Shown in pieces: positions 1 through 56,613 of a DNA stretch of 56,613 nucleotides. Location of the stretch: positions 1 to 56,613 of the IMG/VR virus record IMGVR_UViG_3300023106_000013. One strand, 5' to 3'. Numbering within the stretch: position 1 is the stretch's first letter; each line of letters opens with the position of its first letter. Origin of the DNA: a virus. Lineage: Duplodnaviria > Caudoviricetes. The notes below the pieces were generated by a model that made no database searches, was not told the origin of the DNA, and saw nothing but the letters and a program-made list of their open reading frames with translations. Made by a program: the position numbers and the translations under genes.

Positions 1-1233
1 GAATGCGGCCTGAGCAGTGTATGGCAGTCCGTTATCCGTTCCGCCAACCTCTGCCAGCCTTACCGTTCCATCATTGCACCCGAAATACATTTGGCGATTA
101 TGGACGCCAAAGCACCGATTATCCCAGCCGGTATAGGTGGAGATAGCGCCGGTCTTGAGATTTCCTACAATGGTTAGAGTGGGCTGATTTCCAGTCGCAG
201 GGGTATTGACGTAAAAGGCGTCCTTGCTATCGACCTTGGCGATTTCCCACGGAAGCGAGGCACGAGAGATTGCAGCCTCATTCCACGTGGGTTCGATCTT
301 GACCGAAATAGCATCCATGCCCAGAGCGCCGGGGTCTTTGTAACGGGCTGCGGAAACAGGAACCATGCCCATTTCCGTGGCAATGATGATATCACCGCCC
401 GCCCTAAACCAACCGTTCTTACCCATGGGCTTTGAAATGTCATAGACGTTGACCAGTGACCAGTCAGAACCGCCGGGGAACGATCCAGTAAACACAGCAG
501 CCTCTCCCTCAGTGGACATGACCACAAGATAGGACTGCATTGAAGCCGCGCCGCTTTCGCTGGACCATGTGGCTGTGAAGAGGATCGATCCGCCCTTATT
601 GAATATCCCCGACAGGCTCAAAACAGCAGCCGCGCCGCCAATGCTATCAACCGGCAGATACCAGACATTGAGGCTATTCCCCTCAACCAGATAGATGCGG
701 TTTCGATACGCATTGATATGCGTCAACCCATCCGTCGCCACACCCGTAATCGCTGGCGTCGAACTGGCATTGATGGCCGTCCACGACGCCCCATCATAAA
801 GCTGCAAATCATCCGTGCCGTTCACAACCGGCATGAAATACCCGCCTGTCGTGGCGAAATTGATAAAGGCGTAATAATCTGAGGTCTGGCCTGTGACAGC
901 CGGGGCGGGTGGAATGTTAGGATCAGCAGGCGAGGTCACATCGTAGATACCGCCGCCCGACGCCGCAAAGATTGCCCGCGTATTCCCCACATAGGTCATG
1001 AGGCTCTCGACAGGTTCGGCACCAAGCGTGGCGTGTTTGATATTGCCACCCCGCACAGAAATCCCCGTACGCGTCGGACGCCAGTTGCACATCACGATAG
1101 CCGTCCCCGGCTCCATCGCACCAATGTTCTGGGACGTAACAAGACCCCCAATGGGGGCCGGGAGGGGTTTGGGCTGTGCTTGGGGCCGGGGTTGCCTGCT
1201 ACTCATGCTTGCGAGGCGATTTACAAGGCTCAT
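1..1233 (-). CDS. Head-closure/tail nozzle protein (P22 gp10-like), 3' end cut by window; strain-B allele
   Basis: Near-synonymous variant of 42644..44245. Confidence 0.75.
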   Translation of the reverse strand, partial: MSLVNRLASMSSRQPRPQAQPKPLPAPIGGLVTSQNIGAMEPGTAIVMCNWRPTRTGISVRGGNIKHATLGAEPVESLMTYVGNTRAIFAASGGGIYDVTSPADPNIPPAPAVTGQTSDYYAFINFATTGGYFMPVVNGTDDLQLYDGASWTAINASSTPAITGVATDGLTHINAYRNRIYLVEGNSLNVWYLPVDSIGGAAAVLSLSGIFNKGGSILFTATWSSESGAASMQSYLVVMSTEGEAAVFTGSFPGGSDWSLVNVYDISKPMGKNGWFRAGGDIIIATEMGMVPVSAARYKDPGALGMDAISVKIEPTWNEAAISRASLPWEIAKVDSKDAFYVNTPATGNQPTLTIVGNLKTGAISTYTGWDNRCFGVHNRQMYFGCNDGTVRLAEVGGTDNGLPYTAQAAF

Positions 1234-1907
1234 CCGAACGCTCCGGGCATGGTGTATCGGCCTCTAATTCCGCCGCCGATAATTGTCTGTCGAGAGCCAA
1301 CATCGCGGAAGCGCTGCTTTTCTAGGCGCTCCTGGTACTTGGCTAGATCAGCCGAGAAGTCGAAGCCCTTGGCCTCTTTCCAATTCCAGATAAACGAAAG
1401 GCGCAACAGTTCATCATCGAGAACGAACGTGTCAGTGTCAGCCGTGAACGTTGATGGATCGGACCCGACCACGATACTGGTTGAGATATAGCCATAGGAC
1501 AGCGGCATATTATCAGGCAGGATCGGCATGACATTGAGATTGCCGCCGAACACCATCCAGCGCTGCTGCCATGTCGCTACGGGGTAATCGATCAGTTCAA
1601 GCCAATGATTGAAGTCCTGCATTTGCTGAGCAGGGTAGAAACGCCAATTCGGCCCGATAAGGGACGCATCCTTGACCATGCGGCTATAGTCGCTGGGGAG
1701 GGGGAAGGATGTCGCAATCCCGTCACCAGCAATTGTTGCAGTACGGATAAGGCGCTGCCAATCATAGTCATCAAGGATTTGCAGCGCCGCCGTGTTGACG
1801 GTGTTCGTTAGCTCCAAAGCCGTGCGATCAGTGCTGGCAAAGAGCGCTTGCGGGCGCTCAACGTCGATAACAAGACTAGCTGACTGCACGATCTGGAGGA
1901 TGTTCAT
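1230..1907 (-). CDS. Head-tail adaptor protein
   Basis: 225 aa, YDWQRL motif, located between capsid genes and nozzle gene. Confidence 0.7.
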   Translation of the reverse strand: MNILQIVQSASLVIDVERPQALFASTDRTALELTNTVNTAALQILDDYDWQRLIRTATIAGDGIATSFPLPSDYSRMVKDASLIGPNWRFYPAQQMQDFNHWLELIDYPVATWQQRWMVFGGNLNVMPILPDNMPLSYGYISTSIVVGSDPSTFTADTDTFVLDDELLRLSFIWNWKEAKGFDFSADLAKYQERLEKQRFRDVGSRQTIIGGGIRGRYTMPGAFG

Positions 1908-2608
1908 TATGCCTCACTAGGCGGCGTTTCGCTCAGGATGTTCAGAAGAGTAGCGCGGTTGGGGTTCCCCTTTGGGCGCGCCCCGTAGGCATCGAAAATC
2001 GCCTGCTTTAGCTCTTCATCGGTGCGCGGGTCATCAGTGCTGTCAGGCTCAATCGTTTCGGAGCCAATGGGCGCTGGACGGTTTTCCTGCACCATACGAA
2101 CAAGCTCATCATTGCGAGCTTGCAGGGCTGCGATCTGAGCGAGTACATCCTTCATATCCACACGGCCACCGGCAGCGGCAAGATACTTCTGCGCAGCCTG
2201 TTTGAGCGAATGACCCTGCGGACCAAGGTTCTTGATGTTCTGCCCTTCAAGGCTTGCGAGGTTTTCAATACTGAAGATGGACAGCGCCTTGAGCGTCGAA
2301 AGCTGCACAGCCGTCAGGCCGGGGAGGTTCTGGAGTGGGGTGCCCGTAGCCTCATTGCCACCAGTTTCCTTAAACTTCCGATAATGGTCGGGGAAGCGCA
2401 TGGCGTGGGTGATGACTTCGCCGTTCCGCTCCTCGTGGAAGCCATGGGCAAGATCGTGAAAGTTGAAATTGCGGTTGCCTGCGAAGCGGTATTCAATGCG
2501 CTCCTCATCAACGAAGATAGGACGGCCAGCCTCACGGGAGGCCAGAACGTCCTCAACCTGAGAGGTGTAGAAAATAGGCGTCATGCCTGCCTGTTCAGCG
2601 GTCTGCAT
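1907..2608 (-). CDS. Phage head-region protein with helix-hairpin-helix-like segment
   Basis: LQNLPGLTAVQLSTLKALSIFSIENLA; TAATG coupling to adaptor gene. Confidence 0.6.
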   Translation of the reverse strand: MQTAEQAGMTPIFYTSQVEDVLASREAGRPIFVDEERIEYRFAGNRNFNFHDLAHGFHEERNGEVITHAMRFPDHYRKFKETGGNEATGTPLQNLPGLTAVQLSTLKALSIFSIENLASLEGQNIKNLGPQGHSLKQAAQKYLAAAGGRVDMKDVLAQIAALQARNDELVRMVQENRPAPIGSETIEPDSTDDPRTDEELKQAIFDAYGARPKGNPNRATLLNILSETPPSEA

Positions 2609-2632
2609 TCAAGTTGTCCTTATGTCTGAGAT

Positions 2633-2665
2633 AAGAGAAAGGCCGGAGCGAACCCCGGCCCCTTT
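2633..2665 (-). terminator. Intrinsic terminator after capsid/decoration genes
   Basis: - strand ggccgggg-ttcg-ctccggcc followed by tttctctt. Confidence 0.75.
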
Positions 2666-2668
2666 GTC

Positions 2669-3004
2669 TTAGGTTGGGTTGGCGTTAAACGCCCCACGCC
2701 GAACGTGGACAGCCTCACCAGTCAGGATCGCAAGGCCGGGAGGGGTATAGAAACCGCCCGCGCCGGTTGCGATGGACTTGGTCGCGGGCGTCATCGTAAC
2801 CTGAGTGCCGGTAGTAGCCGTGGCTGCAATGTCAGCAGTCGCCACGACCCAGAAGTATTCACCCCCATCAACGCCGCGAACGACGCTGCCAAGCTGGTAG
2901 GAGGGTGCGCCGATGCTGTTAGCGCCATCATAGAACGCGACAGGCGCGAACTTCTGAGTAACGTCAGGACCAAGCGAGGGAGTAATGCGGAAGGGGTAAG
3001 CCAT
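2669..3004 (-). CDS. Putative capsid decoration/cement protein
   Basis: 111 aa, Gly/Ala/Thr-rich, directly after major capsid gene with strong RBS (aggaga). Confidence 0.5.
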   Translation of the reverse strand: MAYPFRITPSLGPDVTQKFAPVAFYDGANSIGAPSYQLGSVVRGVDGGEYFWVVATADIAATATTGTQVTMTPATKSIATGAGGFYTPPGLAILTGEAVHVRRGAFNANPT

Positions 3005-3019
3005 TTGTGTTTTCTCCTA

Positions 3020-4033
3020 TCACGCGGCTGGATTCGAGTCATAGAAGCGCCAGCTGTACTGAGGATTGCCCAGAACGAACTGACCTTCCCAGCCGATGAA
3101 CTGTGCGAGCGCATCTTGATTGAGCGGCATCTGACCATCACCTTCAAAGAGACGATCAAAGGCGAACTCATCGCGGTAGTACACATACAGCGAACGGCTT
3201 TCGAGGCCATAGGTTGTATTGGCTGGCATGGAAGCACGAATGCCCGAAGCCAGAACAGCATCAGCGCGACGGCCCGAACCGATGAACTCCAGAGCAGAGA
3301 ACCCGATAGCGCCAAGGCGCGTCTGGTTGACAATGCGCTGATGCGCGACCATCGAGCTTTCAAGGGCGCTGAAGTGCTCCTGCGACATGACCAGCAGGTC
3401 AGCCGAACGGTTGCCCTTCATGCGACGGCCCATGATTTCTCGAAGCATCGGCTGGATCGTGGTCGAAGTAACCTGAGTGCCAATGGTCGGGAAGGCAGAG
3501 TTTGCGTCCCAAGTGGTCGTCTGCCATTCTGGAATGGTGCGGGAGATACCGCCATACACGCCAGTATTGGTGACGATGGGAAGCGCAGCACCAAGGCCAA
3601 CCATGTCACGACCATTAAAGGACGTGCCATTGCCGTTGATGGCGATTTCCAGACCGTCATTCAGGCTTTCAGTCGCAGCCTGAACATAGGACCGAATAAG
3701 CGGAATCATCCGGTCGCCAGTGTTAGCGCGGATTTCAGTGCCGGTGAAGCTGATCGGGGCGTAGATGGCGCTGGGCTGGAACACAGCGTCGTTGAACAGT
3801 TCGATGGGCGGGTTTTCGAGGAAATCGTAGCCCGTCGCCCACTGTGTGCCCTGCTTGGCAAACTGGAGGTGATGGCGGATTTCAGGGCCGTCAAAAGAGC
3901 GGTAGTTACCCTTTTCCTTGACGGTATTGAAAACCACGTTGGAGTTGTAGACCAGTTCCTCAATGCCCGGCTTGTAATAGGCCAGAGTGGCGCTGAGGGT
4001 CTGCTGATAAGCACGCACCGGATTAATGGGCAT
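3020..4033 (-). CDS. Major capsid protein
   Basis: 337 aa after scaffold gene; biased codon usage; capsid-like segments (ESLNDGLEIAINGNG, GGISR, GNPQYS). Confidence 0.85.
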   Translation of the reverse strand: MPINPVRAYQQTLSATLAYYKPGIEELVYNSNVVFNTVKEKGNYRSFDGPEIRHHLQFAKQGTQWATGYDFLENPPIELFNDAVFQPSAIYAPISFTGTEIRANTGDRMIPLIRSYVQAATESLNDGLEIAINGNGTSFNGRDMVGLGAALPIVTNTGVYGGISRTIPEWQTTTWDANSAFPTIGTQVTSTTIQPMLREIMGRRMKGNRSADLLVMSQEHFSALESSMVAHQRIVNQTRLGAIGFSALEFIGSGRRADAVLASGIRASMPANTTYGLESRSLYVYYRDEFAFDRLFEGDGQMPLNQDALAQFIGWEGQFVLGNPQYSWRFYDSNPAA

Positions 4034-4058
4034 GTAACATTCCCTTAGGGTTTAGAGA

Positions 4059-5249
4059 TCAACCATTGACGGATCGCGCCGCCATTTTGATTGCCTCATC
4101 GAGTGACAGTTTGGCGGACTTGCGCGGGACTTCTGCCCCGTAGGAAAGTGCGCCTTTGACGGATCTACTGCCAGCCGGGTTTAGCGGCCTCTGGGCATTC
4201 GGTGCCGGGGCTACCGGCTCTTGCTGGGTATAGGAACCAACGGGGTTTATCCGTTCGGCCATGTCGTATGCTGCTTCCAAACGCTGTCGTTCAGGAAGTG
4301 TGAACGGCACTTTACCACTGTTCAGGAAAAACGCAATATCGGGCTCTAGCTCCTGATACCGTGGATGCTCTGCTTTGAACGGCGCGATGATGGAACGTTC
4401 AATCTCTGCATTACGCGCCTGCTCTCGGTCCTGCTGGGTTCCAGCAGTGAGTTGCTGAATCTGCTGCGTCAGGGTTTGGACTTGCTGCTGAAGCGCCTGA
4501 GTTTGCCGGTCTGCCTGCGTCGGAGCGGGTTGATTAGCCTGCCCCATGACATGCTGGGCATACTGCTGGGGAGTGACGCCGATGGACTGCAAAATGCGCT
4601 CGACACCAGCAGCGGGGTTTTCGCGAAGGAGCTTGTCAATGTTGGTGTAGTTTGCAAGCGCTTCCTTTACGGTTGTGCCCGCGCCCTTCGCCATCTCATC
4701 GAACTCGCGAAGCTCCTTGCGGTACTCCACGGCTTCGCGGCCCTCATCAAGGCCTTTCTCGTAGTTCTCCATCATGCGGTGCACTTCGCCGCGAACATCC
4801 GGGTTTACCCCAGCCCATGCCTCTTTGGCGCGTGGCAAGAAGTGAGCAGGAGCGCGATTGATATCCCGGCCCTCAGACGGACGAGGTTCGCCGCGTTCCT
4901 GCTCTACTTCCGCACCTTCCGCTGGGTCGCCAGCTTCGGGGTCTAGTTCTGCCTTGGGTTTGGCAGTGAATTTTCCATTATCGCCACGTTCAGGTGCTAC
5001 CTTCTCAGGCTTAGGCTCAACCTTGGCTTCTGGCTTTGCCTCTTTGGGCTCAACCTTTGGCTTGGGTTCCTTATCGGCGCTTTCCTTCGTCTCGGCTGCG
5101 GCCTGCTTTACAGCATCCTCAAGAGACATGGGCTTTTCAGGCTCAACGGGCTCTGGGGCTGGAGCATCAGGGCGAAACTCTGCGCTCCCCGGAGCAGGCG
5201 CATCATTGTCGATAACCGTGGAGAGAGGTTCGGTATTCAATTCGGTCAT
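4059..5249 (-). CDS. Capsid scaffolding protein
   Basis: Acidic Pro/Glu/Lys-rich N-terminus with RGDNGKF motif, Gln-rich coiled coil, LEAAYDMA motif; precedes capsid gene. Confidence 0.8.
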   Translation of the reverse strand: MTELNTEPLSTVIDNDAPAPGSAEFRPDAPAPEPVEPEKPMSLEDAVKQAAAETKESADKEPKPKVEPKEAKPEAKVEPKPEKVAPERGDNGKFTAKPKAELDPEAGDPAEGAEVEQERGEPRPSEGRDINRAPAHFLPRAKEAWAGVNPDVRGEVHRMMENYEKGLDEGREAVEYRKELREFDEMAKGAGTTVKEALANYTNIDKLLRENPAAGVERILQSIGVTPQQYAQHVMGQANQPAPTQADRQTQALQQQVQTLTQQIQQLTAGTQQDREQARNAEIERSIIAPFKAEHPRYQELEPDIAFFLNSGKVPFTLPERQRLEAAYDMAERINPVGSYTQQEPVAPAPNAQRPLNPAGSRSVKGALSYGAEVPRKSAKLSLDEAIKMAARSVNG

Positions 5250-5281
5250 TTTGTTTCCCTTGTCTGAGTTGGGAGGTTTAG

Positions 5282-5641
5282 TTATTCGCCAAGGCGACCG
5301 GCGTTAAGATCGGCAAAGGCCCGTTCTGTCGCCTCACGTATCAGGTTCTCATCTGGCTTGCGGTTCGCCTGCGCTTGCTGCTTGTAGGACTGGTCATCGC
5401 CTATCTCCACAAAAGTAGCCCCCTGAGGGTTTCCACCGGGCTTGTAGCTCTCACGCATAGCGGCTTTGGATGTGTACATTTGACCGTCAGCCATGCTCAT
5501 GAGCGCGGGTTGCTCATCGCTAGTGTTGATGCGCGGGAGCGGGGGCGGGTTGCGATCATCGTATGTGCGATAAACGATTGGCTCAACCTCGCCAGTATCG
5601 AGATTCAAGAAACCGCCCGGAACTGATTTATACCGGGTCAT
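5282..5641 (-). CDS. Phage head-region hypothetical protein
   Basis: 119 aa, SMADGQMYTSKAAMR...VEIGDD motif; ATGA coupling. Confidence 0.7.
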   Translation of the reverse strand: MTRYKSVPGGFLNLDTGEVEPIVYRTYDDRNPPPLPRINTSDEQPALMSMADGQMYTSKAAMRESYKPGGNPQGATFVEIGDDQSYKQQAQANRKPDENLIREATERAFADLNAGRLGE

Positions 5642-5769
5642 ACGAACCTCACTGCATATTGCCCGAACTTGATAAGCCCGTAGGCCGCTGCGATCACGAG
5701 ACTACGCATAAAAACCCACATACCTATTGCGCGGAGCTTTTCGCCGTCTGAGAGCGAATGTTTGTCCAT
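5638..5769 (-). CDS. Small membrane protein (43 aa)
   Basis: [43 protein letters not shown]; coupled to both neighbours. Confidence 0.5.
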   Translation of the reverse strand: MDKHSLSDGEKLRAIGMWVFMRSLVIAAAYGLIKFGQYAVRFV

Positions 5770-6461
5770 TATCCTAGTGCCTGATCCGTTGCTGATGTAA
5801 TTGTTGCTGTCGTTCCTGAGACGCGGCGAAGGGCCCAGAACCAGCCTGTAGGAACCCATGCTGACAACTGATTGCGCTGCCCGATGCCTAAGCCGATAAC
5901 CAATGCAATGCCTGTCACGGAAGCGCGGAATGTAGCTACCGCCGTTCCGCCCGTTCCTGCTGCTACCTGAGCCTGAACGGGGCCAATGCGAAGCTCTACG
6001 GTATCGGCCTGCGTACCAATCACTGTCACTGTATACGCAGTGTCGATCATGGCGCTGATAAAGCTAGGTTTCGTCGGTACAGATGCCGCGTAAGCCGTGC
6101 CAAAGGCGGGCGTTACCACAGTCGGAGCGGAGACGATGGCGGGGCCAGCGGGGCCGGTTGCGCCATTAGTCCCATTCGTGCCGTTTGTTCCTGCGGTGCC
6201 TGTGGCTCCGGTGAGCCCTATCGGGCCTTGTGAACCAGTATCCCCTTTAGCGCCAGTTGCTCCCGTGCTTCCTGTCGCGCCAACGGGTCCGGCTGGGCCG
6301 ATGGGTCCGATTGAACCAGTAGGTCCAGATGGTCCAGTGTTCCCCGTAGCCCCAACCGCACCCGTTGCTCCGGTATCGCCCTTATCACCTTTGACTCCCT
6401 GCGGGCCTTGGGCTCCATTCCTTCCGACAATCGGGTTCTGTACGCTCCAGTGGTTTATCAC
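5769..6461 (-). CDS. Collagen-like fibre protein
   Basis: About 30 Gly-X-Y triplets followed by a beta-rich C-terminal domain. Confidence 0.85.
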
Positions 6462-6775
6462 AGCGCACCAATCTCATAATCGACAGTGCCAGCAGCCGAC
6501 ATACCTGGGTCCATCGTAATTTCGAAAGCTTCACCCGGGCCATTCTTGTAGGTGTTCTGGCTGTCTGAGCTTTTGTATCGAATCTGCCCGCCATCAGTCA
6601 CGTAGTATGGACCAGCTACTAGATTGCTTGCCGACCAAAACCACACCCTAAGGCTAGTTGGAGCGGAATGAGCGAACGTCAGGAATAGCTCACGCGCTAG
6701 GAAATACTCGCTTGTTCCCGGCGTGAAGATAACGTGAGGACCGGGGCCGGTAATGTCTATGCTTTGACGTGACAA
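6458..6775 (-). CDS. Hypothetical virion-associated protein
   Basis: 105 aa beta-rich ORF, RBS, GTGA overlap with next gene. Confidence 0.6.
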
Positions 6776-6784
6776 TGCACTCTC

Positions 6785-7300
6785 CTAAAAGCCAAAGAGC
6801 AATTCATAGACTGCGGCAGGGGTGAGATTGCCAACGCCAGCCGCAAACCGTACCCACGTATTGCCGCCGATCAATTCAGTCTCATATGAGGTAATTGGGA
6901 ATCCGCCGATGGAAACCTTTAGGCCCTGAAGTGCTAGGAGGTAGTTGCTTTGGAACACCGCCAGATAGCGTCCGCTTGCAGTGTCATTGTAGAATGACAG
7001 GAGCGTGGTTGAGGCTGTAGGTTGCGCACTTATAGAGCCGAAAGCGGGCTGTGGAAGGGTTGCGGCACCCGTTGAGTACCCAACATGCTGCCCGTTCGTT
7101 CCCGCTGTCATGTTGATTGTCTGGAAATTCCAGTTAACCGGCGTGAAGCCTTGAACGATGAATGGCGTTCCCTTGTTATCCAGCACGATAGGGAGCCCAA
7201 AGCCATTATCTGCAATCGACATTACCGGCGCGTTGACGGCTGTTGGCCTGACTGGAACACCGATGCCATTTGTTGCGATCACTACAGGGAAACCAGCCAT
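6785..7300 (-). CDS. Hypothetical virion-associated protein
   Basis: Start MAGFPVV coupled by TAATG; repeated A(T/D)NG(I/F)G(V/L)P motif. Confidence 0.6.
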   Translation of the reverse strand: MAGFPVVIATNGIGVPVRPTAVNAPVMSIADNGFGLPIVLDNKGTPFIVQGFTPVNWNFQTINMTAGTNGQHVGYSTGAATLPQPAFGSISAQPTASTTLLSFYNDTASGRYLAVFQSNYLLALQGLKVSIGGFPITSYETELIGGNTWVRFAAGVGNLTPAAVYELLFGF

Positions 7301-8013
7301 TAGCTCCAAATCCCGTATGATGCATTGCTATGGATAAGCTGCCATTGCGTTTCAGCGAGACTGTAAATGAACTGGAACAACAGCGTCTTGCCCGTAACCG
7401 TCGAGGTTCGCAGATCAATCGAGGTAAAGGCGTTATATGCTACATTCCATGTGATTGCGCGGTTTGTGCCGTTGTCTCGAATACGAATGATGAGCGATTG
7501 ACCATCAACCGGGATGCCAGTTGGGGCTGCAATCGTCAACGCCCCCGACTGTGCAGAGATGGCTGCAATGTCAGTATTGTTGGCGTTGGGGGTTAGAGTT
7601 GCAGTTGTGGCGACCGTAACAAGGCGGGGCGCTAGATAGGTCGGGATTGCAGGCACCCCACTCAGATCAGCATAAGCGCCGCTAGTGGCAACCGCTGCTA
7701 GCCCGGTGATGGTGCTAGCGGATTGCGTCCCCGTCTGGTTAGCGCGGGCAAAGGCATCCGAGTTCTTATTCTGCGGATCGTACACACTCTTGAGCATGTC
7801 CCCAGCGCCAGCATTTACCCAAGTAAAATCGAGGTTGGCGTTACTGAGCTTGCCGAGAACCTGCCCTGTTAGGCCACCAGCAGGGACAGCCTGCAACATC
7901 GATGCAAGATCGGTACGAATGACTAGGTTTCGATCCACCACGCCAGCGCCGGGGCCTATGGGCAATGTGGACAGATAGTCTCTGAGAGTGCGGCTAGGCA
8001 GTGGCGCGGCCAT
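7300..8013 (-). CDS. Fibre-like virion protein
   Basis: GGLTGQVLGKLSNANLDFTW, GDMLKSVYDP, GLAAVATSGAYADLSG fibre motifs; C-terminal beta domain. Confidence 0.7.
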   Translation of the reverse strand: MAAPLPSRTLRDYLSTLPIGPGAGVVDRNLVIRTDLASMLQAVPAGGLTGQVLGKLSNANLDFTWVNAGAGDMLKSVYDPQNKNSDAFARANQTGTQSASTITGLAAVATSGAYADLSGVPAIPTYLAPRLVTVATTATLTPNANNTDIAAISAQSGALTIAAPTGIPVDGQSLIIRIRDNGTNRAITWNVAYNAFTSIDLRTSTVTGKTLLFQFIYSLAETQWQLIHSNASYGIWS

Positions 8014-8189
8014 TAGGTAGCCTCCCCCATGAGATAGTTGCCGTTATCGTCGGTGAGGTAAACGCCGTTATCGTCCGTGAGAAGAGCCATGCCGGGAGGA
8101 ATGGACGGAACAGCGCCGCCTAAAATGCCAGGATAAGCCAGCCTCACATTAAGCATAAGCCCGCGACGGCCTTTGGTCTTAACGCTCAT
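8013..8189 (-). CDS. Small protein (58 aa) with LTDDNGxYL repeat, absent from ORF track
   Basis: MSVKTKGRRG...LLTDDNGVYLTDDNGNYLMGEAT*; overlaps portal end, TAATG-coupled downstream. Confidence 0.65.
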   Translation of the reverse strand: MSVKTKGRRGLMLNVRLAYPGILGGAVPSIPPGMALLTDDNGVYLTDDNGNYLMGEAT

Positions 8190-10515
8190 TTGTCGGACCC
8201 TTTGGCTTCATGGCTGCAACCATAGCTGTCTGTCGCGCCTGTTCGGCCTGCTGATCTAGCTTGTCGTACTCAAGCTGCGTATCAATCGCCAACTCCTCGC
8301 GCTTGAACTGCTGTTCGGCTGCAAACCGCGCATCCTCAGAGATTTGACGCTGTGCCTCTAGGGCCGCTTCTGCATCGAGAGAAAGCTGCGTTGTTTGGAT
8401 ATCCGCGCCAAGCTGGGCCTCTTCACGCGCCACCGCAACCTGAGCATCCAACTGCTTGGCCTGCGCATTGCCCTCAGCCTTGATCTGTTCCTTCATGGCC
8501 TCAGTCTGGGGCTTAGAGGCAATCTCTTGCTCCTTGAGGCCAATCTCACGTTCGCGCAAGGCCATCTCGGCGGTCTTATACATGCCGTCCTGTTCGACCT
8601 TCTTAGTCTCAATCCCGACCATGGCCTTCTTGTACTCAGCCTCAGCGGCGTTCTTTTCCGCATCAGGGTTGGGCTGAGGAGGCGTGTTGCTCATCGTATC
8701 AATCCATTCATCAATAGACGACATGAGCGCACGGGGCGGGCGGTAAACGTCGAGATTCCACTTGAGGATTTCACCAGCAGCAGCCGAACCCCCACTCTGG
8801 ATCATCGGCATAAGCGCCTGCATGCCTGTAGCCAGAGCGGCAAGGAACTCATTGCGCATCTGCTTCTCGGCCATCTCATCGGGGTAGATCGTGGAATCTG
8901 TCTCGATATCGAAAATGAACGGGTCGGTCTTGGTATCGTTCAGAAGCTCTTTGACCATTTCAACGGTAACAGCAGCAGCGGATTTCTTCACCGCCTCAGT
9001 TGCCTCGGAAATGATCTGCTGTGTCTGCTGCTGGGCTTGCTGAGCGGCCTCTTGGGCCTTCTGAGGGTCTTGAGCGGCTAACTGCTCAATCTGCCCTTCA
9101 ATCTCATCGATCTGCTCTTTGGCCTTGGTTTCAATCTCTTTGATTTCGCGCTTCACTTCCGCATTGGTAGGAAGCTGCATTTGCGCCATCTTGAGAAGCG
9201 TATCGATATTGAACTCTTCAGCGAATATCTCAACCATGATGCGGCCTGCATCACGGGCAATGCGCTCTAGGCCCTTCACTCGGTCCCGGCTGCGGGCTGA
9301 TGTGTGCTGTACCTTGATCTGCTGAGCACCAAGCGTTTCGTTCGGGTCACTATCCCCGCGCTGAATATCAGCTACGCCAAGAAGCTCTTGAACGTTACCA
9401 ATAAGCTCACGGCGCTCCTCAACAGCAGCTAGGATGGTCTGTGCTACTTGGTCAATCGGGAGCCATTCAACCAGCGGGCCAGAGCCGGTGTTCATTGAAG
9501 CGATAGGCACGATGATAAAGCTGTCGCCCGAATGCTTTCGATAAGCAGCTTGAACGGCCTCGCCTAGATCGGAACCCGCAGCGGGAACAATACCCGCCAC
9601 AATTAGCTGTTCCGCAAGGTCATGGATTTTCTGGGTGAGGAGGTTGATCGTCTCAAGCTGGCCCTGGATATAAACCATGTCAGGCACAGGGACGAGGCTA
9701 CGGCGCTGGCGTGTGCCATAGGCAGGCTCAGGACATGGGAAGAATCCCTTGAGCTTCAGATGTGGCTCTTCACGTTCCAGAATGTCGGGAAGGCCATCGC
9801 AAATCCAGATGACCTTCTTTTCGTTGCGGTCCCAGATTTCCCATACAGCAGCTTTATTGACGGTATCTTTGACGCCGTTAGTGCTGGAATCTCTCGCCTG
9901 CTCAGTGCGCTTCTCAGTGTAGGTCGCATCATCTGCAACGCCTTCACCGAACCGATCACGCATTTCCTTCTTGGTCATCCAAGCGCGACGGGCAACCCAG
10001 CTAACCTCAGTCCACTTACGAACTGGATCATGCGCGAAATCATCGCGATCCAAGTCCTCAATGCAGACCTTTTCCTCTCCATCATCCTCGTAGCTTACCC
10101 AAAGCTGCCCACGCGAGTTGATCGCTAGATCATCACGGACGCCAAGCATGGAAGAATTGATGTTGGTTAGGTCGAACCCTGCAATTGCAGAACGCTCAAG
10201 CAATTCAGCCGTTACGCGCTTGACCGGCTTACGGTCCTGAAACTTTGTCGTTACAACCGGAATGGGCGGGCGGGAATAGATAGACGGCTTGATAACCTCC
10301 ATCGAAGCCCAGAACAGATCATACTCACGGTCTACAATCGCCATCTCTGTAAGCGTAATGCCAGATAGGCTTTGGAGGCCGGAGTAAACACGGTCGATCT
10401 GGTCGCACCGATGAAACCAGCGGTCAAATTCCTTGCGATAGCACTCAATGGCCTCCAGATAGGGAGCCGCTGATTTCGGATCGACGCTGTGAGGCTCGCT
10501 ATCGCCAAATGCCAT
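8179..10515 (-). CDS. Portal protein (strain A allele)
   Basis: 778 aa; portal-like motifs (VWEIWD, GFFPCPEP, DIETDSTI) and long C-terminal coiled-coil barrel; downstream of terminase. Confidence 0.88.
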   Translation of the reverse strand: MAFGDSEPHSVDPKSAAPYLEAIECYRKEFDRWFHRCDQIDRVYSGLQSLSGITLTEMAIVDREYDLFWASMEVIKPSIYSRPPIPVVTTKFQDRKPVKRVTAELLERSAIAGFDLTNINSSMLGVRDDLAINSRGQLWVSYEDDGEEKVCIEDLDRDDFAHDPVRKWTEVSWVARRAWMTKKEMRDRFGEGVADDATYTEKRTEQARDSSTNGVKDTVNKAAVWEIWDRNEKKVIWICDGLPDILEREEPHLKLKGFFPCPEPAYGTRQRRSLVPVPDMVYIQGQLETINLLTQKIHDLAEQLIVAGIVPAAGSDLGEAVQAAYRKHSGDSFIIVPIASMNTGSGPLVEWLPIDQVAQTILAAVEERRELIGNVQELLGVADIQRGDSDPNETLGAQQIKVQHTSARSRDRVKGLERIARDAGRIMVEIFAEEFNIDTLLKMAQMQLPTNAEVKREIKEIETKAKEQIDEIEGQIEQLAAQDPQKAQEAAQQAQQQTQQIISEATEAVKKSAAAVTVEMVKELLNDTKTDPFIFDIETDSTIYPDEMAEKQMRNEFLAALATGMQALMPMIQSGGSAAAGEILKWNLDVYRPPRALMSSIDEWIDTMSNTPPQPNPDAEKNAAEAEYKKAMVGIETKKVEQDGMYKTAEMALREREIGLKEQEIASKPQTEAMKEQIKAEGNAQAKQLDAQVAVAREEAQLGADIQTTQLSLDAEAALEAQRQISEDARFAAEQQFKREELAIDTQLEYDKLDQQAEQARQTAMVAAMKPKGPTNER

Positions 10516-11034
10516 TTACGCTGCAATCACGGCTGCGGTTGGAAGGCTGGTAGCAGATAAGCTGCCATTGGAGTTTGTCGCAGTGACGCGCACCCGAATG
10601 ACCTGACCAATCTGCCCAACAATGGGAGTATAGGTGTTAGCCGTTGCCCCGACGATATCAACGTTGTTCGCTGTCCACTGTCGAGCGTATGTGTTACCCG
10701 TTCCAGTGAACGTGCCCTGCGTACTCGTGAGAACCTGCCCAACCTGCGCCGTGCCCATGATCGTCGGGAGAACCGTATTGCGAGGAGTACTCACCGCCTT
10801 GGCAATTACGACTGCAACACCCGGAACAATCGACCCCTCAGCTAGCAGATCAGCCGATACGGTCCCCGCTGTAATGCCAGAGGCAAGGTTCAGCGCATCG
10901 AGAGGGACTAGGCCGCTTTCGAGCAGTCTGTTGATGTTCCCCGTACCGGCTGCGATCTGTCGTTGAATCTCTAGCCCTAGCTCAGCAGACACGCCAAGGG
11001 ATTGGAGGCTTTGGGCAAGGTCAAATACCGGCAT
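10516..11034 (-). CDS. Virion protein with C-terminal Ig-like domain
   Basis: PRNTVLPTIxGTAQVGQVLT...YARQW...YTP...IRVRVTATN; start fixed by comparison with copy 2 (172 aa). Confidence 0.7.
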   Translation of the reverse strand: MPVFDLAQSLQSLGVSAELGLEIQRQIAAGTGNINRLLESGLVPLDALNLASGITAGTVSADLLAEGSIVPGVAVVIAKAVSTPRNTVLPTIMGTAQVGQVLTSTQGTFTGTGNTYARQWTANNVDIVGATANTYTPIVGQIGQVIRVRVTATNSNGSLSATSLPTAAVIAA

Positions 11035-11093
11035 TGGTCCACCTATGTCGAACGATTGAATCCTTTTACCACGCGTTTGACGAACGAACAAGG

Positions 11094-11133
11094 CAAACAA
11101 AAGCCCCGTCACCGGGGGATGGCAACGGGGCTC
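11094..11133 (-). terminator. Intrinsic terminator
   Basis: - strand agccccgt...acggggct followed by tttgttt; conserved in copy 2. Confidence 0.7.
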
Positions 11134-11160
11134 TAGGAGGTCAAGAAGCAGAGGAGACGA

Positions 11161-11442
11161 TTACTTATCGTTCTTCTTCTCGTCCTTGTCAACGGGTTCA
11201 TCGGCGCTATCATCACCATGCGCGGCCTGTTCTGCAAAGCCGTACTGGTTTGGATTAAGCTCAACGTGGAACTTGCCCAGATTTGGCTTCTGTCCCTGTT
11301 GGTTCTTCATCCGCTTGTTGGCCTCGTCAGCTTCGTACTGCTCGACCTTGCGGCGGTCTGCGTCGGAAATGTCTGAGGGCAGTGTGGAAAGATCGCCGGG
11401 GATGTAGCCACCAGCTTTGAGGTCTTCGATGAACTTGGTCAT
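11161..11442 (-). CDS. Hypothetical protein (93 aa)
   Basis: Protein identical in both copies despite nucleotide changes. Confidence 0.8.
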   Translation of the reverse strand: MTKFIEDLKAGGYIPGDLSTLPSDISDADRRKVEQYEADEANKRMKNQQGQKPNLGKFHVELNPNQYGFAEQAAHGDDSADEPVDKDEKKNDK

Positions 11443-11473
11443 GACACAGTTCTCCTTGGGTTTGGGTAACGTC

Positions 11474-11713
11474 CTAGAAAGGAGTTAGTTCGATCACATC
11501 ATCAAACTCTGTCCATTGGTCGTAATGAGCTGGCAACAGAATACCGCCATCCCGCGAATAGAACCCTCCCTGCGATGTGATAGGCTTTCCCCCTATGTTC
11601 ATTTCATAGGGGTCTTTCCAGCTTACCCTATTAACCCTGAATGGGGACGAATTCTCACGCGCAATAATCATTCTGTCCTTTGGTGCAGACGACATTGACT
11701 TCCATTCGTTCAT
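11474..11713 (-). CDS. DUF551-like small protein (strain A only)
   Basis: EWKSMSSAPKD start; ATGA overlap with terL stop. Confidence 0.6.
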   Translation of the reverse strand: MNEWKSMSSAPKDRMIIARENSSPFRVNRVSWKDPYEMNIGGKPITSQGGFYSRDGGILLPAHYDQWTEFDDVIELTPF

Positions 11714-13290
11714 ATCCGTCTCCCGCCCTTCTTCGTTCTCTTGCGCTCTTCGTATGTTGGAACCCTGGATTTACCGTAGTTCTCAGGGGCTATGACTTCC
11801 GCTGGCGCTGGCAATGGCTTACCGGCCAGCATCCGGTCAATCAACTGACCAACCAACCCCAAGGCGTCAACCTGATCGTCATGGACGCCAACGGGGAAAC
11901 TCATCATCTCACTAATCAGGTCTGAGATAAAGGGCGCATCCTTGTGAATGTAGAGGCCACGCGTTGCAATCAACCCACGGAATGACTGCGCACGAATGGC
12001 CTTGTCGCCTCTGGTGGGGAACTGCTCTCTTGCCACGTAAGCCCCACGGCTAAGCTGCGCTCTGGTTAGGAATGGGCCAACGCCGGATTTGATCTGCCCT
12101 GTTTCCTCAGCCCAGCCTATCGGAGCCCATTTCAACACTAGATCACAGAACGCCTCAACCCATACATCAGAGCTTGCCTGCGCCCGCCATAGATCGAGGA
12201 GCCAAGGCTTCCCCTCTGGATCAAGGCCAACAGCCGCGTGGACCGTATAATCACCACCGTCGCTTGTCACAGCATAGTCAGAGCCGCCATAGACGCGCAT
12301 AGACGCTCTATCGGGCAGGCTGTCGGCTAGGTGTATCCATTCGCGTTTGAAATAGTCGCCGGTGTCGGGGGATGGACGCTGTTGAAACAAGGCCGACCAT
12401 GTGCGCGGCAATCTCTCAAACTTAGCCCAATGGCTTGCGGGAAACCACTCAGGCCAGATGTAATCGCCAATCTCACGGCCTAGAGGATCATCGGACCGCT
12501 CACACTTAGCCGCAAGGCAAATGACTTCCCAATCTTCACCATCACGGCCCCGGATAATGCCGCTCTCACCTGCATAGTTCTCCGGCAGGATTGAGCCGCT
12601 GAGGTCGCCATTGTGCCAGCGGGTGTTGATGATGATAAGCGATCCTCCAGGCTTGAGTCGCGTTAGAACGCTTTCCTCATACTCGGCAATGGTCCGCTCT
12701 CGAATAACCTCACTGTCCGCATCTTGACGGCCCTTGAACGGATCATCCACCACAACGCAGTCAGCTCGGTTGCCGGTAATGCCAGACAGAATACCGCCTG
12801 ACATATACTCAGAGCCATTGCCCAATGCCCACTCGTCAGCAGCAGAGCTTTCAGCGGACAAGCCAGTGCCGAACAGCGTGGTATATTTGGGCTGCTTGAT
12901 GATCGAGCGAGTTCGCCGCCCAAACTTGCGGGCCATGTCCGAACCGTAGGACACGCCAATCATGCGGTAGTTTGGTATCTTGCCCATGATCCATGAGGGA
13001 GCAACGACAGAGCCGTATGTGGACTTTGCACTACCGGGCGGCATGAGCAGCATGAGCCTGCCGTTGGGCTTCTCAATGCACCGCTGAATAGCGTCTAGGG
13101 CTAGGATGTGATGTTCAGCTAGTTCCGTCTCAACATGGGCGTTAGCCGTGTCGGAGTTTTCGTCTTGCTCGACTAGAGGCGCACCTGGAACATCAATGTA
13201 CCGTGCATACTCAGTTAAGCTGCGACGGGCTCGGCGGCGTCTCAGTAGCTCCTGCGCTGCTTCCTGCTGCGATGGCTTCAAGTTCATCAT
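11710..13290 (-). CDS. terL: Terminase large subunit
   Basis: Walker A MPPGSAKST, Walker B VVVDDP, NTRWH, nuclease acidic motifs GSDYA and HDDQVDA. Confidence 0.95.
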   Translation of the reverse strand: MMNLKPSQQEAAQELLRRRRARRSLTEYARYIDVPGAPLVEQDENSDTANAHVETELAEHHILALDAIQRCIEKPNGRLMLLMPPGSAKSTYGSVVAPSWIMGKIPNYRMIGVSYGSDMARKFGRRTRSIIKQPKYTTLFGTGLSAESSAADEWALGNGSEYMSGGILSGITGNRADCVVVDDPFKGRQDADSEVIRERTIAEYEESVLTRLKPGGSLIIINTRWHNGDLSGSILPENYAGESGIIRGRDGEDWEVICLAAKCERSDDPLGREIGDYIWPEWFPASHWAKFERLPRTWSALFQQRPSPDTGDYFKREWIHLADSLPDRASMRVYGGSDYAVTSDGGDYTVHAAVGLDPEGKPWLLDLWRAQASSDVWVEAFCDLVLKWAPIGWAEETGQIKSGVGPFLTRAQLSRGAYVAREQFPTRGDKAIRAQSFRGLIATRGLYIHKDAPFISDLISEMMSFPVGVHDDQVDALGLVGQLIDRMLAGKPLPAPAEVIAPENYGKSRVPTYEERKRTKKGGRRI

Positions 13291-13528
13291 CCGTTAGCGC
13301 ATTGAGCCGGGACTGAATAACGCCGCTCAACTCTACCTGCTGCATGGGCTTGCCGTCTACACGATCAGCCACTTCCTTGATGGCCCAGCTTTCACCCTCT
13401 AGTGCTTTGGATACAAGGACTTCTGCCACTTCACGCAGTTTAGTCTCACCCGTTGCGCCTTTGGCAGTGAGGGCGATGTTGAGCATGTTGGAGAAGCTGC
13501 GTTCTTTTGGAGGGCGACCACCAGCCAT
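13211..13528 (-). CDS. terS: Terminase small subunit
   Basis: GGRPP...LVSKALEGESWAIKEVADRVDGKPMQ...LTDDELEAIA; overlaps terL start. Confidence 0.75.
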   Translation of the reverse strand: MAGGRPPKERSFSNMLNIALTAKGATGETKLREVAEVLVSKALEGESWAIKEVADRVDGKPMQQVELSGVIQSRLNALTDDELEAIAAGSSAGATETPPSPSQLN

Positions 13529-13537
13529 TATTTAAAC

Positions 13538-13681
13538 TCACTTAACCTTTTGATCCATAAGTTGCGGCTTATGTAATTCGATGGCTTTCTTTACGATCAA
13601 TCTAGGCTCTCTGCCCTCTACGTGCAACATGGCTTCTTTGTCGATATCGCGGTCGGCTAGGTGCCATTCATCCGTGGTCAT
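13538..13681 (-). CDS. Small hypothetical protein (47 aa)
   Basis: MTTDEWHLADRDIDKEAMLHVEGREPRL...; ATGA coupling. Confidence 0.4.
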   Translation of the reverse strand: MTTDEWHLADRDIDKEAMLHVEGREPRLIVKKAIELHKPQLMDQKVK

Positions 13682-13875
13682 TTCTTCACCTGAGCAAGCG
13701 CCGCAAGAGCCATGGCCTTGGTTTCCTTATCTCCATCAAACGTCATACGACAGCTTGGGTGCCACAAATCGTCAATGTAAGACCCGAACACGATAGCATC
13801 TTCCTCAATGCGCTGTTCGTGCCTGATCACTGTTGCGCCACTCATCCATACGATAAATTTTTCATCAGCCATCAT
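13678..13875 (-). CDS. Hypothetical protein
   Basis: RBS aggagg before MMADEKF. Confidence 0.5.
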   Translation of the reverse strand: MMADEKFIVWMSGATVIRHEQRIEEDAIVFGSYIDDLWHPSCRMTFDGDKETKAMALAALAQVKK

Positions 13876-13876
13876 C

Positions 13877-14104
13877 TCATCCCTCCTTTGTCTGATTGAT
13901 CTTGGGGTTGGAGGCTCCAGCAAGGAATGGTCCAGAATAATATCGGGCTACAGCGCCTGATGGGTATTGCCAATTATCCCCAGAGCCGCCGCAGTCCTTG
14001 CATTCTTCAGGCTTCTTTACTCCGTAGCTCCAACACGGCACCTGTCCATGGCCATCGCACGTTTGGCATTTAATGGCCTTCCCGGTTATATCGCTCATGC
14101 TCAT
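13877..14104 (-). CDS. Small DnaJ-type Zn-finger protein
   Basis: CQTCDGHG and CKDCGGSG motifs. Confidence 0.6.
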   Translation of the reverse strand: MSMSDITGKAIKCQTCDGHGQVPCWSYGVKKPEECKDCGGSGDNWQYPSGAVARYYSGPFLAGASNPKINQTKEG

Positions 14105-14131
14105 TCTCTCTCTATTTGGGTAGTGATGGGG

Positions 14132-14293
14132 TTAGGTGCCTATCTTCTCGACTTGATATCCCAGTCCCTCTAAGCGCGGGATAAGGTCATTCTGATATTT
14201 GTCTCTGTCCAGTTTATTCCCAGACTCATCACGAGCAATCCAATAATATGGCGCTGCGTCCTCTCGCTTGATGGTGGCCTTCTTATCGCTCAT
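14132..14293 (-). CDS. Small hypothetical protein (53 aa)
   Basis: MSDKKATIKREDAAPYYWIARDESG...; RBS gaggag. Confidence 0.5.
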   Translation of the reverse strand: MSDKKATIKREDAAPYYWIARDESGNKLDRDKYQNDLIPRLEGLGYQVEKIGT

Positions 14294-14305
14294 CTCTGCT
14301 CTCCT

Positions 14306-14578
14306 CTATTGGTTGGCTTTGGAACGGATGGCGTCCGCTGCGGCGCAAGTTCCTGCTAACCAATGGGGCGTTTCGTGGTCATGCCGAACTGTCTCAGCTA
14401 TCTTAGCGCATTCCTCGTAAGCTTGGGAGCGGGCTTGGAGGATGGCATAGGAAATGTATTCATCAATCTCCCTCTCTATTTGAGAGGCATATGGCTCGCC
14501 TATTTTTGGGTCAAATATTGAAACCCTTGCTCCTAGCCACAACCGATCCACTTTCACACCATATGGCTTATTTTTCAT
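14306..14578 (-). CDS. Hypothetical protein
   Basis: YEECAKIAE...AADAIR motif common in phage accessory ORFs. Confidence 0.6.
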   Translation of the reverse strand: MKNKPYGVKVDRLWLGARVSIFDPKIGEPYASQIEREIDEYISYAILQARSQAYEECAKIAETVRHDHETPHWLAGTCAAADAIRSKANQ

Positions 14579-15101
14579 TCTTGTTTTCCCCTAGAGTGGC
14601 GATAAAGGCTTTGGCGGCATGCCATTCTGCTCGGCCTGCGTCTTCAGAGCAAACCCCTTCCAGCACCTTCACTGCTTCGGATAGACGGGCTTGGGATGCG
14701 TTAGCGCGGGTAACAGCGTGTTTCACGGCGAGCGGTAAGCCCTCAATCATTCCCGAGCTATCAGGTCCAAGATGGGCTGAACACTGGTGAATGCATCCAG
14801 CTTGTCGGTAGTTGGATTCTATTGCAAGATCACGCTCCTTCTCAAGGGTAGCGATACGTGCGGCTTGCTCCTCTATGAGGGTGTTGGAGGCGTCGTCTTG
14901 CTTCCGATCATTCCACGCCTGAGACGCAGCCAACTTCGATTCGCACCATCCTATTGGATAATTGTTTCTGCCATGACAGTGGCAATCAAGACAGAACACA
15001 TGCCATGCATAGAGCATGACGGGCTTATCTTCTGATTCGTCCTGCCTGAATACAAGGTCAGCCCCTCCGCAAAACGGGCACGGCTTTAGTTCCTCACTCA
15101 T
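14568..15101 (-). CDS. Lar (restriction alleviation)-family Zn-ribbon protein with C-terminal extension
   Basis: MSEELKPCPFCGG...CLDC...AASQAWNDR. Confidence 0.7.
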   Translation of the reverse strand: MSEELKPCPFCGGADLVFRQDESEDKPVMLYAWHVFCLDCHCHGRNNYPIGWCESKLAASQAWNDRKQDDASNTLIEEQAARIATLEKERDLAIESNYRQAGCIHQCSAHLGPDSSGMIEGLPLAVKHAVTRANASQARLSEAVKVLEGVCSEDAGRAEWHAAKAFIATLGENKNEK

Positions 15102-15547
15102 TCCTCGTTCCTCTCTTCTGTGGTGGTTTGGATAGAGGGCTTGGGACGACGAAGGATACCCCTGCGGTGTTCGCGCATATACTCGCGCATCCAAGCCTTC
15201 TTATCGAATTTGGGTGCCGGAGCTGGGGTCGAACCAGCGTTGATGGCGTCAAAGGCCACTGTCCTGCCATTAGACGATCCGGCATTAGTATCGACGGCCT
15301 CTATGCTTCCCACCGGTTTGACCCCTTTCGGGTCGGCCTGTTTCCCCGTCAACAGCGCCGTCGATTGTGTATGGACCTCTTTTCGAGGCGGCAATGCTGA
15401 CACATCACTCTTTGGCGTAACCGGCCTGTCAGGGCTTGGAGTGCCTATCCTAACTTTGGTGAGACGATCAGGCCTCCACCCGACTGGCTTCTTAGGGCAG
15501 TCGAGCCAATTATGGGCGGGGCTTTTGCAGTACTCACAATTCTTCAT
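15098..15547 (-). CDS. Zn-knuckle / basic-helix protein (149 aa) containing an in-frame tRNA
   Basis: CEYC-x4-H-x4-C N-terminus and FDKKAWMREYMREHRR C-terminal motif; homologous to 56240..56515. Confidence 0.7.
   Translation of the reverse strand: MKNCEYCKSPAHNWLDCPKKPVGWRPDRLTKVRIGTPSPDRPVTPKSDVSALPPRKEVHTQSTALLTGKQADPKGVKPVGSIEAVDTNAGSSNGRTVAFDAINAGSTPAPAPKFDKKAWMREYMREHRRGILRRPKPSIQTTTEERNEE
15211..15284 (-). tRNA. tRNA-Gln (anticodon TTG) with encoded CCA
   Basis: TGCCGGA TC GTC-TAATGGCAG-GAC A GTGGC-CTTTGAC-GCCAT CAAC GCTGG-TTCGACC-CCAGC TCCGGCA C CCA: full cloverleaf, 74 nt, U1-A72. Confidence 0.93.
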
Positions 15548-15583
15548 GTCCGTAAGAGTACACGAATCTTATGCGTAAGACAA
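15548..15583 (-). promoter_or_regulatory. Sigma70-like promoter for a leaderless mRNA with overlapping repeats
   Basis: TTGTCT-N17-TACTCT-N7-ATG; TCTTACG twice and pseudo-palindrome CTTACGCATAAG. Confidence 0.6.
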
Positions 15584-15589
15584 GAACTA

Positions 15590-15630
15590 TAAACAGAAAC
15601 CCCCGACATGATCAGTGCCGAGGGTTTCCG
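15590..15630 (-). terminator. Intrinsic terminator upstream of the tRNA-containing gene
   Basis: - strand gaaaccctcggca...tgtcgggggtttc followed by tgttt. Confidence 0.65.
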
Positions 15631-15699
15631 GGGGAGGAGATGAGCAGAACGCAAGAGGAGGGGCTTGCATCATCTTTATGCGTGGTTTGTTGGGTTAGG

Positions 15700-15903
15700 T
15701 CAAGTGGGCTTTGGAGGCAATGGAGGGCCGGAATATGGCAAAGGGCAGCTTTTCCCCACATCAGCAGCCTTTTCATCGGAGGTGAAGCTTTCTCGGGTTA
15801 TCCCGCATTCGTGCATTCCACCAGAATAGTAATGACAATGAGGGCAATCAGCGCACCTGTGGATGAAAGTCTGGATTACGCGGGCCGGGCTATATGCGCT
15901 CAT
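15700..15903 (-). CDS. Small Cys-rich protein
   Basis: CADCPHC...ECG...SCPL. Confidence 0.55.
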   Translation of the reverse strand: MSAYSPARVIQTFIHRCADCPHCHYYSGGMHECGITRESFTSDEKAADVGKSCPLPYSGPPLPPKPT

Positions 15904-16055
15904 TCTGTCTCGCCTTCTTGTTGGGATTTGGCTTTGGAGAGGGATTGGAGGCCTAGCCGAGCCCAATAAGCCTCACGCGCAATGCGCACCCACGGGGCAT
16001 AGTACCAGCCAAATATTCGCGCCCGGTCCTCGTCCGTCAGCTTCACCCCGCTCAC
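15900..16055 (-). CDS. Small hypothetical protein
   Basis: GTGA/ATGA coupled to both neighbours, RBS ggaga. Confidence 0.45.
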   Translation of the reverse strand: MSGVKLTDEDRARIFGWYYAPWVRIAREAYWARLGLQSLSKAKSQQEGETE

Positions 16056-16600
16056 TTCGTCTCTCCTTGAAGGGCGGCGGTTAGGACGGATCGAGCAAGC
16101 AGAGACGGAGGCCCAGCTACCCATGGCTCTGTTCGAAAAGACTGTTCAATGGTTGCATGAGCCGCATCCACCATCGCATCCGTTATCTCAATGGGGGCGG
16201 GGCGGGCGAATATAGATGTTGCGACCTTTCCGCAGTCGGCACCGCTCGCGTGGCAACGAGGGCAATATACGTCGCTGTCGTCACCGCCGCTGTCGGTCCC
16301 GCATGCCTCGGAAGAGCCCACCCACCCACATGTGTCGCATGAGGCCAAATAGTAGGGCTCGCGGACTTCAAACGACACGATTGGGCCGCTGTATTTTGCC
16401 ATCTGTTTGAGGTCTTCCAAGCGGTGTTCCTCAGGCGTCATCGCAGCCACTGCCTCACTCACCCCCGCTTGGCTGCGAAGGGATTGGAGTTCACGAAGGG
16501 CAATCAAAATGTCTGGTACATGCCCAGAATACGTTTCGCCCCATTCATCGATTTGACTTGCCACCCTCTCTAGCTGTTCGTTGCTAATGGTAGCCATCAC
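16052..16600 (-). CDS. Ead/Ea22-like accessory protein with Zn ribbon
   Basis: ELQSLR coil; CDTCGWVGSSEAC...CPRC; EITDAMVDAA motif. Confidence 0.6.
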   Translation of the reverse strand: MMATISNEQLERVASQIDEWGETYSGHVPDILIALRELQSLRSQAGVSEAVAAMTPEEHRLEDLKQMAKYSGPIVSFEVREPYYLASCDTCGWVGSSEACGTDSGGDDSDVYCPRCHASGADCGKVATSIFARPAPIEITDAMVDAAHATIEQSFRTEPWVAGPPSLLARSVLTAALQGETK

Positions 16601-17025
16601 TCTGCCCCTTTAAGATTTGCGAGGAAGGAACGCGCAGCGCGCAAATCACCGATATGAAACGGGCTGTTCCACGCCACATTGCCGCTGTCGTTATCTGGAG
16701 GGTCATATCTGGCAGCCTGCTCGGCAAACGGCGCCAGCACCTTCGCCGCCTCGTCCAGCTTTGCCTCTGCTGTGGTGGCACGATCCCGGAATTGACGACA
16801 TGCTTCGACCTTTGCGGCATAAGCCGGTGCTGCCACCCAATCATTGTCCAGAGCAGCATCCCGCTCTTTCCTCAGCCTTTCGTTCTCGGCGCGGAGAGAT
16901 TGTAATTCCAGCACAATTGCATGAATATCAACGGTAGGTAGTCCAGCCTGCCAACCAATGTCTGGCGGGCTAACACGATTTAGAATTTCAACCAACCGCT
17001 GATCACTGACATTGCTCATAGCCAA
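16597..17025 (-). CDS. Ead/Ea22-like coiled-coil accessory protein
   Basis: ELQSLRAENERLRKERD; VLAPFA; GDLRAAR. Confidence 0.6.
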   Translation of the reverse strand: MAMSNVSDQRLVEILNRVSPPDIGWQAGLPTVDIHAIVLELQSLRAENERLRKERDAALDNDWVAAPAYAAKVEACRQFRDRATTAEAKLDEAAKVLAPFAEQAARYDPPDNDSGNVAWNSPFHIGDLRAARSFLANLKGAE

Positions 17026-17264
17026 ATCTCCTCACCTGTCTCAGAACATGCTCTGACACGGAATATTGCATAGCATGCAGGCTTTGTGGGCTCGACATGA
17101 ACCGGCACTACAATAGGCTTGGGTGTTGGTGTGTCAGGCTGGATTAGAAGGCTCTGACGATGTTCGTAGGCTTCTCGTGATGCCGCGCCGGGGTTGATCA
17201 GGTCTTGGATGTTGCTGGCCGCTAGGAATGGGGAGAGGCTTAGAATGAGGATTGTACGGATCAT
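17016..17264 (-). CDS. Hypothetical protein with signal-peptide-like N-terminus
   Basis: MIRTILILSLSPFLAAS; ATGA coupling. Confidence 0.5.
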   Translation of the reverse strand: MIRTILILSLSPFLAASNIQDLINPGAASREAYEHRQSLLIQPDTPTPKPIVVPVHVEPTKPACYAIFRVRACSETGEEIWL

Positions 17265-17494
17265 TTGGACCGCGCCTCTAGCATAGCATCGGCCAATTTG
17301 TATGCGTCCTGCGCCATGCTCTCATGCGTAGCTACCTCTGGCGCGAGCCGAACAAATACCTCAATCACTGCGCCTATGGCTTGCCCTGCGAACCAATCCC
17401 TCAACGTCATTCCTTGGTTGGCATGCAGACCGCTATCCGATCCACCCTCAGCTGGAAATGCTGGTCCGCCGTCATTCTTCGTTTCGTCTGTCAT
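17261..17494 (-). CDS. Conserved phage protein of the GGPAFP/GMTLRDWFAGQA family
   Basis: NDGGPAFP...GMTLRDWFAGQA...AYKLADAMLEAR. Confidence 0.8.
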   Translation of the reverse strand: MTDETKNDGGPAFPAEGGSDSGLHANQGMTLRDWFAGQAIGAVIEVFVRLAPEVATHESMAQDAYKLADAMLEARSK

Positions 17495-17523
17495 CTGATC
17501 CTCCAAGATCGTTTTGTTTTAGG

Positions 17524-17757
17524 TTAGGTGGTTGGCTGGGGAGGTTGAAGGTAAACCTTGCGCAGTGCGTAGGCATGCACTTCGGGCCAATTCACCTTTT
17601 GCGGGTGCTCCAAAGCCTCTTTCTCGGTGCGGAAGGCAAAGGTGTGCGCATCAGGCCAAATCGATAAAACTGGAACATCAGCCCGATTCCCACGTTCCTC
17701 CGTTGTCAGATAGCACCATACCCAAATCGGCTCATTCATCGTTAAGCCCTCGGTCAT
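17524..17757 (-). CDS. Hypothetical protein
   Basis: 77 aa ORF in operon orientation. Confidence 0.5.
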   Translation of the reverse strand: MTEGLTMNEPIWVWCYLTTEERGNRADVPVLSIWPDAHTFAFRTEKEALEHPQKVNWPEVHAYALRKVYLQPPQPTT

Positions 17758-17778
17758 CTCTCTACTCTCTCGTTGTGT

Positions 17779-17994
17779 TTAGTTGGGCTTGGGAATGGGT
17801 GTGAAAACCGTCTCGCGGTTAAACCCCATAGTCATCGCCATAGAGCGACTTACTGACCTGCGACCGTTCAGAACATCGCTTACGAATGACTCGTTGATCT
17901 TGTTCTTCTTAGCCCAAGCTTTCTGACCGCCTGCCTCCTCGCATTCATACTTCAGACGATGGATGATTTCTTTTTCTGTAATTGCCATATACAA
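17779..17994 (-). CDS. Cro-like HTH regulator
   Basis: GGQKAWAKKNKINESFVSDVLNGRR. Confidence 0.75.
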   Translation of the reverse strand: MYMAITEKEIIHRLKYECEEAGGQKAWAKKNKINESFVSDVLNGRRSVSRSMAMTMGFNRETVFTPIPKPN

Positions 17995-18012
17995 TTCCCC
18001 TTGTTCACAAAT

Positions 18013-18041
18013 ATACTAACCGCACCATCCTTATCCGTCAA
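18013..18041 (-). promoter_or_regulatory. Sigma70-like promoter
   Basis: TTGACG-N17-TAGTAT upstream of the HTH gene. Confidence 0.6.
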
Positions 18042-18571
18042 CACCCTTCTTGCTCTGTCGGCAACTTCTCCCAAACACCCATAGCTCTACACGTAGCCCG
18101 AACCTTGGGAATTGTCGCGCCGGTCACAAGGCTGATATTCAATGCGCTATTCCCCGCCATGGCTAGCTGGAATATCCACCTGTTACGCTTGCTTGCGCGA
18201 ACCCCTGAGGGTCTTTCCGTTGTTTTTGAGAGTGAGGCGCACGGACTTGTTTCCCTGGTACTTGCCATAGCCCTCCCTGCCGTCTGTGAGGCTGACGCGG
18301 ATTGGCATTGTGGTGGCGAGTTCTCTGCCCTTGCCTCCACCCCATTTGTATGGCCTGCCGAAATCAACGCGCCCGGTTTCTCCTCCATCCCCAGCGAAGG
18401 TTCTTCGGGTTTCATTGATGGTTCCGTTGATTTCAACCATTGCATGTGTCTCGTTCTGTTGAGATGATTTGTGTTATCCGTTGTGCCAATGCCGTGGGTT
18501 TGGACTGCGGTAGCGCGATCATCGGGGTTAAGTCTTAGTTCCTCACGGCGCTCTAGGATGAAGGAAATCAT
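18038..18571 (-). CDS. Hypothetical protein (frame and start uncertain)
   Basis: ATGA coupling to methylase stop; competing ORF 18183..18440. Confidence 0.3.
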   Translation of the reverse strand: MISFILERREELRLNPDDRATAVQTHGIGTTDNTNHLNRTRHMQWLKSTEPSMKPEEPSLGMEEKPGALISAGHTNGVEARAENSPPQCQSASASQTAGRAMASTRETSPCASLSKTTERPSGVRASKRNRWIFQLAMAGNSALNISLVTGATIPKVRATCRAMGVWEKLPTEQEGC

Positions 18572-19350
18572 ATTGGCCTGCTCATTTCTCCGGCTATCCG
18601 GGCGACCTGCGGATGAATGCAGTTTCCTAGCGCTTCTATTCGGTCCATCCAATTGGCAGGCCAGCCATCCACTCCCCGAAGCAGGGGTTCAGGCCAACTA
18701 TGTCCTCGCTCGAATGGATGGTCGCAGAGGTGCTGCAAATCCTCCTGGCGACCCGACCACCTTTGTCCAGTTTCGCCAATACCGAAGCCTTGGATCGATC
18801 CCTGAACTCGCTGGCCGGTAGGGTAGGCAACAATGACAACCCTTTCGCGGCGCTGGATGGAACCAACGGCGTACGCTGGTATGACTTCCCAGATTGCATC
18901 AAACCCGATCGCGGCCAACTCTGAGAGAACGACACCGAACCATTCGCCTGTGGGCTGTCCGTCAACATAAGGTCCATCAAGGAGGTCTGTGACATTTTCC
19001 AGAATGATCCTCTGGAGTCCGTCTCCAGCAAGGCCAGCAATTCGAATGATCTCAAAGAAAAGGCTGCTTCGCTCGCCTTCGAACCCGACTTGGACGCCAT
19101 GCGCTCTACCTGCCTTGCTTAGTTCCGTGCATGGGAAGCCGCCGCATATGGCTTCCGGGCGGATATACTCCACCATATCACGATCAATGTCTTTTACGTC
19201 TTTCAGGATCGGCACATTATGCCAATGCCGGTGCAGGATTCGCCAGCGGTCTTCGTTGAACTCACAGAACGCCACAGTCTCGTATAGCCCCGTAGCTTCC
19301 AAGCCCTTGCTGAATCCACCCAACCCACTGAATAGGTCTAGTAGCCTCAT
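18568..19350 (-). CDS. DNA cytosine-5 methyltransferase, large (alpha) polypeptide
   Basis: LDLFSGLGG (I), GGFPC (IV), ENV (VI), QRRERV (VIII), ALGN (X); motif IX not seen in this frame. Confidence 0.9.
   Translation of the reverse strand: MRLLDLFSGLGGFSKGLEATGLYETVAFCEFNEDRWRILHRHWHNVPILKDVKDIDRDMVEYIRPEAICGGFPCTELSKAGRAHGVQVGFEGERSSLFFEIIRIAGLAGDGLQRIILENVTDLLDGPYVDGQPTGEWFGVVLSELAAIGFDAIWEVIPAYAVGSIQRRERVVIVAYPTGQRVQGSIQGFGIGETGQRWSGRQEDLQHLCDHPFERGHSWPEPLLRGVDGWPANWMDRIEALGNCIHPQVARIAGEMSRPI
18636..19100 (-). CDS. Nested alternative-frame small (beta) polypeptide of the C5-methyltransferase; start uncertain
   Basis: WPRSGLM, LLPTLPASE and LNPCFGEWMAGLPIGWT (motif IX-like). Confidence 0.75.
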   Translation of the reverse strand: MASKSGSKASEAAFSLRSFELLALLETDSRGSFWKMSQTSLMDLMLTDSPQANGSVSFSQSWPRSGLMQSGKSYQRTPLVPSSAAKGLSLLPTLPASEFRDRSKASVLAKLDKGGRVARRICSTSATIHSSEDIVGLNPCFGEWMAGLPIGWTE

Positions 19351-19397
19351 TTACATCTTCTCTTGTTTGGATGGAGTGGGTTGGGCTTGGGAGAGGT

Positions 19398-19670
19398 TCA
19401 TTCCAGAGGCCTCACTGTCACATTCCAGCCGGAATTTTCGATGGCCTGCATTAGTGCGTTATTTCTTCGCCTGTCATCGGGCTCATCGGGAAATTGCTCC
19501 TTGAGCTTCGAATAGATAGCCCGGAATGATTTATAGATGGCTTTGGCTTCTGGGGTATCGACGGTTTGCATGATCCGAATAATCCCGTCGCCGTTAATCA
19601 TCTCCTCGTCAACTTCCTTGAAGAACCTCTTCTCAGGCTTCAGGTTTCTAGGCGGGCTAATATCTCTCAT
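19398..19670 (-). CDS. Hypothetical protein
   Basis: 90 aa; RBS and ATGA coupling. Confidence 0.55.
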   Translation of the reverse strand: MRDISPPRNLKPEKRFFKEVDEEMINGDGIIRIMQTVDTPEAKAIYKSFRAIYSKLKEQFPDEPDDRRRNNALMQAIENSGWNVTVRPLE

Positions 19671-20248
19671 CTATCCTCTCCTGCATCCATGCCGTCAGTA
19701 TCGGCGCTGTTAAACGTCTCGTATCGTAGCTTATCGATCAGGTATGAACTTACCTTTATGCCGGGAATACGTTCCTCAAACTCATGGGCATAGAAGGCGT
19801 CGTGGCGCTTGGCGTCCTCTTTGGCCCTAGCGATTTCTGCTGGCGTTTTCTGCTTTGGATCGACGGATTCAACAAACCCCTCCATCATGCTCCTTACCCT
19901 CGCCATTGCCTCTGGAGTGCGGGATTGCTCTACCTCTGCATCCTTGTCCTGAGCGATGAATTGCTGCCGCCCTGCCTCTAGAAGCCGCTGCACCTTGCCG
20001 TCATTCGCCTGCACAACTCGAATATGGGTTGATAGCTCATCGCAGCTTGGGACGAATGCACGGTTCTTTGCGTCTCGTGGAACCTGTCCGGTAATGAACT
20101 GCTCAATGCCCATGCGGACGAAATTGAAGGGGTAATAGTCCACGGCCTCTAGGTACGTATCGACCGTTGCGCGGCTTACCTTGCTCTCAGCGCCCGGATA
20201 GGCGCGGAACAGACGCAAGATCAAGGCTTCCTTGGCTTCGCGTTCCAT
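19667..20248 (-). CDS. Putative helicase loader/inhibitor (lambda P / G39P-like position)
   Basis: LFRAYP...YLEAVDYYP...FVPSCDEL pattern; follows initiator-like domain. Confidence 0.55.
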   Translation of the reverse strand: MEREAKEALILRLFRAYPGAESKVSRATVDTYLEAVDYYPFNFVRMGIEQFITGQVPRDAKNRAFVPSCDELSTHIRVVQANDGKVQRLLEAGRQQFIAQDKDAEVEQSRTPEAMARVRSMMEGFVESVDPKQKTPAEIARAKEDAKRHDAFYAHEFEERIPGIKVSSYLIDKLRYETFNSADTDGMDAGEDR

Positions 20249-20528
20249 TTCTAATCCTCTCTGCTAGGTCCTGCTCTAGGCGGTCTAGGTTGGTCATTCC
20301 CATGCTGCGCTGCTGTGTGTTCTGTACCCAGCTTGGCTCTATGGATTGCCATCCCTTTTCTATCATCATCTCAGCGGCGGCGTTGGGGTCTGGACACGCT
20401 GCCAGCTTCTTAGCCAAGAGCTTTGCTGCGAAGTCTGTCATGGGCTTTCGAAGGCGTTGGCGGTGTTTGATTAGCTCCTCCGCATGTTCCTCGTCCACGG
20501 TGGTTTCAAGCCACTGCCTTGGCGTCAT
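20187..20528 (-). CDS. Stand-alone C-terminal domain of a phage replication initiator
   Basis: LIKHRQRLRKPMTDFAAKLLAKKLAACPDPNAAAEMMIEKGWQSI resembles C-terminal domains of alphaproteobacterial phage initiators. Confidence 0.55.
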   Translation of the reverse strand: MTPRQWLETTVDEEHAEELIKHRQRLRKPMTDFAAKLLAKKLAACPDPNAAAEMMIEKGWQSIEPSWVQNTQQRSMGMTNLDRLEQDLAERIRNGTRSQGSLDLASVPRLSGR

Positions 20529-20674
20529 TCTGTTCTACCCCTTTTGGCTTTCGAGGCCGTGTCATTGCGCTTCGCTTCCGCCCTCAAGCGCTTCATGCGG
20601 TCTCGGTCATATTGCTTCTTATCAAACCCGTTAGGCGGCCTGCCCCGCCCTCGCTTTACGCTTTCTTCGCGCAT
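20525..20674 (-). CDS. AT-hook/basic-helix peptide (49 aa), absent from ORF track
   Basis: MREESVKRGRGRPPNGFDKKQYDRDRMKRLRAEAK...; ATGA-coupled to 20187..20528. Confidence 0.6.
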   Translation of the reverse strand: MREESVKRGRGRPPNGFDKKQYDRDRMKRLRAEAKRNDTASKAKRGRTE

Positions 20675-20868
20675 TGCTCTCTCATCCTCAATCGTTCCTC
20701 TAAAAAATCTTCTTGTGCGGGGGTAAGTACGTCTCCGTTGAGCCGGTCTACGGCCAACATCACAGTGGATGCGTCAACATGCCATCCTTCGGATTTTAGC
20801 TTGGCATAAAGACTTAACAGCCTTTCTATCAAATACTGCTCGATAGGAGGCGGATATAGGGGGCTCAC
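20656..20868 (-). CDS. Hypothetical protein
   Basis: 70 aa, GTGA coupling. Confidence 0.5.
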   Translation of the reverse strand: MSPLYPPPIEQYLIERLLSLYAKLKSEGWHVDASTVMLAVDRLNGDVLTPAQEDFLEERLRMREQCAKKA

Positions 20869-21116
20869 GCCCCCGCCTCCATTACGATTGAAACAATCTC
20901 GTTTGCCTGCATACCAGAAACCGCTGCGGTGAAAGCGTCACGAGCAGCCTTAGCTGCAACTTCCATTGCTTCAAGCTGGTGGCCATACGTTTCGAAGGCA
21001 TACACACCGGCTTTGGTGTAGCTCATAAACTTGAGCTTGTTTGCGTTGAAGTGGAAACGATCCCAGGCCTTTTTGTTGGCGGCTGCAAGTGCGACGATCT
21101 CGGTGCGGTTGGTCAT
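20865..21116 (-). CDS. Hypothetical protein
   Basis: 83 aa; RBS ggagag and upstream TTGCGT-N16-TAAATT. Confidence 0.6.
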   Translation of the reverse strand: MTNRTEIVALAAANKKAWDRFHFNANKLKFMSYTKAGVYAFETYGHQLEAMEVAAKAARDAFTAAVSGMQANEIVSIVMEAGA

Positions 21117-21214
21117 TTCTTCTCTCCGTTTGTGATTATTAATTTACACGACTTCTCACATAACGCAAGCATTAAAATCGACCGTCGCTCAAATAATGTT
21201 CGGATAGCTTAGGA

Positions 21215-21249
21215 TAAGAAAAACCCGCCGAGCGGGGGAGCTGGCGGGC
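21215..21249 (-). terminator. Intrinsic terminator for leftward transcription
   Basis: - strand cccgccagc-tcccc-cgctcggcggg followed by tttttctt. Confidence 0.7.
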
Positions 21250-21278
21250 TTGACTTGTGGGCTTTAGGGGCCGATTAT
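21250..21278 (+). promoter_or_regulatory. Sigma70-like promoter for candidate ncRNA 1
   Basis: TTGACT-N17-GATTAT. Confidence 0.55.
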
Positions 21279-21780
21279 GCAGAGGTCCTGAGCAAGTAAC
21301 CAGCTTCTCAGGGTGTCGGCTGGGTTTTTACCTTGGAAAGTTTCCCCTGCCGCTGAGACATAAACTAGCCGTATCTGCATTCGGTTTCAAGTCTCAATCT
21401 AAAACCTCCTGACGAGTTTTGCGGCACTCTCTCAAAGGTGTCGAAACAAAAAGTGATGGTCGGCGTGACCCATAGCCTCCATCCCCTGCACGTATCCCGG
21501 CAAAACCGGGGCTGGTCCGAACTGATAAGCCTCCTCTGGGCGTGACTTCCCAGGTAAAGCTTTGAAGGTGGTCTGCCAGATGAAAAGACCACAAGGCGGC
21601 GATACGGAATGATCGCAAGGTGCTTGCACCGAAAAGGAACTGAGTATGCGGCCTTCGGGCTTGGGCTAGTCACCCACTGCACATAAGGTTGGGCCATCCC
21701 TATACCGTGCAGGCAGAAAAGGGTTGAGCTATGTCTAAATAGTCAAGAGGCCCGCTCCGTTCATTCGTGGCGGGCCTCAT
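21277..21780 (+). ncRNA. Candidate ~500-nt structured ncRNA 1
   Basis: Long-range helices CATAGC/GCTATG and CCTGCACG/CGTGCAGG enclosing hairpins with cUUCGg and gCUUGc loops; terminal 9-bp hairpin; no credible ORF. Confidence 0.6.
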
Positions 21781-21808
21781 TGCTTCAGAGGCGTTATTGA
21801 TGTACAAT
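21780..21808 (+). promoter_or_regulatory. Sigma70-like promoter for candidate ncRNA 2
   Basis: TTGCTT-N17-TACAAT. Confidence 0.6.
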
Positions 21809-21813
21809 GTTTG

Positions 21814-22125
21814 TAAGGATGGATCGTCCGTAAAGGCAAGTTTAGCGGCGGGATATAGGCGAACTTGCAAAGCCAAGCCCGATGCGTGAATCCTTAGGGT
21901 CATCAGGACTACAGCGAGCATTGTAGTTTAAAACAGGTACGCACCCCGACCTGATAACCCCATCCAAAGCCATTGCACTAATACAGCAGTAGAGCTATTG
22001 TCGTGGCGTTAAGGGTGAAATTAGGTAGCGATGGGCGCACAAGCGTAGCAACGGTCTCCTAGTTCCCCTTAACCCCCACCCAACGGCCCGGATAGCTTAT
22101 AACAGCCTCCGGGCCTATTTGTTGG
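21814..22125 (+). ncRNA. Candidate ~310-nt structured ncRNA 2
   Basis: Consecutive helical domains with G-U pairs on + strand; ends in GGCCCGGA/TCCGGGCC hairpin followed by TATTTGTT. Confidence 0.6.
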
Positions 22126-22130
22126 TTAGG

Positions 22131-22601
22131 CTACATCAACACAATGACAGGTTTGCCGCCAAGCTTCTCGATAGCGGCGTTGAGGTGTCCTAGATGAAGC
22201 CCTGCATCAGGATCAATCCAGATCAAGCGCTCATCATCGGTGAATTTCACATCATCGAACGCAACCCAATCTGTGACTTCGGGATGGCGATGGAGCCAAT
22301 CCTTAACCGCAAGATCGCGTGGCATGTCAGGGTATTTAGTCGCTAGGTCCGTTTCATGAATATGGTCACGATCAAGGCCTTGTTTCTCTAGCGCAACGTC
22401 GATATCGTCAGTATCAATAAACGGGCGGTTATGCGTGGTATTGAATACAACCTTCGCGCCAGTCCGCTTGCAAAGCTCCTGAATGACGGCAACAGTTGTC
22501 TGCGGGAACCGCCGCTTCCAAGACGCCATGCTGTCCACGAGGAAGAAGCTCGCGGGGATCATTGGACCATCGATATCCAAGAAGATCACCTTCTCAGCCA
22601 T
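22131..22601 (-). CDS. HAD-family phosphatase (Swiss-Army-knife RNA-repair-like HAD domain)
   Basis: KVIFLDIDG...WVAFDD...IDPDAGL. Confidence 0.75.
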   Translation of the reverse strand: MAEKVIFLDIDGPMIPASFFLVDSMASWKRRFPQTTVAVIQELCKRTGAKVVFNTTHNRPFIDTDDIDVALEKQGLDRDHIHETDLATKYPDMPRDLAVKDWLHRHPEVTDWVAFDDVKFTDDERLIWIDPDAGLHLGHLNAAIEKLGGKPVIVLM

Positions 22602-22602
22602 T

Positions 22603-22875
22603 CTATTCTTCCTTCTCTGGATTGTGTGTAACCGTAGGCATGGGTTGCCAATGGGTCGGCTGGATATCTGGTTCTTTGTAGTCAGTGCCTGAATAGTCCT
22701 CCCGCTCAATAACCCGCTCACCATCCCAACTAGAACACCACTTCTTTCCGTACCATGCGATTGTCCATGGGCCATAGACGGTTGGCTTTTCCCGAAACCC
22801 GTAGTCCTTAACGAACACACCGATGATCTCCGTCCCGTCTTTCGGTGCCGTCTCAATATCCTGCCATTCGCTCAT
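22603..22875 (-). CDS. DUF551-like protein
   Basis: MSEWQDIETAPKDGTEI...PTHWQPMP. Confidence 0.8.
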   Translation of the reverse strand: MSEWQDIETAPKDGTEIIGVFVKDYGFREKPTVYGPWTIAWYGKKWCSSWDGERVIEREDYSGTDYKEPDIQPTHWQPMPTVTHNPEKEE

Positions 22876-22898
22876 TCTCGTCTCCTTTCAGCGGCTTG

Positions 22899-23468
22899 TC
22901 ATAGAGGTAGGTCTTTGACATGTTTCCAAATCTTCCCGGCCCGCACGAGCCGAATTAGGGAGCTATGGACACCGTATCGATCTGCTATCAAAATTGATGA
23001 TCCGGCTGATTTACGAATCTCCCTAACATCGTCCTCCGTAAGCTTCGAATTTTCTCGGTCCTCTCCACGCTGTTGAGTTGAATTATCCCTGAATGAGTGT
23101 TTTGGAGCATCCAGAGCTATCCCCTTCCTCAGCCTGTTCCTGATAGAGTTAGGGTGAAGTCCGTAAACCTCCGAGGCCTGCACCAGAGAAGTTCCGGGTA
23201 TGGTGTTGTTCCTCTTATTCCGGTTCTGTTCGGTTACGGTTGCCCATCGGCAGTTCTCCGGGAAGTACCCCTTTTCGTTATCGATACGGTCAATGGTGTG
23301 CTTTGGGGTGGGCTTCATTCCCATATCGCGGATGAAGTTGAGATAACTAACCCGCCATTCATCGCACACAGTGAGCCGCGCATAGTCGGCATGTTTTGGA
23401 TCATTCCCGTAAACACGATCCATCATCGAACGCCAGCTTCTGTATTCGCTAGACTGCCAAAGTTTCAT
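22899..23468 (-). CDS. HNH homing endonuclease with C-terminal HTH
   Basis: YRSWRSMM...TIDRIDNEKGYFPENCRWAT...NRNKR; SKLTEDDVREIR...WKHV. Confidence 0.85.
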   Translation of the reverse strand: MKLWQSSEYRSWRSMMDRVYGNDPKHADYARLTVCDEWRVSYLNFIRDMGMKPTPKHTIDRIDNEKGYFPENCRWATVTEQNRNKRNNTIPGTSLVQASEVYGLHPNSIRNRLRKGIALDAPKHSFRDNSTQQRGEDRENSKLTEDDVREIRKSAGSSILIADRYGVHSSLIRLVRAGKIWKHVKDLPL

Positions 23469-23847
23469 CGCCCTCGCTCCATGACTTAATGATGATTTGA
23501 ATGCCGCTGAATCCAAGGTTAGCCCACCTTACCGTTCCGCATTCGCATAGGTTGTCGTTTTCGATGACGCCGTGTTCCTGTAGAATGTCGGAAACAACCT
23601 TCTCTCGGTTCATGATATCGGACAGTTTATGACGCCGGGACCGATCGATGGTTATCTCGATGCTATAAGGCCCCGTAATCGGCTTCTGAGAGCGCATGGC
23701 GGCGTTTAGATCGTAACCGAATGCCAAGGCCCATGTTCGGTATTCAGTCGTTCTGTAACGCCCCCTGCCGCTTCCAGACTTATTGTTCGCGTAGCTCTTG
23801 TTTTGCGTAGGAGGTACGTGGGGGCTGGCGATGCGAACGACCGTCAT
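23449..23847 (-). CDS. RusA-like Holliday junction resolvase
   Basis: PPTQN...DIMNREKVVSDILQEHGVIEND. Confidence 0.7.
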   Translation of the reverse strand: MTVVRIASPHVPPTQNKSYANNKSGSGRGRYRTTEYRTWALAFGYDLNAAMRSQKPITGPYSIEITIDRSRRHKLSDIMNREKVVSDILQEHGVIENDNLCECGTVRWANLGFSGIQIIIKSWSEGDETLAV

Positions 23848-23957
23848 GACAGATACCCGAACCAGTAGAGCAGTCCGATGGTTGGGAAGATCGTTACCCA
23901 TGCGATGCAGAAGAGCACGAATAGGAGCGAGGCTAGAACAATGAGGCCGTCTACCAT
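23844..23957 (-). CDS. Small membrane protein (37 aa)
   Basis: MVDGLIVLASLLFVLFCIAWVTIFPTIGLLYWFGYLS*; coupled to both neighbours. Confidence 0.5.
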   Translation of the reverse strand: MVDGLIVLASLLFVLFCIAWVTIFPTIGLLYWFGYLS

Positions 23958-24214
23958 CACTCAACCCCATCCACGATGATCTCACAGTAGAGATCGATTT
24001 CCATCTGTAGGTTATCGGCCTGCTCTCGCTTATCGGCTGGCATGCGGGCTCGCTTCACAGCAGCATTGAAAGCTCGCGGGGAATATCCGGCGTTCTTGGC
24101 CTCTTGGTTGATCTCCCCGATATCCTCGCCTAGCGCGTCCCTTTCATCCTCCAAACGAATACGCCGGGCGGCTAGTTCGCGTAGTTCTTCGCGTGCGATG
24201 TTTGGCTTGGTCAT
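23957..24214 (-). CDS. GapR/DUF2312-family DNA-binding protein
   Basis: RIRLEDERDALGEDIGEINQEAKNAGYSPRAF...EIDLY. Confidence 0.8.
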   Translation of the reverse strand: MTKPNIAREELRELAARRIRLEDERDALGEDIGEINQEAKNAGYSPRAFNAAVKRARMPADKREQADNLQMEIDLYCEIIVDGVE

Positions 24215-24435
24215 TCGTCTAGCTCCAGTCCAATAGCTTTTGCGTCGGCACGAATTGACTCCTCATAGATGGAAAGAAGGTGGTCAACGTCCTCAGAATT
24301 TAGTAGAATGTCGTCATTGTTAAGCTTCAGGTAGCCGTTTAAGCGTGGCACTTTCTCTGTATTCGACCGCATCCGCTTAAAGCGTTCATATCGGGCATTT
24401 ATCATCAGAGCGCCGTCTAAGTCCTTGATATTCAT
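24211..24435 (-). CDS. Hypothetical protein
   Basis: MNIKDLDG..., ATGA coupling. Confidence 0.5.
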   Translation of the reverse strand: MNIKDLDGALMINARYERFKRMRSNTEKVPRLNGYLKLNNDDILLNSEDVDHLLSIYEESIRADAKAIGLELDE

Positions 24436-24523
24436 TCCCAAGCCCCTTCCTTCATATTCCAAATAAACGGTATAAGTACCAACACTAGGATAAAACACAG
24501 ACAGAGGCCGAATGTGGGGAGGG

Positions 24524-24829
24524 TCATTCTGCGTCCTCTGTGCCCACATCAGCGACAAGTTCTACCTCGTCTGGCGTCGTCCAGAACTTGTGCTCTCCCG
24601 GTCGGGTAGATGTCCAGAACACCTGATAGTCTTTGGCGGGAACCGACCGGTCTCGGACTTCGACAACGGTAGCGACGGTTCCAGCATTCCATGCCCATTC
24701 CTTCGCATCCAAGAAGCGGACCTTCTGACCAACACGCCAGAAGTCAGGCAAAGGCCTTTCATCGAAAGCCTCCTTTCTAAGCCTAGCGGCCTTTGCCTCA
24801 AGCTCCATAGCTTCAGCCAACTTGCTCAT
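24524..24829 (-). CDS. Hypothetical protein (SH3-like)
   Basis: WRVGQKVRF...GTVATVVEV; RBS ggaggag. Confidence 0.55.
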   Translation of the reverse strand: MSKLAEAMELEAKAARLRKEAFDERPLPDFWRVGQKVRFLDAKEWAWNAGTVATVVEVRDRSVPAKDYQVFWTSTRPGEHKFWTTPDEVELVADVGTEDAE

Positions 24830-25133
24830 TCGTATTCTCCTCCATGTTCGGAACCTGATCGGCAATGCGCTTGAACATTGCTACGTCCTCGGATTGTGTC
24901 TTGGTAACGAGGGGACGGAAGCGAGACAGTGAATACCCTCTTTCATGAGGCCGATCCGCCAAACCAACCAATCTCACTGTTGTGAGGCCCAAAGTCTCGC
25001 CAACCCATCGAATGGTATAAATCGCCTTATCTTCAAGGGCGAAATCACCCACTACGATTCCTGGCAAATGATTAAAGGTTCTGGGGTCAGCATCAACGCA
25101 AACTACCTTCATCCCAACCTTAGCCCATGTCAT
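24813..25133 (-). CDS. Hypothetical protein (SH3-like)
   Basis: KVGMKVVCVDA...IYTIRWV...SRFRPL. Confidence 0.6.
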   Translation of the reverse strand: MTWAKVGMKVVCVDADPRTFNHLPGIVVGDFALEDKAIYTIRWVGETLGLTTVRLVGLADRPHERGYSLSRFRPLVTKTQSEDVAMFKRIADQVPNMEENTNEQVG

Positions 25134-25291
25134 TTTGAGGCCTCCCGACGTTTCCATGCTTTCCACCCTACCACCTCATTATTGGTTCGGATGAGATGTT
25201 GCAACAGGTTCGTAGTGGTGCGCCCTTGGGCCGTTGCCATCTCTTTCACCAAGTCGTATGTTTCTTGATCAATCGTAAGCGAAGTGCGCAT
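25130..25291 (-). CDS. Ribbon-helix-helix regulator
   Basis: MRTSLTIDQETYDLVKEMATAQGRTTTNLLQHLI. Confidence 0.7.
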   Translation of the reverse strand: MRTSLTIDQETYDLVKEMATAQGRTTTNLLQHLIRTNNEVVGWKAWKRREASK

Positions 25292-25314
25292 ATTCCTGCC
25301 TTCTCGCGTTTCTG

Positions 25315-25400
25315 ATAGACCAAAACTACATCGGATAAAAACATCGGTCAAGGTGCATATTGGTGCTTGACGGTGTATATTCATTCTGTCACTCTTAACC
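25315..25400. promoter_or_regulatory. Divergent early promoter region
   Basis: Leftward TTGACC-N16-TAGTTT overlapping ACATCGG direct repeats; rightward TTGACG-N17-CACTCT; gene orientation switches here. Confidence 0.55.
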
Positions 25401-25445
25401 TACGAACAGAGCAGCGGCTCTTGGTGGAGAGTTAAGGAGATAGAG

Positions 25446-25589
25446 ATGATCGAGTTTTCAGTTTTCGTTGGAGAGAAGAAGATGGCAACGATATTCGCGT
25501 CTGGCACTCTTGAGGCTATCGACGCTTACCGTTTGCAGTCTGGGTGCGCAAAGCGAGACGTGTGGGCTATGCAATCTAAGGTGCTGTGA
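25446..25589 (+). CDS. Small early protein (47 aa)
   Basis: Strong RBS taaggag; MIEFSVFVGEKKMATIF... Confidence 0.5.
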   Translation: MIEFSVFVGEKKMATIFASGTLEAIDAYRLQSGCAKRDVWAMQSKVL

Positions 25590-25590
25590 A

Positions 25591-25833
25591 ATGAACGTCC
25601 GTATCAGTTCCATCGTCGGCAGCGGAGACTTCGAGCCGCGCCTGATTATCGATATCCCAGAGGTTCGATTGGTTCATGACCTAACCCTCGAAAGCGTAAG
25701 AGATGCCGCATTCATCCTCAATGAGGAGTATTGGTACCCCTACATGATTGCATGCGACGCCATTAAGACAGCTATCCGAGACAGTAAGTACACTGTCCCT
25801 GCTGACACTCTAGAATGGGCGAATGAGGTTTAA
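25591..25833 (+). CDS. Hypothetical early protein
   Basis: MNVRISS... ORF in operon. Confidence 0.5.
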   Translation: MNVRISSIVGSGDFEPRLIIDIPEVRLVHDLTLESVRDAAFILNEEYWYPYMIACDAIKTAIRDSKYTVPADTLEWANEV

Positions 25834-26065
25834 GATGGAATACATGGAGGCGAAGATGCAGGATCAGTACGAGGGCGCTGAAATCGAAAGGCAGTCGATC
25901 TGGGATGCGGCAAGGGCGGTCGCTAAGGATCAGATCGGTGAATCTGCCATGTCGGGGATGCCGAAGGACTTTCCTAGCATGAACCCACACGTGAGTGGAA
26001 CTTGGATGCACGAAGAATGGGAATCGGCTCATGAGCATTACATCATGACCGGGCTTGGGTATTGA
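25823..26065 (+). CDS. Hypothetical early protein
   Basis: 80 aa acidic ORF. Confidence 0.5.
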   Translation: MRFKMEYMEAKMQDQYEGAEIERQSIWDAARAVAKDQIGESAMSGMPKDFPSMNPHVSGTWMHEEWESAHEHYIMTGLGY

Positions 26066-26248
26066 GGAATAAGAAATGACCTTCCCACCCCGTCCATACC
26101 GATCAGATCGTGCCGCCCGCATCTCGTATGCACTCCATCACCGTACACTAGAGATAGCCATAGGAGTGTTGGTGTTGACTGCGGCTCTAGGGCTGTGGTT
26201 GGGAGGGGATTACTCACCGATTGAAATGTTGAAGGCAAAGGGAGGATT

Positions 26249-26641
26249 GTGATGGACGACGCAAAGAAGGCGCTTGAGGCTGAGTTTCAGTTGCTCAATG
26301 ACGAGGTTGAAGCGGCGATTAAGAAGCGCAAGGAGTGGATTGCCGCGCACCTAGAGGATTTCTCCAAGTTCAAACCGGGTGACGAAATCTGGGACGGTCG
26401 CTCTGGCCGGAAACTAGGTGTATGTGAAAGCCTTTATCATGCCACATGGGGTCGATCTGGAGAAGTCGCACGTGAAAGCATGGGTGTCTATGCGCAATAT
26501 CGCAGCCAGAACGGCTTCATGGATAATACGTCTCGGCAGATGGATATCTGGCCGTGCACCAAAGCGGAGGCCGAAAGCTACGCTGAAAGCCGACTTCGCA
26601 GCATCAAAGCCGGATATGGCTATGGGCTTTTGGGCTCATAA
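26249..26641 (+). CDS. Hypothetical early protein
   Basis: RBS ggagga; coiled coil followed by FKPGDEI motif. Confidence 0.6.
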   Translation: MMDDAKKALEAEFQLLNDEVEAAIKKRKEWIAAHLEDFSKFKPGDEIWDGRSGRKLGVCESLYHATWGRSGEVARESMGVYAQYRSQNGFMDNTSRQMDIWPCTKAEAESYAESRLRSIKAGYGYGLLGS

Positions 26642-26800
26642 TCAGCTTGCGAAACACCTAGCTTCGTGAGCAAATAATAGCAGGCCCCAAGCGCTCTTCA
26701 CACGCTCAGGGCCAATACCAGCGGGCTTTGACGGGCGCTGACGGGACAGAACCTAATTCATCCCCAGCAATCCTTCAAGCCCTCCAGAGAGGACTGAGGA

Positions 26801-26998
26801 ATGACACCCATCGATACAAACAGACTACGTGATATGGCGCTGCGTCAGAAGCTGGAGGGGATTGCCTGGGGCATTCAGCTTTACAACACGCAATACCAAG
26901 CCATCCCAAGCTATCCCAACTGCGAGGAACAGAAAGAAATGTACCTCCGGTTTTTGGCTGACGAATGCAAGAAGATGCAGGATTTGCTAAATGCATGA
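26801..26998 (+). CDS. Hypothetical early protein
   Basis: RBS gagga; overlaps exonuclease start. Confidence 0.5.
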   Translation: MTPIDTNRLRDMALRQKLEGIAWGIQLYNTQYQAIPSYPNCEEQKEMYLRFLADECKKMQDLLNA

Positions 26999-27677
26999 GC
27001 TATTTTTGGACGTTGAGAGCCTTCCCGCCAATGACCCCGCCCTGATAGCCGAAATCTCGAAAGACATTAAGCCTCCGGGTAATATCTCCAAGCAGGAAAC
27101 ATTGGACGCTTGGGATAAGGATAAGCGCCCCGCATTGGTTGAGGAGGCCGTAGCGAAGACCTCCTTCGACGGCGCTAAGGGGCGTCTGTGCTGCGTAGGA
27201 TGGGCTTGGGGCGACGGCCCCACTAACTCAATTCTTCTGAGCGATAGCCGAGACGAAAAGACATTCCTTGCCGCCGCTCTAGAGCAGATCACTATGTCTA
27301 AGCCGAAGGTAGACGCATATTACCAAACTCGGATTATCGGCCACTATGTTGCGGAATTTGACATTCGCTTCATCTGGCAACGGGCATTCGTTCTTGGCGT
27401 AAAGGTTCCGGTATGGATGCCGAGAGCGCCGCGCCCTTGGGATAAAGAGGTCTTTGACACGATGTCCCAATTCGCGGGCGCTAAGGGCTCTATTAGCCTC
27501 GACAACCTATGCAAGGCGCTTGGCGTTGAGGGCAAGACCGGCATCGACGGTTCGATGGTATCTGGCATGTGGGAGCGGGGCGAATACGAGGCTGTAGGCT
27601 CTTATTGTGAGGACGATATTAAACGCGTTCGGAATGTCTATCGTAAAATGCAGATCGCGTATGGAGAGCGGGAATGA
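26991..27677 (+). CDS. DEDD 3'-5' exonuclease (PolB/DnaQ-like)
   Basis: LFLDVES (ExoI), GHYVAEFDIRFI (ExoII), YCEDDI (ExoIII). Confidence 0.85.
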   Translation: MHELFLDVESLPANDPALIAEISKDIKPPGNISKQETLDAWDKDKRPALVEEAVAKTSFDGAKGRLCCVGWAWGDGPTNSILLSDSRDEKTFLAAALEQITMSKPKVDAYYQTRIIGHYVAEFDIRFIWQRAFVLGVKVPVWMPRAPRPWDKEVFDTMSQFAGAKGSISLDNLCKALGVEGKTGIDGSMVSGMWERGEYEAVGSYCEDDIKRVRNVYRKMQIAYGERE

Positions 27678-28312
27678 GTAAGCTAGACCCACGCATCGAA
27701 GCCATTCGCGTCAAGTATGGCCTTGAGGCTTCCGACTTCTGGGAACTTCCTCAAAAGAAGGGGACATGGATTGCCAAGCACTCGGCTTTGGAGATCGTGG
27801 CTACCAAGGCCAATATCGTCTGGACCAAGCTGGAGATCATCGAAGCAGACACTACCAACGGCATTGCTGTGATGGCCGTTGGCGGTAAGCTTAGCGACCG
27901 TGAGGAATGGGCAACGGGCGAAGCGAGCCCGAAGAACAACAAGAATGCGTACCCTTGGGCTATGGCGGAGAAGCGGGCTAAGGACCGTGTGGTTTTGAAG
28001 CTCAGCGGAATTGCAGGGCTAGTCTATTCCGAGGACGAGGCAGACGACTTCAAACAGTCCGAGCCTACCCCCTCCAAAGCCCCTACAAGACCCGTAGAGA
28101 GCCCCAAGACCTTCAATGCGTATCTCACCAGCATTTCATCGGCAAAGACGCAGGATGACCTCAAGAATGCATGGAACGCCATCAATGCGGATCGGCAGAA
28201 AATCTCAGTTGGCGATATGGGAAATCTGGAGTTGGCGAAGAACGCGAAGAAGGCAGAATTGATTGCGCCGGGGAATAACTTTGACGCGATACAAAGCGGA
28301 TCAGTGAAATGA
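27674..28312 (+). CDS. Putative ssDNA-annealing/recombination protein
   Basis: GEASPKNNKNAYPWAMAEKRAKDRVVLKL...VYSEDEADDF; coupled to exonuclease. Confidence 0.6.
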   Translation: MSKLDPRIEAIRVKYGLEASDFWELPQKKGTWIAKHSALEIVATKANIVWTKLEIIEADTTNGIAVMAVGGKLSDREEWATGEASPKNNKNAYPWAMAEKRAKDRVVLKLSGIAGLVYSEDEADDFKQSEPTPSKAPTRPVESPKTFNAYLTSISSAKTQDDLKNAWNAINADRQKISVGDMGNLELAKNAKKAELIAPGNNFDAIQSGSVK

Positions 28313-28509
28313 ACACCCTTGCAGACCGTGTTTATTTCGAAGACGCAATTGAGGCTCTAGAGCAGTGCGTGACAGACATTGAACTAGGTGAATGGTCCGA
28401 TATCTGGACCTCGACGGAGGCGTATATGCATCTTCCCGATGATCTATCGAAACGTCTGGAGGCCGCTTATAGCAAGCGGGTGGCTCATGTTTTGGGAGGA
28501 TTGGCGTGA
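28309..28509 (+). CDS. Hypothetical protein
   Basis: 66 aa, ATGA coupling. Confidence 0.45.
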   Translation: MNTLADRVYFEDAIEALEQCVTDIELGEWSDIWTSTEAYMHLPDDLSKRLEAAYSKRVAHVLGGLA

Positions 28510-28657
28510 TGGCGTATCTCGCAAGTTTGTGCTGGCTCGCTCTAAGCGTCATGGCGGCGCTTCAAAACAAGGATGAGCTATCGAACTTCTCTATCGCAAC
28601 GAGCATGTTCTTCCTCGGTGTCGCAATGATCATTAGCGCCATCAATAGGCGGAAGAC

Positions 28658-29095
28658 ATGACAGACCGCGTTGTCGAGACAGAACAAGACCGGGCGATGC
28701 TGGTCAAGTTCATTGGAATGCAGGCGCTCCCGTTCACCGCGTCCATCACCAAGGGCAAGCACCGGACCGACAAACAAAATCGGCTCCAGCGCACTTGGAT
28801 CAATGAGCTTGCAGCCCAGCTAACGGATAACCCTGCCGAGTACTGGCGCGGGTATTGTAAGCTTCATTTCGGTGTGCCGATCCTACGCAATGAGAATGAG
28901 CATTTCTGCGCGGTTTATGACCGGCTCATTCGCCCGTTGGATTACGAGGCCAAGATTGAAATGATGATGGTGCCGATTGATGTGGCAGTTACCAGGATCA
29001 TGACCACAAAGCAAAAGACCGCGTATCTTGATGCGATCTACAAGCAGTTTACGGGGCTAGGGATTGTCCTGACAGACCCGAACGGATGGAATTGA
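28658..29095 (+). CDS. NinB-like protein
   Basis: RTDKQNRLQRTWINELA...YCKLHFGVPIL...VTRIMTTKQ. Confidence 0.65.
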   Translation: MTDRVVETEQDRAMLVKFIGMQALPFTASITKGKHRTDKQNRLQRTWINELAAQLTDNPAEYWRGYCKLHFGVPILRNENEHFCAVYDRLIRPLDYEAKIEMMMVPIDVAVTRIMTTKQKTAYLDAIYKQFTGLGIVLTDPNGWN

Positions 29096-29511
29096 TGATC
29101 CGCTCCAAGAAAATCCTTCGCCATGCTCGTGGTCAACCTTGCCTCTTGGCCTTACCAGGATGCACATGCGACCCCGAAACCACAGTGTTCGCTCATCTAA
29201 ACGGCGGGGCTTTCGGAAAGGGCATGGGGCAGAAGGCTTCGGACATAGCAGGAATGTTCGCCGGATTTCAGTGCCATTCGCGTTATGACCTCTGCCAGAC
29301 CGGGCTACCCGAGGCAGAGCTAAATGCCGCACTCCTCAAAGCCGTCATAGACACATGGGAAATCCTCATTCGCGATGGCATTATCATAGTCCCAGTGGAT
29401 GCCGAAACGCCGCCATTGGACCGCCCTATAAAGCCGCGCAAGGCCAAGGCGGATAGGTCAAAGATTGCGGGTAGAGGGTTTCCGAAGGTATCGCGTAAAT
29501 TTGGAAGTTGA
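29086..29511 (+). CDS. DUF1364/YbcO-like nuclease-domain protein
   Basis: IRSKKILRHARGQPC...ETTVFAHLN...GKGMGQKASD...CHSRYD. Confidence 0.75.
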   Translation: MELMIRSKKILRHARGQPCLLALPGCTCDPETTVFAHLNGGAFGKGMGQKASDIAGMFAGFQCHSRYDLCQTGLPEAELNAALLKAVIDTWEILIRDGIIIVPVDAETPPLDRPIKPRKAKADRSKIAGRGFPKVSRKFGS

Positions 29512-29563
29512 CTAGCCCGGCAATGTCTGGCACTAATTAGCCACCAACCGGAGGGACTAACCA

Positions 29564-29719
29564 ATGATTTCGAAGAGTGACGCTAGGTTGGATATTCGCC
29601 TCCCCAGCGAGCTACGGCGTGATCTAGAGCTTGAGGCCGAGAGAGTTAGCAGAACTAAGGCTAATATCGTCATAATCGCCCTCAGAGCATACTTTAATAA
29701 GAAGGAGCAGGCAGAATGA
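29564..29719 (+). CDS. Ribbon-helix-helix (Arc-like) regulator (51 aa), absent from ORF track
   Basis: ARLDIRLPSELRRDLELEAERVSRTKANIVIIALRAYF; RBS ggaggg. Confidence 0.7.
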   Translation: MISKSDARLDIRLPSELRRDLELEAERVSRTKANIVIIALRAYFNKKEQAE

Positions 29720-30090
29720 CCGCACGTAAGCCGAATCTCAAACTGATCAACGAAGCCATGTCCACAAGCGAGCTTCCCGCAACGCGCCCTCTGTATCAGG
29801 AGAGCAATCTTCAGCGCGTAACGTGGTTGCGACAGATTCAGGACGCCAATGACGAGAAGGGGCTGATTGAGGAGCAGAAGGAATCTCTCCTTCGGAAATA
29901 TGATTTCATGCGGGACGAAGCGCAGCGCATTTATGACGCCCGCATTTCAATCGCACGGGAAGCTCAGGACCGCGAAGTTTCGGACGCCGACAAGATCATG
30001 AAGGCTGGCATTCAGGCCCTAGACCAGCGTCATGCTGATCTGAACAAGGTAGTTTCCGGGCTAACAGCGGCTGTAGGAGCGAGCGAATGA
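29716..30090 (+). CDS. Coiled-coil hypothetical protein
   Basis: 124 aa, ATGA coupling. Confidence 0.6.
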   Translation: MTARKPNLKLINEAMSTSELPATRPLYQESNLQRVTWLRQIQDANDEKGLIEEQKESLLRKYDFMRDEAQRIYDARISIAREAQDREVSDADKIMKAGIQALDQRHADLNKVVSGLTAAVGASE

Positions 30091-30133
30091 CCAAGGATGA
30101 ACTGTCTGAGGGTATTAGATTGGTGGTGGGGAA

Positions 30134-30349
30134 ATGACGCCAAAAGGATTAATGACCTTAGGTTCAGTGGTGTATATCTGCGCAGCGATAGGGGCGGCTT
30201 TGGGCGCTATGTATATAGTTCTCGGCCTTGTGCTATTTGGTGGTCTACTTTTTGGGAAAGGCTATGGGATTTGGGAGGAACGCTCTCGGAAGCCCAAGAC
30301 ACAGGGGCCGCCAGACGCATGGTTTTATTACAAGGAGGACGGCGAATGA
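30134..30349 (+). CDS. Small membrane protein
   Basis: Long hydrophobic N-terminal stretch. Confidence 0.5.
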   Translation: MTPKGLMTLGSVVYICAAIGAALGAMYIVLGLVLFGGLLFGKGYGIWEERSRKPKTQGPPDAWFYYKEDGE

Positions 30350-30455
30350 GCTTTAACTATTGGACATTCCGCAATACCACACCCTATCAGAACCCACGGC
30401 GCAGAATCGTGGATGTATCGCGTAGGAACTACGAGGCTCAGAGAAAGGCAGAGAA

Positions 30456-30668
30456 ATGAGTGACATTCCTAATGAGGAAGAGACGACGAAAATTCATGTC
30501 GAGTTTCAAGTGGGCAATTATGATGTTGTTGAAGGGGTATCTAAACTTAACCCCATTCAGGTGGTTGATGGTGTGCTGCTCTTGACCAATCCTCGCGGCC
30601 TAACCATAGCAGCTTACGCACCTGGAGTATGGGCTTCGGCCTCACCATTTGAAGGGGAAAAGAAGTGA
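30456..30668 (+). CDS. Hypothetical protein
   Basis: 70 aa; IAAYAPGVW motif. Confidence 0.55.
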   Translation: MSDIPNEEETTKIHVEFQVGNYDVVEGVSKLNPIQVVDGVLLLTNPRGLTIAAYAPGVWASASPFEGEKK

Positions 30669-30943
30669 GCATTATCAGTGATGCTCTACGAACCGAAATC
30701 CTCTACCTCGACGGCAACCCTGATTACATCGTCCCTGCGAGCACATTTTTCTTTCTGAAGGAAGCGGCTGAGGAGATAGAGGCTCATGAGATTATGCGCA
30801 AACGCTTGGTCGATGTAGCGGAGAGCTATCGCATGCTAATCCTCAGCGACTACGAGGGCCGTAACGGCATCAACAGTTCGATGAAAGAAGAATACGATCT
30901 TGTCTTGAAGACAATCGCAGAAGCGACGGGGGTTCCATATTGA
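30665..30943 (+). CDS. Hypothetical protein
   Basis: 92 aa, GTGA coupling; EAAEEIE motif. Confidence 0.55.
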   Translation: MSIISDALRTEILYLDGNPDYIVPASTFFFLKEAAEEIEAHEIMRKRLVDVAESYRMLILSDYEGRNGINSSMKEEYDLVLKTIAEATGVPY

Positions 30944-31220
30944 TGACCCCATCCACCACCATCGCTCTCCTAGCCGCTTTATACCATTACAAGGATATCA
31001 ATGATGACGACGAAGTAAGTGAAGCTGAAGAAGCTATCGAGATGGAAAGCGAAGAAGCCATACAGCGACCGGCTGACGATAATGTACTGGCGCTATAGCC
31101 ATCAGGTTTACGGCAACGTCAATTCCATTGGGCAATGGTAGCCATGAACCGGAACGATTGGGCGAAGATATGGGGAACGGCGATCATAATGGTAGTGGCG
31201 CTGGTGATGATTGCAGCGTT

Positions 31221-31270
31221 CTAGAAAATGCGGCTGAAGAGCTTGCTGACGAACATCAGGATAGGCTCTA
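31221..31270 (-). pseudogene. Displaced original 3' end of the membrane-protein gene 31885..32397
   Basis: Reads LEPILMFVSKLFSRIF* versus VEPILIAIGRLFSRIF* at the end of the intact gene. Confidence 0.75.
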
Positions 31271-31851
31271 GAGGTCATCTTCTACGTGCTTCCACGATTT
31301 TCCTAATTTGATGAGGGAGATTGGGGTTAGCGTTACGTCATATATCGCTGCTATCTCCCTCAACTTCCAACCCTGTCGAAGCATAAACTTAATATGCCGC
31401 ACGTCCTCTTCAGTTAATTTGGAATACGGGTTCGTTGATCCTTTCAAGCTGCGCCCGTGAGCAATTTATCGCCTCCGTTCTCAAGTGGAGTGGCCCAATA
31501 TAAGTGCTTCCAATTGTAGCAAGAAGTGTGACCCATACCGCATGAATGCGCGGCCTGATGGGAAGGGGTGGGCGGAGGCCCGCGCTTTATTTCGCAGATT
31601 ATTCGTGGCAAGGACTGTGTCGATCCCTCGCTCAATTCATAAACGGCGTAGCCACCTCCGTTTTTTGCGTAAGGCCATAGAACGCACTCATCAGTGTATT
31701 CAAGCAAAGATAGCAAAACTTCTCTAGGCGCTTTGGTCTTGCCGTGACCTGTCTCCATATCTCGGCCATCTCTTGCCCGCATATAGTGCGACGGGCATAG
31801 TCCCTTTGCCCTAACTTTTCTGCCGCAATCCGGCACTGTGCAAATTGACAA
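31268..31851 (-). pseudogene. HNH homing endonuclease with a single frameshift
   Basis: Zn-finger plus HNH (AAHSC...CYNWKHLYWAT..EN) stops at 31444; HTH tail KGSTNPYSKLTEEDVRHIK...WKHVEDDL* continues in a shifted frame from ~31460. Confidence 0.8.
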
Positions 31852-31884
31852 TTTGTATCTCGCTTTTTATAGGCCTAATAGCCC

Positions 31885-32397
31885 TTAGAATATACGAGAA
31901 AACAACCTTCCGATAGCTATTAAAATGGGTTCGACCATTTTTGAACTCGCGATAAGAGCGCCGATGATGATACCCACAATCATCTGCCCCCAACGGCTTC
32001 TACGCCCCTCTACTGCGGGCGTAGTTGCTCCTCTGGAAAACAACCACAACCCAACGAACTGCAAAAACACCATCGCAGAGTAAACGTGCGTATCAGTCAG
32101 CCACTCTGCGGCGGTTACGTTCCTTGTCATTATCCCATATGTCCGCATGAGGATAACAGATAGGAATACGGCAAAGAGGCCCATGAGCCCCAAAGATGCG
32201 CGGTCACGCTGCCCAGACCAGAAGGCCCCCCAAGTCTCCCCAGCGATCATCCAGAATGCCGAGATGGCGAAGACGAGCATCAGGAGGCTTACGAGGTCTA
32301 GCATCCGGTCATGAGAGATGAATATAGCAGGGAAGATATAGGCAGCGCACAAGATCAAGAAGGCGGCGAGATTGCGGACTTTGGAGTTTTCAGTCAC
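31885..32397 (-). CDS. Multi-pass membrane protein (lysis region)
   Basis: About 5 hydrophobic helices. Confidence 0.65.
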   Translation of the reverse strand: MTENSKVRNLAAFLILCAAYIFPAIFISHDRMLDLVSLLMLVFAISAFWMIAGETWGAFWSGQRDRASLGLMGLFAVFLSVILMRTYGIMTRNVTAAEWLTDTHVYSAMVFLQFVGLWLFSRGATTPAVEGRRSRWGQMIVGIIIGALIASSKMVEPILIAIGRLFSRIF

Positions 32398-32596
32398 GTC
32401 GCCTGCCCTCATCAATCTTCAAAAACATGTCGTTAAGCATGTCGCTGACTGGATGTTCCAAAGCGCGTTCTGATAGGCGCTCAGTAAGTCTAGTTCTCTT
32501 GCGGTCATTTTTTATCACAGCTTCAGCAAGTTCGCCACGGGCAAGACGCGCTTGCTCATCCAGCATCTTATCGCGCTGCCATGGAAATCGGATCAT
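32390..32596 (-). CDS. Small coiled-coil protein (lysis region)
   Basis: MIRFPWQRDKML...; TAATG coupling. Confidence 0.55.
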   Translation of the reverse strand: MIRFPWQRDKMLDEQARLARGELAEAVIKNDRKRTRLTERLSERALEHPVSDMLNDMFLKIDEGRRRD

Positions 32597-32877
32597 TATT
32601 GACCCCTGCTCTGCTGCGCTCGTGCTACGATGACCCATTCTTTAAGAAGTGCTGTTTGCTCCGACATACGCTGTTCTGTGTTCTCTAGTTTGTCCGTGGA
32701 CTTCGACACAGCTTCTAGCGCTATCTTGGTATCGTTGATCTGCTCTTTACGAATCACGTCTTTGTCCGCGTAGAGCTTTATGATGTGGCGGACGCAGAAC
32801 ATGAGAGCCAGCGTCAGAAGCGCCGCCACGCCCCACGGGCCAGCCTCATAAGCGGTTTGGATAGATACCGCGTCCAC
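32596..32877 (-). CDS. Single-TM coiled-coil protein (holin/antiholin-like)
   Basis: GPWGVAALLTLALMFCV followed by coiled coil. Confidence 0.55.
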   Translation of the reverse strand: MDAVSIQTAYEAGPWGVAALLTLALMFCVRHIIKLYADKDVIRKEQINDTKIALEAVSKSTDKLENTEQRMSEQTALLKEWVIVARAQQSRGQ

Positions 32878-32880
32878 AGC

Positions 32881-33030
32881 CTATAGGTGTCCGGTCAAAA
32901 CCAAAATGAGCAAGATAAGAAGCAGTGCGCCGACAAGACCAGATGGCCCGTAGCCCCAAGACGCACCGTTGAACACGGAGAGGATAAGGCCAACGAGCAG
33001 GATGATGATTAGGATGGTTACGATGCTCAT
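32881..33030 (-). CDS. DUF3309-like small membrane protein (49 aa)
   Basis: MSIVTILIIILLVGLILSVFNGASWGYGPSGLVGALLLILLILVLTGHL*. Confidence 0.7.
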   Translation of the reverse strand: MSIVTILIIILLVGLILSVFNGASWGYGPSGLVGALLLILLILVLTGHL

Positions 33031-33032
33031 GG

Positions 33033-33401
33033 CTATTTTCCTGTCAGGATTTCAATGAGGCTCTTGCGGCTGGAAACGTGCTGCACGGCTTCCTTAACCT
33101 CTTTCTCCTTCGCGGGGGCCAGCGTATTGGTTACGAGCTTGCCATTTTCCTCCACTACTGCCTGAGGCTTCACGGTGGCGCGGAACGAGATAATTTGCGA
33201 CCAGACAAGCACCAGGAACGGGATGAGCGAACCAAGCGTGATATCCTGCCAGTTCCCCTCTACAAGCCCGCCTATGAGGCTCTGTTGCGAGGGTGTAAGG
33301 TTGGTGTAGAACCATAGCAGCCCGCCCACAAACGTTCCAATCCAACCGCCGTAATCCAAGACGCGACGGATGGCCCACTGCACGGCGACATTGTTAAGCA
33401 T
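33033..33401 (-). CDS. Putative holin
   Basis: Two TM segments, charged C-tail, coupled to endolysin. Confidence 0.55.
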   Translation of the reverse strand: MLNNVAVQWAIRRVLDYGGWIGTFVGGLLWFYTNLTPSQQSLIGGLVEGNWQDITLGSLIPFLVLVWSQIISFRATVKPQAVVEENGKLVTNTLAPAKEKEVKEAVQHVSSRKSLIEILTGK

Positions 33402-34132
33402 TAAAAAATCCTCGCGTTAATTAGGATAACAGCGCCGACCACTACGGCAGCAACGATGCCCAGAGCAATCCAGTTCACGCGCCCTTTATTTTGCTCAGGC
33501 AACGGCTCAACATGGATAGGCATATCAGGGGGTGTATAGGGCTTGGTTGGAGCGTCATGATCGTCTGGCAGATCAATCGGTATAGGCTTTGGAGCGGCTT
33601 TCTCCATATCCCGCAACCTCTTCAATATCGCAGCAGCCCCAAGCTGAGTGTCAACGTGCTCAGGATCATACTTGTGATCTGCGACGAACTTGCCTTTGAC
33701 ATATTGGTCGGTTCCGGCCCAGAGGTATGGAGATGGTAGGCCCTTATTCCGATAGCCCAACCCATTATAGCGCTCTAGAATGTCGAGAGTGCCGCCGATG
33801 GACCAATCCTTGTTCTTCGCAGCATAGGGCGGGCAAACGACCAGAGCATCAATAGCAGCCTCTTCCCATGTGGAGAATGGACCGCGACCTTTGGGCACTA
33901 GAGTTGTGAGCTTGCCTGTGCCGATGATTTTCTGGCCGTTGTGCAAAACACCTTTGAAGTCGCCAGATGATTCCCGGTAGTGGATAACGCCGATAACGTC
34001 CCACGGCACGCCTGTGGCCTTGGAAACGGCCTCGTAGCGCTCTCGATGGGCTTCGATCTTGGCGGCTTGCGCGTTAATCGCGGTACTGCGGGTGAAGCGG
34101 GCAACTGCCCAGCGTTCGGCGTTCGTGGTCAT
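33401..34132 (-). CDS. Endolysin (lysozyme-like family) with C-terminal TM helix
   Basis: GVPWDVIGVIHYRES...LHNG...ERYNGLGY...SPYLWAGT...DTQLG. Confidence 0.85.
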   Translation of the reverse strand: MTTNAERWAVARFTRSTAINAQAAKIEAHRERYEAVSKATGVPWDVIGVIHYRESSGDFKGVLHNGQKIIGTGKLTTLVPKGRGPFSTWEEAAIDALVVCPPYAAKNKDWSIGGTLDILERYNGLGYRNKGLPSPYLWAGTDQYVKGKFVADHKYDPEHVDTQLGAAAILKRLRDMEKAAPKPIPIDLPDDHDAPTKPYTPPDMPIHVEPLPEQNKGRVNWIALGIVAAVVVGAVILINARIF

Positions 34133-34455
34133 GCTACCTTCCAGCAAACGTTTATGCCGTCATCCGTTGGCCCGGTAATGGGTGGATTGGCATACTGAGC
34201 GAGAACGTTAACGCGGTTCGTCTGGTAATCAGATGATGCGAGAGGAGCGGTGTTGAAGTTGGCCCCAATCTCGTCAGCCGTGAGAATATCGGCAGGTAAG
34301 GATTCGAATGCAAAGTAAGGATTACCCAACCCCACCAGCGTAAAGATATGAGGCCCCATATCCGCGCTATTGTGCACGGATGCGAGGCATGGAAGCTCAG
34401 GGTCGCCATCAAGTCCATAAACCACGTACTTCGACATTTCAGCCTCTTCGGTCAT
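34129..34455 (-). CDS. Hypothetical protein
   Basis: 108 aa, ATGA-coupled on both sides. Confidence 0.55.
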   Translation of the reverse strand: MTEEAEMSKYVVYGLDGDPELPCLASVHNSADMGPHIFTLVGLGNPYFAFESLPADILTADEIGANFNTAPLASSDYQTNRVNVLAQYANPPITGPTDDGINVCWKVA

Positions 34456-34916
34456 GAGTATACCACGCGTTCAGTTTTGAGCATGATTTCGGCGGGGTCT
34501 TGCGCTGCACCCGCCAAGTCCGTAACCCGGATTTCAACGTATGTTTCAGTTCGCGCCGTGATCCGGGCAATCCGAGGGTTAGCATCGAAGATCGCTGGAG
34601 TTGCGCTGTACTGATCGGAGGGCATTGGATTTTCGTGAGCGGCCCTGTATCGTCCTTTGGCTACTCGCGTGACGCTTACCATTCGGATAGCCTCAAGAAC
34701 TGTCGATGGAGCTACACCCGTAAACCTCACTAGACCGCCATGATTTAGATGCGGCGGGGCCGCTACGAGATCGGGAATAAGGCGCGGGTCATCATCACCG
34801 ACAATTTCCCATTCCGCCCCATCAGGCACTTGCTCTTCCGCCAAATCCTCTAGATGAAACCCAATAGCTGCGCTTATCGAAACCCATTTGCCGTTTTGCT
34901 GATAGATGACTTTCAT
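34452..34916 (-). CDS. Tail-fibre-associated protein
   Basis: VPDGAEWEIV assembly-like N-terminus; SVTRVAKGRY echoing the fibre tip motif SVTRNATGDY. Confidence 0.55.
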   Translation of the reverse strand: MKVIYQQNGKWVSISAAIGFHLEDLAEEQVPDGAEWEIVGDDDPRLIPDLVAAPPHLNHGGLVRFTGVAPSTVLEAIRMVSVTRVAKGRYRAAHENPMPSDQYSATPAIFDANPRIARITARTETYVEIRVTDLAGAAQDPAEIMLKTERVVYS

Positions 34917-34922
34917 CTTGCA

Positions 34923-36104
34923 TCACCTGAATACGGTTACAGAGACATAGGGCATATCAATAGCAGAGTTACCGGCATCTCGAACGGCCATGCGCATTGC
35001 CGTTGTTGTTGGAGCGACTGACGCGGATTGACTAGAATTTATCGCAGGAGAGAAGGTCGCAAAAGCGGCGGGCAGATTAGCGGACACTGTCGCTGTCGTC
35101 GCATAGTTTACGTCTGGCATGGCCGTGGCGAAATTTACGGTATAGTCGCCAGTTGCGTTTCTTGTAACAGACGATACGTTTCCAGAGCCATAGATAGCCC
35201 CCGTTGTGCCGTTGAAGCTTACCCATGCTCGACACACGAAGGTTGGGAGGCTGGACGTTATCTTGGCTATTGCCGTTTGTGCATCCATGCCGACTTGAAC
35301 CAACGACGGGGCAGTTGCCCACGTTCCCGCCGTCGCTTCTGTGACAGTGATTACGCCAAGAACAGAATATGCCTTTGAGGTAGTCGCGGTGCCAGTATAG
35401 AATACGCCCTGGCTATCAGCAGCGCCCGCGCCGCCTTCTGCCGTCGAAGACGCAAGCCCATTGACGATCTGAATACCAGACGCAGGATTTATCACGCCAA
35501 GCCGGAACGTTCCAGCATCGTTAAAACCCACTACGACTAGGTTAGCCGCAATCGCACTAGTAGTGCCCAGAGTTGACCCAGACGACACAACCAGCGAGGT
35601 CGCTGCCGTAAGTGTCAGAACATCAACGTCACCACTATTTGCCGTAGCGCTTCGGAATGGTACGTAAACTGGATTGCTTGCTGATGGGTCATTTCCATCA
35701 AACCCCTTGATCGCAATCGTTAGAGCGTTAGCTGCAACGGTCGCTGCAATTGCAAGATTTACAGGATTTGGTGACTTATCAAATGCGATATCACTCGTAA
35801 GAGCGAGTGTTCCGCTTGTCGCGGGGAGGGTATAAGTTCGAGTTGTAGCCGTGGGGATGTTAGCAGCACTGAACACGCCAATCTTGGTTAGGTCTGTGCT
35901 ATTTTTGATGCCAAAACTGTTGTCTAGGGGCTTTCCGTCTCCTACTCCATTGCCGCCATAGGCGACGGGCTGGATGGTGTTGAAAGTCTGTTCAGCATCA
36001 GACCAGCCCTGATTATTCACAGCGCTTGGAATAGGCGTTCCGGCAACCTGCGTAGCCTGCGCACCGGGCAAGGTATATGTGCCATTGGGACCAGAGCGTG
36101 GCAT
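34923..36104 (-). CDS. Tail fibre protein
   Basis: MPRSGPNGTYTLP anchor; RTYTLPATSGTLALTSDI; CRAWVSFNG...NVSSVTRNATGDYTVNFATAMPDVNY tip. Confidence 0.8.
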   Translation of the reverse strand: MPRSGPNGTYTLPGAQATQVAGTPIPSAVNNQGWSDAEQTFNTIQPVAYGGNGVGDGKPLDNSFGIKNSTDLTKIGVFSAANIPTATTRTYTLPATSGTLALTSDIAFDKSPNPVNLAIAATVAANALTIAIKGFDGNDPSASNPVYVPFRSATANSGDVDVLTLTAATSLVVSSGSTLGTTSAIAANLVVVGFNDAGTFRLGVINPASGIQIVNGLASSTAEGGAGAADSQGVFYTGTATTSKAYSVLGVITVTEATAGTWATAPSLVQVGMDAQTAIAKITSSLPTFVCRAWVSFNGTTGAIYGSGNVSSVTRNATGDYTVNFATAMPDVNYATTATVSANLPAAFATFSPAINSSQSASVAPTTTAMRMAVRDAGNSAIDMPYVSVTVFR

Positions 36105-36148
36105 TAGTTCACTCCTGAGATACAGTGTTTGATGATTGTTACCATAAT

Positions 36149-37702
36149 TTAGCCGCCTGTCACATCCCTGAACCAATCGGATCGCGTATCTGGGCCATTA
36201 ACTCGTTCATATGCGCGTTCTCTGGATTGCTGATTTGCGAGAGCATAAGCATCCGCAGCCGAAAGTCCCTGGCTTTGGAGCGATTGTACGGGGGTCGCGG
36301 CGGGCGAGGAGTACGAATTCGCTCCGCTTACTGTCACCCTCAATGGAGATTGAGAGACTGGCTGCGAGCGCATAAGCGGCAACCCGCCCCCCATTTGCTG
36401 CGAGCCCATGATGGGCATGCGCTGTGCCGCAAGACCTTGGCTCATGAGCGCAGGAACGGGAGCGCTTCGCATCTGCGGCGGGGGGGCCGGAACTACCTGA
36501 ATTGGCGGCTGATTTCGCGTCACGTTTGTTGGCTGCACAATTGGCTTCGGCACAAGCCTTGCTGGAACATTTTCGGGTGGATTGAACGCCTGTCCCATCT
36601 GGGTTGCCACGCGCTGCCCTAAAGCGGCATTGGCGACAGAATCGCGCGATAGCATGTTCTGAGCGGGAGCTACGGTTGACGGGCTTGCGGCTGGGGCGGC
36701 TGGCCTAACATTCGCAGCAGCACGTTCAATCTGTGACTGCCCCGGAATAGTTCGGGGGATATCGGGAAGCCGTTGCCTTGCTGGGCTTGGCGTGAGCGAG
36801 CCAATACCACCCACAATCGCTGTCGGTGTCATGTCCGGGATATGGTAGGAATAGATATCGTCGCCAGCAGCAGTTAAGCGAGGGGTGACAGGGTTCTGAG
36901 TTGCCGCAAGCATATCGACGCCACGCATTACATTCACGTTACCGCGCTGTGCGTTGACTGCGGCCATAGATGGCGTGACGATATCCGGTGCTGAAGGCCG
37001 GGAACGTGGCAACGGGACATTGCTCGATGGTGTGACCTGAGCATTACGAGCCGACGAACTCATGATGGGATTGCGCATCTGAGCAAGGTCAGGCGATTGA
37101 GTGGCAGGCGAGACATTCCGCACGGATTGACCGGCCAGACGCGCCATAGCCGACTTCAGCGCATCCGATCCGCTTGATGGGATAAGAGAGCGCTGCGACG
37201 ATAGGGCTTTGGATTGCGTAGCAGGGCTTGGAGTTGATGGACGAATTGTATCGGTCCAACTCGCAACCTGATTAGGGATTTCGCCGGGCGGGGTTGGGCG
37301 TCCATTGTAAAAGATATGGTTTCCAAGCTGCGTTGTGCCGTAGCGATTAACCGAGTTTGCCCAATTGGGGCTAACCTGGGGGGTATGATAGAAGAGCGCA
37401 CCATTGGTCCGGTCTGGAACCTGCCCGCTGAATACGGAATCCACAACCTGCGCGGCCTGCTGATACGCATTGGAATTGGGGCTGAACTGCTGTGGGTTGT
37501 TCCCGCCCTCGCCAGAATTCCAGGTTGAGAACTGATAGGGCTGCAATGCCACTTCGGACGGATCGCTGGGGTATCGACCAGAGTTAGCCCGGTTTTGAAT
37601 AACCTGCGCAACCGCTGCCATGCCGTCAAGGCCCTCGCCCCGCGCTTCTCCTAACACCGTCCTGATAAGCGTATCGCGTTGGGCGTCCGTTAGTTCAGCC
37701 AT
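36149..37702 (-). CDS. Virion/ejection protein with N-terminal SleB-like (Hydrolase_2) cell-wall hydrolase
   Basis: RTVLGEARGEG...VAQVIQNR...YQFSTWN...TNGALFYH...GNHIFY; long Pro/Ser/Gln-rich tail. Confidence 0.85.
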   Translation of the reverse strand: MAELTDAQRDTLIRTVLGEARGEGLDGMAAVAQVIQNRANSGRYPSDPSEVALQPYQFSTWNSGEGGNNPQQFSPNSNAYQQAAQVVDSVFSGQVPDRTNGALFYHTPQVSPNWANSVNRYGTTQLGNHIFYNGRPTPPGEIPNQVASWTDTIRPSTPSPATQSKALSSQRSLIPSSGSDALKSAMARLAGQSVRNVSPATQSPDLAQMRNPIMSSSARNAQVTPSSNVPLPRSRPSAPDIVTPSMAAVNAQRGNVNVMRGVDMLAATQNPVTPRLTAAGDDIYSYHIPDMTPTAIVGGIGSLTPSPARQRLPDIPRTIPGQSQIERAAANVRPAAPAASPSTVAPAQNMLSRDSVANAALGQRVATQMGQAFNPPENVPARLVPKPIVQPTNVTRNQPPIQVVPAPPPQMRSAPVPALMSQGLAAQRMPIMGSQQMGGGLPLMRSQPVSQSPLRVTVSGANSYSSPAATPVQSLQSQGLSAADAYALANQQSRERAYERVNGPDTRSDWFRDVTGG

Positions 37703-37748
37703 TGACGTTTGCCCTTCTGGAGATGATATTGCGGGAAAGGAGATTGAG

Positions 37749-37892
37749 ATGGACGAGTTTAAGCCTGACTTCTGGTACTATGCCACCACATGGGGGTTTC
37801 TTACCCTTTTGGCTGGTGCGCAAGGATGGCTCACAGGGGAATCCGTCATTCAGGTCTATGAATGGGTTCATTACCTGTCGAACTCCCCTTGA
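37749..37892 (+). CDS. Small counter-oriented membrane protein (47 aa)
   Basis: TTGACG-N17-GATATT promoter, RBS aaggag, hydrophobic core. Confidence 0.6.
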   Translation: MDEFKPDFWYYATTWGFLTLLAGAQGWLTGESVIQVYEWVHYLSNSP

Positions 37893-39592
37893 GCAACTAA
37901 GGCGCGGGCAATAAGGGCTGCTTGGTTCGCCCCGCCAACCGGATTTCCGGTATAGAGTTGGTTTGTGAGGTAGCCTCTCCCGACCGGGCTTAGAAGTGCT
38001 TTCCCGACTTGGCTTGGAATAGCTGCGCCCGCGAAGCCACCGGCCAAGCCCGCCATAAGATCGCCGCCACCGGCCTGTTGCCCCAAGAGAGCGCCCGCAA
38101 TAGTTGGCATACCTGTAAAGAAGGTTCTAGCGGCTGTGCGTTGTGCTGTGCCGGAATTTGGTAGCGGGCTCATTGCCGACACGCCGTTTCGGGCCAACTC
38201 TGAGAAATCACCACGTCCCAGCGCATAGGAGCGCCGCCCCTCAACCTGCTTAAGGGCTGACGTTAGCTGCGCGGGAGTAATGATGCCCTGCGCTGCCTTC
38301 TCGCCAGCACCGCTTGCGGCCCGCTCCAGCGTCAAGAAGTCTCGATACTTCGACCGAACATCTTGCCACAAGCCCACATCATCCGGCGAGGATGCTGCCA
38401 AGTGGCGCTCCACCGCATCGTCAAGCGCCCGCTGAATATCCTGCAATGCAAAGGAAAGCTCAGAGCTTGAACTGTTGCGGGCCTTATCCCCAATCATAGA
38501 CCGGATGGTCTTGTACTGCTCACCAGTTAGGGATGGCGGCACCCCAGCGGGTGTCGAGAGTGACTTGGTGATAATGTCATCGATAGCATTGCCGACAGCC
38601 GGAGCCTGACTGCTCGCCCCAACAAGATCGGAATAGTTATCAAGGGCCGACTGCAATTCGTTTTGTAGGACATTATCAACCGGGAATTGGCCCGTATAAA
38701 GCGCCAGACGGTCAAACTCGTTACCAATGTCCGCATATGCCTTGTTCAGGACATCAGGTGTAGCGCGTGGCGCATCTACACCAATGCGCTTAAGGGCGGC
38801 GTTCGTGAATTGCTGCCCTTGGTTGTCCATGAAGTTTTCAGCCGACAGCCCGCCAAGTTCAGACTCTCGGTACTGGAGGGCCTTATTGCCTGTCGCTTGC
38901 CCTGCGCTAAGGTCCACCCCTTCAGATTGAAGGTAGTCCCTTGTTGCAACCTGCTCTGGAGACATTGGGTTAGGCGTGACCGTACGGGCCAGCCCATTCG
39001 CTACAAGACTGCCAGCGCCATAGCCAGCAATTTGACCAGCCAAGTCAGCAATAGGATTGCCAGGGAAAAGCTCGTTAGCAACAGCAGCGCCACCGCCACT
39101 AGAGAGTGAAAGTCCAAGTTCCGTTGCTCCCCTTGCAAGCGCATTTGCAATTGTCGGCGCGGCACTCATAATGCCCGCCATCGGAACAGCATTAGCGCCG
39201 ATTTCCTGCCCCACACGTCGCGCCCCGCTCTCCCATCCATTATCACTTGGAGGGGTCATCGCGCCGCTCTGTTCGGCTAGGGACAACATCCTGTCCCCGG
39301 GTCGGGGAAGCCAGCTATCCTGTAGGGTTGGGTAAGCAAAATCGCCGCCCAGAGCGTTGCCAATAGCTGGCCCAATAGAACGAGCGCCAATCTCAAGAGG
39401 GGCTAGAATGCTTGCGGGCGCGTTCAGGAAACTAGCACCGCCTTCTGTCATGCCAGACGCGACTTGAGGAAAGGCACCTTCACGTGGGCCGGGCTGCGAT
39501 CCTTCCGCAATAGGGGCGCTATCCCACCAGTTTGCTGCGGGAGCCTGATTGCCTTGACCTACAACGGGAGCAGAATCCCACCAATTTGCCAT
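37871..39592 (-). CDS. DNA ejection (internal virion) protein
   Basis: 573 aa Ala/Gly-rich; ANWWDSAP twice; LSAGQATG and PNSGTAQR motifs. Confidence 0.7.
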   Translation of the reverse strand: MANWWDSAPVVGQGNQAPAANWWDSAPIAEGSQPGPREGAFPQVASGMTEGGASFLNAPASILAPLEIGARSIGPAIGNALGGDFAYPTLQDSWLPRPGDRMLSLAEQSGAMTPPSDNGWESGARRVGQEIGANAVPMAGIMSAAPTIANALARGATELGLSLSSGGGAAVANELFPGNPIADLAGQIAGYGAGSLVANGLARTVTPNPMSPEQVATRDYLQSEGVDLSAGQATGNKALQYRESELGGLSAENFMDNQGQQFTNAALKRIGVDAPRATPDVLNKAYADIGNEFDRLALYTGQFPVDNVLQNELQSALDNYSDLVGASSQAPAVGNAIDDIITKSLSTPAGVPPSLTGEQYKTIRSMIGDKARNSSSSELSFALQDIQRALDDAVERHLAASSPDDVGLWQDVRSKYRDFLTLERAASGAGEKAAQGIITPAQLTSALKQVEGRRSYALGRGDFSELARNGVSAMSPLPNSGTAQRTAARTFFTGMPTIAGALLGQQAGGGDLMAGLAGGFAGAAIPSQVGKALLSPVGRGYLTNQLYTGNPVGGANQAALIARALVAQGEFDR

Positions 39593-40756
39593 TTATGGCT
39601 TCACCCTAGTTGTTCCATCTGGAGCGATGAATTGAGTGCCACTAGGAGCCGCATCATAGTCCGATTGGGTTCCGATCTTGACCGGGCCTTGGCGCGTCTC
39701 ATAGAAAATCTTGTCGCCCGCCTCATACCCGTGAACGATGCGCAAAAGCGTCCGCTCATAGTCATCAACTTGATCGCGGAAAGTGGGCGACTGCGGATTG
39801 AGAGCGCCCGCCTTGTCCTGCAAGAGCGCAAGATCTCTGTCCGAAGCCGCGCCTAGCGCTGCGCCCGTTGGACTTGCGTTGCGCATAGCAGTGACATTCT
39901 CGACGGCGGCAATGGCTTTGAGCGAGTTTACGGATTGATTAACCTGCCCTGCGGGAGTGAAGCCCATGCCGCCAGTCAGGGCATTACCCATTCCTGTTGC
40001 TGCAAAGCCTTCGGAAGCCTTGCGAACATTATTAGCCTCGTTAACGATTGTGTCTGTAACCGTGTCGCGCTGTGCTGTTTTTACCCCCGAAGCTTGAGAT
40101 GCCGCCAAAGCCTCTTGTTCGGCTGCGCTACCTGGGATGCGTTCGAAGCGATAACCAGCGGGACTTGTTGGGTCTTCGATGGCTGCGAAGCCGGGAGGGA
40201 TAGTTCCGATATTAGCGGCGTCACCGCCTACGTTAATAGTCTGACCACCGCCGTTCTCTGCCTGCCAAGCAGCGAACCCCGGATCATTCTGAGCATACAG
40301 ATACTCTTGCACCGAAGTTGGATAATCCGGCTGTTGCGGCTGTCCCATCATCGCAATCTCTTGCTCCAGCTTTTGACGCTGTAGCTGATACATCGGATCG
40401 GACCGTTCCAAACCGGAATTTAGAAGTGCGCTCGCAATAGAGGTCTGAGCATCCGAACCCCAAGCGGCATCCGGGCTTGTCAGTGCTGCAATGATTGAGT
40501 TCGGGTCTTGGTTGACGGCAAGGTCAGCGAACAAAGCGCCAGCTCGCTCACGGCCAGCGTTTTCAGCTTCATCCACCCTTCCGCCCAAGACCGTGCCGGA
40601 AAGCGCTGCGGCAATGTCCGCAAGGCCCTCCGACCAATTTTGACCCGGAGTGGCTGATTGAGCAATTAGAGCATCAGCGACGGCCCGTTTCCGCGCCGCC
40701 TGTTCAGGAGAGGTGATGGCTTGGTTGCCAACCCATTGAAAAGGGGTGTTAGCCAT
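39593..40756 (-). CDS. DNA ejection (internal virion) protein
   Basis: 387 aa; PTSVQEY, GTIPPGF, ASPTGAALG, YDAAPSGTQFIAPDG motifs. Confidence 0.7.
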   Translation of the reverse strand: MANTPFQWVGNQAITSPEQAARKRAVADALIAQSATPGQNWSEGLADIAAALSGTVLGGRVDEAENAGRERAGALFADLAVNQDPNSIIAALTSPDAAWGSDAQTSIASALLNSGLERSDPMYQLQRQKLEQEIAMMGQPQQPDYPTSVQEYLYAQNDPGFAAWQAENGGGQTINVGGDAANIGTIPPGFAAIEDPTSPAGYRFERIPGSAAEQEALAASQASGVKTAQRDTVTDTIVNEANNVRKASEGFAATGMGNALTGGMGFTPAGQVNQSVNSLKAIAAVENVTAMRNASPTGAALGAASDRDLALLQDKAGALNPQSPTFRDQVDDYERTLLRIVHGYEAGDKIFYETRQGPVKIGTQSDYDAAPSGTQFIAPDGTTRVKP

Positions 40757-41271
40757 TACTCAAACCTCGCATATTCGCCTTGGTACAGTGCGGCTGCGGC
40801 ATCATAGGCGGATTTCGCCTGCTTTATAGTTTTGTGGTACCTCAGAGAAATTATCTTCCCATCAACCTGAATGGCAGCGCGCCACAAACCGCTTTGCTTA
40901 TGGAAATAAACGCCTTTAACGCCTGAAGTGCTATCTTTTCGGACTGTGCGGTTAAACTGATTTTGCTGGTCCGTGGCGCTACGCAGGTTACTCCACCGAT
41001 TATCGTCTCTCACGCCATTTATATGATCTACGGATTTCGATGGCCACTCTCCCGTCATCAGGAGCCACGCAAGCCTATGCAGATAATAGGCCTTCCCCTT
41101 AAGGGTCGTACTGATATAGCCGTTCAACATGCGCGCTCCAACCTGTTCGCCAGCCTTGAACTTGACGAATTTGTTTGGCCCGCAAAGAACATCCTTTTTA
41201 CGGTACATCAGGCCCGTCTCCGGGTCGTAGCGAAAGTTTTCCGATATTGTCGCGTAGTCCATCGTTTTCAC
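40756..41271 (-). CDS. HNH-AP2 homing endonuclease
   Basis: FRYDPETG...HRLAWLLMTGEWP..VDHINGVRDDNRWSNLR...TSGVKGV...WRAAI. Confidence 0.9.
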   Translation of the reverse strand: MKTMDYATISENFRYDPETGLMYRKKDVLCGPNKFVKFKAGEQVGARMLNGYISTTLKGKAYYLHRLAWLLMTGEWPSKSVDHINGVRDDNRWSNLRSATDQQNQFNRTVRKDSTSGVKGVYFHKQSGLWRAAIQVDGKIISLRYHKTIKQAKSAYDAAAALYQGEYARFE

Positions 41272-42229
41272 CCAATGCCATGTGGTAATCTACCATATCA
41301 TAGCCTGAGTTATAGTCATGGACAACAGCCGATGGGAAAGCTTTTTTAACCTCATCTGCCATGAGCCCTTCTCGGACAACATTTTTATCGTCCCATAGGT
41401 AACGAAACTCATACCACCCAAGCCCTGCGTCCGTCTGACCAATGCGCTCGATATCTGTTTTAGCCCTTCGGTCCGACAGGAGCGGGATAAGCGATGCTCC
41501 AGCCGAGAACAAGCCGCCGAGTTGCTGCTGGCCTGAATTGTACTGCTGCATCTGCTGCTGATAGCCCGCATTGGTAATGCCTGCCACATCAGTACCGGCC
41601 ATTTGCGCGCTAGGTGTAGCGCCAAACTGAGGAGTCTGGACTTGGCTTCCACCAGCCAAGGCGCTGATTTCATTTATACCTTGATTTCGAACGCCAAGTT
41701 GACTCTGGAGGGCGCTATTAAAATTGGACAAATTAGCATTGTTGAACGCACTAGAGCGGGACTGCCTGAACTCATCAGCTGCGTTGTTATACGCCGTCGA
41801 GCCGGGACGGAGGCCGCGATTAACCAATGATTGTTCGTTCTGCTCAGCCATCCGATCCCATTGCGGGTTTAGGTTTTGAGCAGTCAGATCATTCAAATAT
41901 CCCTGTTGCGCAGACCAGTCGAGCGGCTTGTTGAGAAGCCCACTCAGTCGCCCGGATTGTTCCTGAGCGAGACTAGCGAGGTTCTGTTGTGTCTGCTGCC
42001 CGGTATTGAGAAGCTGCTGGCTAGGACCGGAAAGGGTCTGTGTGGACGAGAACTTTGGCGTTCCGTCAGCCCACGTTCCTTCCTGCGCATATGTGAGCTT
42101 GTTACCCAGAGCATCGGTCTGGTTGACCATACCAAGTCCAGCGTTCGTAATCGCCGTCTCTCGGTTGGAGCTAGTCTGTTGCTGGATTGTGTTGACCGGA
42201 TTGGGTGCTTGGGGTGCGCCTTTGCCCAT
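41198..42229 (-). CDS. Ejection-type virion protein with C-terminal peptidase S74-like chaperone domain
   Basis: MGKGAPQAP Gln-rich body; SDRRAKTDIERIG...GLMADEV...MVDY. Confidence 0.7.
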   Translation of the reverse strand: MGKGAPQAPNPVNTIQQQTSSNRETAITNAGLGMVNQTDALGNKLTYAQEGTWADGTPKFSSTQTLSGPSQQLLNTGQQTQQNLASLAQEQSGRLSGLLNKPLDWSAQQGYLNDLTAQNLNPQWDRMAEQNEQSLVNRGLRPGSTAYNNAADEFRQSRSSAFNNANLSNFNSALQSQLGVRNQGINEISALAGGSQVQTPQFGATPSAQMAGTDVAGITNAGYQQQMQQYNSGQQQLGGLFSAGASLIPLLSDRRAKTDIERIGQTDAGLGWYEFRYLWDDKNVVREGLMADEVKKAFPSAVVHDYNSGYDMVDYHMALGENDGLRDNIGKLSLRPGDGPDVP

Positions 42230-42654
42230 CAGTGGCTCCTATACCGGCTATTAAGCCAATCATCGTCAGTAAGGCAGAAAATCCATTCTGCTTCCGTTTT
42301 ACCACGCAACCGTGGAATTAGATAGCCTGAGAACCCTAGTCGCTCAGCAATGTTCACCATACCAGTGTTAATCTCAGAGACGCGCAAGACAACCATCTGG
42401 CATCCCAAGATATCGAAGGCATAGGAAAACACCGCATTTATCATCTTCCGGCTCATCCACTTCGGAGAGTCAGACACAGAGGTAAGCTCTACAATCCCGG
42501 TTTCTGGATACCAGTTATGAAAGACGGTAGCGCCAAGGATAAACCGATTACGTACATTCGCTATCGAGTAGGATTCAGGCCATTGGCGAAGGCCTAGCTT
42601 TCCAGCTACCCAGCTATCTATCCGAGGATCGCCATGCACAATGTCAGACTGCAT
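42229..42654 (-). CDS. GNAT-like acetyltransferase of podovirus tail region
   Basis: FSYAFDILGCQMVVLRVSEIN...AERLGF. Confidence 0.7.
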   Translation of the reverse strand: MQSDIVHGDPRIDSWVAGKLGLRQWPESYSIANVRNRFILGATVFHNWYPETGIVELTSVSDSPKWMSRKMINAVFSYAFDILGCQMVVLRVSEINTGMVNIAERLGFSGYLIPRLRGKTEAEWIFCLTDDDWLNSRYRSH

Positions 42655-44245
42655 AGCCAGCCTGCACAGTGGTATGATAGACCGAGACTAGCTCAATGTT
42701 GGGAGTGTTCACGCCGTTAACCGGAACCTGAACCTCCATCGAGAATACAAGTCCGGTGCGGCTAATCGAAAGTTGGCGCGAGCGGACATTGTAGCGCACA
42801 TCCCCAGAATCCCAAAGTGCGCTGTCCCAGAGCCCTACGTCCCACAACGATGTTGGGTCTGTATCTGGGATGGCATTGGGCGAGATGGGGAATTGCTGAT
42901 TGTAATCCACCGATGCGCTGAGGCGAAAGGCAAACGGGCGCGACGTATTCCAGATGGCTTGCGCCTGTTTAATGGATTTGGTCCATCCCGGCGTTCCTAA
43001 ATGATCCCAAGCGAATGCGGCCTGAGCAGTGTATGGCAGTCCGTTATCCGTTCCGCCAACCTCTGCCAGCCTTACCGTTCCATCATTGCACCCGAAATAC
43101 ATTTGACGGTTATGGACGCCAAAGCACCGATTATCCCAGCCTGTATAGGTGGAGATAGCGCCAGTCTTTAGATTGCCAACGATGGTTAAAGTGGGCTGAT
43201 TACCCGTAGCAGGGGTATTGACGTAGAAGGCATCCTTGCTATCGACCTTGGCGATTTCCCACGGAAGCGAAGCACGAGAGATTGCAGCCTCATTCCACGT
43301 GGGTTCGATCTTAACCGATATCGCATCCATGCCCAGAGCGCCGGGGTCTTTGTAGCGTGCTGCGGAAACAGGAACCATGCCCATTTCCGTCGCAATGATG
43401 ATATCACCACCGGCCCGGAACCAGCCGTTTTTTCCCATGGGCTTTGAAATGTCATACACGTTGACCAATGACCAGTCAGAGCCACCGGGGAACGATCCGG
43501 TAAACACAGCAGCCTCTCCCTCAGTAGACATAACCACGAGGTAGGATTGCATCGAAGCCGCGCCGCTTTCGCTTGACCATGTGGCTGTGAAGAGGATTGA
43601 CCCACCCTTATTGAATATCCCCGATAGGCTCAGCACAGCAGCCGCGCCGCCGATGCTATCAACCGGCAGATACCAAACATTGAGGCTATTCCCCTCAACC
43701 AAATAGATGCGGTTTCGATACGCATTGATATGCGTCAACCCATCGGTAGCAACACCCGTAATGGCTGGCGTCGAACTCGCATTGATAGCCATCCACGACG
43801 CCCCGTCATAAAGCTGCAAATCATCCGTGCCGTTCACAACCGGCATGAAATACCCGCCTGTCGTGGCAAAGTTGATAAAGGCGTAATAGTCTGAGGTCTG
43901 GCCTGTTACAGCCGGGGCCGGTGGGACGTTAGGATCAGCAGGCGAAGTCACATCATAGATACCGCCGCCTGACGCCGCAAAGATTGCCCGCGTATTCCCC
44001 ACGTAGGTCATGAGGCTTTCGACAGGTTCGGCACCAAGCGTGGCGTGTTTGATATTGCCACCCCGCACAGAAATCCCCGTACGCGTCGGACGCCAGTTGC
44101 ACATCACGATAGCCGTACCTGGTTCCATCGATCCAATGTTCTGGGACGTAACAAGACCCCCAATGGGGGCCGGGAGGGGTTTGGGCTGTGCTTGGGGCCG
44201 GGGTTGCCTGCTGCTCATGCTTGCGAGGCGATTGACAAGGCTCAT
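42644..44245 (-). CDS. Head-closure/tail nozzle protein (P22 gp10-like), strain-A allele
   Basis: 533 aa beta-propeller-like; PAPIGGL start; WDVGLWDSALWD motif. Confidence 0.75.
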   Translation of the reverse strand: MSLVNRLASMSSRQPRPQAQPKPLPAPIGGLVTSQNIGSMEPGTAIVMCNWRPTRTGISVRGGNIKHATLGAEPVESLMTYVGNTRAIFAASGGGIYDVTSPADPNVPPAPAVTGQTSDYYAFINFATTGGYFMPVVNGTDDLQLYDGASWMAINASSTPAITGVATDGLTHINAYRNRIYLVEGNSLNVWYLPVDSIGGAAAVLSLSGIFNKGGSILFTATWSSESGAASMQSYLVVMSTEGEAAVFTGSFPGGSDWSLVNVYDISKPMGKNGWFRAGGDIIIATEMGMVPVSAARYKDPGALGMDAISVKIEPTWNEAAISRASLPWEIAKVDSKDAFYVNTPATGNQPTLTIVGNLKTGAISTYTGWDNRCFGVHNRQMYFGCNDGTVRLAEVGGTDNGLPYTAQAAFAWDHLGTPGWTKSIKQAQAIWNTSRPFAFRLSASVDYNQQFPISPNAIPDTDPTSLWDVGLWDSALWDSGDVRYNVRSRQLSISRTGLVFSMEVQVPVNGVNTPNIELVSVYHTTVQAGYAV

Positions 44246-44919
44246 CCGAACGCTCCGGGCATGGTGTATCGGCCTCTACTTCCGCCGCCGATAATGGTCT
44301 GTCGAGAGCCAACATCACGGAAGCGCTGCTTTTCTAGGCGCTCCTGGTACTTGGCTAGATCAGCCGAGAAGTCGAAGCCCTTGGCCTCTTTCCAATTCCA
44401 GATAAACGAAAGGCGCAACAGTTCATCATCGAGAACGAACGTGTCAGTGTCAGCCGTGAACGTTGATGGATCGGACCCGACCACGATACTGGTTGAGATA
44501 TAGCCATAGGACAGCGGCATATTATCAGGCAGGATCGGCATGACATTGAGATTGCCGCCGAACACCATCCAGCGCTGCTGCCATGTCGCTACGGGGTAAT
44601 CGATCAGTTCAAGCCAATGATTGAAGTCCTGCATTTGCTGAGCAGGGTAGAAACGCCAATTCGGCCCGATAAGGGACGCATCCTTGACCATGCGGCTATA
44701 GTCGCTGGGGAGGGGGAAGGATGTCGCAATCCCGTCACCAGCAATTGTTGCAGTACGGATAAGGCGCTGCCAATCATAGTCATCAAGGATTTGCAGCGCC
44801 GCCGTGTTGACGGTGTTCGTTAGCTCCAAAGCCGTGCGATCAGTGCTGGCAAAGAGCGCTTGCGGGCGCTCAACGTCGATAACAAGACTAGCTGACTGCA
44901 CGATCTGGAGGATGTTCAT
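44242..44919 (-). CDS. Head-tail adaptor (copy 2)
   Basis: One residue (I/S) differs from 1230..1907. Confidence 0.7.
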   Translation of the reverse strand: MNILQIVQSASLVIDVERPQALFASTDRTALELTNTVNTAALQILDDYDWQRLIRTATIAGDGIATSFPLPSDYSRMVKDASLIGPNWRFYPAQQMQDFNHWLELIDYPVATWQQRWMVFGGNLNVMPILPDNMPLSYGYISTSIVVGSDPSTFTADTDTFVLDDELLRLSFIWNWKEAKGFDFSADLAKYQERLEKQRFRDVGSRQTIIGGGSRGRYTMPGAFG

Positions 44920-45620
44920 TATGCCTCACTAGGCGGCGTTTCGCTCAGGATGTTCAGAAGAGTAGCGCGGTTGGGGTTCCCCTTTGGGCGCGCCCCGTAG
45001 GCATCGAAAATCGCCTGCTTTAGCTCTTCATCGGTGCGCGGGTCATCAGTGCTGTCAGGCTCAATCGTTTCGGAGCCAATGGGCGCTGGACGGTTTTCCT
45101 GCACCATACGAACAAGCTCATCATTGCGAGCTTGCAGGGCTGCGATCTGAGCGAGTACATCCTTCATATCCACACGGCCACCGGCAGCGGCAAGATACTT
45201 CTGCGCAGCCTGTTTGAGCGAATGACCCTGCGGACCAAGGTTCTTGATGTTCTGCCCTTCAAGGCTTGCGAGGTTTTCAATACTGAAGATGGACAGCGCC
45301 TTGAGCGTCGAAAGCTGCACAGCCGTCAGGCCGGGGAGGTTCTGGAGTGGGGTGCCCGTAGCCTCATTGCCACCAGTTTCCTTAAACTTCCGATAATGGT
45401 CGGGGAAGCGCATGGCGTGGGTGATGACTTCGCCGTTCCGCTCCTCGTGGAAGCCATGGGCAAGATCGTGAAAGTTGAAATTGCGGTTGCCTGCGAAGCG
45501 GTATTCAATGCGCTCCTCATCAACGAAGATAGGACGGCCAGCCTCACGGGAGGCCAGAACGTCCTCAACCTGAGAGGTGTAGAAAATAGGCGTCATGCCT
45601 GCCTGTTCAGCGGTCTGCAT
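44919..45620 (-). CDS. Head-region protein (copy 2)
   Basis: Same protein as 1907..2608. Confidence 0.6.
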   Translation of the reverse strand: MQTAEQAGMTPIFYTSQVEDVLASREAGRPIFVDEERIEYRFAGNRNFNFHDLAHGFHEERNGEVITHAMRFPDHYRKFKETGGNEATGTPLQNLPGLTAVQLSTLKALSIFSIENLASLEGQNIKNLGPQGHSLKQAAQKYLAAAGGRVDMKDVLAQIAALQARNDELVRMVQENRPAPIGSETIEPDSTDDPRTDEELKQAIFDAYGARPKGNPNRATLLNILSETPPSEA

Positions 45621-45680
45621 TCAAGTTGTCCTTATGTCTGAGATAAGAGAAAGGCCGGAGCGAACCCCGGCCCCTTTGTC

Positions 45681-46016
45681 TTAGGTTGGGTTGGCGTTAA
45701 ACGCCCCACGCCGAACGTGGACAGCCTCACCAGTCAGGATCGCAAGGCCGGGAGGGGTATAGAAACCGCCCGCGCCGGTTGCGATGGACTTGGTCGCGGG
45801 CGTCATCGTAACCTGAGTGCCGGTAGTAGCCGTGGCTGCAATGTCAGCAGTCGCCACGACCCAGAAGTATTCACCCCCATCAACGCCGCGAACGACGCTG
45901 CCAAGCTGGTAGGAGGGTGCGCCGATGCTGTTAGCGCCATCATAGAACGCGACAGGCGCGAACTTCTGAGTAACGTCAGGACCAAGCGAGGGAGTAATGC
46001 GGAAGGGGTAAGCCAT
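45681..46016 (-). CDS. Putative decoration protein (copy 2)
   Basis: Same protein as 2669..3004. Confidence 0.5.
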   Translation of the reverse strand: MAYPFRITPSLGPDVTQKFAPVAFYDGANSIGAPSYQLGSVVRGVDGGEYFWVVATADIAATATTGTQVTMTPATKSIATGAGGFYTPPGLAILTGEAVHVRRGAFNANPT

Positions 46017-46031
46017 TTGTGTTTTCTCCTA

Positions 46032-47045
46032 TCACGCGGCTGGATTCGAGTCATAGAAGCGCCAGCTGTACTGAGGATTGCCCAGAACGAACTGACCTTC
46101 CCAGCCGATGAACTGTGCGAGCGCATCTTGATTGAGCGGCATCTGACCATCACCTTCAAAGAGACGATCAAAGGCGAACTCATCGCGGTAGTACACATAC
46201 AGCGAACGGCTTTCGAGGCCATAGGTTGTATTGGCTGGCATGGAAGCACGAATGCCCGAAGCCAGAACAGCATCAGCGCGACGGCCCGAACCGATGAACT
46301 CCAGAGCAGAGAACCCGATAGCGCCAAGGCGCGTCTGGTTGACAATGCGCTGATGCGCGACCATCGAGCTTTCAAGGGCGCTGAAGTGCTCCTGCGACAT
46401 GACCAGCAGGTCAGCCGAACGGTTGCCCTTCATGCGACGGCCCATGATTTCTCGAAGCATCGGCTGGATCGTGGTCGAAGTAACCTGAGTGCCAATGGTC
46501 GGGAAGGCAGAGTTTGCGTCCCAAGTGGTCGTCTGCCATTCTGGAATGGTGCGGGAGATACCGCCATACACGCCAGTATTGGTGACGATGGGAAGCGCAG
46601 CACCAAGGCCAACCATGTCACGACCATTAAAGGACGTGCCATTGCCGTTGATGGCGATTTCCAGACCGTCATTCAGGCTTTCAGTCGCAGCCTGAACATA
46701 GGACCGAATAAGCGGAATCATCCGGTCGCCAGTGTTAGCGCGGATTTCAGTGCCGGTGAAGCTGATCGGGGCGTAGATGGCGCTGGGCTGGAACACAGCG
46801 TCGTTGAACAGTTCGATGGGCGGGTTTTCGAGGAAATCGTAGCCCGTCGCCCACTGTGTGCCCTGCTTGGCAAACTGGAGGTGATGGCGGATTTCAGGGC
46901 CGTCAAAAGAGCGGTAGTTACCCTTTTCCTTGACGGTATTGAAAACCACGTTGGAGTTGTAGACCAGTTCCTCAATGCCCGGCTTGTAATAGGCCAGAGT
47001 GGCGCTGAGGGTCTGCTGATAAGCACGCACCGGATTAATGGGCAT
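46032..47045 (-). CDS. Major capsid protein (copy 2)
   Basis: Same protein as 3020..4033. Confidence 0.85.
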   Translation of the reverse strand: MPINPVRAYQQTLSATLAYYKPGIEELVYNSNVVFNTVKEKGNYRSFDGPEIRHHLQFAKQGTQWATGYDFLENPPIELFNDAVFQPSAIYAPISFTGTEIRANTGDRMIPLIRSYVQAATESLNDGLEIAINGNGTSFNGRDMVGLGAALPIVTNTGVYGGISRTIPEWQTTTWDANSAFPTIGTQVTSTTIQPMLREIMGRRMKGNRSADLLVMSQEHFSALESSMVAHQRIVNQTRLGAIGFSALEFIGSGRRADAVLASGIRASMPANTTYGLESRSLYVYYRDEFAFDRLFEGDGQMPLNQDALAQFIGWEGQFVLGNPQYSWRFYDSNPAA

Positions 47046-47070
47046 GTAACATTCCCTTAGGGTTTAGAGA

Positions 47071-48261
47071 TCAACCATTGACGGATCGCGCCGCCATTTT
47101 GATTGCCTCATCGAGTGACAGTTTGGCGGACTTGCGCGGGACTTCTGCCCCGTAGGAAAGTGCGCCTTTGACGGATCTACTGCCAGCCGGGTTTAGCGGC
47201 CTCTGGGCATTCGGTGCCGGGGCTACCGGCTCTTGCTGGGTATAGGAACCAACGGGGTTTATCCGTTCGGCCATGTCGTATGCTGCTTCCAAACGCTGTC
47301 GTTCAGGAAGTGTGAACGGCACTTTACCACTGTTCAGGAAAAACGCAATATCGGGCTCTAGCTCCTGATACCGTGGATGCTCTGCTTTGAACGGCGCGAT
47401 GATGGAACGTTCAATCTCTGCATTACGCGCCTGCTCTCGGTCCTGCTGGGTTCCAGCAGTGAGTTGCTGAATCTGCTGCGTCAGGGTTTGGACTTGCTGC
47501 TGAAGCGCCTGAGTTTGCCGGTCTGCCTGCGTCGGAGCGGGTTGATTAGCCTGCCCCATGACATGCTGGGCATACTGCTGGGGAGTGACGCCGATGGACT
47601 GCAAAATGCGCTCGACACCAGCAGCGGGGTTTTCGCGAAGGAGCTTGTCAATGTTGGTGTAGTTTGCAAGCGCTTCCTTTACGGTTGTGCCCGCGCCCTT
47701 CGCCATCTCATCGAACTCGCGAAGCTCCTTGCGGTACTCCACGGCTTCGCGGCCCTCATCAAGGCCTTTCTCGTAGTTCTCCATCATGCGGTGCACTTCG
47801 CCGCGAACATCCGGGTTTACCCCAGCCCATGCCTCTTTGGCGCGTGGCAAGAAGTGAGCAGGAGCGCGATTGATATCCCGGCCCTCAGACGGACGAGGTT
47901 CGCCGCGTTCCTGCTCTACTTCCGCACCTTCCGCTGGGTCGCCAGCTTCGGGGTCTAGTTCTGCCTTGGGTTTGGCAGTGAATTTTCCATTATCGCCACG
48001 TTCAGGTGCTACCTTCTCAGGCTTAGGCTCAACCTTGGCTTCTGGCTTTGCCTCTTTGGGCTCAACCTTTGGCTTGGGTTCCTTATCGGCGCTTTCCTTC
48101 GTCTCGGCTGCGGCCTGCTTTACAGCATCCTCAAGAGACATGGGCTTTTCAGGCTCAACGGGCTCTGGGGCTGGAGCATCAGGGCGAAACTCTGCGCTCC
48201 CCGGAGCAGGCGCATCATTGTCGATAACCGTGGAGAGAGGTTCGGTATTCAATTCGGTCAT
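47071..48261 (-). CDS. Scaffolding protein (copy 2)
   Basis: Same protein as 4059..5249. Confidence 0.8.
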   Translation of the reverse strand: MTELNTEPLSTVIDNDAPAPGSAEFRPDAPAPEPVEPEKPMSLEDAVKQAAAETKESADKEPKPKVEPKEAKPEAKVEPKPEKVAPERGDNGKFTAKPKAELDPEAGDPAEGAEVEQERGEPRPSEGRDINRAPAHFLPRAKEAWAGVNPDVRGEVHRMMENYEKGLDEGREAVEYRKELREFDEMAKGAGTTVKEALANYTNIDKLLRENPAAGVERILQSIGVTPQQYAQHVMGQANQPAPTQADRQTQALQQQVQTLTQQIQQLTAGTQQDREQARNAEIERSIIAPFKAEHPRYQELEPDIAFFLNSGKVPFTLPERQRLEAAYDMAERINPVGSYTQQEPVAPAPNAQRPLNPAGSRSVKGALSYGAEVPRKSAKLSLDEAIKMAARSVNG

Positions 48262-48293
48262 TTTGTTTCCCTTGTCTGAGTTGGGAGGTTTAG

Positions 48294-48653
48294 TTATTCG
48301 CCAAGGCGACCGGCGTTAAGATCGGCAAAGGCCCGTTCTGTCGCCTCACGTATCAGGTTCTCATCTGGCTTGCGGTTCGCCTGCGCTTGCTGCTTGTAGG
48401 ACTGGTCATCGCCTATCTCCACAAAAGTAGCCCCCTGAGGGTTTCCACCGGGCTTGTAGCTCTCACGCATAGCGGCTTTGGATGTGTACATTTGACCGTC
48501 AGCCATGCTCATGAGCGCGGGTTGCTCATCGCTAGTGTTGATGCGCGGGAGCGGGGGCGGGTTGCGATCATCGTATGTGCGATAAACGATTGGCTCAACC
48601 TCGCCAGTATCGAGATTCAAGAAACCGCCCGGAACTGATTTATACCGGGTCAT
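48294..48653 (-). CDS. Hypothetical protein (copy 2)
   Basis: Same protein as 5282..5641. Confidence 0.7.
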   Translation of the reverse strand: MTRYKSVPGGFLNLDTGEVEPIVYRTYDDRNPPPLPRINTSDEQPALMSMADGQMYTSKAAMRESYKPGGNPQGATFVEIGDDQSYKQQAQANRKPDENLIREATERAFADLNAGRLGE

Positions 48654-48780
48654 ACGAACCTCACTGCATATTGCCCGAACTTGATAAGCCCGTAGGCCGC
48701 TGCGATCACGAGACTACGCATAAAAACCCACATACCTATTGCGCGGAGCTTTTCGCCGTCTGAGAGCGAATGTTTGTCCA

Positions 48781-49473
48781 TTATCCTAGTGCCTGATCCG
48801 TTGCTGATGTAATTGTTGCTGTCGTTCCTGAGACGCGGCGAAGGGCCCAGAACCAGCCTGTAGGAACCCATGCTGACAACTGATTGCGCTGCCCGATGCC
48901 TAAGCCGATAACCAATGCAATGCCTGTCACGGAAGCGCGGAATGTAGCTACCGCCGTTCCGCCCGTTCCTGCTGCTACCTGAGCCTGAACGGGGCCAATG
49001 CGAAGCTCTACGGTATCGGCCTGCGTACCAATCACTGTCACTGTATACGCAGTGTCGATCATGGCGCTGATAAAGCTAGGTTTCGTCGGTACAGATGCCG
49101 CGTAAGCCGTGCCAAAGGCGGGCGTTACCACAGTCGGAGCGGAGACGATGGCGGGGCCAGCGGGGCCGGTTGCGCCATTAGTCCCATTCGTGCCGTTTGT
49201 TCCTGCGGTGCCTGTGGCTCCGGTGAGCCCTATCGGGCCTTGTGAACCAGTATCCCCTTTAGCGCCAGTTGCTCCCGTGCTTCCTGTCGCGCCAACGGGT
49301 CCGGCTGGGCCGATGGGTCCGATTGAACCAGTAGGTCCAGATGGTCCAGTGTTCCCCGTAGCCCCAACCGCACCCGTTGCTCCGGTATCGCCCTTATCAC
49401 CTTTGACTCCCTGCGGGCCTTGGGCTCCATTCCTTCCGACAATCGGGTTCTGTACGCTCCAGTGGTTTATCAC
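48781..49473 (-). CDS. Collagen-like fibre protein (copy 2)
   Basis: Same protein as 5769..6461. Confidence 0.85.
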
Positions 49474-49787
49474 AGCGCACCAATCTCATAATCGACAGTG
49501 CCAGCAGCCGACATACCTGGGTCCATCGTAATTTCGAAAGCTTCACCCGGGCCATTCTTGTAGGTGTTCTGGCTGTCTGAGCTTTTGTATCGAATCTGCC
49601 CGCCATCAGTCACGTAGTATGGACCAGCTACTAGATTGCTTGCCGACCAAAACCACACCCTAAGGCTAGTTGGAGCGGAATGAGCGAACGTCAGGAATAG
49701 CTCACGCGCTAGGAAATACTCGCTTGTTCCCGGCGTGAAGATAACGTGAGGACCGGGGCCGGTAATGTCTATGCTTTGACGTGACAA
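49470..49787 (-). CDS. Hypothetical virion protein (copy 2)
   Basis: Same protein as 6458..6775. Confidence 0.6.
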
Positions 49788-49796
49788 TGCACTCTC

Positions 49797-50312
49797 CTAA
49801 AAGCCAAAGAGCAATTCATAGACTGCGGCAGGGGTGAGATTGCCAACGCCAGCCGCAAACCGTACCCACGTATTGCCGCCGATCAATTCAGTCTCATATG
49901 AGGTAATTGGGAATCCGCCGATGGAAACCTTTAGGCCCTGAAGTGCTAGGAGGTAGTTGCTTTGGAACACCGCCAGATAGCGTCCGCTTGCAGTGTCATT
50001 GTAGAATGACAGGAGCGTGGTTGAGGCTGTAGGTTGCGCACTTATAGAGCCGAAAGCGGGCTGTGGAAGGGTTGCGGCACCCGTTGAGTACCCAACATGC
50101 TGCCCGTTCGTTCCCGCTGTCATGTTGATTGTCTGGAAATTCCAGTTAACCGGCGTGAAGCCTTGAACGATGAATGGCGTTCCCTTGTTATCCAGCACGA
50201 TAGGGAGCCCAAAGCCATTATCTGCAATCGACATTACCGGCGCGTTGACGGCTGTTGGCCTGACTGGAACACCGATGCCATTTGTTGCGATCACTACAGG
50301 GAAACCAGCCAT
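49797..50312 (-). CDS. Hypothetical virion protein (copy 2)
   Basis: Same protein as 6785..7300. Confidence 0.6.
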   Translation of the reverse strand: MAGFPVVIATNGIGVPVRPTAVNAPVMSIADNGFGLPIVLDNKGTPFIVQGFTPVNWNFQTINMTAGTNGQHVGYSTGAATLPQPAFGSISAQPTASTTLLSFYNDTASGRYLAVFQSNYLLALQGLKVSIGGFPITSYETELIGGNTWVRFAAGVGNLTPAAVYELLFGF

Positions 50313-51025
50313 TAGCTCCAAATCCCGTATGATGCATTGCTATGGATAAGCTGCCATTGCGTTTCAGCGAGACTGTAAATGAACTGGAACAACAGCGTCT
50401 TGCCCGTAACCGTCGAGGTTCGCAGATCAATCGAGGTAAAGGCGTTATATGCTACATTCCATGTGATTGCGCGGTTTGTGCCGTTGTCTCGAATACGAAT
50501 GATGAGCGATTGACCATCAACCGGGATGCCAGTTGGGGCTGCAATCGTCAACGCCCCCGACTGTGCAGAGATGGCTGCAATGTCAGTATTGTTGGCGTTG
50601 GGGGTTAGAGTTGCAGTTGTGGCGACCGTAACAAGGCGGGGCGCTAGATAGGTCGGGATTGCAGGCACCCCACTCAGATCAGCATAAGCGCCGCTAGTGG
50701 CAACCGCTGCTAGCCCGGTGATGGTGCTAGCGGATTGCGTCCCCGTCTGGTTAGCGCGGGCAAAGGCATCCGAGTTCTTATTCTGCGGATCGTACACACT
50801 CTTGAGCATGTCCCCAGCGCCAGCATTTACCCAAGTAAAATCGAGGTTGGCGTTACTGAGCTTGCCGAGAACCTGCCCTGTTAGGCCACCAGCAGGGACA
50901 GCCTGCAACATCGATGCAAGATCGGTACGAATGACTAGGTTTCGATCCACCACGCCAGCGCCGGGGCCTATGGGCAATGTGGACAGATAGTCTCTGAGAG
51001 TGCGGCTAGGCAGTGGCGCGGCCAT
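50312..51025 (-). CDS. Fibre-like virion protein (copy 2)
   Basis: Same protein as 7300..8013. Confidence 0.7.
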   Translation of the reverse strand: MAAPLPSRTLRDYLSTLPIGPGAGVVDRNLVIRTDLASMLQAVPAGGLTGQVLGKLSNANLDFTWVNAGAGDMLKSVYDPQNKNSDAFARANQTGTQSASTITGLAAVATSGAYADLSGVPAIPTYLAPRLVTVATTATLTPNANNTDIAAISAQSGALTIAAPTGIPVDGQSLIIRIRDNGTNRAITWNVAYNAFTSIDLRTSTVTGKTLLFQFIYSLAETQWQLIHSNASYGIWS

Positions 51026-51201
51026 TAGGTAGCCTCCCCCATGAGATAGTTGCCGTTATCGTCGGTGAGGTAAACGCCGTTATCGTCCGTGAGAAGAGCC
51101 ATGCCGGGAGGAATGGACGGAACAGCGCCGCCTAAAATGCCAGGATAAGCCAGCCTCACATTAAGCATAAGCCCGCGACGGCCTTTGGTCTTAACGCTCA
51201 T
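51025..51201 (-). CDS. LTDDNG-repeat small protein (copy 2)
   Basis: Same as 8013..8189. Confidence 0.65.
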   Translation of the reverse strand: MSVKTKGRRGLMLNVRLAYPGILGGAVPSIPPGMALLTDDNGVYLTDDNGNYLMGEAT

Positions 51202-53527
51202 TTGTCGGACCCTTTGGCTTCATGGCTGCAACCATAGCTGTCTGTCGCGCCTGTTCGGCCTGCTGATCTAGCTTGTCGTACTCAAGCTGCGTATCAATCG
51301 CCAACTCCTCGCGCTTGAACTGCTGTTCGGCTGCAAACCGCGCATCCTCAGAGATTTGACGCTGTGCCTCTAGGGCCGCTTCTGCATCGAGAGAAAGCTG
51401 CGTTGTTTGGATATCCGCGCCAAGCTGGGCCTCTTCACGCGCCACCGCAACCTGAGCATCCAACTGCTTGGCCTGCGCATTGCCCTCAGCCTTGATCTGT
51501 TCCTTCATGGCCTCAGTCTGGGGCTTAGAGGCAATCTCTTGCTCCTTGAGGCCAATCTCACGTTCGCGCAAGGCCATCTCGGCGGTCTTATACATGCCGT
51601 CCTGTTCGACCTTCTTAGTCTCAATCCCGACCATGGCCTTCTTGTACTCAGCCTCAGCGGCGTTCTTTTCCGCATCAGGGTTGGGCTGAGGAGGCGTGTT
51701 GCTCATCGTATCAATCCATTCATCAATAGACGACATGAGCGCACGGGGCGGGCGGTAAACGTCGAGATTCCACTTGAGGATTTCACCAGCAGCAGCCGAA
51801 CCCCCACTCTGGATCATCGGCATAAGCGCCTGCATGCCTGTAGCCAGAGCGGCAAGGAACTCATTGCGCATCTGCTTCTCGGCCATCTCATCGGGGTAGA
51901 TCGTGGAATCTGTCTCGATATCGAAAATGAACGGGTCGGTCTTGGTATCGTTCAGAAGCTCTTTGACCATTTCAACGGTAACAGCAGCAGCGGATTTCTT
52001 CACCGCCTCAGTTGCCTCGGAAATGATCTGCTGTGTCTGCTGCTGGGCTTGCTGAGCGGCCTCTTGGGCCTTCTGAGGGTCTTGAGCGGCTAACTGCTCA
52101 ATCTGCCCTTCAATCTCATCGATCTGCTCTTTGGCCTTGGTTTCAATCTCTTTGATTTCGCGCTTCACTTCCGCATTGGTCGGAAGCTGCATTTGCGCCA
52201 TCTTGAGAAGCGTATCGATGTTGAACTCTTCAGCGAATATCTCAACCATGATGCGGCCTGCATCACGGGCAATGCGCTCTAGACCCTTCACTCGGTCCCG
52301 GCTGCGGGCCGATGTATGCTGCACCTTGATCTGCTGAGCGCCAAGCGTTTCGTTCGGGTCACTGTCGCCACGCTGAATGTCAGCTACACCAAGAAGCTCT
52401 TGAACGTTGCCAATAAGCTCACGGCGCTCCTCAACAGCAGCTAGGATGGTCTGCGCTACCTGATCAATCGGGAGCCATTCAACCAGCTTGCTTGCGCCAG
52501 ACGATAGAGACATAGCAGGTACGGGAACGAAGATGCTGGAGGCATTCTCGCTCCGCATCGCCGTTTCAACCGCATCCCCGATATCCGTACCAGCCGGGAT
52601 AATGCCGATAACCCGCAAATGTTCTGCGAGGTCGTGGATGCGCTGGGTAAGGAGATTGATCGTCTCCAACTGCCCCTGAATATACACCATATCCGGCACA
52701 GGCACGAGGCTGCGGCGCTGGCGTGTACCATAGGCGGGCTCAGGGCATGGGAAGAATCCCTTGAGCTTCAGGTGTGGCTCTTCACGTTCCAGAATGTCGG
52801 GAAGGCCATCGCAAATCCAGATGACCTTCTTTTCGTTGCGGTCCCAGATTTCCCATACAGCGGCTTTATTGACGGTATCTTTGACGCCGTTAGTGCTGGA
52901 GTCTCTGGCCTGCTCAGTGCGCTTCTCAGTGTAGGTCGCATCATCTGCAACTCCTTCACCAAACCGATCACGCATTTCCTTCTTGGTCATCCAAGCGCGA
53001 CGGGCAACCCAGCTAACTTCAGTCCACTTGCGAACTGGATCATGCGCGAAGTCGTCGCGATCCAAATCCTCAATGCAGACCTTTTCTTCGCCATCATCCT
53101 CGTAACTTACCCAAAGTTGTCCGCGTGAGTTGATCGCTAGATCATCACGGACGCCAAGCATGGAAGAATTGATGTTGGTTAGGTCGAACCCTGCAATTGC
53201 CGAGCGCTCCAGCAACTCAGCCGTTACGCGCTTGACCGGCTTACGGTCCTGAAACTTTGTCGTGACAACTGGAATGGGCGGGCGGGAATAGATGGAAGGC
53301 TTGATAACCTCCATCGAAGCCCAGAACAGATCATACTCACGGTCTACAATCGCCATCTCTGTAAGCGTAATGCCAGAGAGGCTTTGGAGGCCGGAGTAAA
53401 CACGGTCGATCTGGTCGCACCGATGAAACCAGCGGTCAAACTCCTTGCGATAGCACTCAATGGCCTCCAGATAGGGAGCCGCTGATTTTGGATCGACGCT
53501 GTGAGGCTCGCTATCGCCAAATGCCAT
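51191..53527 (-). CDS. Portal protein (strain B allele)
   Basis: 778 aa; differs from copy 1 in residues ~296-348. Confidence 0.88.
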   Translation of the reverse strand: MAFGDSEPHSVDPKSAAPYLEAIECYRKEFDRWFHRCDQIDRVYSGLQSLSGITLTEMAIVDREYDLFWASMEVIKPSIYSRPPIPVVTTKFQDRKPVKRVTAELLERSAIAGFDLTNINSSMLGVRDDLAINSRGQLWVSYEDDGEEKVCIEDLDRDDFAHDPVRKWTEVSWVARRAWMTKKEMRDRFGEGVADDATYTEKRTEQARDSSTNGVKDTVNKAAVWEIWDRNEKKVIWICDGLPDILEREEPHLKLKGFFPCPEPAYGTRQRRSLVPVPDMVYIQGQLETINLLTQRIHDLAEHLRVIGIIPAGTDIGDAVETAMRSENASSIFVPVPAMSLSSGASKLVEWLPIDQVAQTILAAVEERRELIGNVQELLGVADIQRGDSDPNETLGAQQIKVQHTSARSRDRVKGLERIARDAGRIMVEIFAEEFNIDTLLKMAQMQLPTNAEVKREIKEIETKAKEQIDEIEGQIEQLAAQDPQKAQEAAQQAQQQTQQIISEATEAVKKSAAAVTVEMVKELLNDTKTDPFIFDIETDSTIYPDEMAEKQMRNEFLAALATGMQALMPMIQSGGSAAAGEILKWNLDVYRPPRALMSSIDEWIDTMSNTPPQPNPDAEKNAAEAEYKKAMVGIETKKVEQDGMYKTAEMALREREIGLKEQEIASKPQTEAMKEQIKAEGNAQAKQLDAQVAVAREEAQLGADIQTTQLSLDAEAALEAQRQISEDARFAAEQQFKREELAIDTQLEYDKLDQQAEQARQTAMVAAMKPKGPTNER

Positions 53528-54046
53528 TTACGCTGCAATCACGGCTGCGGTTGGAAGGCTGGTAGCAGATACGCTGCCATTGGCGTTCGTCGCTGTAACG
53601 CGCACCCGAACGACCTGACCAACCTGCCCAACAATGGGAGTATAGGTGTTCGCCGTTGCCCCGACGATATCAACGCCGTTAGCCGTCCACTGTCGAGCGT
53701 ATGTGTTGCCTGATCCGGTGAACGTGCCCTGCGTACTCGTGAGAACCTGCCCAACCTGCGCAGTGCCCGTGATCGTCGGCAAAACGGTATTGCGCGGTGT
53801 ACTCACTGCCTTGGCAATGACCACCGCAACACCCGGAACAATTGAACCCTCCGCTAACAGATCAGCCGATACCGTTCCCGTTGTAATACCAGAGGCGAGG
53901 TTCAGCGCATCCAGCGGAACTAGGCCGCTTTCGAGCAGCCTGTTGATATTGCCCGTACCGGCTGCGATCTGTCGTTGAATCTCTAGCCCTAGCTCAGCAG
54001 ACACGCCAAGGGACTGGAGGCTTTGGGCGAGGTCAAATACCGGCAT
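53528..54046 (-). CDS. Ig-like domain virion protein (strain B allele)
   Basis: Few substitutions versus 10516..11034. Confidence 0.7.
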   Translation of the reverse strand: MPVFDLAQSLQSLGVSAELGLEIQRQIAAGTGNINRLLESGLVPLDALNLASGITTGTVSADLLAEGSIVPGVAVVIAKAVSTPRNTVLPTITGTAQVGQVLTSTQGTFTGSGNTYARQWTANGVDIVGATANTYTPIVGQVGQVVRVRVTATNANGSVSATSLPTAAVIAA

Positions 54047-54171
54047 TGGTCCACCTTTACGAACGATTGAATCCTTTTACCACGCGTTTGACGAACGAAC
54101 AAGGCAAACAAAAGCCCCGTCACCGGGGGATGGCAACGGGGCTCTAGGAGGTCAAGAAGCAGAGAAGACGA

Positions 54172-54453
54172 TTACTTATCGTTCTTCTTCTCGTCCTTGT
54201 CAACGGGTTCATCGGCGCTATCATCACCATGCGCGGCCTGCTCTGCAAAGCCGTACTGGTTTGGATTAAGCTCAACGTGGAACTTGCCCAGATTTGGCTT
54301 CTGTCCCTGCTGGTTCTTCATCCGCTTGTTGGCCTCGTCAGCTTCGTACTGTTCGACCTTGCGGCGGTCAGCGTCGGAAATGTCTGAGGGCAATGTGGAA
54401 AGATCGCCGGGGATATAACCACCGGCTTTGAGGTCTTCGATGAACTTGGTCAT
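54172..54453 (-). CDS. Hypothetical protein (copy 2)
   Basis: Same protein as 11161..11442. Confidence 0.8.
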   Translation of the reverse strand: MTKFIEDLKAGGYIPGDLSTLPSDISDADRRKVEQYEADEANKRMKNQQGQKPNLGKFHVELNPNQYGFAEQAAHGDDSADEPVDKDEKKNDK

Positions 54454-54462
54454 GATAAGCTC

Positions 54463-54675
54463 CTAGTGAGCGTCTGAGGGTGTATCATAAACGGCTTTTT
54501 CACCGATGCGTTCAATCACGTTTCGCTCTTGCCTTATTGCTGCGACCTGCATTTCCACCAGCTTTTCTAGGCTATGGGTTTTCTGCACCTCATCACGAAT
54601 GGCCAAAGCTCTCGCCATCAATCTGTCTGCTTCGTAGTCGCGCCATTCCTCTGCCGTTTGAGGCATTCCGCTCAT
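54463..54675 (-). CDS. Hypothetical protein (strain B only)
   Basis: Occupies the slot of 11474..11713; ATGA overlap with terL stop. Confidence 0.6.
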   Translation of the reverse strand: MSGMPQTAEEWRDYEADRLMARALAIRDEVQKTHSLEKLVEMQVAAIRQERNVIERIGEKAVYDTPSDAH

Positions 54676-56243
54676 ATCCGTCTCCCGCCCTTCTTGGTTC
54701 TCTTGCGCTCTTCGTATGTTGGCACCCTGGATTTACCGTAGTTCTCAGGAGCAATGGCTTCCGCTGGCGATGGCAAAGGCTTGCCTGCAAGCATCCGATC
54801 AATCAACTGTCCAACCAAACCCAAGGCGTCAACCTGATCGTCATGGACGCCAACAGGGAAGCTCATCATCTCACTAATCAGGTCTGAGATAAAGGGCGCA
54901 TCCTTGTGAATGTAGAGACCGCGCGTTGCAATGAGACCACGGAATGACTGCGCACGGATGGCCTTGTCACCTCGGGTTGGGAACTGCTCTCTTGCAACAT
55001 AAGCCCCACGGCTAAGCTGAGCTCGTGTGAGGAATGGGCCAACGCCGGATTTGATCTGCCCTGTTTCCTCAGCCCAGCCTATCGGAGCCCATTTCAGCAC
55101 AAGGTCACAGAACGCCTCAACCCAAACATCAGAGCTCGCCTGTGCCCGCCATAGATCGAGCAGCCATGGCTTACCCTCTGGATCAAGGCCAACGGCGGCG
55201 TGGACCGTGTAATCGCCACCGTCGCTTGTCACTGCATAGTCAGAGCCACCATAGACGCGCATTGAGGCTCTATCAGGCAGGCTATCGGCTAGGTGTATCC
55301 ATTCGCGCTTGAAATAGTCGCCAGTGTCAGGCGAGGGCCGCTGTTGGAACAAAGCCGACCATGTGCGCGGCAATCTCTCAAACTTTGCCCAATGGCTTGC
55401 AGGAAACCACTCAGGCCAAATGTACTCGCCAATCTCACGTCCCAACGGATCATCAGAGCGCTCACACTTGGCGGCAAGACAGATAACCTCCCAGTCCTCA
55501 CCATCACGGCCCCGGATGATCCCGCTCTCGCCTGCATAGTTCTCTGGCAGGATTGACCCACTAAGATCGCCATTGTGCCAGCGGGTGTTGATGATGATCA
55601 GTGACCCTCCAGGCTTGAGGCGCGTTAGAACGCTTTCCTCATACTCGGCAATGGTCCGCTCTCGGATAACCTCGGAGTCCGCATCTTGACGGCCCTTGAA
55701 CGGATCATCCACCACAACGCAGTCAGCACGGTTGCCGGTGATGCCAGACAGGATGCCGCCCGACATATACTCGGAGCCGTTACCTAGCGCCCACTCGTCA
55801 GCAGCAGAGCTTTCAGCGGACAAGCCAGTACCGAACAGCGTGGTATATTTGGGCTGCTTGATGATCGAGCGAGTTCGCCGCCCAAACTTGCGGGCCATGT
55901 CCGAACCGTAGGACACGCCAATCATGCGGTAGTTTGGTATCTTGCCCATGATCCATGAGGGAGCGACAACGCTGCCGTATGTGGACTTTGCACTACCGGG
56001 CGGCATGAGCAGCATAAGCCTGCCGTTGGGCTTCTCTATGCATCGCTGGATAGCATCTAGGGCTAGGATATGATGCTCGGCCAGTTCCGTCTCGACGTGA
56101 GCGTTAGCCGTGTCTGAGTTTTCATCCTGCTCGACTAGCGGTGCACCAGGAACATCGATGTACCGTGCGTAGTCGGTTAGGTTCTTGCGAGCCTTCCGAC
56201 GACGCAGAAGTTCTTGAGCGGCTTGCTGGGGAGTTGGTGTCAC
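54672..56243 (-). CDS. terL: Terminase large subunit (strain B allele)
   Basis: Same motifs as copy 1; different first ~20 residues. Confidence 0.95.
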   Translation of the reverse strand: MTPTPQQAAQELLRRRKARKNLTDYARYIDVPGAPLVEQDENSDTANAHVETELAEHHILALDAIQRCIEKPNGRLMLLMPPGSAKSTYGSVVAPSWIMGKIPNYRMIGVSYGSDMARKFGRRTRSIIKQPKYTTLFGTGLSAESSAADEWALGNGSEYMSGGILSGITGNRADCVVVDDPFKGRQDADSEVIRERTIAEYEESVLTRLKPGGSLIIINTRWHNGDLSGSILPENYAGESGIIRGRDGEDWEVICLAAKCERSDDPLGREIGEYIWPEWFPASHWAKFERLPRTWSALFQQRPSPDTGDYFKREWIHLADSLPDRASMRVYGGSDYAVTSDGGDYTVHAAVGLDPEGKPWLLDLWRAQASSDVWVEAFCDLVLKWAPIGWAEETGQIKSGVGPFLTRAQLSRGAYVAREQFPTRGDKAIRAQSFRGLIATRGLYIHKDAPFISDLISEMMSFPVGVHDDQVDALGLVGQLIDRMLAGKPLPSPAEAIAPENYGKSRVPTYEERKRTKKGGRRI

Positions 56244-56515
56244 TTGGCAGCACGACGCTTGCGCATGTACTCACGCTGGTACGCTACCCGGTCAAACGTT
56301 CCGTTCTTTGCCTTATCTCGTCCGCCTGTCTCGGGAATTGGCGTGACACTTCTCGCCACGTCAGACCGTTCTTTACGGGGTATCGATGGCCTATCAGCTT
56401 TGGCTCTTGGTTGTGCCTGTGTGGGCTTGGCATCAGAACTTCCCACCTTCGCGGCAAATTCATTACAAAGGCCATAGTGGCGTTCCTTACAGATTTTGCA
56501 AAGGGGCTTTTCCAT
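56240..56515 (-). CDS. Zn-knuckle / basic-helix protein (91 aa) inserted between terS and terL
   Basis: CKIC-x3-H-x3-C; FDRVAYQREYMRKRR; GTGA-coupled to terL. Confidence 0.75.
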   Translation of the reverse strand: MEKPLCKICKERHYGLCNEFAAKVGSSDAKPTQAQPRAKADRPSIPRKERSDVARSVTPIPETGGRDKAKNGTFDRVAYQREYMRKRRAAK

Positions 56516-56550
56516 GGCGTTAGACTAACGGATTGTAGTTAGTCTAACAA
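56516..56550 (-). promoter_or_regulatory. Leaderless-mRNA promoter with two palindromic operator-like boxes
   Basis: GTTAGACTAAC (56519-56529) and GTTAGTCTAAC (56538-56548) overlap TTGTTA-N17-TAGTCT-N6-ATG. Confidence 0.65.
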
Positions 56551-56551
56551 G

Positions 56552-56613
56552 TCAATTCATCTTGCTCATGTCCGGAAGAGAAGCCTTGGCCTGAGCAATC
56601 GCCTCAAGCTCAG
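56552..56613 (-). CDS. terS: 3' end of terminase small subunit (strain B), cut by window
   Basis: ELEAIAQAKASLPDMSKMN* matches ELEAIA...N* of 13211..13528. Confidence 0.6.
   Translation of the reverse strand, partial: ELEAIAQAKASLPDMSKMN

Follow-up and report, generated by a model that had tools for sequence, protein, structure and literature searches.

The window, which here means the whole 56,613-nt stretch of Caudoviricetes DNA analysed (IMG/VR record IMGVR_UViG_3300023106_000013), encodes on its minus strand a protein of 149 amino acids (15098..15547) with a zinc-knuckle N-terminus, a linker that is predicted to be disordered and whose codons consist largely of RNA genes, and a basic C-terminal helix. 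The knuckle (CEYCKSPAHNWLDC; 15497..15538, minus strand) was recognized in the sequence by the CX2CX4HX4C spacing of zf-CCHC (PF00098), a spacing that varies among relatives; the 149-aa ORF, knuckle included, matched no Pfam family at E ≤ 0.1, so there is no PF00098 profile match. AlphaFold2 assigned pLDDT values of about 80 to residues 1–30, below 50 to residues ~31–110 and about 85 to a helix at residues 116–131, and a linker of about 80 residues is thereby predicted to be disordered. The conserved tail motif KFDKKAWMREYMREHRR (15161..15211, minus strand), defined by codon alignment, begins on the last base of the CCA of a tRNA gene located within the same ORF. As the first-pass annotation had noted, the ORF is coupled to the next gene by an ATGA stop/start overlap (15098..15101, minus strand); the product of that downstream gene (14571..15101, minus strand) is a Lar-like restriction alleviation protein (PF14354 at 1e-11; phrog_599 at 6e-11). 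A terminator-like hairpin (15 pairs followed by a T-rich tail; 15594..15630, minus strand; consensus scan only) is located 47 nt upstream of the ATG of the 149-aa ORF, which therefore probably heads a transcription unit. No sigma-70-like promoter was detected by consensus scan between the hairpin and the ATG.

Seventeen homologues of the 149-aa protein were recovered at E ≤ 0.01, and a profile search returned 167 family proteins at E ≤ 1e-3, 59 of them at E ≤ 1e-10. Eight loci (seven distinct) carry the tail motif, each with one open frame extending from the tail upstream into the N-terminal region; the Cys/His knuckle is present in six of the seven distinct loci and is missing from L005/L008. 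Together with loci added by DNA motif, these make up 16 family loci, all 16 of which lack a stop or restart between knuckle and tail, and in tRNA-less relatives both ends are contained in one ORF. Between the window and locus L003, pS is 0.57 and pN 0.13 over 26 codons of the knuckle. In the tail, pN ranges from 0.00 to 0.15 and pS from 0.18 to 1.13 over 10 pairs, with codon differences mainly at third positions. The low pN relative to pS at both ends and the same single ORF in tRNA-less relatives support the first-pass proposal that the ORF is real; as judged from these alignments, it is a protein-coding gene with both ends under protein-level constraint. Homologues P0004, P0006, P0008, P0009, P0015, and P0017 lack the knuckle and could be frame-broken forms or fragments at contig edges.

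A complete tRNA-Gln gene within the linker codons

A tRNA-Gln(UUG) gene with a full cloverleaf and encoded CCA (15211..15284, minus strand) lies wholly within the 149-aa ORF in a stop-free frame. ARAGORN returned exactly one tRNA in the window, this tRNA-Gln with anticodon TTG at 15250–15252, and Rfam matched RF00005 at 15214..15284 (minus strand; 56.5 bits, gathering threshold 29, E 1.5e-9) and no other family at the gathering threshold. All four stems, the 7-nt anticodon loop, the T-loop, and the CCA are present, and the minimum-free-energy fold of 15211–15284 (minus strand) is the cloverleaf. Two of its three sense frames are open and the third contains two stops; the ORF uses one of the open frames, reading the tRNA as AGSSNGRTVAFDAINAGSTPAPAP (residues 89–112 of 149). 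At the 3' end, the U1–A72 acceptor pair is followed by a C at the discriminator position and then by CCA. The first-pass annotation, which had read a complete tRNA-Gln with CCA at 15284–15211, had pointed to the C discriminator and had proposed an ARAGORN run, is confirmed by these results. Bacterial tRNA-Gln of the GlnRS type is identified by U1–A72 plus G73, G being the usual discriminator. The window tRNA has C at position 73 and the tRNA-Gln of locus L004 has U, which makes charging of the window tRNA uncertain.

Nested tRNAs were found by ARAGORN in six of the 16 family loci: tRNA-Gln in the window, L002, and L004, tRNA-Trp in L009 and L011, and tRNA-Lys in L197. Three of these (L002, L004, and L009) came from the protein-level search, and three of the tail-motif loci hold a tRNA. 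The frame is kept without stops across the tRNA in all six, which represent about four independent placements. Among 44 distinct phage tRNAs, 47 of 132 sense frames (36%) are stop-free, so a single open frame is unremarkable and it is the recurrence in relatives that is remarkable. Outside the protein family, six of the 39 other tRNAs in the fetched DNA fall in any open frame by a lenient test, and 33 fall in none.

The tRNA-Gln genes of the window and L004 occupy the same codon position and are identical at 48 of 74 nucleotides (65%). Seven stem pairs have changed on both sides in a compensatory manner, and 20 of the 21 pairs still form. The peptide read from the tRNA varies freely between the two (AGSSNGRT... 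against ASSPSGKA...), and since the stems are kept while the peptide is free to change, selection on tRNA-Gln appears to act at the RNA level rather than the peptide level. Given these compensatory pairs and the six frame-kept tRNAs, the cloverleaf and the reading frame both appear to be under selection. The first-pass idea of a real gene with a disordered linker that carries RNA cargo has good comparative backing in the constrained ends, the predicted disorder, the different tRNAs found in frame at the same linker, and the compensatory changes in the tRNA.

Traces of nested tRNAs extend into the protein set: in 15 of 156 family proteins a stretch of at least 17 aa matches the translation of a real tRNA, with two such stretches in four of them, and P0127 contains two BLAST-supported tRNA-like segments plus two more seen by eye. 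Sequencing runs, one a probable source of the window and one a relative, were compared as assembled contigs, which span parts of the locus and reveal no transcript ends; the RNA libraries contained 5–7% of the words. Relatives are present in leaf-litter or rhizosphere studies. The close relatives L002 and run X2 are separated from the window by an indel in the linker that keeps the frame and measures 8 codons (24 nt) by ORF length; aligned to the window, X2 shows it as an insertion of 25+2 nt at 15295/15296. The extra linker stretch of both contains a T-arm-like hairpin. Distant DNA and protein searches of a named-phage collection gave no match to the locus, and a DNA pattern for FDKKAWM found nothing beyond three loci already known. 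A protein-pattern scan of genome contigs matched 66 stretches, none of which was confirmed, and a loose DNA pattern matched 119, of which 80 were examined; about 10 had the full hairpin, mostly at known loci, and the rest were chance-like.

A probable decayed RNA element beside the nested tRNA

Five bases 5' of the tRNA-Gln, the linker contains what folds as a decayed copy of an elbow-mimic RNA (15290..15365, minus strand), in which a 9-bp closing stem (ATCGACGGC/GCCGTCGAT) surrounds 58 nt and the T-like hairpin has been deleted. The copy (15286..15369, minus strand) scores 6.9 bits against model R1 (E 5, not significant). The same model gave no hit in L002; L003, L004, and L007, which belong to the same protein family, score 75.6, 66.9, and 33.1 bits. 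The window element is treated as no more than a decayed positional homologue; its position and a closing stem shared with L003 and L004 are the grounds for homology. A terminal stem (ATCGACGG/CCGTCGAT) is found at the matching position of the host ORF, with ACTAAT and a tRNA after it in that order. The first-pass annotation identified the tRNA-Gln correctly and missed both the second element and the two-strain makeup of the record described below.

The elbow-mimic family is conserved in nucleotide sequence and has a tRNA-like elbow with no anticodon arm. Covariation is strong: 93.8% of cells are paired, compared with 25–43% when partners are slid, and 142 cells are double changes, compared with 15–37. 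The 5' strand of the 7–19-bp terminal stem is followed after 2 nt by a D-like hairpin whose loop contains GG, and a T-loop-like hairpin (core UCRA, loop of 8–9 nt) abuts the 3' strand. The hairpin GCACG-GA(A/T)GGA-CGTGC is nearly invariant, and CCA is absent from most copies. One or two copies occur per contig, mostly free-standing beside phage tRNAs and co-oriented with them in 15 of 15 cases with tRNAs nearby. In one lineage, all 18 copies lie inside ORFs, stop-free and in a single frame. A TCGAxGG-type element is read in one frame in unrelated ORFs (knuckle-plus-tail proteins, GapR-like proteins, and others); it has no match in the named-phage collection. In L014, an endonuclease ORF is inserted in frame inside the element (phrog_2340 at 3.4e-20; phrog_1271 HNH at 2.1e-5); this insert, read by eye as HNH, gave no Pfam hit.

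Present in many phages that are uncultured, in no fewer than three cultured ones of Alphaproteobacteria, and in prophage-like loci of genomes that are mainly alpha- and betaproteobacterial, the elbow-mimic RNA appears to head tRNA arrays. The cultured phages include DMCA of Caulobacter vibrioides CB15 and phiKX1 of Komagataeibacter xylinus. In DMCA (PQ480021.1, locus L255, 1389–1531) the element has transposase and integrase genes on either side. Searches of 17 loci against Rfam 15 returned no family for it, only tRNAs at E ≤ 1 and E ≤ 5, and a literature search with the exact hairpin string found no paper. Genes flanking free-standing elements gave no functional lead: 16 of 115 ORFs had a Pfam match, to 15 families, and the P22-like portal was the only family met twice.

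A tRNA-less relative and the makeup of the record

A 91-aa relative without a tRNA (56240..56515, minus strand) has a Cys/His knuckle and the tail FDRVAYQREYMRKRR and is ATGA-coupled to the large terminase gene. The homology proposed at first pass between it and the 149-aa protein holds for the tail motif, for the Cys/His pattern, and for the presence of DRP, SDV, and PRKE in both proteins. The likeness is weaker than had been described: BLASTP aligns only 15 tail residues (9/15 identical, E 5e-5 for the pair), the Cys/His residues are common as a pattern only, and the order of DRP, SDV, and PRKE differs. The window is longer than one genome and is made of two strain variants, and 56240..56515 lies in the second strain copy; it may therefore be the allele of another strain rather than a paralogue. 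In the Protein Atlas, the 91-aa relative falls only in viral clusters labelled 'hypothetical protein'.

Discussion

The locus is probably best explained as a real phage gene that carries two RNA genes on the sense strand of its disordered-linker codons, with protein and RNA as alternative outputs of each transcript. Because the linker would tolerate almost any residues, RNA genes that are in frame and stop-free could reside and persist there, and selection would then maintain both cloverleaf and reading frame. With the 149-aa gene at the head of the operon, a transcript kept unfolded by ribosome traffic would be translated through the tRNA to yield the full protein, and the ATGA overlap would hand ribosomes on to the Lar-like gene. 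If instead the cloverleaf folded, RNase P and 3' trimming enzymes would cut the transcript into tRNA-Gln, a 5' mRNA piece with no stop, and a 3' piece with no start. Competition between translation and tRNA excision is plausible and agrees with the model printed for selB/selC (discussed below) and with established tRNA maturation. Splicing was set aside, as exact excision of the 74-nt tRNA and rejoining would shift the frame, 74 not being a multiple of 3.

Several other explanations were weighed. That a chance open frame spans a tRNA that separates two small genes or belongs to non-coding DNA might be entertained from the 36% of tRNA frames that are stop-free and from the ORF's lack of a Pfam family. 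It is highly improbable in view of the uninterrupted frame between knuckle and tail at 16 of 16 loci, the tRNA-less relatives with the same two ends in a single ORF, the low pN relative to pS at both ends, and the 59 proteins recovered at E ≤ 1e-10. The cloverleaf could also descend from a tRNA gene and today act purely as linker codons, yielding no functional tRNA. The neighbouring element, with its T-like hairpin deleted and its score of 6.9 bits, has decayed in this same gene, so RNA cargo can become plain linker; the discriminator is not G, and relatives without a tRNA manage. Such a relic is nevertheless unlikely to have kept a 56.5-bit match with its four stems, its anticodon loop of 7 nt, and its CCA intact, or to have retained 20 of 21 pairs with seven double compensatory changes over 35% divergence from L004 while the encoded peptide varied freely and the RNA structure was kept.

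Alternatively, the element and tRNAs may mark a site of module exchange or of homing elements, their in-frame state reflecting survivorship and the RNA products being irrelevant. Consistent with such a junction, the TCGAxGG-type element occupies one frame across unrelated ORFs, an endonuclease ORF is in frame within the L014 element, transposase and integrase genes flank the element in phage DMCA, and run X4 shows mosaic replacement of exactly the element/tRNA stretches. We consider a junction of this kind a minor contender, since the stems covary as RNA (93.8% against 25–43%; 142 against 15–37), copies are mostly free-standing and co-oriented with nearby tRNAs (15/15), no integrase was found among the 66 window ORFs at E ≤ 1e-5, and the tRNA is complete, unlike the 3' half at a typical attP. 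In a typical attP an integrase gene is close by and the host tRNA is represented by its 3' part alone; the completeness of the tRNA and the lack of an integrase among the 66 ORFs speak against an attP with a partial host tRNA. It is likewise improbable that protein and tRNA each have a transcript of their own, as a tRNA promoter within the ORF could provide, with nesting serving to save space and preserve coupling and with no competition. Compact ATGA-coupled chains would favour layouts that keep ribosomes running to the next gene. Against separate transcripts, a consensus scan, weak evidence in itself, detected no promoter-like site in 15285–15547 (minus strand), and any full-length mRNA would contain a foldable pre-tRNA, so that some processing would be hard to avoid.

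Returning to the reading of a real gene with alternative outputs, a broader version of it can be put forward tentatively: the linker may be an RNA-gene cradle in which a new phage ncRNA and tRNAs became in-frame code in one lineage, transcripts may toggle between messenger and precursor, the latter giving from one to several small RNAs, and the RNAs of its own gene may be targets of the protein. The small zinc-knuckle/arginine-rich proteins of this lineage probably bind RNA; we know of no functional link between the 149-aa protein and tRNA-Gln. If both products are made, a single stretch of DNA doubles as structured RNA gene and as protein code on the same strand, and it would provide a built-in switch between messenger and RNA precursor. 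Annotation pipelines forbid tRNA/ORF overlap or silently pick one product. Nested tRNAs are recurrent, with different tRNAs in the same linker and compensatory evolution, and the question is therefore testable with a 450-bp construct.

A tRNA nested in frame in a protein ORF was found described in the literature only once, for bacterial selC in selB. In that report, selC (tRNA-Sec) is nested in the selB ORF of Alphaproteobacteria, and a bioinformatic model is given in which tRNA processing leaves a non-stop mRNA, making the two products alternatives (Mukai, 2021, Int J Mol Sci 22:4605; PMC8124441). The two systems have in common an entire sense-strand tRNA read in frame within an ORF, a host stop that overlaps the start of the next ORF (here ATGA, 15098–15101), remnant tRNAs, which occur in some selB/selC relatives, and a bioinformatic basis (PMC8124441). 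They differ in that the selB tRNA is a C-terminal extension of the protein that binds it and is found in cellular genomes (PMC8124441), whereas in the phages ordinary elongator tRNAs (Gln, Trp, Lys), from one to several, occupy an internal linker ahead of a conserved tail, with a second, non-tRNA element alongside.

Like the tRNA genes and arrays ordinary in phages, the nested tRNAs end in CCA, are co-oriented with their operon, and often stand several in a row; ordinary arrays differ in being normally intergenic, and free-standing arrays occur in related contigs. The T-loop-like and D-like hairpins of the elbow-mimic RNA and its lack of an anticodon arm resemble YrlA (RF02553) and the tRNA-like domain of tmRNA. 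YrlA is reportedly a Y RNA-like molecule of bacteria and phages, said to have been described by Chen and co-workers in 2014. An assignment to tmRNA or YrlA was rejected, as there was no Rfam match to either at E ≤ 5 in the 17 loci searched and the ARAGORN tmRNA search was empty. Absent from Rfam 15 and present in cultured phages, the family is open to direct study of its processing and function. Rickettsia palindromic elements, which Ogata and co-workers are said to have described in 2000, are reportedly inserted in frame in protein genes. Similar to these, the elbow-mimic elements are short, have complementary ends, and lie in frame in residue-tolerant regions of unrelated genes. They differ in having one or two copies per contig rather than many, in their strong RNA-type covariation, and in occurring mostly as free-standing, RNA-gene-like loci beside tRNAs.

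A complete tRNA-Gln lies in frame within a conserved gene

ARAGORN reports a single tRNA in the 56.6-kb window, a minus-strand tRNA-Gln at 15211..15284 whose anticodon is TTG. The locus matches the Rfam tRNA model at 56.5 bits (gathering score 29), and no family besides tRNA reached its gathering score in the Rfam scan of the window. The cloverleaf is the minimum-free-energy fold; the molecule has a U1-A72 pair and a discriminator C followed by an encoded CCA. The tRNA is wholly contained in a 149-aa ORF (15098..15547, minus strand), of which residues 89-112 are its in-frame reading. The first-pass annotation had described this nesting, with the same CCA and discriminator, and the ARAGORN and Rfam results bear it out. 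CAA accounts for 257 of the 799 Gln codons in window ORFs, a figure that says little without the host.

The window tRNA-Gln was compared with the tRNA-Gln of L004, which is 65% identical to it and occupies the same codon position and frame. The two have 48 of 74 bases in common, yet 20 of 21 stem pairs are kept in both, seven of them differing on both sides, and the encoded peptides are dissimilar. This pattern of compensated changes indicates that the tRNA-Gln is under selection at the RNA level, with the reading frame merely kept open.

Several results show that the ORF, which the first-pass annotation had thought real, is a gene. A word-indexed search returned 17 homologues of the protein at E ≤ 0.01 among 47 candidates, and 167 of 1.84 billion representatives matched a profile of the family at E ≤ 1e-3, 59 of them at E ≤ 1e-10; a Pfam search with the ORF matched no family. 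Homologues follow one plan, an N-terminal Cys/His knuckle (CX2CX4HX4C in the window ORF), a variable linker and a tail, KFDKKAWMREYMR..R. Tail codons across the loci with DNA differ mostly at third positions, with pN of 0.00-0.15 versus pS of 0.18-1.13 in 10 pairs, and the knuckle of the window compared with that of L003, a tRNA-less relative, gives pN 0.13 and pS 0.57. AlphaFold2, run with the family alignment, assigns pLDDT values of about 80 to residues 1-30 and below 50 to residues ~31-110, and predicts a confident helix at 116-131. An ATGA stop/start overlap couples the ORF to its downstream neighbour, as had been noted before; the downstream product is a Lar-like restriction alleviation protein (PF14354, 1e-11; phrog_599). 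We conclude that the 149-aa ORF is a real gene with a disordered linker. Its zinc knuckle and arginine-rich helix suggest a nucleic-acid-binding function.

The tail motif (FDKKAW.R.YMR..R) is not confined to this plan: in other small proteins it stands as a tandem pair at the N-terminus, and many small phage proteins join it to an unrelated N-terminus (proteins P0051, P0063, P0065, P0068, P0073, P0076, P0092 and P0104). It thus resembles a portable basic module. Another short linker stretch, …LAGAVED.DR.P, lies just before the tail in tRNA-less relatives (the 1948-2016 region of L003, L009, P0007, P0011 and P0017); its DNA in L003 contains a GCCGGT…ACCGGC hairpin, and it may be a remnant of yet another RNA insert.

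Nested tRNAs recur in the family with the frame preserved

Scans for the tail motif confirmed four loci among 112 matched stretches in viral contigs, at least four among the 597 matches listed for metagenome contigs, and none among 66 matched stretches in genome contigs. All eight loci (seven distinct) contain one open frame running from the tail upstream into the N-terminal region, and six of the seven distinct loci encode a Cys/His knuckle, which L005/L008 lacks. Three have a tRNA inside the ORF: tRNA-Gln in L002 (a 93% relative) and in L004, and tRNA-Trp, nearer the N-terminus, in L009. Two loci found by DNA motif, L011 and L197, carry tRNA-Trp and tRNA-Lys, respectively, in frame and a few bases after the same linker motif.

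A count of homologues by reading frame, proposed in the first-pass annotation as a check on the nesting, came out in its favor. ARAGORN finds a tRNA in six of 16 family loci with DNA (the window, L002, L003, L004, L005, L006, L007, L009, L011, L012, L013, L014, L016, L021, L024 and L197), and all six are free of stops and keep the frame. As background, all the collected DNA contains 44 distinct tRNAs, and 47 of their 132 sense frames are stop-free; outside the family, an open frame extending at least 90 nt upstream and 60 nt downstream contains only six of 39 tRNAs, in several cases marginally. At the protein level, 15 of 156 family members align with the translation of a real tRNA for 17 residues or more, P0006, P0016, P0127 and P0134 at two places each; P0127 has two further T-arm-like stretches as judged by eye. 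The same Gln-type tRNA peptide is also present in linkers of other proteins, ones with a Cys-rich domain at their end (P0014 and P0016, the latter with a GapR-like domain).

A second linker RNA resembles a tRNA elbow

The linker motifs KSTAARKDV and AGTQALPVDTN are conserved at the nucleotide level, and their outer ends are complementary. A 20-nt pattern derived from the 3' motif retrieved 18 viral loci, and a 19-nt pattern from the 5' hairpin retrieved 79 viral loci and 26 loci in bacterial genomes. Within 450 nt, 73 of these 79 loci offer a 3' strand that can pair with the 5' strand (with no more than one mismatch in 8), and in 67 a 5-bp hairpin abuts it as well. The terminal 8-mers take 38 different forms in these 79 loci, and the hairpin stem varies as GCCGG/CCGGC, GCGGG/CCCGC, GCAGG/CCTGC, GCTGG/CCAGC, GGTGG/CCACC and GTTGG/CCAAC. 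In an alignment of 40 sequences 93.8% of cells pair, versus 25-43% with slid partners, and 142 cells have changes on both sides, versus 15-37; none of 500 shuffles reached the observed covariation score.

The element is closed by a terminal stem of 7-19 bp. Two bases separate the 5' strand of this stem from a nearly invariant hairpin (GCACG-GA(A/T)GGA-CGTGC), which is followed by a variable middle segment (about 40-150 nt) and a second hairpin with a T-loop-like core (TCRA) in its loop of 8-9 nt. The 3' strand of the terminal stem comes immediately afterwards. This layout is that of a tRNA minus the anticodon arm; we term the element the elbow-mimic RNA. Rfam 15, searched at E ≤ 1 and at E ≤ 5 with 17 loci, contains no match to it, and the tmRNA search of ARAGORN was negative. 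Full-text searches, with most subscription journals outside their scope, returned no match to the exact hairpin string and nothing corresponding among tRNA-like phage RNAs. The elbow-mimic RNA is probably an undescribed RNA family.

A covariance model of the element, R1, recovers full-length copies from 17 of the 22 loci collected earlier. Of the 26 bacterial-genome loci, 12 reach 50 bits or more; these are mostly alpha- and betaproteobacterial, together with MAGs labelled Planctomycetaceae, Deltaproteobacteria and Dehalococcoidia. Because ten other genome loci score only 23-36 bits and four have no match, the Streptomyces-type matches are doubtful. Cultured phages also carry the element, unannotated: full-length copies lie in Caulobacter phage DMCA (PQ480021.1, L255 1389-1531; 51.6 bits), between transposase and integrase genes, and in Komagataeibacter phage phiKX1 (LC644975.1, L256 378-531; 61.2 bits), about 115 nt after a tRNA-Met, and phiKX2 has the same 27-nt match as phiKX1 by blastn alone. 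tRNAs occur within 1.2 kb of 15 of 72 distinct elements, always on the same strand (15/15), and in five elements the tRNA begins 3-9 nt past the element. The flanking protein genes have no common theme. Some single contigs contain two copies with different terminal stems (L185/L209 and L213/L214 in two IMG/VR contigs, and L250 in a Sphingomonas sp. Leaf32 contig).

One class of the element lies in an open reading frame

In elements with the TCGAxGG/CCGTCGA stem, the KSTAARKDV frame is stop-free in all 18 distinct copies versus one and three for the other two frames, and in 16 the open frame continues for 60 nt or more on either side; these counts are not independent events, since the copies share ancestry. 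Among the remaining 54 elements the three frames are open in 17, 12 and 20, and four run on. Products of the ORFs that host the TCGAxGG/CCGTCGA elements include knuckle-and-tail proteins, GapR-like proteins whose end is Cys-rich (PF10073 in L027 and L193) and proteins assigned to no family; a few of these ORFs are short and may not be genes.

The window copy (15290-15365) scores only 6.9 bits (E 5) with R1 and is classed here as a decayed positional homologue, not as a member. It lost a hairpin through an in-frame deletion that is absent from L002 and from X2, a sequencing-run relative, and illustrates the fate of an RNA without RNA-level selection. In the IMG/VR contig L014, an endonuclease ORF (999-1763, minus strand; phrog_2340, 3.4e-20; phrog_1271 HNH, 2.1e-5; no Pfam match) separates, in frame, the 5' module of an elbow-mimic element from its 3' module inside a knuckle-and-tail gene; it resembles an insertion of the homing type into this conserved element.

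A proposed processing model and its precedent

A terminator-like hairpin (15594-15630) precedes the host gene, which therefore probably heads a transcription unit. Ribosomes traversing the linker would produce the full protein and arrive at the ATGA junction; a folded cloverleaf in the transcript would be cut by RNase P and 3' trimming enzymes, releasing tRNA-Gln and leaving a 5' fragment that lacks a stop codon and a 3' fragment that lacks a start. Intron-like removal of the tRNA is unlikely, since exact excision of 74 nt with rejoining would break the frame. RNA libraries contained 5-7% of the words when run contigs were compared. The stretch 15573-15715 (minus strand) upstream of the ORF, which includes a 15-bp terminator-like stem, recurs at ~93-95% identity with its flanks replaced in contigs of unrelated runs, two RNA libraries among them, and may be a conserved regulatory or RNA element.

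The processing scheme is the one printed for selC, a tRNA-Sec gene inside the selB ORF (Mukai, 2021; PMC8124441), the sole relevant paper that full-text searches returned on nested, embedded or overlapping tRNAs in ORFs; most subscription journals lie outside those searches, so absence from print is not proven. Nesting of a tRNA in an ORF is thus already known. The present case differs from that precedent in its phage setting, the internal linker position, the interchangeable ordinary tRNAs and the evidence of compensatory evolution.

The record and its probable host

The window is a complete IMG/VR virus record in which 1-11444 recurs at 43013-54455 (97.7% identity) and 11703-13217 at 54664-56179 (91.3%). 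These repeats indicate that it exceeds one genome length, probably as two strain variants of a ~43-kb genome joined in assembly. Upstream of the large terminase gene one variant has a 91-aa knuckle-and-tail ORF (56240..56515) and the other an unrelated 105-aa ORF (13211..13528). The first-pass annotation had called the 91-aa ORF a tRNA-less homologue, which holds for the tail (15 residues, E 5e-5 for the pair) and the common Cys/His pattern; BLASTP similarity to the 149-aa protein extends no further. The large terminase shares 72-76% identity with its counterparts in Tb-group Brucella phages and in one phage labelled Microcystis, and the window contains a GapR-like gene; an alphaproteobacterial host is probable. 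A scan of 66 window ORFs detected no integrase. The window also encodes, at 22134-22856 (minus strand), a 241-aa protein with a HAD_SAK_2 domain (the 'Swiss Army Knife' RNA-repair type of HAD; 3.5e-15), an RNA-repair-flavored gene in a tRNA-bearing phage.

Follow-up and report, generated by a model that had tools for sequence, protein, structure and literature searches.

The window, by which we mean the whole 56,613-nt stretch of DNA analysed here, is an IMG/VR virus record in which 1014 bases lie between minus-strand genes ending at 21116 and at 22131. An O-like replication gene is found ~700 nt to the left of the RNA described below, and the right neighbours of this RNA carry an RNA-repair-type HAD domain, an HNH nuclease and RusA. 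Comparison of 20 further window ORFs with PHROGs revealed no integrase, repressor or partition gene. An earlier note, made from the letters of this DNA, had seen no credible ORF in the gap, and this was borne out by coding score, family matches and frame conservation. Based on the phage's own codon usage, no frame scored positive in 21117-22130, as against +0.2 to +0.38 bits/codon for the flanking genes. The largest ORF in the gap (21365-21697, minus strand, 110 aa) encodes a product of odd composition, with many R, S, P, C and W residues, and had no Pfam or PHROG match. No reading frame is open across all 19 aligned members of the family described below, and stops in all six frames were found in L084, L090, L107, L108, L111, L114, L116 and L117. 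In a manual count, five of six substitutions in public contigs hit third codon positions of the 110-aa ORF (chance ~0.02), and this bias is taken as chance. ARAGORN detected no tRNA or tmRNA in the gap and one tRNA-Gln elsewhere in the window.

The folding z-score against shuffles, which the earlier note had put forward as a check, was not above chance on either strand (-1.83 on the plus and -1.85 on the minus strand for 21250-21780). For the core of the RNA the values with mononucleotide shuffles were -1.35 (plus) and -0.65 (minus). Folding energy is useless as a test for this RNA. The sequence of the window taken by itself thus gives an unproven observation, and the proof comes from the comparison of homologues.

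A word index of public sequencing runs was used to search for further copies, and 24 runs from 20 studies were found to hold part of the stretch, of which four were aligned to the window. The rhizosphere contig (X2) covers 21216-21771 with 15 differences and is unlike the window at 21216. The food-metagenome contig (X10) matches 21216-21286 and 21401-21737, with a core ~99% identical, and has 21287-21400 swapped for 112 other letters. Two short contigs of an isolate run differ from the window at 2 and 0 positions over 21401-21737 and depart from it on either side. Overall, likeness ends beyond 21216 in X2 and X10 and beyond 21737 in X10 and X12. Because these borders are sharp and shared and the 5' module is swapped in public contigs, 21216-21737 is regarded as a discrete unit, of which the core hardly varies and the 5' part can be exchanged. 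The RNA-library evidence is one metatranscriptome contig over 21476-21705 (230 nt), a weak hint of expression that could also be DNA carry-over. Pieces of ~30 nt from X2 and X10 at 22104-22138, 22598-22630 and 22864-22900 were set aside as unreliable, the likeness being only 80%. No repeat family was found in the window, and no iterons or repeats in the core.

Pattern scans of viral and metagenome contigs led to identification of 20 more diverged copies, giving a total of 21 loci including the window. L084, whose sequence is also that of L085 and whose core is ~70% identical to that of the window, and L090 were found by exact-word scans, and 17 further loci by a gapped pattern; one copy, L131, is truncated. 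Two members, L090 and L114, are proviruses from isolate assemblies. A total of 19 cores were aligned with MAFFT, L112 and L131 being left out as truncated. Any block used as a search pattern is bound to be invariant among the loci found with it, but these blocks also occur in the window, L084 and L090, each of which was found by different words. A covariance model (R1) regained all 21 training places as a positive control, and it scores the window, which belongs to this training set, at 104.1 bits (E 5e-27). The window holds, in order, the elements by which the family is defined, namely H1 with its NCCC loop, P2, P7, P9-P11, the CUGAGUAUGCG junction and the GGCAGAAAAGGG tail, and all helices of this definition pair in it.

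No match was obtained by blastn of the 1014-nt gap and of an L107-type copy against 50,697 phage records, by blastn of the cassette against 72,556 plasmids, or by a 27-mer exact-word scan of genome and viral contigs. Kin phages were collected through the terminase (80 loci), and the region was present in 0 of 30 records by blastn and 0 of 30 by R1. One relative (G001) has a terminase 99% identical, yet it has nothing of window 17000-26000 in common and carries a different early region. L002, a relative by the HAD gene, was rejected, since small ORFs occupy the place of the window's gap. The sole genome match of a 20-mer, a Gracilibacteria MAG (L086), falls between two genes and was discarded as chance, as were 12 of 15 matches of a 16-mer (eight of them one protein-coding gene) and 15 of 16 new matches in the last pattern scan.

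Two candidates deserve separate mention. L091 has the H1 loop, the closing helix and a AAAAGGGG tail and was excluded from the family because R1 gives no match. The stretch at ~1480-1800 of this locus is a compact look-alike, after which an AT-rich region carries five repeats of the TGTGGATAA type that resemble DnaA boxes; DnaA boxes were seen beside L091 only. Brucella phage BiPBO1 (L118) was likewise excluded, having only the 5' module of the L090 subgroup in common while the core is absent, which fits two separable cassette parts. At 2365-2967 this phage has a ~600-bp gap with two tiny annotated ORFs (44 and 52 aa), in which the terminator-plus-5'-module of the L090 subgroup is joined to a different 3' part; the gap may be another RNA cassette. 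The features of the window are listed in Table 1.

Table 1. Features of the cassette and its borders in the window (positions are those of the window).
Feature	Position	Strand	Basis or remark
Whole conserved cassette (terminator, 5' module, core RNA)	21216-21737	+	Contigs of runs X2, X10, X12 and X21 at 97-100% identity
Intrinsic terminator	21217-21251	-	Stem 21224-21229 with 21243-21248; T-run is the complement of 21217-21223
Promoter-like site TTGACT-N17-GATTAT	21250-21278	+	9/12 consensus matches
Lineage-specific 5' module	21285-21422	+	Replaced in X10 contig; holds the nested helices of the earlier note
Candidate antisense promoter: TTGAAA (21390-21385), 17 nt, TAGTTT (21367-21362)	21362-21390	-	Predicted; hexamers kept in L084
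P0 hairpin GGCAC/GUGUC	21423-21442	+	Alignment A6, by eye; followed by A-rich linker 21443-21453
H1 hairpin GAUGG/CCAUC + GGC/GCC, conserved loop GUGACCCAUA	21455-21483	+	7/7 pairs change on both sides
P2a, 5' strand of long-range closing helix, partner 21706-21714	21484-21492	+	9 pairs, 85.7% paired, 4 changed on both sides
P3 hairpin CCCGG/CCGGG	21496-21510	+	Covariation on 19 cores
P6 hairpin CUGGG/CCCAG	21536-21553	+	By eye
P7 hairpin GUGGUCU/AGACCAC, conserved loop	21568-21592	+	6/6 pairs change on both sides; 91.7% paired
P8 hairpin GCGAU/AUCGC, GGA in loop	21599-21616	+	Hairpin with different stems formable in 16/16 sequences, by eye
P9 hairpin GGUG-CUUG-CACC	21619-21630	+	4/4 pairs change on both sides
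Conserved unpaired junction GAAAAGGAACUGAGUAUGC	21631-21649	+	Identical in window and L084, nearly so in L090
P10 hairpin, UUCG loop	21650-21661	+	Closing G-U pair in 19/19 members (alignment)
P11 hairpin UGGG/CCCA	21662-21676	+	4/4 pairs change on both sides; 98.7% paired
P2b CUGCACA, alternative partner for 21706-21712	21677-21683	+	7 pairs, 91.4% paired, 4 changed on both sides
P2 3' strand and purine tail GGCAGAAAAGGGU	21706-21724	+	Tail served as search pattern
GCUAUG, last conserved letters	21728-21733	+	CUAUG in 14/19 aligned members
Hairpin GAGGCCCGC/GCGGGCCUC, outside conserved unit	21747-21778		Window; X2 contig up to 21771

The conserved core comprises ~315 nt (21423-21737) on the plus strand. 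It consists of P0, an A-rich linker and H1, followed by P2a, which closes a domain of about eight hairpins, with the purine tail last. A total of 41 pairs in eight helices were placed by hand on the 19 aligned cores. Among them, 88.8% of cells were paired, compared with 67.4% in shuffles (0 of 500 reached the observed value) and 26-50% in a control with partners slid by 1-3 columns. Changes on both sides were found in 33 of the 41 pairs, and the covariation score was 0.501 versus 0.139 in the control. Because part of the structure came from the single-sequence helices of the earlier note, L084 and the later members serve as an independent test. The paired figures are lowered by the divergent L102, L110 and L116, which are partly misaligned.

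The helix arms, hairpins and TTGACT-N17-GATTAT site described in the earlier note all lie where it had placed them, and the multi-domain structured RNA proposed there is upheld by covariation on the 19 cores. Compensatory changes support the long-range helix CCTGCACG/CGTGCAGG and the hairpins CCCGG/CCGGG, GTGGTCT/AGACCAC, GGTG-CTTG-CACC and GCC-TTCG-GGC. For CTGGG/CCCAG and GCGAT/ATCGC, hairpins with other stem letters stand at the same place in every sequence inspected, as judged by eye only. The proposed closing helix CATAGC/GCTATG is not supported, as both sides are nearly invariant and one side occurs without the other in three or four members (including L113, L116 and L117); CATAGC falls in the loop of the covarying H1 hairpin. 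The end hairpin GAGGCCCGC/GCGGGCCTC is present in the window and lies outside the conserved unit, and the GAGGCCCGC/GCGGGCCUC hairpin is absent from other family members. Of the ~500-nt RNA originally envisaged, what is conserved is the ~315-nt core, to which a variable 5' module is joined. The nested helices ATGCAGA/TCTGCAT and CCTGAG/CTCAGG lie in this lineage-specific module and find no support among the homologues.

The stem letters of P0 vary among members (CCCG/CGGG, CUGG/CCAG and CCGCUC/GAGCGG, by eye). In H1, where 98.7% and 84.2% of cells are paired, the stem reads GAUGG/CCAUC in the window, CCUAG/CUAGG in L084 and CCAGG/CCUGG in others. RNAalifold recovered no hairpins from sub-alignments of P4-P6 and P8, a null result that is attributed to varying stem lengths. 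The conserved junction letters GGUC (21514-21517) can pair with GACC or GGCC of the P6 loop (21543-21546) in 16/16 sequences; the changes are one-sided only (U-A or U-G), and the pairing may be a tertiary contact. Part of the GAAAAGGAACUGAGUAUGC junction served as a search pattern, and the window, L084 and L090 were found by unrelated patterns. The 3' strand of P2 has a second nearby partner, P2b, so that two folds are possible; P2a and P2b are mutually exclusive, and each changes in step with the common 3' strand. There is modest support for a predicted pseudoknot between the H1 loop and the purine tail, in which GGGU (21721-21724) would pair with ACCC (21468-21471): 96.1% of cells are paired and A-U is replaced by C-G in three members, and the score was reached by 2 of 500 shuffles. 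The frame opened by the AUG of CUAUG has 2 to >25 codons and is not conserved.

Assignment of the RNA to the plus strand, which had been favoured before from tetraloops and G-U pairs, was borne out by the loops. On the plus strand, P9 is capped by CUUG in eight members and by GNRA in four, and P10 by UUCG or GNRA in about eight. When read on the minus strand, these loops become CGAA, UUAC or CAAG, none a known stable loop, and the invariant G-U becomes C-A. G-U pairs outnumber A-C pairs by 37 to 15 overall and by 18 to 15 when the invariant P10 pair is left out, so that the counts favour the plus strand only weakly with that pair excluded. The assignment rests on the tetraloops, since the G-U excess is small without the invariant pair.

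Immediately left of the promoter-like site stands a hairpin that acts as a terminator for the minus strand; it belongs to the cassette and marks its border. A reverse-facing terminator, with a GC-rich hairpin and a T-run, was found 150-270 nt upstream of H1 in 15 of the 19 members, compared with 40 of 511 background windows, and two further members have a like terminator with a longer loop, as seen by eye. The promoter-like site on the plus strand is the sole one found in the 1.2 kb scanned, where 0.9 would be expected by chance; in L084 a TTGACT stands at the same place after its hairpin, and the other subgroups are without it. About 40 nt past the putative plus-strand start, a terminator-like hairpin (21307-21324) is followed by TTTTT; this element (21307-21330) may be an attenuator or the mirror of an antisense-RNA hairpin.

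Downstream genes on the opposite strand, from which transcripts could run into the reverse terminator, are absent from most members, and the simplest reading is a small antisense RNA starting within the 5' module. The position of the terminator at the 5' edge likewise suggests such a putative RNA. A candidate promoter for it in the window (Table 1) has a counterpart in L084, where TTGAAA and TAGTTA keep the same 17-nt spacing in an otherwise poorly conserved stretch. The L101 group has a second candidate, TTGCGC followed by a TATAAC-like hexamer, with the 17-nt spacing kept. These candidates fail a consensus scan, and none could be placed in the L090 subgroup.

Replication genes lie within ~2 kb upstream of the RNA. 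The replication-initiator families phrog_270/9474 account for 6 of the 59 upstream ORFs scanned. By mutual identity these six ORFs were assigned to six loci (L084, L107, L108, L109, L111 and L117); all are on the strand of the RNA, and in three loci they directly adjoin it. Other upstream genes encode primosomal, helicase, SSB, RusA, exonuclease and methylase functions. Downstream, no common protein family was found, as 40 PHROG families were matched and even the commonest accounted for just 3 ORFs among the 65 scanned. An ORF begins within ~12-80 nt of the end of the RNA in several loci. The RNA is co-directional with its neighbours in most loci (by crude calls and by PHROG-backed ORFs) and runs against them in the window and L090. 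The description of the RNA as antisense to the operon thus holds for the window and a few relatives and not for the family, which is mostly co-directional. Since the cassette occurs in either orientation (window, L090), it does not depend on any gene downstream. Phages of Bradyrhizobium and Brucella gave distant matches at the protein or DNA level.

The earlier note could assign the RNA to no known family, and a cmscan search with Rfam 15 agrees. The 4227 models, which include GOLLD, ROOL, HEARO, OLE, raiA, tmRNA, RNase P, group I/II introns, RNAI and C4, matched only a tRNA at 15214-15284 of the window at the gathering score. In region 20800-22500, six chance-level matches were obtained at E<=10, the best with 19.9 bits against a gathering score of 60, and ten homologue loci plus L091 gave two tRNAs only. 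No description of this RNA family was found in the literature searched, and supplements and journals outside that search may hold one.

Among known systems, the RNA II/RNA I pair of ColE1 shares several features with the cassette. In each, a large RNA of ~500 nt can take alternative folds, and its 5' end begins with an A-run and a GC hairpin that is the complement of an opposite-strand terminator; each also has an exchangeable 5' part and a place among replication functions, and the antisense RNA predicted for the cassette would be small, as RNA I is. The ColE1 layout was checked on its record (L135), in which ~550 nt separate RNA I from an A-run at the other end. RNAI (RF00106) matches that record at 645-749 and not the window; there is no sequence or Rfam relation, and the likeness is one of analogy only. 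In contrast to ColE1, the phages here encode protein initiators, and the core has invariant junctions and a pseudoknot. The ColE1 primer is cut by RNase H at the A-run. A likeness of the purine tail to the ColE1 origin was considered and dropped, as the A-run word is absent at the origin in the ColE1 record. Small antisense RNAs of phages, such as lambda oop, P22 sar, P1 c4 and P4 CI, are ~100 nt long, consist of hairpins and an intrinsic terminator and lie beside replication or immunity genes. The implied antisense RNA, if real, would be of the same kind; none of these is known to have a large structured partner RNA. The C4 model and other Rfam models of small phage antisense RNAs gave no match.

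Cluster A mycobacteriophages have RNA-based prophage origins, described as non-coding transcribed regions of ~400-500 bp that are needed for replication and are transcribed against their neighbours (Wetzel et al. 2020, PMC7157519). They differ in hosts and genome types, being parABS phages without an initiator protein, and the paper defines no structure or family for these origins (PMC7157519). GOLLD, ROOL, HEARO, OLE and raiA resemble our RNA in being large, many-helix, highly conserved and of unknown function, some being prophage-borne; cryo-EM work on such orphan large RNAs has been reported (PMC12286853). Compared with them, the RNA of this study is smaller, is fixed beside replication genes and has a reverse-facing terminator, and it has no Rfam match.

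Taken together, the cassette most probably encodes a real, new, plus-strand structured RNA family of tailed phages, for which we would put the probability at roughly nine in ten. As to its role, an antisense-controlled replication RNA is favoured because of the ColE1-like features and the RNA-based mycobacteriophage prophage origins. A small antisense RNA of ~80-140 nt would start inside the variable 5' module and end at the reverse terminator, and the pair of RNAs would act in phage DNA replication by the logic of RNA II and RNA I. The large RNA would be a primer or activator at or near an origin, the P2a and P2b folds would decide its activity, and specificity and dose would depend on the antisense RNA, which would match the exchangeable 5' module. 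Such a mechanism of replication control is offered tentatively, as one that we would sooner doubt than accept. It is possible, with the same reserve, that the cassette is a portable, RNA-run replication-control unit whose 5' module acts as a specificity (incompatibility) tag between co-infecting phages. The statement as a whole, RNA family and mechanism together, appears somewhat less than evenly probable.

Several observations weigh on the replication reading and bear on its rivals. An RNA primer would be dispensable in phages that have protein initiators of their own, and the downstream ORFs that start close to the RNA leave little room for an origin. The restriction of DnaA boxes to the excluded L091 and the failure of the antisense promoter candidates in the consensus scan count against it as well. 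The invariant junction letters and the pseudoknot are more what one would expect of a ribozyme, of an RNA that binds a ligand or of an RNA-protein complex than of a primer, and the core might just as well represent a novel class of large ribozyme or of RNA that senses a ligand. The RNA might instead be an ornate one acting in trans and unrelated to replication, be it a ribozyme, a scaffold for a phage or host protein or a decoy against host defence. In favour of this are the invariant unpaired blocks, the pseudoknot and the many short hairpins, which recall the orphan large RNAs, the mobility of the cassette, which functions in both orientations, and the HNH nucleases and RNA-repair-type HAD domain among the neighbours; the antisense RNA or terminator would then serve for insulation only. 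We hold this to be doubtful, as no protein partner recurs downstream and the synteny on the replication side would have to be a coincidence of phage mosaic borders. If the RNA were a cis-acting leader, control of translation or read-through would lie with P2a/P2b, the pseudoknot that covers the purine tail AAAAGGG and the AUG of CUAUG, in the way of a riboswitch or of antitermination. The SD-like tail 7-8 nt ahead of the conserved AUG and the mutually exclusive P2a and P2b are consistent with this, as are co-directional ORFs within 12-80 nt in L084, L101, L103, L104 and L106 and a best-scoring downstream ORF on the RNA's strand in 13 of 18 loci (crude GC3 ranking). However, the window is without a plus-strand gene for >3 kb downstream, the neighbours of L090 and L105 are on the opposite strand, translation from the AUG would run for just 3 codons in the window and 2 codons in L084, and the downstream proteins have no family in common; a leader function is considered unlikely.

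The remaining alternatives concern the molecule itself. The cassette sits in the replication module and covariation alone cannot separate RNA from single-stranded DNA, so its pairings might act in single-stranded DNA or as protein-binding origin DNA. Set against this are the UUCG, GNRA and CUUG loops and the G-U pair kept throughout, which are features of RNA from one strand, and the repeat-free core, and we regard a DNA-level element as very unlikely. An RNA from the minus strand that ends at the terminator 21217-21251, or a region that encodes the 110-aa ORF, seems very improbable: the direction of the terminator in most members and the third-position substitutions would agree with it, whereas the minus-strand loops and C-A pair, the lack of conservation of the ORF, the members stopped in six frames and the odd product without a family match argue against it.

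Novelty is claimed here at the level of the RNA family, and its function is proposed only. Few large RNAs with elaborate conserved folds are known from bacteria and phages, and the study of most of these has opened up new biochemistry. The present one is small enough to be probed or examined by cryo-EM, shows clear covariation and includes a helix with two alternative states; it keeps a fixed neighbourhood beside replication genes and travels between phages as a cassette. Should it control or prime replication, RNA-based origin control, so far known in ColE1 plasmids and suspected in some mycobacteriophages, would be extended to phages of apparently alphaproteobacterial hosts, and the 5' module would be a natural specificity module. 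If it has no role in replication, it would represent a new orphan RNA fold.

Some minor observations were made on the rest of the gap and of the record. The right half of the gap (21780-22130) is also non-coding and matched none of the loci compared; its folding z-scores with mononucleotide shuffles were -2.3 (plus) and -3.6 (minus). Many food-metagenome contigs touch 21958-22200 at 80% likeness. An 11-nt direct repeat, CGGATAGCTTA, at 21202-21212 and 22090-22100 brackets the whole non-coding stretch and could be a recombination scar, the rough chance expectation being ~0.1. The 241-aa ORF at 22131-22856 resembles two genes: its coding score shifts frame near 22500-22600, the HAD_SAK_2 domain and the L002 relative span only residues 86-241, and a 90-aa ORF (22603-22875) overlaps the remainder. 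The two ends of the record (1-13601 and 43013-56613) are collinear copies of a structural module that are ~84% identical (2155 mismatches in 13601), with early mismatches often spaced in threes and divergence after ~10.5 kb; the record may combine two related phages in a chimera instead of representing one terminally repeated genome.

Follow-up and report, generated by a model that had tools for sequence, protein, structure and literature searches.

What does a phage keep in the largest gap between its genes? The window analysed here, 56,613 nucleotides that make up a complete IMG/VR virus record, has its largest gene-free gap at 21117-22130, surrounded by minus-strand early genes. A preliminary description of the right-hand part of this gap (21780-22125, here RNA 2) proposed one structured RNA of ~310 nt that has a promoter and a terminator of its own and is placed behind another structured RNA (RNA 1). 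We regard the stretch as the right-hand part of a plus-strand "RNA island" of ~0.9 kb that lies against the minus-strand early genes. Our preferred reading, held tentatively and at slightly less than even probability, is that RNA 2 consists of two promoter-led accessory small RNA cassettes, with lineage-specific payloads that sit between conserved linkers and are exchanged by recombination in a tRNA slot. The features under discussion are collected in Table 1.

Setting of the gene-free gap

The two ends of the record are near-copies of each other (1-13217 and 43013-56179, 91-99% identical), such that the first 13.2 kb recurs at the end. Because of this recurrence the genome size is put at ~43 kb; the record would then represent about 1.3 turns of the genome, and it was probably assembled from two strains. 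The phage is uncultured and of a soil type. Against proteins of Brucella Tb-like, Rhizobium, and Microcystis phages, its capsid-like protein reaches only ~35% identity. Nearly the whole stretch is present in only 1 of the 24 sequencing runs listed, a leaf-litter metagenome that may be its source.

The gap is flanked on its right by an ORF of 241 aa with a phosphatase-type Pfam domain (HAD). A conserved linker (22594-22631) lies inside this ORF and carries AAGGAAG and an in-frame ATG at 22601, and both the Pfam domain and the ORF's relative at locus L002 begin at about residue 86-90. Judging from these positions, the HAD gene probably begins at 22601, which leaves 85 initial codons that may belong to a separate frame or to a spurious one. 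A protein search with the HAD gene returned one locus, L002, which is without the island; the same search with the 83-aa neighbour on the left returned no relatives.

Two repeated words were observed in and around the gap. The 8-mer CCAARGCC occurs 36 times in the whole window compared with 5.6 expected, a count reached by none of 100 shuffles; intergenic linkers contain some of the copies, and the mid linker contains one (21964-21971). The 11-nt word CGGATAGCTTA is repeated exactly, in direct orientation, at 21201-21211, just outside the left border linker, and again 888 nt away at 22089-22099, inside the T2 hairpin. By a rough estimate, chance alone would give ~0.1 such pairs per 1 kb. G003, the comparator genome described below, lacks the left copy.

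Table 1. Features of the gap and its neighbours, in window coordinates
Feature	Position	Strand	Basis or remark
83-aa ORF	20865-21116	minus	neighbour of gap
P1, left border linker: hairpin, then TTGACT-N17-GATTAT ahead of RNA 1	21216-21286	plus	82% identical to L005rc 610-679
Strong intrinsic terminator: GC stem + UUUUUCUU	21224-21250	minus	terminator/promoter scan; left island border
RNA 1, conserved structured RNA	21287-21744	plus	found elsewhere without RNA 2
T1 linker: RNA 1-ending hairpin, then TTGCTT (21780-21785)	21745-21795	plus	96% identical over 51 nt to L005rc 1677-1727
P2, promoter-like TTGCTT-N17-TACAAT; start expected at ~21815	21780-21808	plus	8/12 consensus positions; below scan threshold
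TTGCTT / TACAAT, spacer 17	21780 / 21803	plus	position check
Payload 2a: weakly folded 5' part (21812-21898), 3' 64-nt hairpin domain (21897-21960)	21809-21959	plus	
TAAGGAT / ATCCTTA	21814 / 21890	plus	position check
GCAAGTTT / GAACTTGC	21836 / 21861	plus	position check
GGGTCATCAGG / CCTGATAACCC, one mismatch	21897 / 21950	plus	position check
GACTACA / TGTAGTT	21907 / 21922	plus	position check
Mid linker with P3, TTGCAC (21973)-N17-TATTGT (21996-22001); start expected at ~22008	21960-22004	plus	98% identical over 45 nt to L005rc 2018-2062
GCCAT / GTGGC	21969 / 22003	plus	position check
Payload 2b: long irregular hairpin GUGG / GUUAAGGG ... CCCUUAAC / CCAC	22003-22080	plus	z -3.73
GTTAAGGG / CCCTTAAC	22008 / 22066	plus	position check
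TTAGG / CCTAG	22021 / 22058	plus	position check
T2 linker: hairpin (22085-22092 / 22108-22115) + TATTTGTT (22116-22123)	22083-22131	plus	100% identical over 49 nt to L005rc 2220-2268
GGCCCGGA / TCCGGGCC, then TATTTGTT	22085 / 22108, 22116	plus	position check
HAD_SAK_2 phosphatase-type gene (241-aa ORF)	22131-22856	minus	Pfam HAD domain
HNH endonuclease gene	22899-23516	minus	neighbour

Conserved linkers and replaced payloads

Only one comparator genome, G003 (locus L005), carries the linkers of the window. Between 13872-25449 of the window and 13037-1753 of G003 there are ~24 collinear linkers of 31-193 nt, 82-100% identical, with unrelated genes between them, whereas identity between the structural genes of window and G003 is only 64-69%. 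Many of the shared linkers are intergenic junctions with a ribosome-binding site and a start codon. Within the island, nothing is shared with L005rc between the linkers: the payloads of the window and G003 align no better than shuffles and are unrelated.

The linkers themselves combine hairpins with promoter-like hexamers. The terminator/promoter scan lists both the P1 promoter, which is predicted to drive RNA 1, and the minus-strand terminator in the same linker, whose stem is kept in G003 with a different loop. The presence of this strong minus-strand terminator suggests that minus-strand transcription to some extent passes through the island or starts inside it. In T1, a 9-bp GC stem (21747-21755 / 21770-21778; z -4.51) is conserved between flanks that are unrelated in G003 on both sides; G003 has a single change in this stem (C to T at the 21752 position), and pairing survives it, as U-G, only if the plus strand is read. 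The TTGCTT that follows is also found in G003, where it is without a -10 partner and a separate TTGAAC-N17-TATTAT stands 14 nt further on. The mid linker carries P3 (7/12 consensus positions), and its conservation stops, in both G003 and contigs from the food metagenome X3, at the last base of the -10 hexamer. The predicted hexamer pairs of P2 and P3 both fall below the scan threshold. Loose TTGNNN-N16-18-TANNNT sites number 3 on the plus strand of the island, compared with 0.59 expected.

The T2 linker adjoins the stop codon with which the convergent gene on the minus strand ends. Its stem is 8 bp long and GC-rich (-23.1 kcal/mol, z -4.06) and is followed by UAUUUGUU; on the plus strand, 5 of the 8 tail bases are U, and the minus-strand counterpart of the tail is GUUGGGUG. 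A GC-rich hairpin directly before a U-rich tract has the form of an intrinsic terminator, here a putative one, and T2 is missing from the scan list because its loop exceeds the scan's 8-nt limit. The 3' end is thus terminator-like, and on the plus strand only, in agreement with the preliminary description.

What G003 holds between these linkers bears on both the strand and the nature of the payloads. Its slot matching 21796-21959 contains its own TTGAAC-N17-TATTAT and, 9 nt later, a tRNA in the window's plus orientation (L005rc 1764-1830, or L005 2775-2841 minus), between the T1 (1677-1727) and mid (2018-2062) linkers. This tRNA has anticodon UCC and a shortened D arm and scores 30.5 bits, just above the gathering score of 29; beside it lies a second, weaker tRNA-like element (L005 2698-2767 minus, 19.8 bits with the tRNA-Sec model). 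Neither is recognised by ARAGORN. In G003 the place of RNA 1 is taken by a 480-nt gene-free leader (L005 3446-3925 minus, z -4.5), unrelated in sequence to RNA 1, and then by an HNH endonuclease gene (L005 2927-3445 minus, Pfam E 2e-08), which stands behind P1 in the window's plus orientation. The slot of 22005-22082 holds an unrelated, hairpin-rich sequence of 157 nt (z -2.2).

Judged by this one comparator, 21780-22130 occupies the slot of a tRNA gene on the same strand. Because the G003 slot has a promoter and a tRNA in that orientation, plus-strand RNA genes are supported, and plus is the likely sense strand of the stretch, as the preliminary description had assumed. The window's own slot is different. 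With an ARAGORN cloverleaf or an RF00005 score of at least 29 bits taken as the sign of a tRNA, 21780-22130 contains none, nor does it have a match to the tRNA clan at E <= 10. ARAGORN finds only tRNA-Gln at 15211-15284 in the window, and Rfam 15 (4227 models, gathering score) finds only a tRNA at 15214-15284. At E <= 10, Rfam returned nothing credible for 20800-22500 and a single chance match of 14.4 bits for 21780-22130 alone.

Contigs from other runs break at the same joints. Three X3 contigs match the window through 22001 and then diverge from it, and the break points of X3 contigs are 22001 and 22079/22084. A single low-depth X3 contig of 123 nt matches 22012-22069 with 5 differences and 1 gap (~90%). 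Contigs show presence, not absence, and among the matches listed the bin 21832-21908 has no cover in the four runs compared. The only RNA-library contig (X24) falls, among the matches listed, in RNA 1 alone. Taken together with the slot contents of G003, the X3 breaks lead to a description of the island as a plus-strand unit in which exchangeable payloads alternate with conserved linkers.

Searches for the origin of the RNA 2 payloads returned little. No match to 21120-22130 was found by blastn in phage, plasmid, and E. coli collections, no homologue of the payload words in exact-pattern scans of viral contigs, and no copy of the mid-linker word in genome contigs. RNA 2 was not found in records G001 and G002, tblastx of RNA 2 against the genes of G003, G002, and L002 gave no remnant, and parts of 21780-22130 recur elsewhere in the window only as one 12-mer. 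Two candidate relatives were rejected: L013, which has one 18-mer match, is AT-rich with no further similarity and represents chance, and direct comparison ruled out that RNA 2 is a paralogue of RNA 1. On these searches, the payloads are orphans without a usable homologue.

RNA 1, by comparison, is a real, unclassified structured RNA of ~450 nt. The segment 21216-21771 is found at 95-99% identity in contigs of at least four other runs, with different flanks each time; four of these runs are a rhizosphere, a food, an isolate-type, and an aquatic metatranscriptome run. One X3 contig has 21286-21401 swapped for 112 other letters. A homologue at L003/L004 is 70% identical with an identical core of 38 nt, and 22 of the 85 predicted pairs in an RNAalifold consensus of RNA 1 and L003 have changed on both sides. 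In L003/L004, a ribosome-binding site and a gene come immediately after RNA 1. A contig of run X12 departs from the window after 21737, and an X3 contig carries 130 further letters there that are unmatched to the window. The core word of RNA 1 was not found in species-representative bacterial genome contigs and was found in metagenome contigs only at L004, of the same lineage as L003; a nhmmer profile of the core found nothing in G003, and RNA 1 has no Rfam match.

Folding and coding potential of the stretch

The sequence words on which the preliminary description rested are all present at the coordinates it claimed, as are its four G-U pairs, and its view of the stretch as non-coding is confirmed. 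Per-codon scores of the island's ORFs run from -0.26 to +0.05, which resembles spurious ORFs (-0.14 +/- 0.15) and not real genes (0.235 +/- 0.098). These ORFs have 0 matches to Pfam or PHROG families at E <= 0.01, and the only match up to E 1 is a weak one to a PHROG (E 0.096) for an ORF in RNA 1.

Folding is uneven along the stretch. The whole 346 nt gives z -2.82 for plus and -3.42 for minus, similar values that indicate no strand preference, and its minimum-energy fold consists of independent local domains. The 5' quarter (21812-21898), which had been described as structured, folds no better than shuffles (z -0.29 plus; 84 of 200 shuffles fold as well), and its TAAGGAT/ATCCTTA helix is missing from the minimum-energy fold of this segment but present in the centroid. 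The hairpin domain that follows (21895-21962) has z -3.28 on plus and -3.9 on minus. At 22003-22080 the plus strand is favoured, with z -3.60 to -3.73 versus -1.88 on minus. With the terminator included (22003-22122), z reaches -4.56 to -5.10 on plus and -3.3 on minus. For comparison, 204 segments of 120 nt from elsewhere in the same genome average z -0.04 (sd 1.11), the lowest being -4.56, and at z -5.10 the segment 22003-22122 outfolds every one of them. Only the last third of the stretch folds unusually well. CA-rich tracts, considered as a marker of the sense strand, did not discriminate.

Readings of the locus and known systems

Under the preferred reading of two cassettes, the stretch is probably transcribed on the plus strand. 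A host sigma-70-type RNA polymerase would start at ~21815 from P2 and at ~22008 from P3, and both transcripts would end at the T2 hairpin at ~22121. The P2 transcript, lacking a terminator of its own, would read through to T2 and measure ~307 nt. The P3 transcript of ~114 nt would comprise a long hairpin, a C-rich single strand, and the terminator, a layout typical of small RNAs. Payloads would be swapped between phages by recombination in the linkers. Several observations weigh against this reading. P2 and P3 agree with the consensus at only 8 and 7 of 12 positions, the first 85 nt at the 5' end are unstructured, and G003 makes no use of the conserved TTGCTT as a -35 element. The whole stretch and 21895-21962 fold slightly better on the minus strand, the minus-strand terminator at 21224-21250 suggests leftward transcription across the island, and the linkers are carried by a single comparator genome.

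The alternatives differ in how many RNAs the stretch encodes, on which strand, and whether it encodes any. A single ~310-nt RNA with its own promoter and terminator, switching its fold or pairing with RNA 1 via GGATGG and CCATCC, is improbable in our estimate. P2 and T2 are in place at a distance that would yield the expected length, and the four G-U pairs suit the plus strand, but the stretch is split by the conserved 45-nt mid linker with its second promoter-like site, and at least three lineages (the window, G003, and X3) differ in sequence behind that linker. Its domains are local and independent, with the 5' one at chance level, and the 3' arm of the GCCAT/GTGGC helix falls in the payload and is lost in G003. 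The proposed contact fares no better: CCATCC occurs 44 times in the window versus 39.5 expected, which is chance; the L003 homologue of RNA 1 retains 0 of the 2 CCATCC sites; the G003 unit is without GGATGG; and RNA 1 is found without RNA 2 at L003/L004 as well as in contigs of X3 and X12. Function on the minus strand, where the island would form a ~900-nt 3' UTR or read-through tail of the 22131-22856 gene, ending at 21224-21250 and antisense to RNA 1, is likewise given little weight. The strong minus-strand terminator at the far border, the minus orientation of all flanking genes, and the slightly better overall fold of that strand are what this reading would predict. Opposed to it are the position of the T2 hairpin, which on the minus strand comes immediately behind the stop codon, the plus orientation of the tRNA and HNH genes in G003, the preference of 22003-22080 for plus, and the co-orientation of RNA 1 in L003 with the gene directly following, on the strand corresponding to the window's plus. 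Least credible of all is that small proteins are encoded, on plus at 21800-21889 (29 aa) or on minus at 21700-21921 (73 aa) or 21842-21973 (43 aa). The frames are open, and GAGG lies 8 nt upstream of the ATG at 21800, but their codon scores (-0.04, +0.05, and -0.08) are those of spurious ORFs, they have no family match up to E 1, they are not conserved in G003, and the ATG at 21800 is upstream of the start predicted for P2.

It is also conceivable, if rather unlikely, that the stretch is regulatory and recombination DNA only, with hairpins as terminators or insulators, linkers as recombination joints, and payloads as filler or as scars of, for example, lost tRNA genes. The absence of the payloads from the relative and, among the matches listed, from the four runs compared, bar one low-depth 58-nt match, fits such an account, as does the unstructured 5' part. 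Moreover, ~24 linkers surround replaced genes across 13.8-25.5 kb, and replacement there is general, whatever the content. What argues against filler is the folding of 22003-22122 beyond the entire background, the hairpin-rich payload that G003 carries in the same slot, and the outcome of our searches, in which neither tRNA remnants nor traces of genes from a relative turned up. Phage genomes seldom retain 300 nt of filler. At the other extreme, and with a low probability in our view, the island may be a dedicated swap slot for RNA genes, in which conserved terminator/promoter linkers would enable phages of this lineage to exchange tRNAs, the 450-nt structured RNA, an HNH gene together with the leader before it, and small hairpin RNAs. 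The RNA 2 payloads would then be functional and lineage-specific, perhaps acting as tRNA-like decoys or mimics against RNA-targeting defences or as regulators of an anti-Shine-Dalgarno type via the C-rich 22070-22085.

For the two small RNA cassettes of the preferred reading, the closest functional analogy is with rnaC and rnaD of phage T4. In the T4 annotation, rnaC (species 1, 139 nt) and rnaD (species 2, 119 nt) lie amid eight tRNAs and the homing endonuclease gene segB. Like the putative RNA 2 cassettes, they are phage non-coding RNAs of ~110-140 nt; those of T4 are on the strand of the tRNAs, with a homing endonuclease among them. The G003 island resembles the T4 cluster in its combination of an HNH gene, a tRNA, and an unrelated structured payload. 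The likeness does not extend to sequence, with 176, 293, 283, and 175 of 300 shuffles reaching the scores observed in local alignments of RNA 2 with rnaC and rnaD. The island of the window also differs from T4 in being without a tRNA, and its phage is not T4-like. GOLLD and ROOL, the large ornate RNAs of phages and prophages, often adjoin tRNA genes. They share with RNA 2 a gene-free, highly paired sequence near, or replacing, tRNA genes; RNA 2 differs in being modular, much smaller, and without an Rfam match even at E <= 10.

The linkers recall a different system. For T4-type phages, two published accounts describe PeSL (promoter-early stem-loop) cassettes, which consist of a terminator stem-loop and a sigma-70-like promoter, border non-essential modules at which unrelated sequences are exchanged, and occur as many cassettes within hyperplastic regions (PMC2839356, PMC4122927). 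Similarly, P1, T1/P2, and the mid linker mark exchange points between the window and G003, and X3 contigs break at joints of the island as well (22001 and 22079/22084). The sequence also shows putative composites, namely a hairpin with TTGACT-N17-GATTAT, a hairpin with TTGCTT-N17-TACAAT, and TTGCAC-N17-TATTGT, the last two of which lie below the scan threshold. The linkers differ from PeSLs in that each is single-copy and position-specific, the exchanged modules include RNA genes, and the phage belongs to another lineage.

Overall, RNA 2, as an orphan, is of less interest than RNA 1 or the linker mosaic as a whole. Were the reading of the island as a dedicated swap slot true, modular shuffling of RNA genes in the manner of PeSLs would extend beyond the T4-like phages. 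If the payloads of the two cassettes are real small RNAs, they would add to the poorly understood stable RNAs of phages that accompany or replace tRNA genes, as rnaC and rnaD do in T4, and the locus would be a case, in a lineage that is not T4-like, of RNA genes exchanged as cassettes that conserved regulatory linkers enclose.
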